A DNA stretch of 32,000 nucleotides. Origin: Candidatus Iainarchaeum sp. Its GTDB lineage: Archaea; Iainarchaeota; Iainarchaeia; Iainarchaeales; JAZDEL01. The notes beneath the pieces are model-generated. The model made no database searches. It was not told where the DNA came from and saw only the letters and a list, made by a program, of their open reading frames with translations. Of the stretch, positions 1 to 32,000 are shown one piece after another (the first letter of the stretch is position 1; every line of letters starts with the position of its first letter). The position numbers and the translations under genes are program-made. Where the stretch lies: positions 1 through 32,000 of the forward strand of contig JAZDEL010000009.1 in NCBI GenBank assembly GCA_043808785.1, read 5' to 3'.

Positions 1-583
1 CTTGCCCGATACGGACTTTACATAGTGTGCCTCTCACGCCGGGGCCCTCTCGGCTAAGCGCGACGCACGAATAGATGCATGTCTACGAGGCATATGGGAT
101 GGCAGAAAAAGGTAAAGGTTTAAAGGGGTTTTCATAGATGCTGAGGCGCATTCCTGTTGAAAAATGGAAAGAACTGCTCCCCCATGTCAAAACATCCGTG
201 CGAAAGGGCATCTGCCGCGGGGGGTTAAGGCGTTTGTGGAAATTGGCAGAGCCGCGGGGGAAAAAGGGCGCTGCGAAGAAACGGGAAGCGTACATAGTTG
301 ATGACGGTAAAACCGCCAAAATTTACAGGATAATGGGCCCCCTGCAGGCATTAAGGCCAAGCTACCCCTGAACAGGAACCGGCCTCTATCAGCCTAAATT
401 CCACGGAGTCGAGGCTGAAACCGAAAAAAGCTTCCTTGAGCGGGAACTGCTGGTTTCGTGGGACGGATTTCACTTTTTCAGGACAGGCTGAAAGATGCGC
501 GAATCACTTGTTTAGGGCGGGAAGGCAAAGCCGATAAAGAGAGGGGAGGAATGGTCCCGCAACTGCAAATTTTAGCCGGCGCT

Positions 584-1273
584 TTACCAAATTCCAGGCA
601 CAATTTTGTAAGGGGTTTTCTTCGCGTATTCCCTGTAGCCCGGCAGCTCGCGTTGCAAAGCTGTGTCCTCCTTCACTGTGCGGGCAACTATTATTGCGCT
701 TGAGAGCAGTGAAATTATGAGCGCCCAGCCCGAGCCGAGCAGGAGCGCGGTGCATATTATCATCACAATTACCGAAACGTACATCGGGTGCCGCACATAC
801 GCATAGGGGCCGGTGCTCACGACCTTATGCCCCTTTGCGATTTTCACAATGCGGAAGAGGAATGCGTTTTCGCGCATAACGAGGAAAAGCAGGATGTATG
901 AAAACACCAATCCGGCGAAACCGAGCGCCTTGTCAAGAAGCGTGAGCTGCCACCAGCCGAACCTGAAGTCGAGCGCCGCAAGCGGGAAAATGGAAAGCAT
1001 CAGCACGCTTGCGATGCCTACGATAACAATGTCCCATCCCCTTTCGGGCATCAGCATCTCGCGCCTTTCAAGCATCTCGGGGCTGTGCTTCATGAAATAG
1101 AAAATCATCGGGATGAACGCGGCAAACATCAGGATTATGTAAAGCCACGCCTCTAGCCATTCATAAGTCCCTGCAACCCAGAACAGCAGGGCAACCATGA
1201 ACACGAGCGCCCCTGCAAGCTTCAGCGCGGCGTTCAGCAAAAGGCCTTTTTTCGGCATGAAACTATAACGCAC
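584..1273 (-). CDS. ICMT / phospholipid methyltransferase-family integral membrane protein
   Basis: 229-aa ORF with multiple hydrophobic helices. The C-terminal half carries the family-typical GPYAYVRHPMYVSVI segment. GTG start at 1273; an ATG alternative lies at 1258. Confidence 0.75.
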   Translation of the reverse strand: MRYSFMPKKGLLLNAALKLAGALVFMVALLFWVAGTYEWLEAWLYIILMFAAFIPMIFYFMKHSPEMLERREMLMPERGWDIVIVGIASVLMLSIFPLAALDFRFGWWQLTLLDKALGFAGLVFSYILLFLVMRENAFLFRIVKIAKGHKVVSTGPYAYVRHPMYVSVIVMIICTALLLGSGWALIISLLSSAIIVARTVKEDTALQRELPGYREYAKKTPYKIVPGIW

Positions 1274-1309
1274 TCCGCAAATAAAAGCCTAACTTCCGGG
1301 CCCTTGCCC

Positions 1310-3499
1310 CTAATCCAGCCTCGCCCCTTTCAGCAGCAGCGAATTCGTAACCACGGAAACACTGCTGAACGCCATCGCACCCGCCGCAATAACGGGCGAG
1401 AGCAAAATCCCGAAAGGGTAGTAAAGCACGCCCGCCGCTATTGGGATGCCGATAACGTTGTAAATCAGCGCCCAGAACATGTTCTGCCTTATCTTATTCA
1501 TTGTTTTCCCGCCGAGCGAAAGCGCCGCGGGAACATCAAGGGGGTCGGAGCGCATGAGAACTATATTTCCCGACTCAATCGCGATGTCCGAGCCGTTCGA
1601 CATCGCAATCCCTATGTCCGCCTGCGCAAGCGCGGGTGCGTCATTAATTCCGTCCCCCACCATTGCGACAACCTTTCCCTGCGACTGGAGTTTTTTCACA
1701 TAACCGGCCTTGTCCCCCGGAAGCACCTCCGCGAAAACGTTTTTTATGCCGAGCTGTTTCGCAATCGCATTTGCGGCGCGTTCATTGTCGCCAGTAATCA
1801 TCCAAACATCCATTCCGCGCGCGGCGAGCTTTGAAACCGCTTCCCTGCTTGTTGCGCGGATTGTGTCCGCAACCGCAACCCCTCCCAAAACCTTCCCCGC
1901 GGAAAGGAGAAGCATTACGGTTTTCCCCTCCTCCTGAAGTTTTGAGATTTCCGCGTCCAAGCCCGCGGCAAATTTGGTTCCGGTTTTTGCGTGGTTCACG
2001 CTCCCGAGGAAGTATTCCTTCCCCGCGATTTTTCCTTTTATGCCCCTGCCGGGAACGGCGGCAAACCCGGCAACTTTTTCGGGTTTTATTTTTTTGTTTT
2101 CCGCGCCTGAAATTATCGCCGCGGCAAGCGGGTGCTCGGAACCCTTCTCGAGGGAGGCGGAAATTGCGAGAACCTTGCGTTCATCCGCTGCCGAACCCTG
2201 CGCTGCAAAGGTGTCGGTGAGTTTTGGCTTACCCTCCGTGAGCGTGCCTGTCTTGTCGAACACAATGGCATTAACCCTGTGGCTTGTTTCAAGCGCCTCC
2301 GCGCCTTTTATCAGAATTCCCTTCTCCGCGCCCCTGCCTGTGCCGACCATAATTGCAGTGGGCGTTGCCAAGCCAAGCGCGCAGGGGCAGGCAATAACAA
2401 GAACCGAGACCGCGGCAACTAACGCAAAGGGCAGCCCTTCCGCAAAAACAAAAAACCACGCGCAAAATGTTAGCAGTGCAATAACAACAATCGCGGGCAC
2501 GAATATGGCACTCACCTTATCCGCGAACCTCTGTATTTCCGCTTTTGACCCCTGCGCGTCCTCCACAAGTTTTATTATCTGCGCAAGAACCGTGCCCGCA
2601 CCGACCTTCGTTGCCCTGAATTTAAGCAGGCCGTGCCCGTTAATGGTGCCCGCGAAAACCTTGCTCCCTTTGCCCTTTTCCACGGGTATGCTTTCCCCTG
2701 TAAGCATGCTTTCATTTACCGAACTGCCCCCGAAAACAACAATCCCGTCCGTGGGAATTCCGGCACCGGGTTTGACGATTACAATATCCCCTTCCTTAAT
2801 TTCAGCAGCAGGAATTTCAATTTCCCTGCCCCCCCTTTCAACAATAGCGGTTTTAGGCGAAAGGTCCATTAACTTCCTTATCGCCTCGCTTGTCCTGCCC
2901 TTTGCAACCGCCTCCAAATATTTGCCGACAAGCACGAGGGTTATGAGCAGTGCAGCGGTTTCGAAATACTGCTCCATAACAATGCCGAGGAGCGCGGCAA
3001 TGCTGTAAAAATACGCGGCGCTTGTTCCGAGCGCGATAAGCGTGTCCATCGAGGCGCTTTTGTTCCTCAGCGCTGCAATTGCGCCGCGGTAGAACCTTGC
3101 CCCCGCAATGAACTGAACGGGAGTTGCGAGCGCAAACAGAATCCAGATGCGGTAAGGCAAATCCATGAGGAACATGCCGATTATGAAAACTGGAACGGAA
3201 AGGAAAATGCCCAGCAAAAGGTCGCCTTTGAGTTCCTTTATCTCCTGCGCGCGCAGTTTCTTCTCGCGCTCCAAATCCATGCCTGCCTCCGCCTTGTAGC
3301 CCGCGGCCTTTATAGTGCCTATTATGTGCTCAATGCTTGTCTCTTTCTCATCAAACTCGATGCGCGCCTTTCCCGCCGCGAAGTTAACGTTCGCGGATTT
3401 CACGCCCTTCATGTCAGCAAGGCGCCTTGTAATCAGCGCGGAGCACGAGGCGCAGTGCATGCCCTCCACAATAATGGTTTCGATTTTCACAGTAATCAC
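1310..3499 (-). CDS. copA: Heavy-metal (copper-type) translocating P1B-type ATPase
   Basis: 729 aa. N-terminal HMA domain (GMHCASCS), TGES, membrane CPC (ACPCALGLATP), DKTGTLT phosphorylation site, SEHPL, GDGINDAP. GTG start. Confidence 0.95.
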   Translation of the reverse strand: MITVKIETIIVEGMHCASCSALITRRLADMKGVKSANVNFAAGKARIEFDEKETSIEHIIGTIKAAGYKAEAGMDLEREKKLRAQEIKELKGDLLLGIFLSVPVFIIGMFLMDLPYRIWILFALATPVQFIAGARFYRGAIAALRNKSASMDTLIALGTSAAYFYSIAALLGIVMEQYFETAALLITLVLVGKYLEAVAKGRTSEAIRKLMDLSPKTAIVERGGREIEIPAAEIKEGDIVIVKPGAGIPTDGIVVFGGSSVNESMLTGESIPVEKGKGSKVFAGTINGHGLLKFRATKVGAGTVLAQIIKLVEDAQGSKAEIQRFADKVSAIFVPAIVVIALLTFCAWFFVFAEGLPFALVAAVSVLVIACPCALGLATPTAIMVGTGRGAEKGILIKGAEALETSHRVNAIVFDKTGTLTEGKPKLTDTFAAQGSAADERKVLAISASLEKGSEHPLAAAIISGAENKKIKPEKVAGFAAVPGRGIKGKIAGKEYFLGSVNHAKTGTKFAAGLDAEISKLQEEGKTVMLLLSAGKVLGGVAVADTIRATSREAVSKLAARGMDVWMITGDNERAANAIAKQLGIKNVFAEVLPGDKAGYVKKLQSQGKVVAMVGDGINDAPALAQADIGIAMSNGSDIAIESGNIVLMRSDPLDVPAALSLGGKTMNKIRQNMFWALIYNVIGIPIAAGVLYYPFGILLSPVIAAGAMAFSSVSVVTNSLLLKGARLD

Positions 3500-3569
3500 C
3501 TGCCCCCTTCTTTATTTCTTCTTTTGCATTTAGGAGGGGTGCGGGCGGAAACCCGCCCGCGAAAAAACG

Positions 3570-4613
3570 CTAGCCTCCGCAGCCGCAGGAAGCGCCGCAG
3601 CCTCCCGAGGAGCCCCCGCAACTTCCGCCTGCGGAGCCGCCGGAAGCGGCTGGCGGCGAACCATTATTCGCCGTCCCGCCGATTCCCGAAAGGCCTGCAG
3701 TTGCCGTTGCGGAACCGCCAGAACTCGGCCCGCTTACCACGGTTGCCGCGTATGTCTTGAACACTTCGAGCGCGAGTATCTCGCTCTTTGAAGTCTGCTT
3801 AGGGTCGAACGCAACGTCGAAGTAATTCGGCGATTCGAACTTAACCCCCGCAACTCCTGGAATTGTTTTCAGGTCACCTGTGATTAAGGAGGCGTGCCCC
3901 GAGCAGGGTATGTTTACCTGCAGTTTCATTATCGAGTATTGTGCATTTTCCCCCGCGGTTTCCGCGGCAACGTTTCCCGAACCCGCAAGCGCAACCGCCC
4001 CTGTGGGGGTTGCGAACACGCCGGTGTCAAGGTTTGCCAGCATCGGGAACGCGAAAACGAACAGCAGGAGATTGACGCCCATTGTCGAGCCATACATTGT
4101 CGCGAGATAGCCTTTCTTCCTGCTCACGCCGTTCCAGGAAAGCATGCCCTGCTTCCTTAGGTAAAGCGCGGATGAAACAGTTGCGAAAACGAGGGACAGG
4201 GCAATAAGCGCATAGAAGAACCATGCGTTCATCAGCAGCGGCCTGAACAATTGAACCGCAACAGTCACGCCCAGCACCGAGGCGGCGATGAAACCTATGC
4301 ACCCGATATGCGGGGTTAACCCGTAAATCAACCCCTCCTTAAGCGAGGTTTGTGCGGTTGTTTTTGCCTCCGTTTTCGCTTCATGGGCCTGTGAGGGAGC
4401 AATCCCTCCCTCGACCCTGTAGCCCATCTTTGTTATTTCATTCTCTATGTCGCCTCTAGTTGCCTTGCCCGCGTCGAAAAGCACCTTGACATTCTCGTCC
4501 GCATAGCTTGCCTTAACTTCGGCAACGCCGTGCATCCTCGAAACCCTGTCCTTTATCAGTTCCGCGCAGCTGTTGCAGTGCATCCCTTTTACCTTAAGTT
4601 CCGCGTTTTCCAT
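3570..4613 (-). CDS. HMA-domain membrane protein: HMA, about 4 TM helices, a second HMA-like domain, and a Gly/Ser/Cys tail. Putative metal chaperone or transporter.
   Basis: 347 aa. N-terminal GMHCNSCAE ferredoxin-like HMA domain. Hydrophobic core with PHIGCIG. C-terminal domain with IPCSGH in the position of CxxC. Tail ...GGSCGGSSGGCGASCGCGG. GGTGGT SD-like box 5 nt upstream. Lies 70 nt upstream of copA on the same strand. Confidence 0.8.
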   Translation of the reverse strand: MENAELKVKGMHCNSCAELIKDRVSRMHGVAEVKASYADENVKVLFDAGKATRGDIENEITKMGYRVEGGIAPSQAHEAKTEAKTTAQTSLKEGLIYGLTPHIGCIGFIAASVLGVTVAVQLFRPLLMNAWFFYALIALSLVFATVSSALYLRKQGMLSWNGVSRKKGYLATMYGSTMGVNLLLFVFAFPMLANLDTGVFATPTGAVALAGSGNVAAETAGENAQYSIMKLQVNIPCSGHASLITGDLKTIPGVAGVKFESPNYFDVAFDPKQTSKSEILALEVFKTYAATVVSGPSSGGSATATAGLSGIGGTANNGSPPAASGGSAGGSCGGSSGGCGASCGCGG

Positions 4614-4871
4614 TTATACCACCGCCCTTTGTTTCCCCGATTCCGCAATTTTCCACTTGAACCACTCTCCCGCGGCGCAGGCGCCGTAAAGGTTCCGCGG
4701 TTTTCCCGCGCATAACCTGTACCTTATGCGCCTGATACCATACATATGGTTTGCTGAAACCGTGGGAAAACGGGGAAAATTCGTGCAGTTTGCCGAAACC
4801 ACTGAAAAATCAGGAAAAACGCCGTTAATGCGGGCTCGGCTTAAAATAACTTGTGTCCAGCGTTATTTCAG

Positions 4872-5384
4872 ATGGAACTCAAAATAGACCTTTCAAACAG
4901 GCGCGCGATTGCGGGAATAGTTGTCCTGCTCTGCGTTATGGCGCTTGTGCTTTACCTCCCGCCATTGCTGAACGAAACAAATCCCGGCGTGTGTTATGTG
5001 GGGGGCGTTTGCCAGCACGAGAAGCGCATAGAGGTGCTGAACCAGCTCGTGCCGTTCTTCATCCTCGGCGGCGTGGCGATAGGCGCGCTTGTGTTCTTTT
5101 TCATGACCTCCAAGCTCGAGGACAAGGGGAAGGAACTGAAAAAGGTCACTTCCGCGCTTGTGCAGTTCCTCGGAAAGGACGAGAAGGCAGTGGTGCAAAA
5201 AATTCTTGAAAATGGCGGAAAGGTTTACCAGTCCGAGGTTTCGCGCATCGAAACCGTGGGCAAGCTGAAAAGCCACCGCATACTCCAGCGCCTTGCGGAC
5301 CGCGGGGTAATTGAAATAGAAAAGCACGGGAAGACGAACATAATAAAGCTCGCGCCCGCGGTGCGCGAGGTTCTTGTGAAATAG
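4872..5384 (+). CDS. Membrane-anchored winged-helix transcriptional regulator (two TM helices plus a C-terminal wHTH)
   Basis: The track ORF starts at TTG 4851; the first ATG is at 4872, about 25 nt after the TATA-like ttaaaata (4840-4847). Two hydrophobic helices flank a loop with CYVGGVC. The C-terminal YQSEVSRIETVGKLKSHRILQRLADRGVIEIEKHGKTN is a typical wHTH. Confidence 0.65.
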   Translation: MELKIDLSNRRAIAGIVVLLCVMALVLYLPPLLNETNPGVCYVGGVCQHEKRIEVLNQLVPFFILGGVAIGALVFFFMTSKLEDKGKELKKVTSALVQFLGKDEKAVVQKILENGGKVYQSEVSRIETVGKLKSHRILQRLADRGVIEIEKHGKTNIIKLAPAVREVLVK

Positions 5385-5491
5385 GCGCGCGGATTCGTGC
5401 GGAATAGGCGCATACGGTAGCGTGCGAAGCGCATGCGAAATTGCCGCGCAGGCGGCGTGTGCGGGTTTCCCGCGATAAGCACACTTGCACC

Positions 5492-6496
5492 TTATTTTCC
5501 GTAAATCTTTTTAATCGCTTCCCCGAGGTATTCGGGCTGCGCTATGAAAACGTCCCTCTTCATGTAGCCGTGCCTCGTGAGGACGAGGCCCGTGTTTATG
5601 AGCCCCCTGTATATTTTTTTGCCGTATCCCAGTCCGCCCGCGAGCTTCTGCGCTTTCGCCCCGTGCGCCCCTTCGGAGCCTATGCGCAGGAGGATTTCCG
5701 CAAGGTCCGATGTTGCGCCCTCCCCGAACCTGCCGAGCCCGGCATCGAGCGCCATCCTGAAAACCCTGAGCGTGTAGCTGCCCTCTATTGCAAACCCGCG
5801 CACCTGCTTCTCCGTGATTCGCTTTTTCTCCAGAAGGCCGTTCAGGAAGTCGGCAGCCCCGGGCGGGTTCTCCGCCCTTATTTTGTCCATCGCCTGCTTA
5901 AGGGGGGACACTTCCTCCTTTTTTGCGGGCGCTTCTTTGGTTTCGGCATCCCGCCTGTTGCCGGTTTCCTTTTTCCCCTTCTTTTTCGGCTTTGCTGTGC
6001 GCCCCATCCTTGTTTCCGCGGGAAACCCGCGCAGTGACGCCTTCATGACTCTTGTGTCCCGCCGCCGCAGTTTTTTCAGGTAAATTTTTTCATAGAGCCT
6101 CCATTCGGGGTTGCCCGCAACGTCGAAACGCACGTAGCGGGATGAAAATGTTTCCTTGATTAGGCGCTTGGAAACAGGCAGGTGCCTCATGCGCAGGTAA
6201 TTTTCAAAGTGCTTGGGGAGTTCCGATTTCGCAATCGCCGCGAGCCTTGACGAGATTTTTGCGAACATCCCGCGCCCGGCAGCGGAATAGTTCCTGCTTT
6301 TCGCGCGGAAGTGCGCCTCCACAGCGGCATCGCCCATCGGCTTGCCTCCGCTGCTGCTCTGCAGGTTTGCCCCGCGCACCGCACTCCCGATAAATCTTTT
6401 CTTCGCCTCGAGGCGCCCGCGCATAACCCTTGCGAAATCGTTCGGAAACTTCGCCCTTCTCCCGAGGGGCTTCTTTGCCGCAATTGGCGCCGCCAT
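5492..6496 (-). CDS. Hypothetical protein: two globular regions joined by a Lys/Glu-rich linker
   Basis: The track ORF runs to 6643, but the first ATG (MAAPIAAKK...) is at 6496, about 25 nt downstream of a TATA-like gtttttattc on the minus strand. The composition is protein-like. No family recognised. Confidence 0.55.
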   Translation of the reverse strand: MAAPIAAKKPLGRRAKFPNDFARVMRGRLEAKKRFIGSAVRGANLQSSSGGKPMGDAAVEAHFRAKSRNYSAAGRGMFAKISSRLAAIAKSELPKHFENYLRMRHLPVSKRLIKETFSSRYVRFDVAGNPEWRLYEKIYLKKLRRRDTRVMKASLRGFPAETRMGRTAKPKKKGKKETGNRRDAETKEAPAKKEEVSPLKQAMDKIRAENPPGAADFLNGLLEKKRITEKQVRGFAIEGSYTLRVFRMALDAGLGRFGEGATSDLAEILLRIGSEGAHGAKAQKLAGGLGYGKKIYRGLINTGLVLTRHGYMKRDVFIAQPEYLGEAIKKIYGK

Positions 6497-6675
6497 AGCA
6501 TGAATACGCCGCGGCTGAATAAAAACATATGCCGAAAATGCGGCGTTCCGCCCCGCCTGGCGGTGCCGGCTTATCTGCGCGGTTTGCGCAAGAAAACCGA
6601 AAACCTGCGGCAGGTTTGCCGCGCGTGCGGAAACCGAAAACAAAAACGCACGCTACCGGGTTTGCCCGGTGCGAA

Positions 6676-6709
6676 CCCCAAAAACCCGCGCGGGTTTTTG
6701 TTTTTTGGG
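6676..6709. terminator. Palindromic hairpin with flanking A and T tracts, terminator-like and possibly bidirectional
   Basis: aaaaacccgcgcgggttttt is a perfect 20-nt palindrome (6680-6699), followed by gttttttggg. On the minus strand it gives a hairpin plus T5 downstream of the 6800..7057 gene. Confidence 0.5.
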
Positions 6710-6799
6710 TGCGCGCGAATTTGCATTTTGCCCGCGGGCAGCCTGCGGGAACCAAGCCCGAAAACCGCGCTTGCTTTTTGTTTGCGCGCGGTTGCGCCT

Positions 6800-7057
6800 T
6801 TATTCCCCGCCGAGGTTCCTCGACCTTATGCGCTCGTTCTCTATGTGCCTTATGCGCGACTGAAGCGCGGCAATCTTGCTTTTCTTGCCGTCAATCTCCT
6901 CGTCGAGCGATTCCGCCTCGCCCTCGGTGAACATGTTGCGCTTCCTCTTGAGCGCCATGCGCTTCTCGAGCGCAACCTTATCCCTTTCTATGCGGTCTAT
7001 TGCCGCCTTTATTTCCATTATTTCCGCTTTGTAATCGTCCCTATCCATAATATTCAC
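6800..7057 (-). CDS. Small coiled-coil protein (hypothetical)
   Basis: 85-aa ORF (GTG 7057, or ATG 7048) with a heptad-like charged sequence (EIMEIKAAIDRIERDKVALEKRMALKRK...). An AT-rich TATA-like box lies about 25-35 nt upstream on the minus strand. Confidence 0.5.
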   Translation of the reverse strand: MNIMDRDDYKAEIMEIKAAIDRIERDKVALEKRMALKRKRNMFTEGEAESLDEEIDGKKSKIAALQSRIRHIENERIRSRNLGGE

Positions 7058-7204
7058 CCCGTATTATGGGTAAATCAAACATTTTAATAATTCTGCAATT
7101 CCCGCGCAGGGCGGCGGGAACGCATAAAAACCCTTATAAACCGCCAAATTTGCGGGGTTCGGCGCACCGCCGGGCATTGCCGAAGGCGCCGGAAAAGCGC
7201 CGGC

Positions 7205-7219
7205 AAACCCTTATAAACC
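7205..7219 (+). promoter_or_regulatory. BRE/TATA-like box (aaacccttataaacc) in front of the RNase P RNA gene
   Basis: The TATA core ttataaac (7211-7218) is centred about 26 nt upstream of the predicted RNA 5' end at 7240. An identical 15-mer is repeated at 7128-7142. Confidence 0.55.
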
Positions 7220-7239
7220 CCCTTAACAGCAATATATAC

Positions 7240-7478
7240 GCAGGGAAGCGGGCAGGCAGCCAACGGTTCTCCGAAAGGATTCGAACTGAGGAAAGTCCGC
7301 CCATCCATTCCAAAATGACGCGCCCGAGAGGGCGTCCCACGGAACAGAAACGATACCCTTCATTGGGCTGAAACGCGCTGTGGGTGGTGGTGTCAAAACC
7401 ACCGGGATGCAAGGCTTCACGCCGCTTAGGCGAATGCTGCCGAAATTACAGAAGGCGGCTTATTGCCCGCAGCCCTGC
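7240..7478 (+). ncRNA. rnpB: RNase P RNA, compact (about 239 nt)
   Basis: CR-I GAGGAAAGUCCGCC (7288-7301). CR-V ACAGAAGGCGGCUUAU (7448-7463). P4 pairing AAG[U]CCGCC : GGCGGCUU includes the conserved bulged U. A CR-II-like GGGCUGAAACGCG is present. The ends close as P1 gcaggg (7240-7245) : ccctgc (7473-7478) and P2 gcgggca (7248-7254) : tgcccgc (7464-7470). Confidence 0.8.
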
Positions 7479-7658
7479 ACCTCAACTTTTAGGAGCGTGA
7501 GGCTTCGCCTTGCGCTCAGCCTCACTTCCCAAAAGTTGGCAAAACTTCTGGTATGTGGGCTGCCTTCGGCAGCCCGATAATTCGTGCTGCGTTTCGCCAC
7601 CTTTTTATATATCCTGCGATATTGGTTATTGTGCACGCTTTGTGTTGAGGTGGCTTGA

Positions 7659-8072
7659 ATGGCGGGTTCTGAAAGCATAGAAATCAGAGACGAATCTAAC
7701 CACCCTAGTATTGCCGGCAATGAGGGCATACTCGTTGCATGGAAGGGCAGGGGGTATCTGGGCTGCATTAGGTGGAAAGAAAAGGCAAACTGGAAAGGGG
7801 ACAAGACCTGGTGGCTTGTGCTGAACGGGGGAAAGGAAGTTTCAACGCAATTGCTAAGGGCGGTTCACGAGCATGCGAAAGAAAAGGGCATCAAATATAT
7901 GGCATTTGAATTACCCTGCCCCGAACTGAGGGGGTTCCTCAGGGGGGCGGGAATGAAGGGCGGATCCAAAGAAAGGGTGCTTTACAAGAAATTCTCGGTT
8001 GCGTCTGTGCGTTTTGAGCCCCCCGTGCGGAAAAGTTTATTTAGCGCATTCAAATTCAAAAAGCCAAAGTAA
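7659..8072 (+). CDS. Hypothetical small protein, possibly a degenerate GNAT-like fold
   Basis: 137-aa ORF. SD gaggtgg (7647-7653) lies 5 nt before the ATG. TATA-like tttatata at 7605-7612. The segment WWLVLNGGKEVSTQLLRAVHEHAKEKGIKYMAFEL resembles the acetyltransferase beta4-alpha3 region, but the motif is degenerate. Confidence 0.5.
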   Translation: MAGSESIEIRDESNHPSIAGNEGILVAWKGRGYLGCIRWKEKANWKGDKTWWLVLNGGKEVSTQLLRAVHEHAKEKGIKYMAFELPCPELRGFLRGAGMKGGSKERVLYKKFSVASVRFEPPVRKSLFSAFKFKKPK

Positions 8073-8111
8073 GGTAACCATTATATATCATTTATTGAAA
8101 TATTAATAGTT

Positions 8112-10703
8112 ATGCAAGCCCTTACGGACAAGCAGGTAAAGGCGAAGTTCAGGCCGAAATTCGTGAAAGAATACAAGAAGTTTTACCCCGTGCAGGCTCT
8201 GCACTCACTGGGCTTCGAGAGGCGCGAGTGCATGAAATGCCAGCGCGAATTCTGGAGCACGGATGCGGAAAGGCAGGCCTGCGGCGAGCCCGCGTGCGAG
8301 GGCGGATTTGGTTTTATCGGGAAGACGCCCGCGAAAAAGAAACTGAATTACATAGAGGCGTGGGAGGAGTTCGCGCGCGAGTTCAAAAAAATGGGCTACC
8401 TTGCAGTGCCGCGCAAGCCAGTGGTTGCGCGCTGGCGCAACGACGTGTACTGGACGGGCGCCTCGGTGTACGGGTTCCAGCCGTACGTTGTGAGCGGCGA
8501 AATAGAGCCGCCGAGCAACGCGGTTATAATTCCACAACTCAGTTTGCGTTTCAATGATGTGGATAACGTTGGCATAACAGGCTCGCACTACTCATGCTTC
8601 GACATGCTCGGCCAGCTGCGCTTCGAAAAGAAGGGGGATTACGCGCCCGGCGATTATTTGAAAGATTACCTCTCATGGCTCGAGAAAGGGATGGGAATCC
8701 CGCGCAACGCGCTCGTTCTGCACGAGGATTCCTGGGCGGGAGGGGGAACATTCGGCCCGAGCATGGAATTCTTCAGCGCAGGGCTTGAACTCGGCAACCA
8801 GGTTTACATGCAGTATTCCGCTAACGCGGACGGCGGTTACAGGGAACTCGACATAAAAGTTTTGGATATGGGGCAGGGGCATGAGAGAATACCGTGGTTC
8901 ACGCACGGCAAGAGTACAAGCTACGAAACCACTTTTCCGGACGTCGTGCACTATCTGCGGAAAGTTTCAGACCTGCGCGCCGACGAGGAACTGTTGCAAA
9001 AATTCCTGCCCTATTCCGCGTACCTGAATGTTGACGAGGTTGAAAATATAGCGCGTACATGGGGCTTTGTTGCGGGGAAAATAGGCATTTCTGTTGAGGA
9101 ACTGCGCGCGCGGCTTATGCCCATGCGCGACCTTTACGCGATTGCGGAGCATTCAAGGGCGGTTCTTGCCGCGCTGAACGACGGCGCGATGTTCAGCAAC
9201 ACGGGGGGAGGGTATAACATACGCACGCTTGCAAGGCGCATGTTCTCCCTTGCTGAGGAGCGGCGCTGGGATGTGGATTATTCAAAACTCCTCGAACTGC
9301 ACGCGCACTTCCTGCGCAACCTTTACCCGGAACTCGAGGAAAACCTGAAGGATGTGAATGAAATGCTCGCCTATGAACTGCAGAAGCACGGGCAGACGAG
9401 GTTCAAATCCAAGCAGGTTATCGAGGGGCTGATTGCGAGGAAGGAAAAAATCACGCCCGCGAAACTCGCGGAACTGTACGATTCGCAGGGAATAACGCCC
9501 GAACTCCTGCAGGGCTATGCAAAGGGCACGGAACTCGAGGTAAGCGTGCCCGACAATTTCTTCGCGCTTGTTGCGGAAAGGCACGCGGAAAAAAAGGAAG
9601 GTGCCGGCGAAAGTGATTCGGAGGACAAAAACAAAAAAACAAAAAAACCCGAAATCGCGGGCAAGGTTTTGGAGGGTTTGCCGGAAACCAAAAGGATGTA
9701 TTACGAGGATGCCTCGCTCCTCGAATTCGATGCTAATGTCCTTTACGCGCAGGGAAATGTTGTTGTTCTGGACCGCTCGGCATTTTACCCAACTTCGGGG
9801 GGGCAGGAGCACGACACGGGGGAAATAATGGGGGAGCGCGTGATTGATGTTGTTGCGCAGGGGGAGATGGTTTTGCACATCCTGCAGAACGGCAAAACCA
9901 AAATAAAAACGAAACAGCGGGTTAAGTGCGTGGTTGATGCCGCGCGCAGGAGGCAGTTAACACAGCACCACGACGGCACGCATGTGCTGAATTATGCCTG
10001 CCGCGAGGTTTTGGGCGCGCACTGCTGGCAGCACGGCTCTTATGTTGGCTTGGATAAGGCGAGGTTCGATGTCACGCATTACAGGCCGATAGATGATGCC
10101 GAGGCAAAAAAAATCGAGGAGGTGTGCAGCCGCATAATAAAGGAGCGCCTGCCGATAAAGCACGAGTTCCTTGCGCGCAATTTAGCGGAGGAAAAATACG
10201 GCATGCGCATTTACCAGGGAGGATACGTTCCGGGAAAGGTGCTGCGCATCCTCAGCATTGCGGATTTGGATATCGAGGCATGCGGCGGCACGCACGCAAA
10301 GAACACCGCCGAAATCGGGCAGTTCCGCATTCTCAACACCGCAAAAATCCAGGACGGGGTTATACGCATAACTTTCGTTTGCGGGAAAGCCGCGGAGAAG
10401 AGCGGGAGCGAGGCCGAAGGATTGCTTGCGGAAACCGCCGCAATTTTGGGCATCGAGCCTGCCGCTGTTCCCTCCGCATGCGAAAACCTTTTCGCGGCAT
10501 GGAAAAGGGCGAGGAAACTTGTGAAGGGCAAAAACACGGGAGCGCTTAGGGCGCTCGCGCTTCCGACGCCCGAAAAAAGGCATGGTTTGGGCACGGCAGA
10601 ACTGCTGCAGGCAGCCGCGCTCGCTTTCAGCACGCAGCCCGAGCACGTGCCGAAAACCGCAAAAAGGTTTTTGGGCGACCTGCGAAAGTGGAAGGCGGGG
10701 TGA
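8112..10703 (+). CDS. alaS: Alanyl-tRNA synthetase, archaeal type
   Basis: 863 aa. N-terminal archaeal AlaRS signature (GFERRECMKCQREFWS), class II core, editing domain (HxxxH ...THYRP; CGGTHAKNT). Includes a Lys-rich linker insert. Confidence 0.95.
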   Translation: MQALTDKQVKAKFRPKFVKEYKKFYPVQALHSLGFERRECMKCQREFWSTDAERQACGEPACEGGFGFIGKTPAKKKLNYIEAWEEFAREFKKMGYLAVPRKPVVARWRNDVYWTGASVYGFQPYVVSGEIEPPSNAVIIPQLSLRFNDVDNVGITGSHYSCFDMLGQLRFEKKGDYAPGDYLKDYLSWLEKGMGIPRNALVLHEDSWAGGGTFGPSMEFFSAGLELGNQVYMQYSANADGGYRELDIKVLDMGQGHERIPWFTHGKSTSYETTFPDVVHYLRKVSDLRADEELLQKFLPYSAYLNVDEVENIARTWGFVAGKIGISVEELRARLMPMRDLYAIAEHSRAVLAALNDGAMFSNTGGGYNIRTLARRMFSLAEERRWDVDYSKLLELHAHFLRNLYPELEENLKDVNEMLAYELQKHGQTRFKSKQVIEGLIARKEKITPAKLAELYDSQGITPELLQGYAKGTELEVSVPDNFFALVAERHAEKKEGAGESDSEDKNKKTKKPEIAGKVLEGLPETKRMYYEDASLLEFDANVLYAQGNVVVLDRSAFYPTSGGQEHDTGEIMGERVIDVVAQGEMVLHILQNGKTKIKTKQRVKCVVDAARRRQLTQHHDGTHVLNYACREVLGAHCWQHGSYVGLDKARFDVTHYRPIDDAEAKKIEEVCSRIIKERLPIKHEFLARNLAEEKYGMRIYQGGYVPGKVLRILSIADLDIEACGGTHAKNTAEIGQFRILNTAKIQDGVIRITFVCGKAAEKSGSEAEGLLAETAAILGIEPAAVPSACENLFAAWKRARKLVKGKNTGALRALALPTPEKRHGLGTAELLQAAALAFSTQPEHVPKTAKRFLGDLRKWKAG

Positions 10704-11371
10704 GCGCGTGGGAGTGCGCCGCGGAAACCGCGGAAAACCCGGAAACGTTGCGGGGTGTTGATTTGGGCATCTTCGGCGGAAAGCCCATACTCACAAAGAA
10801 GCGCGAGAAGGCGCTGGACGATTTCCGCGCGAACGCGGTTGCCGCGCTCGGGGAACTGAGGCGCGGGACAAAGGACGCGAATGTCCGCGAACTTTACGAC
10901 AGCATGATTTACAACATCGGAAGCACGCCCGTTGTATTCCACCCCCTGCGCAACCTGCGGGAAATGATTTACCGCGTGGGGAACATGGTTTTCGGCTCCG
11001 TTACGAAGGGCGAGAGCGTGGAGAGGATTGCGGTTGTGCAGAAGGGCGGCAGCAGCTATATTGTAAGGCGGCATTACATAAACATGCCCGCGGAGCACAT
11101 GTTTAGCGGAGACCGCCTGACAATCGACGGCATCTTCACGCTTGCGCACGAATATGCGCACTTCGGCAAGCCGCTGATTGCGGAGTTTGCCGCATCCCTG
11201 CGCATAACGCCCGATGTTGCCGAGGAACTGCTTGCCGACACGCTCTCGGCAAAACTCGCGGCAAGGATGGGTTTCCCGAAAAGCGAGGTTCTTGCGCACT
11301 TCGAGGGCAGGGATGTTGTTTATGGCCCATTCCCCTTCAGGAAATACCTCGCGCGCGCAATAGGTTTTTAA
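10688..11371 (+). CDS. HExxH-motif protein, putative Zn-metallopeptidase-like (hypothetical)
   Basis: 227-aa ORF whose GTG start overlaps the alaS stop by 16 nt; the start is uncertain. Contains FTLAHEYAHFG. The composition is protein-like, unlike the Arg-rich antisense ORF 10211..11299. Confidence 0.55.
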   Translation: MEGGVSAWECAAETAENPETLRGVDLGIFGGKPILTKKREKALDDFRANAVAALGELRRGTKDANVRELYDSMIYNIGSTPVVFHPLRNLREMIYRVGNMVFGSVTKGESVERIAVVQKGGSSYIVRRHYINMPAEHMFSGDRLTIDGIFTLAHEYAHFGKPLIAEFAASLRITPDVAEELLADTLSAKLAARMGFPKSEVLAHFEGRDVVYGPFPFRKYLARAIGF

Positions 11372-11400
11372 GGAATGTACACCATAAATCCTTTTTTAAG

Positions 11401-12552
11401 ATGCCGCATTTTAACGTGCAGAAAGCAAGGCTGGTTCTCGGGGACGGTTCCTCTTTTTCGGGCATTTCGTTCGGTGCAAATGCTTCTTCCGCGGGCGAGG
11501 TTGTATTCAACACGGGCATGTGCGGATATGAGGATTCGCTTTCAGACCCCTCATATTCGGGGCAGATACTGGTTTTCACATACCCCTTGATAGGTAACTA
11601 CGGGGTAAGGGCGGAGGCACAGGGAAAGTTTGAAATGCGCCTTGCGGGAAAGGGGAACGGCGGCTTCCCGCCATACAAGCTCGACAGGAAATTCTTCATA
11701 AATAATTTCGAGTCCGAGCGCGTGCAGGCTGCGGGGGTTATAGTGGCGTCATATTCTGGCGCCTTTTCGCACCACTCCGCTGAAAAATCCCTCGGCGCGT
11801 GGCTTGAACAGCACGGCGTTCCCGCGATAACCGGCATAGACACGCGCGCGCTGACAAAAAGATTGCGCGAGTGCGGAACGATGCCGGGAAAAATTGAAAT
11901 AGAGGGCGTAAGTGATGTGCGGATATGTGACCCGAATAAAACCAACCTTGTCGCGGGGGTCGGCATAAAGGAGCCAGTGGTTTACGAGAGCGGGAAGCGC
12001 AGCCCCGCGCATGTTGTTGTCGCGGACTGCGGCGTTAAGAACAACATCCTGCGCATGCTGCTTGCCAGAAATCTCAAAGTTACGCGCGTGCCGTGGAATT
12101 ACGATTTCAATTCAATCGAATGCGATGCAATCGTGCTCTCGAACGGTCCGGGCGACCCAAAGATGCTTAATGAAACAATCTCTCACGTGCGCGCCGCGCT
12201 TGCAAAGGAAACCCCGATTTTCGGAATCTGCCTCGGCAACCAGCTGCTTGCGCTTGCAGCGGGCGCGGACACATATAAACTCAAATACGGCCACAGGTCG
12301 CAGAACCAGCCCGTACTTTTGCGGGGCACAAAGAAATGCTTCATAACCTCCCAGAACCACGGTTACGCGGTTAATGAAAAAACCCTGCCCGCGGGCTGGG
12401 AATCATGGTTCACAAATCTGAATGACGGAACGAACGAGGGCATAAGGCACGCCAAAAAGCCCTTCATGTCGGTTCAGTTCCATCCCGAAGCAACTCCCGG
12501 GCCTGTGGATACGGCGTTCCTTTTCGGCGAATTTTTGGGGGCTTTGAAATGA
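11401..12552 (+). CDS. carA: Carbamoyl-phosphate synthase small (glutaminase) subunit
   Basis: 383 aa. Class I amidotransferase triad context (GICLGNQLL, QNHGYAV, SVQFHPEA). Confidence 0.95.
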   Translation: MPHFNVQKARLVLGDGSSFSGISFGANASSAGEVVFNTGMCGYEDSLSDPSYSGQILVFTYPLIGNYGVRAEAQGKFEMRLAGKGNGGFPPYKLDRKFFINNFESERVQAAGVIVASYSGAFSHHSAEKSLGAWLEQHGVPAITGIDTRALTKRLRECGTMPGKIEIEGVSDVRICDPNKTNLVAGVGIKEPVVYESGKRSPAHVVVADCGVKNNILRMLLARNLKVTRVPWNYDFNSIECDAIVLSNGPGDPKMLNETISHVRAALAKETPIFGICLGNQLLALAAGADTYKLKYGHRSQNQPVLLRGTKKCFITSQNHGYAVNEKTLPAGWESWFTNLNDGTNEGIRHAKKPFMSVQFHPEATPGPVDTAFLFGEFLGALK

Positions 12553-13781
12553 GTTTCGCACAGGAAATGTACCCTCTCCCGAAACTATTTAAGCGCGGGC
12601 TGAACTTAATATTCATGGTGCCGCATTTGGATGCCGTAAAATCCGTTCATTTCTGGGATTTGCCCGAAACAACGAGGTTCGTTTTGGACCGAAATTTTTG
12701 TGCCGAACTTTTTGATAAGGCGGCCGGGGGAAGCCTCCGCTCGCTGGCTTCAAAATTGGGCGTTTCTTACCCGCGCGCCTGCCATCTGAGGCGGCCTTTG
12801 TATTCAATCCCTAAAGGCGTCCTGATGTGCCTGATAATTTTGAGTGCCATTGAAAAGGCGGATGTCGAAAATAAAATTATTGAAATAAAAACCCGCTCAG
12901 GAGGCGGTTCCAAAGTTAAATTTCCCATTAACGGCAACAGGGCAATAGCCTCGCTTGTAGGGCACGTTTTCGGTGATGGGTGCATTTATTCGAAAAAACG
13001 GCAGTTCGAATACGGCAATACCAAACCCGAACTTCTGGAATCCGTAATGAAATTGGTCGGCGATGTTTTGTGTGCGGAGCCAATAAGGATTGCCGAAACA
13101 AGGCTTGTTTATTCGGCAATTGTGGGGGATATTTTGCTGTTGTTTGGCGCACCGAAAGCGCCTAAACTGAATTCAGATTCTCCCGTGCCGGAATGGATTA
13201 TGGCCGGCCCGAATGAATTCAAGGCGGCATTTCTCGGGGCTTTGTTTGACGATGACGGTTCAGTTATGTATTCGGAAAAATATGCCGCAAAAGGCATTAA
13301 CCTGTACCAAACAAGGCACGAAAAAAATCTGGATTGCTTGATGCGCCTGATGAGCCAGGTAAAAACTATGCTGTCTGATTTCGGCATACTTGCGGGCAAG
13401 CCTTCCGTAAGCAGGAGTTATTCCAAGCCGGATGGCGCCCATATTGTCGCATATCTGAACGTTACCGACATTGAAAGCATGCGGAAATTTAATGAATCGA
13501 TAGGGTTTGCCCACATTGAAAAAAAAGTGAAATTGGAAAAGATTCTCTCCAGAAAAATAATTTACAGCAAAACCCGCGAAGCCGTGCTGTCGAAAGAAAT
13601 CCTCGGATTTTTGGCGGTGCGCGGGGCATCAACCGCAAAAGTTTCGGAGGCCCTGTCACTCGATAAATCCAAGGCTTTAAAGAAACTTCTCAGGCTTGAA
13701 TCAAGAGGGCTTGTCAGGAGGGCGGGAAGGGCCGCCCCGAACAGGTCTTTTATCTGGCAAACGAGGGAGGTGACATGCTGA
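12549..13781 (+). CDS. Free-standing double-motif LAGLIDADG homing-endonuclease-like protein with an N-terminal HTH-like segment and a C-terminal wHTH
   Basis: 410 aa. Motif 1 is LVGHVFGDG (aa 136-144, nt 12954-12980). Motif 2 is LGALFDDDG (aa 229-237, nt 13233-13259). They are about 93 aa apart and both keep the acidic residue before the final Gly. The C-terminal STAKVSEALSLDKSKALKKLLRLESRGLVRR is wHTH-like. The ATG overlaps the carA stop (ATGA). The stop lies 1 nt before the carB TTG start. Confidence 0.8.
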   Translation: MSFAQEMYPLPKLFKRGLNLIFMVPHLDAVKSVHFWDLPETTRFVLDRNFCAELFDKAAGGSLRSLASKLGVSYPRACHLRRPLYSIPKGVLMCLIILSAIEKADVENKIIEIKTRSGGGSKVKFPINGNRAIASLVGHVFGDGCIYSKKRQFEYGNTKPELLESVMKLVGDVLCAEPIRIAETRLVYSAIVGDILLLFGAPKAPKLNSDSPVPEWIMAGPNEFKAAFLGALFDDDGSVMYSEKYAAKGINLYQTRHEKNLDCLMRLMSQVKTMLSDFGILAGKPSVSRSYSKPDGAHIVAYLNVTDIESMRKFNESIGFAHIEKKVKLEKILSRKIIYSKTREAVLSKEILGFLAVRGASTAKVSEALSLDKSKALKKLLRLESRGLVRRAGRAAPNRSFIWQTREVTC

Positions 13782-13782
13782 T

Positions 13783-16700
13783 TTGAAAACAAAAAACCAC
13801 CCAAAGCCGAAGAAGGTTCTCGTGCTGGGTTCGGGCGGGCTGCAGATAGGGCAGGCAGGCGAAAGCAACTTGTGGTTTCATTGAAACTATAATTGCCGCC
13901 AATTCGACTACTCAGGCAGCCAGGCGATAAAGGCGCTGCGCGAGGAGGGCATAAGCACCGTGCTCATCAACCCCAACATCGCCACAGTGCAGACAGGGAA
14001 GGGGTTCGCAGATAAGGTTTATTTCCTCCCCCTTACGCCCGAATTTGTCGAAAGGGTGATTGCTCGGGAGAAGCCTGGCGGCATACTACTCTCCTTCGGC
14101 GGGCAAACCGCATTGAACTGCGGCCTCGAACTCGAACGCAGGGGCGTTCTGCGCAGGCACGGGGTAAGGGTATTAGGCACGCCTGTGAAGGCAATTGCAC
14201 TCACGGAGGACAGGGAAAAATTCAACAGCGAACTCGGGAGGATAGGGGTTAAGGTGCCGAGCAGCAGCGCTGTAACCACTGTGCCCTCGGCCCTTAGCGC
14301 GGCGGAAAAATTGGGCTACCCCGTGATTGTTCGCGCCGCATTCGCATTGGGGGGCAGGGGTTCGGGTTTTGCGAAAAACAGGGAGGAATTAAGGGGCATC
14401 GCGGGGCGCGCGTTCACGCACTCGAAGCAGATTCTTGTGGAGGAATGCCTGAAGGGCTGGAAGGAAATCGAATACGAGGTTGTGAGGGATGTGCACGGCA
14501 ACTGCATAACAGTTTGCAACATGGAGAACTTCGACCCTTTGGGAATACATACGGGGGAGAGCATTGTTGTTGCTCCCTCGCAGACGCTGAACAACAGCGA
14601 ATACCACATGCTGCGTGAAATCTCGATACGCACGATAAGGCATTTCGGAATAATCGGGGAATGCAACATACAGTTCGCTTTGGACCCGAAAAGCGAGGAA
14701 TACAGGGTTATCGAGGTTAACGCGCGCCTCTCGCGCTCGAGCGCGCTCGCTTCAAAAGCCACTGGTTATCCGCTCGCGTTCGTTGCCGCAAAACTCGCGC
14801 TCGGCTATTCCCTTGCCGAACTTGAAAACAAGGTCACAAGGACAACGAAGGCATGCTTCGAGCCCGCGCTGGATTATATTGTCGTGAAAATTCCCCGCTG
14901 GGATTTGCAGAAGTTCAGGCGCGTTTCAAGGCGCATAGGCACCGAGATGAAGAGCATGGGGGAAGTGATGGCGATAGGCAGGACTTTCGAGGAGGCGATG
15001 CAAAAAGCCATAAGGATGCTTAACACAGGCATGAACGGCCTTGTGTGCAACAGCGTGCATTTCCTGAAACTGCGCAGGAGCATTGCCCACCCCACTGATA
15101 AGAGGATTTTCGCGGTTATAGAGTCTCTTGAGAAGGGTTACGGCATCGACAGGATACACGCGCTGAGCGGCATTGACAGATGGTTCCTCCAGCGCCTTGA
15201 GAATGTGGTTGCGCTGAAGAAGGAAATGGTTAAGGGAAACTGGACAGCGCAGGCAATTCCCGCCGAAGTGCTGCTGCGCTGCAAACAGCAGGGGTTTTCG
15301 GATAAGCAGATTGCAATTTTGCTCCGTGGCGGCGGGGATGCGGGGGCGGGCGCAGACGGCGCGAAAATGCGCGGCTCGCCGGGCGGGGCGCAGGAGGCCG
15401 CGGTGCGCGCGAGAAGGCACGCCCTCGGCCTGCATCCTTTCGCAAGGCAGATAGACACGCTTGCAGCGGAATTCCCGGCGCGCACGAATTACCTTTACCT
15501 CACTTACAACGCAACCGAGGATGATGTAAAATTCCCGCGCGGGAAGAAGGCGCTTGTGCTCGGCAGCGGCGCATACAGCATAGGCTCCAGCGTCGAGTTC
15601 GACTGGTGCTGTGTCGGCGCTGTTAACGCGCTCAAGCGCGCAGGGTTCGGCACGATAATGCTCAACTGCAACCCTGAAACCGTCTCAACGGATTATGATG
15701 TGTGCGACAGGCTCTATTTCGAGGAAATCAGCCTTGAGGCAGTTCTTGAAATTTACGGAAAGGAAAAGCCGCGGGGGGTTGTTGTTTCAGCAGGCGGGCA
15801 GATACCTAACGGCCTTGTGCCGAAGCTCGCGCCCGCGGGAGTAAAAATTTTCGGAACGCCCGCGGAAAGCATAGACCGCGCGGAGGATAGGCATAAGTTT
15901 TCCGCCCTTCTCGATTCCCTTGGGATTGCCCAGCCGGAATGGCGCCAACTCACAACGGAAAAGCAGGCGCTTGAATTTGCAGCGCGCGTTAACTATCCGG
16001 TGCTTGTAAGGCCGAGTTACGTGCTCAGCGGTTCCGCAATGCGCGTTGCTTTCTCCCCCGCGGAACTCTCCTCATACCTGCGGGAAGCCACTTCGGTTTC
16101 TGCCGAGTACCCTGTTGTGATAAGCAAGTTCATCCTCGGCGCAAGGGAGGTTGAAATTGATGCTGTTGCCTCGAAGGGGGAAATGGCGGTTTGGGCGATA
16201 ACCGAGCACGTGGAGAACGCGGGCGTTCACTCAGGGGATGCCACTATGGTTCTCCCTCCCCAGCGCACAAACCTCGAAACCGTGCGCAGGATAAAGCATA
16301 TTGCGAGGCGGCTTGCCTCCTCGCTCCGCATTTCAGGGCCTTTCAATATGCAGTTCCTTGCAAAGGACAACAATGTGCTCGTGATAGAGATGAACCTGCG
16401 CGCCTCGCGCTCGTTCCCGTTTGTTTCGAAGGTTTCCGGCACGGACTTTATCGATGCCGCGGTTTCGGCAATGCTCGGCGCGAAAGCGAAGCACGCAAAT
16501 TCCTCCTCACTCGGGCCTGGCAAGGCGCCGCACACCAACTCATCCTCACTCGAGCTCGACCATGTGGGCGTGAAAGTTCCGCAGTTCTCCTTCTCAAGGC
16601 TGCACGGCGCAGACCCTAAACTCGGGGTTGAAATGGCTTCCACGGGAGAAGTTGCGTGCATAGGCCCTGATTTGGAGGATGCGTTCCTCAAGGCAATGCT

Positions 16701-17130
16701 TTCAGCGGGCTACTCGATGCCCAAAAAGAACATGCTTGTCAGCATTTCAGGGGACAGGAACAGGGAAAAACTGCTTGACGCGGTGAAGGCAGCGGCAGTT
16801 GCAATGCGCCTTAACATATTCGCGACGGAAAATACCGCGCGCTTCCTGCGCGCGAACGGCGTGAAATGCAGGCGCCTGTTCAAGGCTCACGAAAACAAGA
16901 AGCCGAATGTGCTCGGCTACCTGCACAGCGGCAGGCTTGATTTCGCGATATGCGTCCCCGACCCGCAGGTTGCCGCGGAAATGGGCGGCGCATACCTCCT
17001 CAGGCGCGCTGCCGTCGATTATTCAGTCCCCCTTATAACTGATGCCGAGGTCGCAAGGCAGTTCCTGAAGGCGATTTCCGCAAAGAAGCCCGAGGAGCTT
17101 GACATAAGGCCGTGGCAGGAGTATTTCTGA
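13783..17130 (+). CDS. carB: Carbamoyl-phosphate synthase large subunit, interrupted. Exon 1 is 13783..13863 and exon 2 is 13903..17130; the 39-nt insert 13864..13902 must be removed.
   Basis: TTG 13783 is preceded by a strong SD gggaggtga (13765-13773). Exon 1 encodes (M)KTKNHPKPKKVLVLGSGGLQIGQAGE and exon 2 starts FDYSGSQAIKALREEG.... Joined, they rebuild the conserved CarB N-terminus. The track ORF (13960..17130) is an N-terminally truncated call. Both ATP-grasp halves and the MGS-like C-terminus are present. Confidence 0.85.
13864..13902 (+). other. 39-nt intervening sequence in carB with an in-frame TGA and a BHB/BHL-like fold; candidate mRNA mini-intron
   Basis: Sequence agcaacttgtggtttcattgaaactataattgccgccaa, with TGA at 13882-13884. 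Fold: GGCG (13858-61) : CGCC (13897-900), AAA bulge (13862-64), GCAA : TTGC (13865-68 / 13893-96), then a 10-bp stem 13870-79 : 13883-92. Equivalent boundaries are 13862..13900 and 13863..13901. Confidence 0.5.
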
Positions 17131-17195
17131 GGGTTTAATGCACAATACGTTGGAATAAAAACCTTTTTCCAGTGAAATTTAGTGTCGTGGTTTCC

Positions 17196-19952
17196 ATGGG
17201 CACGGACTACAACAAAATCGCGCAGAAATGGCAGAAGCGCTGGGCAGGCGCAAGGCTTTTCGCCGCAAAGGACGGCAAGGGCAAGAAATATTACATCCTT
17301 GAAATGTTCCCATACCCCTCGGGAAAACTGCACATAGGGCATGTCAGGAATTATTCAATCGGCGATTCTTATGCACGCTACAAGCGCATGCAGGGCTTCA
17401 ATGTGATTTACCCCATGGGCTACGACGCCCTGGGCCTGCCTGCGGAGAACGCGGCAATAAAGGGCGGCGTGAATCCCGAAGAGTGGACATGGGCAAGGAT
17501 AAGGGAGATGCGCTCCCAGCAGGAGCAGCTGGGCTTCTCCTATGATTGGGCGAGGGCATTCGCAACCTGCGAACCCGCCTATTACAAATGGAACCAGTGG
17601 ATTTTCCTGCAGTTCCTGAAAAAGGGGCTTGCATACCGCAAAGGCGCGAAAGTGAACTGGTGCGCGAAGTGCGGAACCGTGCTCGCGAACGAACAAGTCG
17701 AGGAGGGGAAATGCTGGCGCTGCAAGGGCACGGTGGATGAACGCGAACTTGAGCAGTGGTTCCTGAAAATTACGGCATACGCGGATGAACTGCTCCGTGA
17801 TTTGGAAAAACTGGAGCACTGGCCGCAGCGCGTAAGGACAATGCAGAAGAACTGGATAGGGAAGAGCAAGGGAACGGAGGTTTTCTTTGCGATTGCAGGC
17901 ACAAACAAAAAAATTTCCACTTTCACAACCCGCCCCGATACATTGTTCGGCATGACGTTTGCCGCAATCGCTCCCGAGCACCCGCTTGTTGAGGAACTTG
18001 TGAAGGGAACCCCGCGGGAGGGCGACGTTAAACTTTTCGTGCGTGAAGTGAAACAGCAGAGCATTGCCGACCGCACTGATGAATCAAAGGAAAAGCAGGG
18101 CGTTTTCACAGGGCGCCTGCTTGTTAACCCCGTTAACGGCGCGGAAGTGCCGCTCTTTGTCGCGAACTTTGCCGTTATGGAGTATGGCACAGGCATCGTG
18201 ATGTGCGTACCCGCGCACGACCAGCGCGATTTCGAATTCGCGAAGAAATACGATTTGCCGATAAAGGTTGTGATAACACCGGAGGGCAAGGAACTGAGCG
18301 CTGGCGGGCAGGGTGCAGGGGAACCGAATGCGGACGGAATGGAGCGCGCTTACGTTGATGAAGGCGTGCTTGTGAACTCGGCGCAGTTTAATGGCGCAGG
18401 CAATATTGATGCTATTGAAAAAATCTCCGACTGGCTGGTTAAGGGCGGCAAGGCGAAGTGCGCGACATATTACAAACTGCGCGACTGGCTGATTTCGAGG
18501 CAGCGCTACTGGGGCACGCCGATACCGGTGATTTACTGCCCAAAATGCGGAATGGTTCCCGTGCCTGAAAAGGAACTGCCCGTGCTCCTGCCGAAGGGGG
18601 CGAAGTTTACGGGCGAAGGGAACCCGCTCGAGGGCGTTGGAAGTTTCGTTAACGCGAAATGCCCCAAGTGCAAGGGAAAGGCGCGCAGGGAAACGGATAC
18701 GATGGACACCTTCTTCGATTCAAGCTGGTATTTCCTCAGGTATTGCTCGCCGAAGGAAACCAAACTGCCGTTCTCGAAAAAGGCTGCCTCATACTGGATG
18801 CCTGTCGACCAGTACATCGGCGGAATCGAGCATGCGATAATGCACCTGCTTTACGCGCGGTTTTTCACAAAGGCGCTGCGCGACCTGAAACTGCTGAACT
18901 TCGGCGAACCCTTTGCGCGTTTGCTTACCCAAGGCATGGTTTTGAAAGGCGGCAAAGTGATGAGCAAATCCCTCGGGAATGTTGTTGACCCCGGCACAAT
19001 TATGGGCAGGTTCGGGCCGGACACGATGCGCTTGTTCATCCTTTCTGTTGCCTCGCCCGAAAAGGAACTCGAGTGGAGCGACAAGGGCGCGGAATTGACG
19101 CACAAATTCCTGGACAAATTCTTTGCGCTGGTTCAGGATAATAAGAAAGCGGCAGCGAAGCCCGCCAAGATTGGCGCCAAGCCCCTATCCTCCCGCGACA
19201 GGCTGATGCTCAGCAAAATCAACCGCACAATCCTGCGCGTTACGGAAGCGATAGAGGAATTCAGGCTGAACTTTGCGATTAATGCTGTTGTTGAATTGGT
19301 GAATGCGCTGCACAAGTATGCCGAGGAAGGGGGGGCAAAGCAATCGCCGCAAACCAGTGCAGTCCTTGGCACTGGCATTCGCACTTCCGTGCTTCTCCTC
19401 TCCCCCTTCGCCCCGCATACCTGCGAGGAACTCTGGGAAATTGCGGGGGGAAAAGGCTTTGCCTCCACAGCGCCCTGGCCAAAGTGCGACAAAAAAATGA
19501 TTGATGAGAAAGCGGAGCAGGCAGCGGATTTTGTGGATGCCGTTGTCGCGGACATCGAGGCAATCAAGGGCATAGCGAACATCCCCGTGCCTAAAAAGAT
19601 TGTGCTCTACACCTGCCCCGCGTGGAAGTGGAAGGCGATGGAGCAGGTTGTGAAAGTCTGCGTGCCGAAGCCCGATGTCGGCGCTGCAATGAAGGCAGTG
19701 ATGGGCGATGCGGAACTGCGCAAGTACGGAAAGGAGGCGCAGGTCTGCGTTAACGCGTTCGTGAAGCGCGCGCCTGAGTACAGGGGCGTGAAGAAGATTG
19801 ACGAACTCGCCGCCCTTAGGGAAGCTGCGGAAGCACTGAAGCAGAGGTTCGGCTGCGAGGTTCTCATCGAGCGCGCGGACGTGTGCTCATGCGACCCAGC
19901 GGGAAAGGCGAAGAACGCGCTCCCTTTGAAGCCCGCGATTTATGTCGAGTGA
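17196..19952 (+). CDS. leuS: Leucyl-tRNA synthetase, archaeal type
   Basis: HIGH ([10 protein letters not shown]), VMSKS, CP1 editing domain. The track ORF starts at GTG 17172. ATG 17196 fits the TATA-like ggaataaaaacc at about 17152-17162. Confidence 0.95.
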
Positions 19953-20018
19953 AGTTGCGGGCGTCCTTGTGTTGCTGAACAGATATTCTTTTATATTCGG
20001 GCACACCTAATTATAGTC

Positions 20019-20168
20019 ATGTACGCAAAGACCCGCACTATTGGGAAGCCTTATTCCAAAGGGCAGATTAGGGAAATAAAGAGGCTTTTTGCCATTCTTA
20101 AGAAGGCAAGGCATTCGGATAGCGTTAACGCCTACACCAGGAATCTTATTGCCGGCCTTAAAGCTTAG
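20019..20168 (+). CDS. Small ORF (49 aa), possibly a ribbon-helix-helix-like antitoxin candidate
   Basis: Not in the track because it is under 60 aa. Sequence: MYAKTRTIGKPYSKGQIREIKRLFAILKKARHSDSVNAYTRNLIAGLKA. TATA-like cttttatattc lies about 25 nt upstream. The 3' end overlaps the convergent PIN gene by 11 nt. The beta-alpha-alpha layout is only inferred. Confidence 0.3.
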   Translation: MYAKTRTIGKPYSKGQIREIKRLFAILKKARHSDSVNAYTRNLIAGLKA

Positions 20169-20644
20169 CCAATTCTTCTATTTTGATGAATTTCGGCGTT
20201 TCAAGGTCTTTTTGCCTGTTGACTTCTTTATATGCCTGCAAGGCTTTCCTTGATTTCATTGTTCTCTCGTCTTCCGAGACAATAATATCGAGCCTGTGGA
20301 TTGTTGCAATAGCCACTATTATAAAGTCGGGCATCATTTTTCTTTTTGCGGTTCCGCCCCTGTACGCCCGCCAGTATTCTTCCGCAAGCGTTTCCGCAAG
20401 GCTTTCGACGGGATAGCTGTGGTTTTTTGTGATTCTGTCGTATATTGAAATCAGCGTCTGCCTGTAGTTATGCCCTTCGACTGCGATTGTTTTCGGTATT
20501 TCCCTCAGTTCGTCCCTTATCGTTTTTGCATCCGTAAATAACAAGACGGCTCGATTCGATTAACTTCAATATCTGTTGCAGGTCTTTCCTGTACAAAATC
20601 TCGTAAGTGTTCGTGTCGAGCATCGCCCTCAATGGTTGGTTCAT
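20158..20644 (-). pseudogene. PIN-domain (VapC-like) nuclease gene split by a 1-nt frameshift at an A5 run
   Basis: The frame from ATG 20644 gives MNQPLRAMLDTNTYEILY...LVIYGCK (first PIN acidic motif) and stops at 20468. The track ORF 20158..20544 supplies the rest, including DFIIVAIATIHRLDIIVSEDE. Deleting one A from the coding-strand A5 run (20523-20527) fuses them into a 161-aa PIN protein. Confidence 0.6.
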
Positions 20645-20679
20645 GATATTATAGGGCCAAGAAAAGAATAAAAGCCCGC

Positions 20680-21447
20680 CTATTTTTCGCCAGCCGAATT
20701 TGCTGCAAGTTCCGTTTTTCCTTGCTCCATCTCGAGCATTTTTTTGAATATCCTGACCACATCCGCATATTTTGCCTTGCTGGGGAGTGCTGAGGCGACC
20801 ACATTCGGATTTTCTGCAACAATTCTTCGTATAGTCGCCCTTTTTGTTTTGGATTTTGGCGCTGCATCGAATATTGCGAAAGCCAGCATGCGCCCGATAA
20901 TATGCCTTGCAGCATCCTTATTCGGAATGGGTGCGACACCCTTCTCTTTTGAGAATTTCTCAATAACTTCGAGAACTGGCTTGTCGTTTTGAATATTTAA
21001 ATACTCGTAGTATCTGTTGTGAAGTCTTGCTTCCTTCAATAATAGCGCCTCTATAGCATAGCTGTCTGCGACTGTCGCGGAAGCAATATCGTCAATATTG
21101 CTGAGGCGAAGATGTCGTTTGTAATCACGCGGCCCATATTGCATTTTTAGGATTTCCCCCCTTTTTTTTGAATATGCGGCATGCCCCGTCTCATGTGCAA
21201 TCACATATTCGGGCATATTTTTCTTTAACAAGTAAATGGTTCGTTTTGTCTTCTTGTTGGGGTTGCGACTATTTATTATCTCCATGTTTCCAATAGAATT
21301 TGACGGCAAATCCTTTATAACTTTTCCAAGGCTTTCCTTGGTTGTGACGTGCACTTTCACGCCAAGCGGCCCTGTGCCGAGTTCATTCTGGATTTGCTTT
21401 TTCATTCTCTTGTAATAGCGTCTCAGCGGTTTTGGGAAATGAGCCAT
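20680..21447 (-). CDS. HExxH-motif protein, putative Zn-metallopeptidase-like with ImmA/IrrE-like motif context
   Basis: 255 aa with YVIAHETGHAAY. The start is 2 nt after the argS stop codon on the same strand. AT-richer than its neighbours. Confidence 0.65.
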   Translation of the reverse strand: MAHFPKPLRRYYKRMKKQIQNELGTGPLGVKVHVTTKESLGKVIKDLPSNSIGNMEIINSRNPNKKTKRTIYLLKKNMPEYVIAHETGHAAYSKKRGEILKMQYGPRDYKRHLRLSNIDDIASATVADSYAIEALLLKEARLHNRYYEYLNIQNDKPVLEVIEKFSKEKGVAPIPNKDAARHIIGRMLAFAIFDAAPKSKTKRATIRRIVAENPNVVASALPSKAKYADVVRIFKKMLEMEQGKTELAANSAGEK

Positions 21448-21449
21448 CC

Positions 21450-23237
21450 CTACATCTCCTCAAGCGCCTCAATCCCAAGCAGCGTCAGCCCGTTTTCAAG
21501 CACGATTGTGCCCGCCTTAACAAGCCCAAGCCTTGCGGCGCGCAGTTCGGGCCTTTCCGCGTTAAGCACCGGCACTTTCTGGTAAAATGAGTTGAACGCG
21601 GCGGCAACCTTAAGCATGTGCTGCGCCATTATGTGCGGCGCGCAGTGCTCGGCGCTTTGCCCGACTGCCTGCCCGAAACCCGCAAGCGCGCTGACGAGGT
21701 TTTTTTCCTGTTCCTCTGTGAGTAAGCCATAATCCGTTTTCCTTGCGGAAAATTTGGATTTTTTGCCCGCTGCGGTGCCTTTCCCTTCACCCTTCGCCTT
21801 CCTCAGTATGCTGCGCGCGCGCGCATACGCATACTGCACATAAGGCCCGGTCTCGCCCTCAAGTTCCGTGGCGCGCTCCCAGTTGAATATTATGACTTTC
21901 TGGTTCTCCCTGCTAACCATTGCAAACTTTATTGAGGAAAGCGCAATCGCTTTTGCGGTTTTCTCGGACTTTGCTTTCGCCCAATCCTTGTGCCTTTTCC
22001 CCACTTCCCCCATGCACTTGCCCATGACCTTGTTCAGCAGTTCGCTGTATGTTATCACATTCCCTTCCCTCGAGCCCATCTTGCCGCCCTCGAGCATTAC
22101 AAGCTCGTATGAGATATGCCTTGTTTTTTTTGCCTGCGGCAAACCAATAAGTTCAAAGGTTTTTATCAGCTGCCTGAAATAGAAATTCTGCTCCGCCCCC
22201 ACAACATGGTATGAGCGGCCGAATTTGTATTCTTTCGTTTTCAATCGTATAAGCCCCAAATCCTTCGCTGAGTAAAGCGGCATCCCGTCCTGCTTCAGCA
22301 GGACAAAGACGCCGAGCCCCTCTTTCTTCAGGTCGATTATTACCGCACCTTCGCTCTCCTCCGCAATCCCCTTTTTCAGCAGTTCGCGCGCAGCGGAAAT
22401 GCCGGGCTTCTCCACCTCGCTCTCGAAATAGAGGCGGTTGAATTTCACGCCGAAATCCTTGTATATGCGGTCGAACTCATCAAGGCTCCATTTGCGGGTT
22501 TTTTTCCAGAGCGCGAGGAGTTTTTTGTTCTTGCCATCATGCAGTTCCTTTACAAGGTCGCGCATTTTCTGCTCAAGTTCCTCGTTCCCTTTTACCTTCT
22601 TGCTCGCCTCGGCATAAACCTTCCCTAACCATTCCCCTTTGTTCACGCCCCTGCCTTTCGGTTCCTTCCCATTGTGCAGTTCCAAAAACCCCCAAAGGGT
22701 TTTGGAAACATGCGGTCCCACATCGCCCTCATAATTCACGCGCAGGACCTTGTAGCCCGAAAACTCCAGCAGCCTGCACAGCGCCTCCCCGAATGAAATG
22801 TTCCTTACATGCCCGATATGGAAAGCCTTGTGCGTGTTGGACTCACAAAATTCAACCATTACTGTTTCATTCTTCCCCGAACCGCTGCCGTATTTTTTCC
22901 CCTCCGCAAGCACCTGTTCAACAGTGCTCTCGGCAAGCCCTGCCCTGCTCACGAAGAAGTTTATGTAACCCCCGACAACGCTGACAGTGTCGAGCTCGGC
23001 CATTGCCTCCGTGCTTTTGTTCACGCCCTCGGCAAGCTCCTGCGCGATTTTCTTCGGGTCCTTTTTCAGCGCTCCCGCAAGCTTGAAGCAGGGGAAGGCA
23101 TAATCCCCCAACTCGCGGGATGGCGGCACCTCTATCAGCGCCTCTATGTGCGCATCTGAAAAGCCCTTTGCGCCCATAGAGAGGAGCGCGGAATGCACGG
23201 CCTTTGCAACCTTTGCCTTGAAATCCCCCGCAGGCAT
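21450..23237 (-). CDS. argS: Arginyl-tRNA synthetase
   Basis: 595 aa. HIGH-type motif (KAFHIGHVRN), GKMGSREG, a DALR-like anticodon-binding C-terminus, and the typical terminal Met. Confidence 0.95.
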   Translation of the reverse strand: MPAGDFKAKVAKAVHSALLSMGAKGFSDAHIEALIEVPPSRELGDYAFPCFKLAGALKKDPKKIAQELAEGVNKSTEAMAELDTVSVVGGYINFFVSRAGLAESTVEQVLAEGKKYGSGSGKNETVMVEFCESNTHKAFHIGHVRNISFGEALCRLLEFSGYKVLRVNYEGDVGPHVSKTLWGFLELHNGKEPKGRGVNKGEWLGKVYAEASKKVKGNEELEQKMRDLVKELHDGKNKKLLALWKKTRKWSLDEFDRIYKDFGVKFNRLYFESEVEKPGISAARELLKKGIAEESEGAVIIDLKKEGLGVFVLLKQDGMPLYSAKDLGLIRLKTKEYKFGRSYHVVGAEQNFYFRQLIKTFELIGLPQAKKTRHISYELVMLEGGKMGSREGNVITYSELLNKVMGKCMGEVGKRHKDWAKAKSEKTAKAIALSSIKFAMVSRENQKVIIFNWERATELEGETGPYVQYAYARARSILRKAKGEGKGTAAGKKSKFSARKTDYGLLTEEQEKNLVSALAGFGQAVGQSAEHCAPHIMAQHMLKVAAAFNSFYQKVPVLNAERPELRAARLGLVKAGTIVLENGLTLLGIEALEEM

Positions 23238-23253
23238 ATCCTAAATTAAAACA

Positions 23254-23290
23254 CGCAACTGCTTAAAGTTCTTTTCTTTTGGCGGTTAGG
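23254..23290. repeat. Direct repeat copy 1, covering the 3' end of methyltransferase paralog A
   Basis: cgcaactgcttaaagttcttttcttttggcg (31 nt) is identical to 23935-23965. After a 1-nt indel, 5 more nt match. Confidence 0.9.
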
Positions 23291-23919
23291 ATTACATATT
23301 TGGTTCCGCCTGCAACATCCGTTTCGGCCTTAACTTCAAACCCCCTCTCGCGGAGAAGCCGTATTATCTCCTTGAAATCCACCCGCTGGGTGTATGACAT
23401 TTTCAGCCTTTTTTCATCCAGTTTGCTCCCTGCCATCTCCGTGCGGAATTTGTCAAATGGAATTTTAAGCCTGTCGATAATCAGCAGCGCATTAGTCCTG
23501 CCCGCGATATCAGCTACCGTCTGTAGCCTCTCCTCAGGCCATATGTGCGCTAGGACTTCATTTGCAACAATAATGTCCGCCTTAATGCGGCGAAGTAATG
23601 GCAAATTCCTGATGTTGCCGGAAATAATCTTTGAACCTTTGGCATGGCCGCCTTTTTTTATCCTTGCTGCAAGCGCTGGGCTGCCCTCCACATAAATTTT
23701 TTCTTTGAAGGGGTGATACTGCAGCACAGGAATAAGTGCCGGCCCTATCTCTATGGCGGTGCTCCTTTCCGGGTTTGGAACGAGGCTTTTTATTTTTTCG
23801 CTTATTTTTGGGAGATTTTCCCATGCCGAGGTCAGGTATGTGCGGAATGGCTGCTCCCCCTTTCTGTAATAATATGTGCTGAAAAACTTCCAGCCCTTTT
23901 TCGGGGTTCTTCCCATCAT
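23263..23919 (-). CDS. Class I SAM-dependent methyltransferase-like protein, paralog A
   Basis: 218 aa. Motif I-like AIEIGPA, YVEGS, GNIRNLP, IIVANEVLAHIWP. Clear paralog of 24837..25598, sharing the C-terminus YVILTAKRKEL. Confidence 0.7.
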   Translation of the reverse strand: MMGRTPKKGWKFFSTYYYRKGEQPFRTYLTSAWENLPKISEKIKSLVPNPERSTAIEIGPALIPVLQYHPFKEKIYVEGSPALAARIKKGGHAKGSKIISGNIRNLPLLRRIKADIIVANEVLAHIWPEERLQTVADIAGRTNALLIIDRLKIPFDKFRTEMAGSKLDEKRLKMSYTQRVDFKEIIRLLRERGFEVKAETDVAGGTKYVILTAKRKEL

Positions 23920-23934
23920 ACCTTAACTGAGGCG

Positions 23935-23970
23935 CGCAACTGCTTAAAGTTCTTTTCTTTTGGCGTTAGG
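23935..23970. repeat. Direct repeat copy 2: an orphan remnant of a methyltransferase 3' end just upstream of paralog A
   Basis: Same 31-mer as 23254-23284. On the minus strand it encodes a frameshifted remnant of ...LTAKRKEL*. Confidence 0.9.
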
Positions 23971-24072
23971 GAAATGCCCGCCTTTCTTTTCGCGCACGCT
24001 GTTTTTGTCCTCATAGTTATGTATATTCATTAATAACATACCATTAAATACTTTTTCAGCGTTTATGTAACC

Positions 24073-24357
24073 ATGCAAACGCAGGCAAAAACCACTATGA
24101 GCTTTTCCGCGGAACCCGAGTTTGTGCGGACCGTGGAGAAAATAGCCCTCTCCACAGGGCTCTACAACTCGAAGAGCGAGTTCCTTAGGGACGCGGCAAG
24201 GCAGAGGCTCGTGCAGCTGATGGGGCTCGAGGAATCGCGTAAGAGGATAAGGGGGTTCACGCAGGAACTTAGGGCAAAGGCCGGGCCTTACAGGCCGCTC
24301 ACGCGGAAACAGAGGGACGCGCTTGCCATGCGCTATTTTGAGAAAATTCGCAGATGA
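24073..24357 (+). CDS. Ribbon-helix-helix (CopG/MetJ-like) protein, putative antitoxin or regulator
   Basis: 94 aa. TMSFSAEPEFVRTVEKIALSTGLYNSKSEFLRDAARQRL fits the RHH beta-alpha-alpha pattern. An alternative start lies at 24097. The 3' end overlaps the convergent PIN gene by 59 nt. Confidence 0.65.
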   Translation: MQTQAKTTMSFSAEPEFVRTVEKIALSTGLYNSKSEFLRDAARQRLVQLMGLEESRKRIRGFTQELRAKAGPYRPLTRKQRDALAMRYFEKIRR

Positions 24358-24784
24358 ATTCCTCGGGCGTGAGGCAGCGGATGAATTTTTCCGCAGCGGA
24401 AAAATCCCCCTTATTCCAGCTCACGAGAACATCGCATTTTGAATCGAGGGCAAGCGCAAGGTGGAGCGAATCGGCAAAGTGCATGCCTGTTTTCTTCTGG
24501 AGTTTGTCCGCCTCTTTTGATTTGTTCCCCTCGCCCGCCGTTTCAGTTTTCGCGTTATATTTCTTGAGTAGGCCGATTACGTCCGCTTTTCCCAGCGAGA
24601 TTATTTTTTCTATTTCCCCGAAGAACAAATCGGAGAGAACCAGCGTATGGTCGCCTTCGTCACATAAGGACAGGAATGCCTCGCTGTCCTGCGCGAGCAT
24701 CCTGAAGCCGCGCCCGAGTTCCTGCCTTGCGAGGGAAATGAGGACGTTTGAATCTAAATAAATCCTGAGCCGCCGCTTTTGCAT
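24299..24784 (-). CDS. PIN-domain (VapC-like) nuclease
   Basis: 161 aa. IYLDSNVLI (first acidic motif), FGEIEK, DSLHLALALDSKCDVLVSWNKGDF (C-terminal acidic motifs). Confidence 0.75.
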   Translation of the reverse strand: MQKRRLRIYLDSNVLISLARQELGRGFRMLAQDSEAFLSLCDEGDHTLVLSDLFFGEIEKIISLGKADVIGLLKKYNAKTETAGEGNKSKEADKLQKKTGMHFADSLHLALALDSKCDVLVSWNKGDFSAAEKFIRCLTPEEFICEFSQNSAWQARPSVSA

Positions 24785-24816
24785 GGAAAATTAAGGGCAG
24801 GAACATAATAAAAATG

Positions 24817-24832
24817 TTCGTCAATTGACGAA
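24817..24832. promoter_or_regulatory. Perfect 16-bp palindrome, a candidate operator immediately upstream of the TATA-like box of the PIN gene
   Basis: ttcgtcaattgacgaa lies 33-48 nt upstream of the PIN ATG (24784). On the minus strand it is followed by tttttattatg. Confidence 0.5.
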
Positions 24833-24836
24833 TTGA

Positions 24837-25598
24837 TTAAAGTTCCTTTCTTTTTGCCGTAAGGATAACATACCTTTGGCTCCCTTCCTTATCCTCTTCT
24901 GCCCAGACTTCCCAACCGTCATTCTTGAGGTAGTCCCTTATCTCCCTGAAATCCACAAGCCGCGCATATGCAAGCCTGGCATCCGCCAATGGCATGTTTA
25001 TTTTAAATTTATGCAGTTCCAGTTCCGCTTCCGGAACCCTCTTCCCCTTAAGCAGTTCCAAAGCGGCTCTTCCTTCCTCCGCGAGTTTTTCGCGGAATCT
25101 GCGGAATGAAATTGCGGGTCTGTCGATAATCAGCAGGGCATCCGCTCTCTCGGCAATCTCCTTTAATGCAGGAAGCCTCTCGCGCGGCCAGAGGTGGGCA
25201 AATACCTCATTCACGGCAATTATGCCGGCTCTCTGCCTTTTGGTTATTGGCAGATTCCTGATGTCGCCCGCAATAACCCCTGCGCTTTGGCGCACATCCC
25301 CGTATTTTTTTAACTGCGCAGCAATGGCAGGGCTGCCGTCCACGTAAACAGTCCGCTTAAAAGGAATTCCCGATAAAACAGGCGCATCACCCGGGCCTAT
25401 TTCCACCCCAATCCTATTTTCAGGATGCGGAACGAGGGCCCTTATTTTTCCGGAAATATTCAATATCCTTGTTTTATTCGCCCCGTCAATCCCCGGCCTG
25501 AGGTATGTTACGTATGGCTGGCTTACTTCATAAGGGCGCGTACTGAAAAATTTGGCTGCTTTTTTCGGATCCAGCCTCCAGACCTTGATTTTGCCCAT
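24837..25598 (-). CDS. Class I SAM-dependent methyltransferase-like protein, paralog B, with an extra about 35-aa insert
   Basis: 253 aa. GVEIGPGD, YVDGS, GDIRNLP, IIAVNEVFAHLWP. C-terminus YVILTAKRKEL as in paralog A. Confidence 0.7.
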   Translation of the reverse strand: MGKIKVWRLDPKKAAKFFSTRPYEVSQPYVTYLRPGIDGANKTRILNISGKIRALVPHPENRIGVEIGPGDAPVLSGIPFKRTVYVDGSPAIAAQLKKYGDVRQSAGVIAGDIRNLPITKRQRAGIIAVNEVFAHLWPRERLPALKEIAERADALLIIDRPAISFRRFREKLAEEGRAALELLKGKRVPEAELELHKFKINMPLADARLAYARLVDFREIRDYLKNDGWEVWAEEDKEGSQRYVILTAKRKEL

Positions 25599-25646
25599 GC
25601 TAAACCTTCATGCCAGGTGTTTTAAGGTATTGTGAGCACCCCTGAT

Positions 25647-25805
25647 TCATTTGGTTGCAGAGCGCGGGGCTACTGCCCGCATGTATTTTGAAAGCGCCTC
25701 ATCCTCGCTCAGGTATTTCACGCCGTTGCGTTTCATTTCATCTTTTTCTTTTTTGAGCCGCTTAGATACCAGTGCCATCTCTGCTTCTTTTTTTGTCTGC
25801 TTCAT
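25647..25805 (-). CDS. Possible Lys/Glu-rich mini-protein (52 aa)
   Basis: ATG at 25805, 18 nt after the argF stop, on the same strand. Sequence: MKQTKKEAEMALVSKRLKKEKDEMKRNGVKYLSEDEALSKYMRAVAPRSATK. Below the track threshold. Supported only by ORF integrity and position. Confidence 0.3.
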   Translation of the reverse strand: MKQTKKEAEMALVSKRLKKEKDEMKRNGVKYLSEDEALSKYMRAVAPRSATK

Positions 25806-25823
25806 GCTCGCGCCCTCATTTAC

Positions 25824-26723
25824 TTACACCTTAACCCCCAACAGCTTCAGCATCACAGCCTTCTGCACGTGCATCCTGTTCTCGGCCTCATCGAAGACAA
25901 TGCTTGCCTTGCTGTCAAGCACCTCATCAGCAACCTCGCATCCGCGGTGCGCGGGCAGGCAGTGCATGAACAATGCATCCTTCTTCGCGTGTGCCATCAA
26001 ATTTGCATCAACCATGTAACCCTTAAAATCCCGCAGGCGCTTCTCCTTCTCCCCCTCCTGCCCCATGCTGACCCAGGTGTCGGTGTAAACAACATCCGCG
26101 CCCTTAACCGCGTCTTCGGGTTTGTTGTAGAGCTGCAGCGCACCGAATTTCTTTCCCACATCAACCGCGCTTTTGTGGGGTTCGTAACCCTTCGGGGTTG
26201 CAACAGCAACCTTCATACCCATTTTCGAGCCGCCGATTATGAGCGAGTTGCAAACATTGTTCCCGTCCCCCACAAATGCCAGTTTCAAACCCTCCAGTTT
26301 TCCTTTTTTTTCCTTTATTGTCATCAAATCCGCCAAAATTTGGCACGGGTGATAAAGGTCGCAAAGCGCATTTATGACGGGAACCCTGCTGGCTTCCGCC
26401 ATTGCCTTGATATCCGCATGCTTATACACGCGCGCCATGATAATATCGCAGTACCTGTCCAGGCACCTTATTTCATCCTGAATTGCGCCCAATGTGAAGT
26501 TGCTCGCCCTCCAGTCCAGAAAAATCGCGTGCCCGCCCAATTGCGTCATTCCCGCCTCGAAACTAACCCTTGTACGTGTGCTGGTTTTCTGGAACAGCAT
26601 GCACAGGCTCTTGTTTTTGAGCGCGTCCGCATAATCCCCCTGCGAACCCTTTACTTTTATTGCGTTGTCTATAACCTCGCCTATAAGTTCGGGTTTCCAG
26701 TCCAAAAGAGTTACAAGATGCAT
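25824..26723 (-). CDS. argF: Ornithine carbamoyltransferase
   Basis: STRTRVSFE, HPCQILAD, DTWVSMGQE, HCLPAHRG. The track ORF extends to 26801, but Met27 (ATG 26723, MHLVTLLDW...) gives the standard length of 299 aa. Confidence 0.9.
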   Translation of the reverse strand: MHLVTLLDWKPELIGEVIDNAIKVKGSQGDYADALKNKSLCMLFQKTSTRTRVSFEAGMTQLGGHAIFLDWRASNFTLGAIQDEIRCLDRYCDIIMARVYKHADIKAMAEASRVPVINALCDLYHPCQILADLMTIKEKKGKLEGLKLAFVGDGNNVCNSLIIGGSKMGMKVAVATPKGYEPHKSAVDVGKKFGALQLYNKPEDAVKGADVVYTDTWVSMGQEGEKEKRLRDFKGYMVDANLMAHAKKDALFMHCLPAHRGCEVADEVLDSKASIVFDEAENRMHVQKAVMLKLLGVKV

Positions 26724-26809
26724 CCTCAAACCTCCTCGAGCCCACACTAAACAGCAACCAAAATTATTTAATAATGGTTCATGCCGGTTTTGGTTCGGCA
26801 ATAAAAAGC

Positions 26810-27571
26810 CTAACCCCTAGGCCGGGGCTTTGGCTGGTTATTCCGCCTTTCTCTTGTTGCGGGCCTTTTTCCCGCCTTCTTGCGCCGCCATGCCCTGAAA
26901 CTTTTCACAATAAGGTCAAAATCAGCAGGGCGCAAGGAGTGCTTTTCGGCAAATTTTATTCTGCTCTTTATTCCGCGCGCCTTTAGCGCTTCTTTCAAAT
27001 TATCCGCGGCAGCATCTATGCAGCCCGGCTCGTATTCCCTATTGCGAGCATTAAAATTTCCCAGATACTCGCCCATGCCCTCAATTTCAACCCCCTTTTC
27101 ATCAAATTCAAACTTTGAAATAAGCCTTCCCAATTCCGACCGGTAATGCTGCTTTTCCCTTACGGTTACTTCATAGTCCCCGACAACAGCATTTCCGCCC
27201 GAATGGCGGAAGTCCCCGTAAACCTTGGGCAGTTCCAGAAATCTGCTGCCAAGCGTTTTCCCTGCAAATTCCCTGAACCTGCCATACGTATCCTTCAGGC
27301 CGCTCGGAATGGAAGAAAGAGGCTCAACCCCGACCATAACCGCCATTGCATCCGGGTTATTTTTTATTGCCGCTATCTCTTTTCCCCAGCCGCCGAGCAT
27401 ATTTCTTACAAATGAGCGAGTTACCTGCGGGAATTGCGAAAGCCTTTGTGGCGGTTCGTGCCAAGGAAGCCCCTGATATATCATGAGAAACAGGCTGTGA
27501 AACGGGTGCACTATCAAAAGCACCCTGTTTATTTTGCCCGGCTTTACATGTTCATTCATTTTGTTAGCCAT
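26810..27571 (-). CDS. Hypothetical protein with a strongly basic C-terminal tail
   Basis: 253-aa ORF with protein-like composition in an AT-richer patch. The tail is ...WRRKKAGKRPATRERRNNQPKPRPRG. No family recognised. Confidence 0.55.
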   Translation of the reverse strand: MANKMNEHVKPGKINRVLLIVHPFHSLFLMIYQGLPWHEPPQRLSQFPQVTRSFVRNMLGGWGKEIAAIKNNPDAMAVMVGVEPLSSIPSGLKDTYGRFREFAGKTLGSRFLELPKVYGDFRHSGGNAVVGDYEVTVREKQHYRSELGRLISKFEFDEKGVEIEGMGEYLGNFNARNREYEPGCIDAAADNLKEALKARGIKSRIKFAEKHSLRPADFDLIVKSFRAWRRKKAGKRPATRERRNNQPKPRPRG

Positions 27572-27737
27572 CCGAAAAATAAGGCATCAGGCACTTAATA
27601 AACCTTCCCGCCCATAGTTCGGCGGCAGGGCACGAACCTGCGGGATATCTGGGCAGCCCTATTGAACCATAAGGCAATTAAGCGCGGCGTCAACAGCCGG
27701 CGCAGGTTCGCGCCTGTTTTTTTTCACAGTTCTCGCC

Positions 27738-28157
27738 CTATTTTTTATATCCTGATTTTCTTCTGCGGTCCCTGCGGTCCAAATATACGTCAACGGTATC
27801 TGTTACTCTCCCCGGGGGTATCCCGCTTTTACGGTCCAAAGACGTCAGGCCAACCTTCGTAAGGTTCCATTGTTTGCCCACGGGCTTTAAAGTTTTTTTA
27901 GATACCGCATTCACAAGGCCGCGCTCCGTTGCGAAAATTTTCTTGTGGACTTTTGTATCAGTCCCTCCTTTTACGGAATAATGCGTTCTTGACGGACTGC
28001 TTGACTGACTAACAACCTTATGCGCTTCAAATAAACCGGCGTGCTTGTTTGCGGCATCAGTCAATGATGCATTCTTAAGCGTATAGAGCGGCTTTGTATT
28101 CCTCCTGTTCTTCGCAGGCTTCTGCCAACTGCGCCAGTTTTTAATCGGTCTTGCCAT
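27738..28157 (-). CDS. Hypothetical basic protein
   Basis: 139-aa Lys/Arg-rich ORF. TATA-like boxes lie 40-60 nt upstream on the minus strand. No family recognised. Confidence 0.5.
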   Translation of the reverse strand: MARPIKNWRSWQKPAKNRRNTKPLYTLKNASLTDAANKHAGLFEAHKVVSQSSSPSRTHYSVKGGTDTKVHKKIFATERGLVNAVSKKTLKPVGKQWNLTKVGLTSLDRKSGIPPGRVTDTVDVYLDRRDRRRKSGYKK

Positions 28158-28537
28158 TCAAAAAACACCTCCATTTGGGAACCTGACTTTCCCGGATATA
28201 TGAACGCCCTCGGCGTATATAAATTTGTCCCCGACAGGGGCTCTGTAGAAATCCTTTATAAAACCCAAAAATCGGGTTCGCAAAACCCGGCAAACCGCCC
28301 TATTTTGCCTTTCGGCAAAATGGGCTTAATAATAGTTTAAGATATTTAACGATAATTAACGATTTATTTTTATTCCGCAATCGCACTTACCGATACAAAC
28401 CAAGCCGCTTTTGCGGTTTTGTTTTTTTGTTTTCTCAGACAGGATGCGAGCGCATTTTCCCGCGCAAACACAAGCGAAGTTATTTATAATAGTTCGGCGT
28501 TCAATTATGTTGTCTTTCACTTCCTTCGTGGTTGCAA

Positions 28538-30097
28538 ATGTGCGGAATTCTCGGAATATACGGGCATGGCGACGTAATCAGCGAATTATATGACGGCCTG
28601 CTCGGGATACAGCACCGCGGGCAGGATGCCGCGGGCGTAATCACTTATAACGGGGAAGGGAGGCTGCACCTCAAGAAGGGCTGCGGCCTTGTAAGGGATG
28701 TTGTAAAGCCCAAGCACTTCATGCGCATGCGCGGGCATTTGGGAATAGGGCACGTGCGCTACCCCACTGTCGGAGGGGGCTGCGCGGAAGATGCGCAGCC
28801 TTTTTATGTCACGCACCCTTTCGGGATTGCGATGGCGCACAACGGAAACCTCACTAATTTTGCGGCGCTGAAAAAGGACCTGCTTGAAAAGAACCAGCGC
28901 TACCTCACATCGAACTGCGATGCCGAGGCAATCCTTAATGTTTTTGCGGATGCACTCGCAAGGCAGAAGGTAAAGGCGCCCTCCTTCGAGAACATTTGCC
29001 GCGCTGTGCAGGATGTTTTCAAGCGCTGCAGGGGCGCTTACTCGGTTGTTGCGGTTATTGCAGGGCACGGCATTGTTGTTTTCAGGGACCCTTACGGAGT
29101 AAAGCCGATTTTATTCGGACAGAAAATTGTTGAGGGTAAGCAATGCTACGCCTTTGCTTCGGAAAGCGTTGCGCTCGACATCCTTGGCTATGGCAACAAC
29201 ACACGCGACCTTATGCCCGGGGAGGTTGTTTTCATTGATGCAAAGCGCAAGGTTTACTCAAAGCGCCTCCTGGCCAAGAAGCAGGCGCTCTGCATTTTCG
29301 AGTTCATCTATTTCGCGCGCCCCGACTCGATGATCGACAAGATTTCGGTTTACAAAACCCGCCTGCGTTTGGGGGAGGAGCTTGCGCGCGAGTGGGAAAG
29401 GACGGGCGTGGAGGCTGATTCGGTCATCCCCGTTCCCGACACAGCGCGCACCTCCGCAAGTTCCTTTGCGCGCGTGCTCGACCTTAAATACCGCGAAGGG
29501 CTTGTTAAGAACCGCTATGTGGGGCGCACTTTCATAATGGCGGGGCAGCGCGAGAGGCAGAACTCCATAAGGCAGAAACTTAATCCGATAAAACTCGAGT
29601 TCAGGCGCAGGCGCGTATTGCTGATTGACGATTCAATAGTGCGCGGAAACACATCAAGGCAGATAATTCAGCTCGCAAGAGATGCGGGTGCAAGGAAGGT
29701 TTATTACGGCTCCTCCGCGGCGCCGCTCAAATTCCCGTGCGTTTACGGCATAGACATGAGCACAAAGCGCGAGTTTGTCGCAAAGGGCAAGACAATGAAG
29801 GAAATATCCCAGAGCATAGGCGCTGACCGCGTGCTGTACCAGACGGTTGACGGGATGGTCAGGGCTGCAAGCGCGGGCAACCCGAAAGTTGGGTTCTGCA
29901 CGGCGTGCTTCACAGGCAGATACCCTACAGGGGATGTAACCCCGCAGATACTGAAGGCTATAGAGCGGGAGAGGCTTTTCAAGGGCAAGGGGCAGAAAGG
30001 CAGGGGTGAAAAGGGCAAGGGCGGAAAAGGCCAAAATGCATTGCAGGCAGGGCAGGGATGCGGCCAGCCCGACTGCGAGGTTTCGGCAATCGACTGA
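28538..30097 (+). CDS. purF: Amidophosphoribosyltransferase with a C-terminal Gly/Lys-rich extension
   Basis: N-terminal MCGILGIYG (Ntn Cys directly after Met 28538), PRTase motif VLLIDDSIVRGNTS, and an Fe-S Cys cluster region FCTACFTGRYP. The track start at TTG 28532 lies 2 codons upstream. Confidence 0.95.
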   Translation: MCGILGIYGHGDVISELYDGLLGIQHRGQDAAGVITYNGEGRLHLKKGCGLVRDVVKPKHFMRMRGHLGIGHVRYPTVGGGCAEDAQPFYVTHPFGIAMAHNGNLTNFAALKKDLLEKNQRYLTSNCDAEAILNVFADALARQKVKAPSFENICRAVQDVFKRCRGAYSVVAVIAGHGIVVFRDPYGVKPILFGQKIVEGKQCYAFASESVALDILGYGNNTRDLMPGEVVFIDAKRKVYSKRLLAKKQALCIFEFIYFARPDSMIDKISVYKTRLRLGEELAREWERTGVEADSVIPVPDTARTSASSFARVLDLKYREGLVKNRYVGRTFIMAGQRERQNSIRQKLNPIKLEFRRRRVLLIDDSIVRGNTSRQIIQLARDAGARKVYYGSSAAPLKFPCVYGIDMSTKREFVAKGKTMKEISQSIGADRVLYQTVDGMVRAASAGNPKVGFCTACFTGRYPTGDVTPQILKAIERERLFKGKGQKGRGEKGKGGKGQNALQAGQGCGQPDCEVSAID

Positions 30098-30189
30098 TTC
30101 TGCTGCAGGCAAGCCCTTGCAGGCATGCAGGGCTTCGGCAACAGGCTGATTCCGTTACCCGCGGCAAACTACGGCAATCGACTGATTCT
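30084..30189 (+). repeat. Three direct copies of an 18-nt motif, cggcaa(tcga/cagg)ctgattc(t/c)
   Basis: 30084-30101 and 30172-30189 are identical (cggcaatcgactgattct). 30136-30153 is cggcaacaggctgattcc. Copy 1 contains the purF stop codon. Confidence 0.85.
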
Positions 30190-30282
30190 TTTTCGTCAAT
30201 TACACAATATTTAAAAAGGGCACCTACCAATATATTCTTGGTCTCTGTTCTCAGTTTGGAGGGTGGTTTTCTGGCAGGAACA

Positions 30283-31326
30283 ATGAAGGCTATAGTTAAG
30301 GCTAAGCCCGGCAAGGGCGCGGAGATAAGGAAAGTGCCCATTCCCGTTCCAAAGGGCGGCGAGGTGCTGATAAAGGTTCTCGCAACCTCTATCTGCGGCA
30401 CGGATGTGCACATTTACAACTGGGAGGGCGCATTCAAGGACCGCGTCAAGGCGCCGCAGATAATGGGGCACGAGTTTATAGGGGAAATCGCCGAACTCGG
30501 CAAGGGCGTTACAAGCGTAAAGGTCGGCGACAGGGTTACTGCGGAAACTCACATCGTGTGCAACAAGTGCGACCAGTGCAAGACCGGCAATGCGCACGTA
30601 TGCAAGGAAACCTCGATAATCGGCGTGGACAGGGACGGCTCGTTCGCGGAATATATCGCAATCCCCGAGGAGAACGCATGGTTAACCAGCAAGGACATTC
30701 CCCTGCACGTTGCATCCGTGCAGGAGCCTTTGGGGAACGCCGTGCACGCAGCAATGGAGTTCGATGCAGCGGGAAAGAATTGCGCTGTTTTCGGCTGCGG
30801 GCCGATAGGGCTTTTTTCAATCGCAATACTGAAAAAGAACGGCGCTGCAAAGGTAATCGCGCTTGACCTTAAGGACGAGCGCATAGAACTCGCGAAAAAG
30901 ATGGGCGCGGATGCCGCAATAAAGGTCAACGGCAGGAGCGTTAAGGACGAGATAAGGGAGCACACGAACGGCACAGGCATAAACCTCGCGCTCGAGATGT
31001 CGGGCAGCCCGCAGGCTGCGCACGACATTCTCGACACGCTTGTTATGGGCGGGGAAATGGTCTGGTTCGGCCTGCCTAACGAGGAAATATGCATAGACAT
31101 TTCCAACAAGGTGGTTTTCCGCGGGGTGAAGATGCACGGAGTGATAGGCAGGAAGATGTACGACACATGGTTCAAATCCAGGCGCCTGCTGAACTCGGGC
31201 CTTGACGTAAGCCCCGTGATAACTCACAAACTGCCCTTCGAGGAATGGGAAAAGGGCATGGAGCTGATGGGCAGCGGCAAGAGCGGGAAAATCGTGCTTT
31301 ACCCGGACACGAAATACATGAAATGA
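30283..31326 (+). CDS. tdh: L-threonine 3-dehydrogenase (Zn-dependent MDR family)
   Basis: 347 aa from ATG 30283 (MKAIVKAKPGKGAEIRKVPIP). GHEFIGEI, structural-Zn Cys cluster CNKCDQCKTGNAHVC, GCGPIG. Adjacent to kbl. The track ORF start at 30058 is an upstream extension. Confidence 0.9.
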   Translation: MKAIVKAKPGKGAEIRKVPIPVPKGGEVLIKVLATSICGTDVHIYNWEGAFKDRVKAPQIMGHEFIGEIAELGKGVTSVKVGDRVTAETHIVCNKCDQCKTGNAHVCKETSIIGVDRDGSFAEYIAIPEENAWLTSKDIPLHVASVQEPLGNAVHAAMEFDAAGKNCAVFGCGPIGLFSIAILKKNGAAKVIALDLKDERIELAKKMGADAAIKVNGRSVKDEIREHTNGTGINLALEMSGSPQAAHDILDTLVMGGEMVWFGLPNEEICIDISNKVVFRGVKMHGVIGRKMYDTWFKSRRLLNSGLDVSPVITHKLPFEEWEKGMELMGSGKSGKIVLYPDTKYMK

Positions 31327-31395
31327 AAATTATGGCGGGCAGTGCCCGGCACGAAATACATGAAATAATGTGCGATAGGAAACACAGATAGGGTT

Positions 31396-31444
31396 AAAAC
31401 AAAAACCAGCGCCAACCCGCAGGTTTTTGTTTTTTTTGGTTTTC
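31396..31444 (+). terminator. Hairpin plus T-tract terminator downstream of tdh
   Basis: aaaacaaaaacc (31396-31407) pairs perfectly with ggtttttgtttt (31422-31433), and the T-rich run continues to 31444. Confidence 0.55.
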
Positions 31445-31467
31445 AATAGTTCTGAGGAGGTGCTCAA

Positions 31468-32000
31468 ATGCCTAACCCGACAGATTTCATGAAAAATGTG
31501 GTGGATGACCTGAAAAGCAAGGACCTTTACTGGAACATCCGCGTGCTGCAGTCCGCAAGCACGCCGCGCGCGAAGGTCGACGGAAGGGACGTGATAATGT
31601 TCTGCTCCAACAATTACCTCGGCCTGAGCGACCACCCGAAGCTTAAGGAAGCGGCGATAAACGCGGTAAAGAAATACGGCGCTGGTTCGGGGAGCGTAAG
31701 GGCTATTGCGGGCACAATGGATTTGCATGTGGAGCTTGAAAAGAAAATCGCAAAATTCAAGCACACCGAGGCAGCGCTCTACTACCAGTCGGGGTTCACG
31801 GTTAACTCCGGCCTCATACCCGCGCTGCTGGAGCAGGGCGATTTGGTCATAAGCGACGAACTCAACCACGGGAGCATAATCGACGGTGTAAGGCTGACCA
31901 AGGCCGAGAGGGCGATTTACAAGCACAAGGACATGGAGGGGCTTGAGAAAATCCTCAAGGATGCGCAGGAGAAGAAATACGGCAAAATCCTCGTTATTAC
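31468..32000 (+). CDS. kbl: 2-amino-3-ketobutyrate CoA ligase (glycine C-acetyltransferase), 5' part; continues beyond the window
   Basis: Open frame from ATG 31468 to the window edge. SD gaggaggtg ends 5 nt upstream. MPNPTDFMKNVVDDLKSKDLYWNIRVLQS...FCSNNYLGL...GSGSVRAIAGT...ISDELNHGSIIDG is typical of the alpha-oxoamine synthase family. The kbl call rests on linkage to tdh. Confidence 0.85.
   Translation, partial: MPNPTDFMKNVVDDLKSKDLYWNIRVLQSASTPRAKVDGRDVIMFCSNNYLGLSDHPKLKEAAINAVKKYGAGSGSVRAIAGTMDLHVELEKKIAKFKHTEAALYYQSGFTVNSGLIPALLEQGDLVISDELNHGSIIDGVRLTKAERAIYKHKDMEGLEKILKDAQEKKYGKILVI

What the first reader, a model, noticed from the sequence alone, without database searches (positions are those of the whole stretch)
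12549..13781. Free-standing double LAGLIDADG endonuclease-like gene with HTH/wHTH domains wedged between carA and carB, 82 nt upstream of the carB insert
Seen in the sequence: the 410-aa ORF has two LAGLIDADG blocks (LVGHVFGDG and LGALFDDDG) with typical spacing, and both catalytic-position Asp residues are kept. It also has an N-terminal HTH-like segment and a C-terminal wHTH. It is packed into the operon: its ATG overlaps the carA stop (ATGA) and its stop is 1 nt before the SD-led carB TTG. It is in a different frame from both neighbours and has its own start and stop, so it is not an intein. Established knowledge: LAGLIDADG enzymes are the homing endonucleases of archaeal BHB introns, group I introns and inteins, and they target highly conserved host motifs. 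Some have become splicing maturases or DNA-binding regulators. Inference: this gene and the nearby mini-intron may be two parts of one mobile or ex-mobile element. The ORF may have been expelled from the intron, or it may be a domesticated maturase or regulator. The uninterrupted GQAGEFDYSG-coding DNA could be its cleavage site, with the 39-nt insert conferring immunity. A BHB-type mRNA intron linked to an external LAGLIDADG gene has not, to my knowledge, been described.
Basis: partly seen in the sequence, partly recalled or inferred. Interest (0 to 1): 0.72.

Follow-up and report, generated by a model that had tools for sequence, protein, structure and literature searches.

The report
Mobile endonuclease gene paired with carB mini-intron
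The gene between carA and carB of this DPANN archaeon is a real, intact LAGLIDADG homing-endonuclease gene, and comparison with related genomes shows it has moved between lineages in one DNA block with the start of carB and its tiny mRNA intron, a pairing not previously described in archaea.

Summary
The ORF at 12549-13781 encodes a 410-aa protein with an N-terminal helical HTH-like domain, two LAGLIDADG domains that keep both catalytic Asp residues, and a C-terminal MarR-like winged helix (Pfam, AlphaFold pLDDT 89.6, Foldseek).

It belongs to a family named only from DPANN archaea. All 19 distinct loci of its carB-linked clade have the ORF directly upstream of carB. In all 19, carB carries a 17-39 nt insert at GQAGE|FDYSG that folds as a relaxed bulge-helix-bulge motif with covariation.

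Three DPANN relatives without the ORF lack the insert too. One of them has CarB 91% identical to the window's. One relative has the insert but no ORF.

The ORF shows far less synonymous divergence than the flanking carA and carB. In one pair the recently shared tract runs through the ORF, carB exon 1, the intron and about 95 nt of exon 2.

The intron alone is widespread in Nitrososphaerota and occurs in Thermoplasmata, so it does not need the ORF.

Best reading: a free-standing homing endonuclease gene that moves together with the intron ("collaborative homing"). The cleavage site is inferred, not shown. Regulator and maturase readings are disfavoured.

The parts
11401..12552 (+). carA (carbamoyl-phosphate synthase small subunit). 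Its TGA overlaps the ORF's ATG.
   Evidence: Pfam CPSase_sm_chain and GATase; sequence.
12549..13781 (+). Free-standing LAGLIDADG homing-endonuclease gene, 410 aa.
   Evidence: An identical protein in NCBI is auto-named 'LAGLIDADG family homing endonuclease [Candidatus Diapherotrites archaeon]'.
12675..12869 (+). N-terminal helical, HTH-like domain (aa ~43-107).
   Evidence: AlphaFold helices H48-59, H63-70, H74-81, H89-99 and H103-107 at pLDDT >90. Only a sub-threshold DUF2089-HTH hit. The block is conserved in homologues.
12939..13202 (+). LAGLIDADG domain 1 (aa ~131-218). Motif LVGHVFGDG is at 12954-12980 and catalytic D143 at 12975-12977.
   Evidence: Model secondary structure; D143 and G144 invariant.
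13212..13547 (+). LAGLIDADG domain 2 (aa ~222-333). Motif LGALFDDDG is at 13233-13259 and catalytic D236 at 13254-13256.
   Evidence: Pfam PF14528 E=4.8e-11; model; conservation.
13569..13763 (+). C-terminal winged helix-turn-helix (aa ~341-405), MarR-like.
   Evidence: Model H341-357, H362-368, H373-385 and strands 389-396, 400-405. Foldseek hits to ZitR, MarR and CzrA. Weak TrmB, IclR and HosA hits. This domain is absent from the type II subgroup of homologues.
13766..13773 (+). Shine-Dalgarno GGAGGTGA for carB, embedded in the last codons of the ORF.
   Evidence: Sequence. A GGAGG 7-10 nt before the carB start is seen in L001, L002, L003 and L006.
13783..13863 (+). carB exon 1 (TTG start ... 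GQAGE).
   Evidence: Translation; homologous 5' ends in all related loci.
13864..13902 (+). 39-nt bulge-helix-bulge-type mini-intron in the carB mRNA. Layout: GGCG (13858-13861), bulge AAA, inner helix GCAA...TTGC, CGCC (13897-13900), bulge AAT.
   Evidence: The insert carries an in-frame TGA. The MFE fold shows the motif, z=-2.6. Same site in 73 distinct sequences with covarying pairs. It is absent from close relative L208.
13903..17130 (+). carB exon 2 (FDYSG ... end).
   Evidence: Pfam CPSase_L domains.

Best explanation
The ORF is a free-standing LAGLIDADG homing-endonuclease gene (HEG) lodged at the 5' end of carB. It forms one mobile cassette with the carB start and the bulge-helix-bulge (BHB) mini-intron 82 nt downstream.

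Shown:
- The protein has an intact double-LAGLIDADG fold with both catalytic Asp residues, flanked by two extra DNA-binding-type domains.
- It uses the operon for expression. Its start overlaps the carA stop, and its last codons carry the SD for a new carB start.
- Its family is under purifying selection, yet it is far younger at synonymous sites than the genes around it.
- Very different ORF variants sit in nearly identical hosts.
- Alleles lacking both the ORF and the intron exist in close relatives.
- In one genome pair the recently shared tract covers the ORF, exon 1, the intron and about 95 nt of exon 2.

Inferred mechanism:
1. The enzyme cuts intron-less carB DNA at or near the GQAGE|FDYSG-coding site.
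2. Only about 85 nt of homology lies between that site and the HEG. Repair from an occupied allele therefore copies the intron and the HEG together.
3. The intron splits the recognition site and protects the carrier genome.
4. The intron itself is removed from the mRNA by the cell's own splicing endonuclease, not by this protein.
For: Fold and catalytic residues.

Synteny: carA-ORF-carB, or ...-ORF-carB, in every member with at least 35% identity.

ORF implies intron: 19 of 19 distinct loci.

Naive alleles with neither ORF nor intron:
- L208: CarA 89% and CarB 91% identical to the window, same carA-carB-leuS synteny.
- L210: Woesearchaeota; by CarB identity it sits among ORF-bearing lineages.
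- L211: Nanoarchaeota.
For the table 19/0 versus 1/3 my hand calculation gives a Fisher p of about 0.002. This ignores phylogenetic non-independence.

Horizontal movement:
- The proportion of synonymous differences (pS) is 0.30-0.57 for the ORF against 0.66-0.80 for flanking carA and carB, in seven genome pairs. ORF dN/dS is 0.16-0.21.
- L131 versus L136: CarA 88%, CarB 90%, ORF 46% identical.

Shared tract: in L003 versus L136 there are 3-4 differences in about 235 nt, running from the ORF 3' end through the intron to about +95. Identity then falls to about 70-78%.

ORF loss with the intron kept: in L091 carA ends '...KEVSN*'. That resembles ORF C-termini and carries the same SD, followed by TTG-carB with a 39-nt intron.

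Family behaviour:
- Paralogues sit directly upstream of psmA, alaS, leuS, radical-SAM and Mrp/ParA genes.
- Relic copies of the target gene's first ~20 codons lie upstream of the ORF in L006/L135 (carB) and in L198 and L009 (alaS).
- The ORF has been replaced in near-identical psmA hosts.
Against: No biochemical evidence of cleavage exists, and the target site is inferred only.

The intron is fixed in many Nitrososphaerota and occurs in Thermoplasmata without any such ORF. The intron therefore does not depend on the ORF, and the DPANN co-occurrence could partly reflect tight linkage.

Only four ORF-less DPANN loci were examined.

Within the window's own lineage the ORF and intron look vertically inherited. 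Intron identity between the window and L091 is about 85% by eye, similar to host divergence. L208 would then be a loss, not a naive ancestor.

The exon 1-intron segment is also unusually conserved between hosts that carry different ORF types (90-93% in L131 versus L136). Part of the 'shared tract' signal may therefore be constraint.

Relic 5' ends stop at GSG[SA]|, 24 nt upstream of the intron site. This hints at a different break point.

Paralogues at psmA and alaS show no intron, so immunity in this family does not generally need one.
Confidence: 0.6

Rival explanations
1. A mobile homing-endonuclease gene whose target is not the intron insertion site. The target could be the carA/carB junction or carB codon ~20 (GSGA|LKIG). 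The intron would then be a bystander, co-inherited only because it lies 82 nt away.
For: Relic carB 5' ends in L006/L135 and in P0024 stop exactly at GSG[SA]|. L005 and L130 carry a second mini-insert at that same point. The alaS paralogues show the same ~20-codon relic without any intron. ORF types I and II are swapped between hosts whose exon 1-intron segments stay alike. The intron is common without the ORF.
Against: No ORF-bearing locus lacks the intron, in 19 distinct lineages whose ORFs are down to 35% identical and which span two carB clades. All three ORF-less loci found through carA lack it. Simple linkage would be expected to break at least occasionally over that depth.
Confidence: 0.2
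2. A domesticated, WhiA-like DNA-binding regulator of carB or the car operon that no longer cuts DNA.
For: The architecture resembles WhiA: HTH-like domain, LAGLIDADG scaffold, C-terminal winged helix. Foldseek hits 8dy9_I and 3hyj at E 5e-6 to 1.5e-4. dN/dS of about 0.17 shows lasting purifying selection. The position in the operon is fixed.
Against: Catalytic Asp/Glu is kept in 23 of 24 homologues, whereas WhiA has lost these residues (the WhiA point is from my own knowledge). Close relatives differ in presence or absence of the ORF. ORF synonymous divergence is far below that of flanking genes, and the phylogenies are incongruent. Paralogues carry relic target 5' ends at unrelated housekeeping genes. 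Type II members lack the winged helix altogether.
Confidence: 0.08
3. A decaying or inactive selfish remnant, fixed after invasion and no longer functional.
For: Homing endonuclease genes commonly degenerate after fixation. One homologue (P0007) has Gly at the second catalytic position. L091 appears to have deleted the gene.
Against: The reading frames are intact in all loci seen. dN/dS is 0.16-0.21. The model is confident and well folded. Catalytic residues are conserved.
Confidence: 0.07
4. A maturase-like cofactor that helps the carB mRNA fold or be spliced at the BHB motif.
For: Some LAGLIDADG proteins are group I intron maturases; bI3 maturase 2ab5 is among the Foldseek hits. The ORF strictly co-occurs with the intron.
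Against: The same intron is maintained in more than 80 genomes without the ORF: Nitrososphaerota species, three Thermoplasmata/Euryarchaeota MAGs and L091. BHB introns are cut by the cellular splicing endonuclease (established knowledge). The accessory domains are DNA-binding types.
Confidence: 0.03

Closest known systems
Collaborative homing of a free-standing endonuclease gene and a neighbouring ORF-less intron (F-CphI next to the psbA group I intron of cyanophage S-PM2; the Bonocora & Shub model). F-CphI is mentioned in PMC6083498; the rest is from my own knowledge.
   Same: The endonuclease gene lies outside but next to a short ORF-less intron in a highly conserved gene. Intron-less, HEG-less alleles exist. 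The HEG and the intron are inherited together. The intron is proposed to split the recognition site.
   Different: This case is in archaeal chromosomes, not phage. The intron is a 17-39 nt BHB intron cut by a protein enzyme, not a self-splicing group I intron. The enzyme is a LAGLIDADG protein with extra HTH and winged-helix domains. Cleavage has not been shown.
Archaeal intron-encoded LAGLIDADG endonucleases (I-DmoI, I-PorI, I-Tsp061I, PDB 2dch).
   Same: A single-chain double-LAGLIDADG fold (Foldseek E=2e-7), in an archaeal host, associated with a BHB-type intron.
   Different: Those ORFs lie inside rRNA introns. This one lies outside the intron, in a protein-coding operon, and has two additional DNA-binding-type domains.
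Intein-associated LAGLIDADG endonucleases (PI-PfuI 1dq3, TliVMA 7qsu, PI-SceI).
   Same: They are the best structural matches (E 8e-9 to 7e-7) and also use an extra DNA-recognition region.
   Different: There is no Hint splicing domain. The ORF has its own start and stop and a different frame from both neighbours.
WhiA (PDB 3hyj, 8dy9).
   Same: A LAGLIDADG scaffold with a C-terminal helix-turn-helix.
   Different: WhiA lacks the catalytic acidic residues and is a vertically inherited bacterial regulator (my own knowledge). Here the residues are kept and the gene moves horizontally.
Mobile endonuclease ORFs that carry a replacement end of the host gene (the Allomyces atp6 element and other mitochondrial free-standing HEGs). 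From my own knowledge.
   Same: Insertion close to a gene end, with a duplicated end. One copy is functional and one is left as a relic (L006, L198, L009).
   Different: Here the 5' end is replaced, with a new SD and start codon, rather than the 3' end. The hosts are archaeal chromosomes.
The cbf5 pre-mRNA BHB intron of Crenarchaeota (PMC2738675).
   Same: A short BHB-type intron in an archaeal protein-coding gene, with patchy gain and loss.
   Different: A different gene and different phyla, and no associated endonuclease gene has been reported for cbf5.

Membership tests
LAGLIDADG homing endonuclease superfamily (single-chain, two-motif type) | Two LAGLIDADG helices at the interface of two alpha-beta-beta-alpha-beta-beta-alpha domains. 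| tested here: met
   Motifs at aa 136-144 and 229-237. Model elements H131-141/E/E/H160-174/E/E/H190-198 and H222-236/E/E/H258-276/E/E/H308-317. PF14528 E=4.8e-11 for domain 2. Foldseek hits to PI-PfuI, I-Tsp061I and PI-SceI.
LAGLIDADG homing endonuclease superfamily (single-chain, two-motif type) | An acidic catalytic residue at the end of each motif. | tested here: met
   D143 is invariant. D236 is Asp or Glu in 23 of 24 homologues.
LAGLIDADG homing endonuclease superfamily (single-chain, two-motif type) | Site-specific double-strand cleavage of a long DNA target. | not testable with these tools
   Needs purified protein and substrates.
Homing (mobile) endonuclease gene | Presence/absence polymorphism at one locus among close relatives. 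| tested here: met
   L208 has CarB 91% identical to the window and lacks the ORF. L210 and L211 lack it. L091 shows an apparent deletion scar.
Homing (mobile) endonuclease gene | A phylogeny or divergence incongruent with the flanking host genes. | tested here: met
   ORF pS 0.30-0.57 against 0.66-0.80 for carA and carB. ORFs are 46% identical in hosts that are 88-90% identical. The psmA paralogues show the same pattern.
Collaborative homing (free-standing HEG plus adjacent intron) | The HEG lies outside but adjacent to an ORF-less intron, and the two are co-inherited. | tested here: met
   The gap is 82 nt in the window. 19 of 19 ORF-bearing loci have the intron. The L003/L136 shared tract includes both.
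Collaborative homing (free-standing HEG plus adjacent intron) | The endonuclease cuts the intron-less allele at the intron insertion site, and the intron confers immunity. | not testable with these tools
   The pattern is only consistent: there is no ORF+/intron- genome, while ORF-/intron+ and ORF-/intron- genomes both exist.
Intron-encoded archaeal endonuclease | The ORF is located inside the BHB intron. | tested here: not met
   The ORF ends 82 nt before the 39-nt intron. No convincing BHB could be drawn for a long intron that would enclose the ORF in L006.
Intein | An in-frame insertion in the host protein with Hint splicing blocks. | tested here: not met
   The ORF has its own ATG and TGA and a different frame. 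There is no Hint or intein Pfam hit. The N-terminal domain is helical.
WhiA-type domesticated LAGLIDADG regulator | A degenerate LAGLIDADG scaffold without catalytic acidic residues, vertically inherited. | tested here: not met
   Catalytic residues are conserved, and there is evidence of horizontal movement.
Bulge-helix-bulge intron (for the carB insert) | Two 3-nt bulges on opposite strands separated by a 4-bp helix, with symmetric splice sites that restore the reading frame. | tested here: met
   In 73 distinct sequences the central helix is 82-100% paired, including GC-to-CG swaps. Inner helix positions 1-4 are 93-100% paired with four pair types. The bulges are AAA/AGA and AAT/AGT/ATT/TAT. 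Cutting after the second bulge nucleotide gives GAR|TTC. The outer helix is only 1 bp, so the motif is the relaxed form.
Bulge-helix-bulge intron (for the carB insert) | Excision from the transcript by the splicing endonuclease, followed by ligation. | not testable with these tools
   No transcript data are available. Splicing is implied because most inserts shift the frame or carry stop codons in an essential, otherwise intact gene.

The most novel reading that the evidence does not exclude
This would be the first archaeal case of 'collaborative homing'. An ORF-less BHB intron in a protein-coding mRNA would be mobilised at the DNA level by an external LAGLIDADG endonuclease gene parked beside it. 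It would also explain how the same mini-intron reached an identical site in carB of Nitrososphaerota, Thermoplasmata and several DPANN lineages. The wider HTH-LAGLIDADG-wHTH family would be a DPANN-specific class of endonuclease genes that colonise the first ~20-30 codons of housekeeping genes and bring a replacement 5' end.
Probability: 0.4. Interest if true: 0.9.

Novelty: new variant of a known kind. Interest (0 to 1): 0.8.

Why it matters
Archaeal BHB introns are thought to move only when they carry their own endonuclease gene, as in rRNA introns. In the papers I could search, cbf5 was the only archaeal protein-coding gene reported to have one.

Three things follow from this locus:
- It points to a second, much more widespread mRNA intron, in carB. 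Carriers include named ammonia oxidisers with complete or isolate-derived genomes, such as Nitrosotalea devanaterra and Nitrosotenuis chungbukensis.
- It offers a concrete, testable route by which ORF-less mini-introns could spread.
- It identifies a family of endonucleases with long composite DNA-binding surfaces that target conserved gene starts.

It also has a practical consequence. Gene callers truncate carB or mark it as a pseudogene in these genomes, which distorts metabolic reconstructions of DPANN and Thaumarchaeota.

Tried and rejected
1. I tested whether the ORF in L006 sits inside a long BHB intron running from the relic exon 1 to exon 2. I scanned all equivalent cut positions. The best candidate had 3 of 4 central pairs, which is no better than chance over 65 positions.

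2. The conserved 'CACTGGACA...TATTTAAA' block upstream of many ORFs looked like a DNA or RNA element or a promoter. It reads through as an N-terminal peptide (TTGHWTS..V.Y[IL][KN]) in frame with the ORF in most loci, so I treat it as coding. The window ORF lacks it.

3. Large gaps between carA and the intron in some Nitrososphaerota suggested extra insertions or a carA intron. One (L076) shows a single extra G in carA, and L033 and L070 show similar frame breaks in translation; none shows an insert.

4. I looked for introns in the alaS genes downstream of paralogues (L009, L198). The 5' regions read through uninterrupted.

5. I looked for relic 5' ends in the other paralogue loci, including the psmA group. 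None was detected at E<0.05.

6. Literature searches for a carB BHB intron, and for LAGLIDADG genes in DPANN or beside carbamoyl-phosphate synthase, found nothing relevant.

7. The second mini-insert at GSGA| in L005 and L130 could not be drawn as a canonical BHB with frame-restoring symmetric cuts. The central helix has only 2-3 pairs (and hand analysis).
Full report
**1. What is in the window.**

The window comes from a DPANN archaeon. An identical protein in NCBI is labelled 'Candidatus Diapherotrites archaeon', and an archaeal RNase P RNA lies at 7244-7474.

carA runs from 11401 to 12552. The ORF in question runs from 12549 to 13781 (410 aa). Its ATG overlaps the carA stop. Its last codons contain GGAGGTGA (13766-13773), 9 nt before a TTG at 13783 that opens carB.

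carB reads KKVLVLGSGGLQIGQAGE. It is then interrupted by 39 nt (13864-13902) that contain an in-frame TGA, and it resumes with FDYSGSQAIKAL.

**2. The protein.**

- Pfam places LAGLIDADG_3 on aa 223-319 (E=4.8e-11).
- An AlphaFold model built on 24 homologues is confident (pLDDT 89.6, pTM 0.80). It shows a disordered N-terminus (aa 1-27), a helical HTH-like bundle (aa ~43-107), two alpha-beta-beta-alpha-beta-beta-alpha domains headed by LVGHVFGDG and LGALFDDDG, and a C-terminal winged helix (aa ~341-405).
- The best Foldseek matches are intein endonucleases (TliVMA, PI-PfuI, PI-TkoII, PI-SceI) and the archaeal intron enzyme I-Tsp061I. WhiA and the bI3 maturase follow. The C-terminus matches MarR-type winged helices.
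- D143 is invariant. D236 is Asp or Glu in 23 of 24 homologues.
- There is no intein splicing domain.

**3. The family and its context.**

The protein search found 33 relatives at 28-50% identity. Every one that a source names is from DPANN: Woesearchaeota, Nanoarchaeota, Ainarchaeum or Diapherotrites.

Every relative with at least 35% identity for which DNA or gene calls were available lies directly upstream of carB. Usually it sits between carA and carB. In one case carA is followed by three other genes before the ORF.

Two types exist. Type I has the winged helix. Type II lacks it, and its last codons overlap the carB start.

More distant paralogues (25-33% identity) sit directly upstream of other housekeeping genes. 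At least 12 loci have psmA plus SBDS downstream. Others have alaS, leuS, radical-SAM genes, Mrp/ParA ATPases, an aminotransferase or a nucleotidyl transferase.

**4. The carB insert is a real, conserved BHB-type intron.**

In all 19 distinct ORF-bearing loci, carB is interrupted at exactly GQ/EAG/AE|FDYSG by 17-39 nt. The insert usually shifts the frame or contains stop codons.

A tighter filter found 89 loci that are carB with such an insert. They are mostly Nitrososphaerota. Among them are Ca. Nitrosotalea devanaterra and Ca. Nitrosotenuis chungbukensis, Nitrosopumilaceae MAGs, and Nitrososphaera and Nitrosocosmicus MAGs. There are also three Thermoplasmata/Euryarchaeota MAGs and five DPANN loci.

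Across 73 distinct sequences the layout is constant:
- a 4-bp helix made of the last exon bases and the intron 3' end (GGCG/CGCY, with a GCCG/CGGC swap);
- a 3-nt bulge (AAA or AGA);
- an inner helix whose first four pairs are 93-100% paired through GC, CG, TA and AT variants;
- a second 3-nt bulge (AAT, AGT, ATT or TAT).

Cutting after the second bulge nucleotide on both sides restores GAR|TTC. The outer helix is only 1 bp, so this is the relaxed form of the motif. The window's insert folds this way (z=-2.6).

I found no paper describing this intron. A 2025 paper on archaeal splicing endonucleases cites only the cbf5 papers for introns in archaeal protein-coding genes.

**5. How the ORF and the intron are related.**

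*The intron does not need the ORF.* In Nitrososphaerota and Thermoplasmata the carA stop lies about 41-68 nt before the motif, which leaves no room for an ORF. A profile search of all loci found the ORF only in DPANN-type loci.

*Within DPANN the two go together.*
- All 19 distinct ORF-bearing loci have the intron.
- The three ORF-less operons I reached through carA have neither. L208 has CarA 89% and CarB 91% identical to the window, the same carA-carB-leuS order and an ATGA overlap of carA and carB. L210 is a Woesearchaeota contig. L211 is a Nanoarchaeota contig.
- By CarB identity, L208 is nested between the window and L091, and L210 is nested among ORF-bearing Woesearchaeota. The pattern therefore involves at least two independent events.
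- One contig (L091, Iainarchaeum) has the 39-nt intron but no ORF. Its carA ends '...KEVSN*', which resembles ORF C-termini and carries the same SD before the TTG start. It looks like a deletion scar.
- No genome has the ORF with an uninterrupted carB.

**6. Evidence that the ORF moves.**

- Hosts whose CarA and CarB are 80-90% identical carry ORFs only 46% identical. Examples are L131 versus L136 and L002 versus L003.
- Where ORFs are alike, they are much younger than their surroundings. The proportion of synonymous differences (pS) is 0.30-0.57 in the ORF against 0.66-0.80, near saturation, in carA and carB. This holds in seven pairs. ORF dN/dS is 0.16-0.21.
- In L003 versus L136 the near-identical tract starts at the ORF. 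It continues through the carB start, exon 1 and the intron, and ends sharply about 95 nt into exon 2. At least in that pair, the ORF and the intron were exchanged as one piece.
- The psmA paralogues show the same incongruence. In L156 versus L192, psmA is 94% and SBDS 95% identical, but the ORF only 35%.

**7. Footprints of insertion.**

In L006/L135 a second copy of the carB start lies between carA and the ORF. It reads MKQEDKIVKPKKVLVLGSGS, then SQK and a stop. Its ATG overlaps the carA stop, and its own stop overlaps the ORF's ATG. It differs from the functional downstream copy at nearly every synonymous site.

P0024 begins MSIPKKVLLLGSGA fused to the ORF; no DNA was available for that locus.

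The alaS paralogues show the same thing. L198 has MFTKESLKKKFS... and L009 has MALEKKELRAMFAKDWQKYYN* upstream of the ORF.

The family therefore inserts within the first ~20-30 codons of its target gene and supplies a new SD, start codon and 5' end. In the window the insertion is clean, lying between the carA stop and the carB start. Comparison with L208 shows this.

**8. Interpretation.**

The most economical reading is a free-standing homing endonuclease gene that is, or recently was, mobile, and that travels with the carB 5' exon and the mini-intron.

The presence/absence pattern has three of the four possible states. ORF+/intron+, ORF-/intron+ and ORF-/intron- all occur, but ORF+/intron- never does. 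This is what is expected if the enzyme cuts intron-less carB near the insertion site and the intron protects the carrier. That is the logic of collaborative homing described for phage group I introns.

This step is inference. The relic ends and the second mini-insert at GSGA| (L005, L130) leave open a cut site 24 nt upstream. Tight linkage alone could explain part of the co-occurrence.

A regulator or maturase role is unlikely, for the reasons listed under the rival explanations.

**9. Caveats.**

- Most data are MAGs or metagenome contigs. L091 and L209 come from one MAG and probably represent two strains.
- Synonymous distances for the flanking genes are saturated, so the contrast is qualitative.
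- Only four ORF-less DPANN loci were seen.
- No transcript or enzyme data exist.

Noticed in passing
window 13864-13902; L010-L128 (e.g. L093 Ca. Nitrosotalea devanaterra LN890280.1, L033 Ca. Nitrosotenuis chungbukensis): The carB mini-intron at GQ/EAGE|FDYSG is not a DPANN oddity. They are mostly Nitrososphaerota, including named ammonia oxidisers with complete or isolate-derived genomes, plus three Thermoplasmata/Euryarchaeota MAGs. Lengths are 17-39 nt, and the BHB pairs covary. I found no paper describing it.
   Followed up: yes
L005 ~7349-7379; L130 ~4170-4203: A second mini-insert (31 and 34 nt) interrupts carB at GSGA|VKIG, 24 nt upstream of the main intron. This is exactly where the relic carB 5' ends of L006 and P0024 stop. 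It has a long inner hairpin, but I could not draw a canonical BHB with frame-restoring cuts.
   Followed up: partly
L006/L135 2605-2675; L198 2661-2730; L009 ~5813-5880: Relic copies of the first ~20 codons of the downstream gene (carB or alaS) lie upstream of the LAGLIDADG ORF. In L006 the relic's own stop overlaps the ORF start (ATGA). The relic differs from the functional copy at almost all synonymous sites.
   Followed up: partly
L144-L207 (e.g. L154, L156, L192, L198, L200): Distant paralogues of the ORF (25-33% identity) sit immediately upstream of psmA+SBDS, alaS, leuS, radical-SAM, Mrp/ParA, aminotransferase and NTP-transferase genes. In near-identical psmA hosts (L156 and L192) the ORFs are only 35% identical.
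   Followed up: partly
L091 (reverse strand, first ~150 nt in gene orientation); L209 4570-4769: Two contigs of one Iainarchaeum MAG (GCA_043820655.1) show different states. One has carA followed by the ORF. The other has carA ending '...KEVSN*' plus SD plus TTG-carB with the 39-nt intron and no ORF. This looks like an ORF deletion scar, or two strains binned together.
   Followed up: partly
L002 5870-5900, L003 6010-6040, L006 2675-2710 and others: Many family members carry an N-terminal extension with the motif TTGHWTS..V.Y[IL][KN], encoded by ...ACCACTGGACACTGGACATC.... The window ORF and its closest relatives lack it. Its function is unknown.
   Followed up: partly
L002 7219-10240; L003 7234-10439; L005 7303-10669: In three NCBI assemblies no gene is called over the ~3 kb carB region. 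This is probably because the intron makes carB look like a pseudogene. In other assemblies carB is called from an internal start and loses its first ~45 residues.
   Followed up: no
window 7244-7474 (+): Archaeal RNase P RNA (Rfam RF00373, 107.7 bits). No tRNA genes were found in the 32-kb window.
   Followed up: no
L008, L140, L143 versus L116, L025: A second, divergent carB clade (GQAAE type, with a GCCG/CGGC central helix) also carries the intron. Some members have the ORF (L008, L140, L143) and some do not (Thermoplasmata L116, L025). The same intron site is therefore occupied in carB lineages only 45-55% identical to the window's.
   Followed up: partly

Follow-up and report, generated by a model that had tools for sequence, protein, structure and literature searches.

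The carB gene, for the core metabolic enzyme carbamoyl-phosphate synthase, carries a 39-nt insert in the window, by which we mean the whole 32,000-nt stretch of DNA analysed. From its sequence and fold we infer that the insert is probably an mRNA intron of the relaxed HBh' form, spliced by EndA and RtcB and mobilised through DNA cleavage in collaborative homing. A sequence-only reading of this DNA had proposed a protein-coding intron, and that proposal is backed here by 22 distinct inserts at the same site, a common fold, covariation, non-triplet lengths and purifying selection on the gene. The proteins of the window correspond to NCBI entries MFH1225268-76, which belong to a metagenome-assembled genome named 'Candidatus Diapherotrites archaeon'.

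The whole carB gene spans 13783-17130 on the plus strand, as do all features described below, and is split after GQAGE. Exon 1 (13783..13863) has a TTG start and aligns with the N-terminus of the intact protein P0125 (90% identical), and exon 2 (13903..17130) has 1075 codons and ends with TGA. The insert between them (13864..13902; AGCAACTTGTGGTTTCATTGAAACTATAATTGCCGCCAA) scored 68.3 bits with the covariance model R1. Translation of 13783-14100 agreed with the earlier claim that these 39 nt interrupt the frame with a TGA at 13882..13884. The break falls within the near-invariant GxxGE-FDYSG segment, and joining the exons in translation restores the same conserved CarB N-terminal motif as in intact P0125. 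As the sequence-only reading had also stated, the paralogous E|F site in the second half of CarB (gag ttc, 15595-15600) is uninterrupted, and automated gene calling yields a truncated product: the mechanical ORF list contains carB only as 13960-17130 (1056 aa), beginning at GTG 13960, the first in-frame start of exon 2 in the window, 19 codons in. Recoding of the TGA was ruled out, as carA, carB, LeuRS and AlaRS in the window all use TGA as an ordinary stop.

The ratio dN/dS was 0.084 between exon 2 of the window and that of the intron-bearing allele in locus L122, and 0.08-0.10 (about 0.09) at dS > 1.5 between intron-bearing alleles, indicating that exon 2 is under strong purifying selection. 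At 13 loci exon 2 formed an unbroken ORF (1038-1075 codons), exon 1 was conserved among intron-bearing loci, and carB had no lesion besides the insert. Because dN/dS is low, exon 2 is complete in these 13 loci and the window also encodes a carbamoyltransferase, the comparison indicates that the interrupted carB is a functional gene and not a pseudogene. An Rfam search of the 32-kb window found an archaeal RNase P RNA, which marks the DNA as archaeal, no other Rfam family and no tRNA; genes for EndA and RtcB were likewise not found in the window.

Refolding reproduced each part of the hairpin that had been read from the sequence. The last exon nucleotides before AA form the 5' strand of a central 4-bp helix, H (GGCG, 13858..13861), which pairs with H' (CGCC, 13897..13900). 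The AAA bulge (13862..13864) was unpaired in every minimum free energy (MFE) fold and would contain the predicted 5' cut at 13863/13864. The intron hairpin (13865..13896) begins with the helix h' (13865-68 : 13893-96, GCAA:UUGC) and continues through a 1-nt bulge at C69 into a 10-bp stem (13870-79 : 13883-92) with a 3-nt loop (13880-82, AUU). The predicted 3' cut, 13902/13903, lies in the trinucleotide A-A-U (13901..13903), which has no adjacent closing helix. Taken alone, 13858-13903 had an MFE of -18.7 kcal/mol, with 86% of the ensemble in this structure and z = -5.18, and 1 of 200 shuffled sequences folded as well; in an 86-nt context, z was just -1.1.

BHB introns are cut between the second and third bulge residues (PMC2738675). 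The relaxed BHB geometry proposed earlier agrees with this rule, both predicted cuts lying two nucleotides beyond the 3' end of a central-helix strand. With the cut after bulge nucleotide 2, exon 1 would end at a Glu codon and the junction GGCGAA|UUCGAC would be in frame. In the strict hBHBh' form the second bulge is closed by an outer helix h, but here N-A-U follows H' with no adjacent helix. Since no adjacent outer exon-exon helix is present, the motif is, as judged from its predicted pairing, of the relaxed HBh' form and not the strict one. The earlier statement that there is no outer exon-exon helix therefore holds next to the 3' site, but RNAalifold offered a distal exon-exon pairing of 5 bp (AUCGG with UUCGA), with an asymmetric loop of 6-7 unpaired nt between it and the central helix. 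This pairing involves only coding-constrained positions, shows no covariation and has one mismatch in the window sequence. A generic HBh' descriptor was not specific, giving 1536 structural candidates in the window, among them about 28 'ORF-extending' ones put down to chance; among possible further split genes in the window, only carB has homology support.

The carB comparison across related genomes, which the sequence-only reading had suggested as a check, revealed both intron-bearing and intron-less relatives. Among the 120 best CarB relatives, 10 are N-truncated exactly at this site, and about 10% of related carB genes carry the intron. The E|F insert was present in all 8 fetched contigs and in 15 metagenome contigs, and two more insert loci were reached through endonuclease homology alone. 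Inserts of this type occur in more than 20 independent assemblies (NCBI, ENA, JGI and Logan), and the carriers comprise independent DPANN assemblies and soil ammonia-oxidising Thaumarchaeota. The 22 distinct inserts lie at exactly the same E|F boundary and are 20-43 nt long, with 16 of the 22 not multiples of 3 (lengths mod 3: 6/10/6); an in-frame stop is present in 21 of the 22, against 10.3 expected from shuffles. As controls, 70 bacterial carB loci were taken from a contig scan with the pattern CAGGC N{18,48} TTYGAY..., and at all 70 the insert was absent, the model R1 matching only through 30 exon nucleotides; the matches listed were all 64 nt. The bacterial genes had matched the scan pattern via the upstream GCAGGC of 'GAGP'. 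In the intron-less archaeal locus L121, R1 also matched only through the 30 exon nucleotides, with no insert, and the intron-less L144 gave no R1 match below the cutoff of E = 1.

The family shares one fold, in which GGCG at the end of the exon pairs over 4 bp with CGYC at the 3' end of the intron, followed by a 3-nt bulge and a stacked inner helix. The structure ((((...((((..)))))))) was the unconstrained MFE fold of all 20 distinct inserts that match the pattern, and RNAalifold independently predicted H, the bulge and h'. At 15 loci the search pattern itself specified the GGCG and CGYC strands; it did not do so for the 8 protein-derived and 2 endonuclease-derived loci. Across the 22 sequences, 99.4% of cells were paired and 5 pairs had double-sided changes, values reached in 0 of 500 shuffles, while controls slid out of register were 27-60% paired. 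H was paired in 100% of the 22 sequences and occurs also as GGCG:CGUC, GGCG:CGCU and the compensatory GCCG:CGGC. The latter, found in L147, exchanges a G:C for a C:G pair: the usual exon codon GGC (Gly) occurs with CGCC, and GCC (Ala) with CGGC, so that a change in the exon codon is matched across the central helix. The inner helix h' has 4-11 bp in every member, and three to four of its pairs carry many double-sided changes (5, 14 and 11 at individual pairs; again 0 of 500 shuffles reached the observed values). The bulge is AAA in the family and AGA in L145, unpaired in all MFE folds, and N-A-U stands 3' of H' in 22/22 members. The compensatory changes that the earlier reading had named as a further check were thus found in both H and h'.

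A free-standing gene directly upstream of carB (12549..13781, 410 aa) matches Pfam LAGLIDADG_3 (E = 4.8e-11), and NCBI names its product 'LAGLIDADG family homing endonuclease'. Neither this gene, nor mobility of the element, nor occurrence outside DPANN (in Thaumarchaeota) had featured in the sequence-only reading. The protein has an N-terminal helical domain, a double LAGLIDADG core and a C-terminal MarR-type winged helix. Both motifs lie in one chain (LVGHVFGDG from residue 136 and FLGALFDDDGS from residue 228), and the catalytic Asp is kept in 31/31 homologues in the first and 30/31 in the second. Its AF2 model (pLDDT 90.1) and Foldseek comparison agree with the alpha-beta-beta-alpha-beta-beta-alpha core fold. 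Foldseek matched the model at E = 1e-8 to 1e-6 to the endonuclease domains of TliVMA, PI-PkoII and PI-SceI and to I-Tsp061I, and among LAGLIDADG folds also to WhiA and the bI3 maturase; a sequence search of the PDB gave weak winged-helix matches only. Motifs and model together identify the product as a double-motif LAGLIDADG homing endonuclease with predicted cleavage activity. Its wider family comprises 664 representatives at 50% identity. One distant relative (P0276, 28% identity) lies upstream of alaS in L148, and alaS was considered as a second example and rejected, being one uninterrupted frame.

The ATG of the endonuclease ORF overlaps the TGA of carA (ATGA), which encodes the glutamine amidotransferase small subunit (11401..12552; Pfam CPSase_sm_chain and GATase); in the intron-less L121, an ATGA overlap links carA straight to carB. 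The endonuclease ORF ends about 82 nt before the intron, and the intron itself contains no ORF. In the window, L123, L124, L125 (a half-copy), L130, L145 and L147, an intron-bearing carB is closely preceded by an endonuclease gene, so that every homologue with a known context adjoins an intron-bearing carB. Remnants of 33-58 aa persist in L129, L133 and L139, some endonuclease-less intron loci retain just the last codons, several DPANN alleles carry the intron but no endonuclease, and the ammonia-oxidiser alleles have the intron and no trace of the endonuclease.

Close relatives may lack both parts. Neither endonuclease nor intron is present in L121, whose CarB is 90% identical to that of the window, or in L144, whose CarB is 99% identical to that of L130. 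Sporadic occurrence of the endonuclease among close relatives, together with degenerate copies, is the pattern of a homing cycle, and a CarB tree of 124 tips requires no fewer than 12 gains or losses. Across the cassette and intron, L130 and L128 match except at 1 of 142 nt; beyond, they diverge by about 8%, forming an identity gradient centred on the cassette. When L130, L128 and L144 were compared, a breakpoint appeared in L130 about 220 nt into exon 2, where informative sites cease to resemble the donor and come to resemble the backbone (17:6 versus 8:28, p ~1e-4), which may mark a co-conversion tract of roughly 200 nt at this one locus, although L130 is a metagenome assembly and a chimeric assembly of two strains would mimic such a mosaic. 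In comparisons of the window with L121 and L122, identity near the intron was similar and informative sites were mixed. Overall, the genomic pattern suggests that the neighbouring endonuclease gene probably spreads the intron.

In the proposed mechanism, the exon-1 end GGCG of the pre-mRNA would pair with the intron 3' end CGCC as the central 4-bp helix, three nucleotides (AA|A) would bulge out, and the remaining intron would stack on this helix as a hairpin. EndA would cut at 13863|13864 and 13902|13903, in each case two nucleotides past the 3' end of a helix strand, and RtcB would ligate the exons to GGCGAA|UUCGAC, restoring full-length CarB; on unspliced RNA, translation would stop at the intron stop codon. 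Introns of this class are cut by EndA to 2',3'-cyclic phosphate and 5'-OH ends and ligated by RtcB, often with release of a circular intron. An EndA of strict specificity would not be expected to cut here, because no exon-exon helix next to the 3' site closes a bulge around it. In DPANN, loop-bearing EndAs are common, and Thaumarchaeota have an (alpha-beta)2 EndA (PMC5829648). At the DNA level, the intron and the free-standing LAGLIDADG gene would form a composite mobile element. The endonuclease would make a site-specific double-strand cut at the highly conserved E|F site of carB alleles that lack the intron, and repair from the intron-bearing allele would transfer the intron together with exon 1 and, often, the endonuclease gene. 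As the intron breaks the target site, its carrier would be protected, an arrangement called collaborative homing, and later decay of the endonuclease gene would leave intron-only alleles. Going further, it is about an even question whether the LAGLIDADG gene, the carried carB exon 1 and the 20-43 nt hairpin intron constitute a selfish element that has spread through DPANN carB in this way and crossed into or from ammonia-oxidising Thaumarchaeota. On the same reading, the mini-intron would be mainly an immunity device that breaks the endonuclease target, proposed to cost the host nothing because the tRNA-splicing machinery excises it from the mRNA.

One alternative, which we regard as unlikely, accepts the splicing but not the LAGLIDADG protein as mobiliser: the protein would be a domesticated DNA-binding protein (WhiA- or maturase-like) or would home elsewhere, for example at the carA-carB junction, and the patchiness would reflect vertical inheritance with many precise losses. 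The Foldseek matches to WhiA and bI3 maturase, the endonuclease-less alleles of ammonia oxidisers and several DPANN, and intron sequence types that broadly follow CarB clades would all fit this view. Domesticated proteins of the WhiA type, however, lack the catalytic acidic LAGLIDADG motifs, whereas both are kept in 30-31 of the 31 homologues here. Each endonuclease of known context adjoins an intron-bearing carB even though only about a tenth of related carB genes have the intron, and 'intron-only' loci hold endonuclease remnants. The cassette-centred gradient and breakpoint at L130 (a possibly chimeric assembly) also speak against it, and the number of state changes would demand many exact deletions.

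The remaining alternatives dispense with splicing. Programmed translational bypassing, of the T4 gene 60 or mitochondrial byp type, would have the ribosome skip the insert. The carB insert resembles the short, stop-containing gap of gene 60, where a stable hairpin lies near the take-off site, and the central helix would draw the two coding ends together. We nevertheless consider bypassing highly improbable, since it requires matching take-off and landing codons: the take-off codon is GAA or GAG (Glu) and the codon before TTC is CAA, CCA, CTA or TTA. The gap length also ranges over 20-43 nt, and exon end and gap end covary as the two strands of a helix in exact BHB register. That same covariation would be unexplained if CarB were made as two polypeptides (an N-terminal peptide of 27-33 aa and a restarted large chain) or if the truncated protein sufficed, a possibility suggested by alleles with an intron start codon in frame with exon 2 (P0196 MGRPFDYSG and P0190 MVVKPLDRLFDYSG). 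Restart positions vary, being GTG 13960 in the window and MREEG or MVNPN in others, and the break lies inside the near-invariant segment; this explanation is scarcely credible. An assembly artefact or decaying pseudogene might be suspected of a metagenome-assembled genome in which ORF callers report a truncated gene, but like inserts in so many independent assemblies, a conserved exon 1, exon 2 intact in 13 loci at dN/dS of about 0.09 and the absence of other lesions make the probability close to negligible.

The earlier statement that protein-coding archaeal introns are essentially limited to cbf5 was borne out by papers of 2020 and 2025, which cite only cbf5 and one 5'-UTR case, as has essentially been the state of knowledge for over 20 years, and we found no description of an archaeal carB intron or a LAGLIDADG-carB link in the literature. 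If spliced as proposed, the carB intron would be a second example, this one widespread across two archaeal superphyla and in a gene of central metabolism, and would show that the tRNA-splicing machinery serves generally for mRNA splicing in Archaea. Its link to a homing endonuclease suggests how such introns could originate and move, and would, if true, give them a route to arise de novo. To our knowledge, collaborative homing is known only from phage group I introns, so that it would be extended to another intron chemistry and another domain. The wider endonuclease family (664 representatives) may flag more cases in other conserved genes. Current annotation either reports intron-bearing carB genes as truncated proteins or misses them, and pyrimidine and arginine synthesis may therefore be mistaken for defective when the metabolism of DPANN and some ammonia oxidisers is reconstructed. 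Relatives occur in Ca. Nitrosocosmicus, a group with cultured members, which makes the prediction directly testable.

Like the carB intron, the cbf5 pre-mRNA intron of Crenarchaeota is short, contains no ORF and lies in a protein-coding gene; it mostly has an 'unconventional' relaxed BHB with predicted cuts after the second bulge residue, shows patchy gain and loss, and needs a broad-specificity splicing endonuclease (Yokobori 2009, PMC2738675). The carB intron differs in residing in a metabolic-enzyme gene of DPANN and ammonia-oxidising Thaumarchaeota and in having a linked homing endonuclease gene and signs of recombinational spread. Splicing of cbf5 was demonstrated with cDNA and in vitro cleavage, whereas that of carB is predicted from sequence. 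The cbf5 intron is reportedly also treated by Watanabe 2002 and Yoshinari 2006. The BHB intron of Haloferax HVO_1309 is likewise an mRNA substrate of the splicing endonuclease rather than a tRNA or rRNA one, but it lies in a 5' UTR (PMC7714728), whereas the carB intron breaks the reading frame at a catalytic-core motif.

In size and in having one well-formed bulge with central and inner helices, the carB intron resembles tRNA mini-introns at non-canonical positions, whose relaxed HBh' forms need an (alpha-beta)2, epsilon2 or loop-bearing EndA (PMC5829648). It differs from them in its mRNA host, where coding fixes the exon half to GGCGAA or GCCGAA. The relaxed HBh' tRNA mini-introns are said to be covered by Marck & Grosjean 2003. 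The archaeal rRNA and tRNA BHB introns associated with I-DmoI, I-PorI and I-Tsp061I, the last a structural match of the carB-linked endonuclease model, share both the intron chemistry and the endonuclease superfamily. They differ in having the endonuclease ORF inside a long intron of a stable-RNA gene; at carB the ORF precedes exon 1 of a protein gene, and the intron consists of a hairpin alone. That arrangement recalls collaborative homing of phage group I introns. There too, a conserved gene holds an ORF-less intron placed within the presumed target, with the endonuclease gene next to the intron rather than inside it; both are inherited together, and some alleles lack the endonuclease or are empty. 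In contrast to the phage case, the carB intron would be protein-spliced (EndA/RtcB type, 20-43 nt) rather than a self-splicing ribozyme, its hosts are archaeal, and its putative target site would be cut by a LAGLIDADG enzyme with winged-helix additions.

The window is archaeal: it carries an archaeal RNase P RNA, and NCBI lists its proteins under a 'Candidatus Diapherotrites archaeon' MAG. On translation, carB was readable from TTG 13783 up to 13863 (exon 1), continued into an insert of 13 codons including one TGA (13864-13902), and then stayed open without a break through 17130 (exon 2), which bears out the split proposed in the sequence-only reading. The mechanical ORF list recovered only 13960-17130 for this gene. 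The paralogous site in the second CarB half (gag ttc, 15595-15600) was unbroken, again as that reading had described. Recoding of the TGA was ruled out because TGA is the ordinary stop of carA, carB, LeuRS and AlaRS in the window.

The predicted fold of 13858-13903 matched the hairpin described from inspection: GGCG:CGCC is followed by a bulge of AAA, the helix GCAA:UUGC, a bulged C and a stem of 10 bp capped by the loop AUU. Its energy was -18.7 kcal/mol (z = -5.2), and it made up 86% of the ensemble. In bulge-helix-bulge (BHB) substrates, the cut falls between residues 2 and 3 of the 3-nt bulge that lies directly 3′ of either strand of the 4-bp central helix (PMC2738675). Here, on the forward strand, the central helix pairs GGCG at the exon end with CGCC at the intron 3′ end, and the predicted cuts, marked by slashes, lie in the 5′ bulge A62-A63/A64 (13862-13864) and in the trinucleotide following CGCC, A901-A902/U903 (13901-13903). 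Applied to this hairpin, the rule excises exactly 13864-13902 and yields GGCGAA/UUCGAC. The inner helix h′ was present and no outer exon-exon helix adjoined the 3′ site in the predicted fold, so the motif is of the relaxed HBh′ rather than the strict hBHBh′ form. RNAalifold suggested that the exons also pair distally over 5 bp, AUCGG with UUCGA, beyond an asymmetric loop; this pairing is confined to coding-constrained positions and contains a mismatch in the window's own sequence. A generic scan gave a single further candidate whose outer helix is all GC, a strong hairpin at 5387-5440 (+), with a GCGC helix and an 8-bp stem, between ORFs 4851-5384 and 5441-6037; it had no homology support and probably represents an intergenic or terminator structure.

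A full-length search with the spliced CarB returned a 90% identical protein with an intact N-terminus (P0125), and the called proteins of 10 of the 120 best CarB relatives began just past the Glu/Phe (E/F) site, for example MGRPFDYSG and MVVKPLDRLFDYSG. The contigs of these N-truncated relatives all had an insert separating exon 1 from exon 2, of 39 nt in L122 and L125, 33 nt in L123 and L126, and 34 nt in L124, L127 and L128. When metagenomes were scanned with a pattern derived from these loci, 15 contigs were obtained, and all 15 were carB with a 23-43 nt insert at the E/F boundary. Two more inserts were found through endonuclease homology alone, one of 20 nt in L145 (bulge AGA, central helix GGCG:CGCU) and one of 22 nt in L147 (exon GCCGAA, central helix GCCG:CGGC). 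The length was not a multiple of three in 16 of the 22 distinct inserts. An in-frame stop in the exon-1 frame occurred in 21 of 22, versus 10.3 expected from shuffles (P ~7e-7 for the intron-family alignment, uncorrected for relatedness), an excess that suggests selection to end translation of unspliced RNA. The NCBI Woesearchaeota assembly GCA_016185755.1 has no called gene over the 3.2-kb carB of L145 (6233-9440, 20-nt intron), a case of intron-bearing carB genes being silently missing from annotations. Several loci (L124 at 3306-3340; L135 and L138 in the stretch 5′ of exon 1) lack an in-frame canonical start codon (ATG, GTG or TTG) for exon 1 at the expected position, and L124 offers only ATT or a late TTG.

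The common architecture was recovered by unconstrained folding in 20 of 20 distinct pattern-matching inserts. GGCG and CGYC were built into the search pattern for L129-L143; the window, L122-L128, L145 and L147 were obtained free of that constraint. In the 22-sequence alignment 99.4% of cells were paired, double-sided changes occurred in five of eight pairs, and none of 500 shuffles attained any of the five measures; slid-register controls reached a pairing of only 27-60%. In L147, the exon codon GGC (Gly) is replaced by GCC (Ala) and the intron CGCC by CGGC, so that the central helix is kept by compensation. A covariance model derived from these aligned sequences scored every intron-bearing locus at 48.7-75.6 bits; for 70 bacterial carB loci and the intron-less L121 it gave only 30-nt matches within exon sequence, at 15-31 bits. 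It detected no match in the intron-less archaeal allele L144 below a cutoff of E = 1 and no second intron copy in the window. L121 and L144 are the intron-less alleles nearest to the intron-bearing ones, and their junction codons are GGA GAG/TTC GAT (2249-2260) and GGA GAA/TTC GAT TAC AGC (1521-1541), respectively. GGC GAA or GGC GAG stood at the junction in 21 of 22 distinct intron-bearing alleles, L147 having GCC GAA. This difference could reflect the pairing requirement of the intron or avoidance of the endonuclease target.

Complete exon-2 ORFs (1038-1075 codons) were present in 13 loci, and dN/dS among intron-bearing alleles was 0.08-0.10 (with synonymous sites near saturation). A consumer of carbamoyl phosphate, an aspartate/ornithine carbamoyltransferase, is encoded at 25824-26801 of the window. 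That the insert is an assembly artefact or carB a pseudogene is not tenable. Skipping of the insert by ribosomal bypass and production of CarB as a split protein are disfavoured. A protein-coding intron, as the sequence-only reading had it, is best supported: EndA would excise the intron from the mRNA and RtcB would join the exons.

That interpretation should be widened to take in a composite mobile element. The ORF that separates carA from carB exon 1 (12549-13781; MFH1225271) encodes a 410-aa LAGLIDADG protein (Pfam LAGLIDADG_3) with two motifs, LVGHVFGDG and FLGALFDDDGS. Its AlphaFold model (pLDDT 90) resembled the TliVMA, PI-PkoII and PI-SceI endonuclease domains as well as I-Tsp061I, which is encoded by an archaeal intron, and structure matching also identified a C-terminal MarR-type winged helix. 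The family is small and DPANN-labelled (33 word-indexed matches), keeps both catalytic motifs, and had 20 relatives at E <= 1e-30 and 664 at E <= 1e-3 (50%-identity representatives) in 1.84 billion clusters. Every homologue with readable context, even at 36% identity, lay directly 5′ of an intron-bearing carB (the window, L123, L124/L134/L140, L125 with a half copy, L130, L145/L146 and L147), the sole exception being a 28% identical relative beside an intact alaS. The latter, P0276, occupies 5001-6131 of the 769-kb contig L148, directly 5′ of uninterrupted alaS (6133-8478); it and the wider family of 664 representatives may be free-standing endonucleases targeting other conserved genes. A duplicated carB exon 1 opens the endonuclease ORF in L123 (2538-2620), P0271 and P0267, and the endonuclease is thus flanked by exon-1 direct repeats. 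Some endonuclease ORFs run on in frame across the exon 1 that follows and end at the stop of the intron; P0265 and P0270 are also among the proteins with duplication or read-through. These arrangements point to recurrent recombination at this position.

L121 shares the synteny carA-carB-LeuRS-ArgRS with the window and its CarB is 90% identical, and it has neither endonuclease nor intron; its carB ATG overlaps the carA TGA, exactly the arrangement that the window shows for the endonuclease ATG. L144 also has neither, and yet its CarB shares 99% identity with the CarB of L130, a locus that carries the two together. Intron-only loci keep the last codons of the endonuclease and its Shine-Dalgarno sequence (..KEVxx*, GGAGGTG) or C-terminal remnants of 33-58 aa, so that loss of the endonuclease was secondary. 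Between L130 and L128, 1 of 142 nt differed in a block reaching from the 3′ end of the endonuclease gene through exon 1 and the intron to nucleotide 20 of exon 2, versus ~8% beyond this block. Exon 2 of L130 was L128-like for ~220 nt (17:6 informative sites) and then L144-like (8:28; Fisher p ~1e-4). The switch may be the signature of a co-conversion tract, with chimeric assembly as an alternative. In a 124-tip CarB tree, 14 intron-bearing tips required at least 12 state changes. That the endonuclease has no role in intron mobility is disfavoured; the preferred reading is a carB intron that probably spreads with a free-standing endonuclease of putative carB specificity.

Five soil contigs (L131, L135, L137, L138 and L143) encoded CarB 53-63% identical to the DPANN set, with RpoK and Thi4 among the neighbouring genes, and flanking genes of L137 clustered at >=90% identity with Ca. 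Nitrosocosmicus sp. proteins; the intron therefore also occurs in ammonia-oxidising Thaumarchaeota. The thaumarchaeal introns measured 23-34 nt, and no endonuclease or remnant was visible at their loci. L137 (HXT85192-97) is labelled 'Verrucomicrobiae bacterium', its PurD, FolD, Thi4 and GT2 being >=90% identical to Ca. Nitrosocosmicus contigs, and is probably a mis-binned thaumarchaeal contig.

Elsewhere in the window, an archaeal RNase P RNA (RF00373, 107.7 bits; 7244-7474, +) spans positions 1-288 of the model with just 231 nt and is so a shortened form. A 227-aa ORF without a Pfam match (10688-11371, +) overlaps the end of alaS; its counterpart in L121 (325-933) likewise lies just 5′ of carA.

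The split carB is real. Its anatomy and recurrence, the covariation, the selection on the gene, the linkage to the endonuclease and the polymorphism are shown directly; EndA cleavage, RtcB ligation and the endonuclease target are inferred. We found no published account of an intron in carB or of its association with an endonuclease. In the reviews and primary literature up to 2025, cbf5 is the only spliced archaeal protein-coding gene cited, along with a 5′-UTR BHB in Haloferax HVO_1309. Cleavage of relaxed BHB motifs requires EndAs of the (alpha-beta)2, epsilon2 or loop-bearing types, and such enzymes are reported in TACK and DPANN lineages. 'Collaborative homing', in which a free-standing endonuclease is combined with an ORF-less intron, has been described for phage group I introns only.
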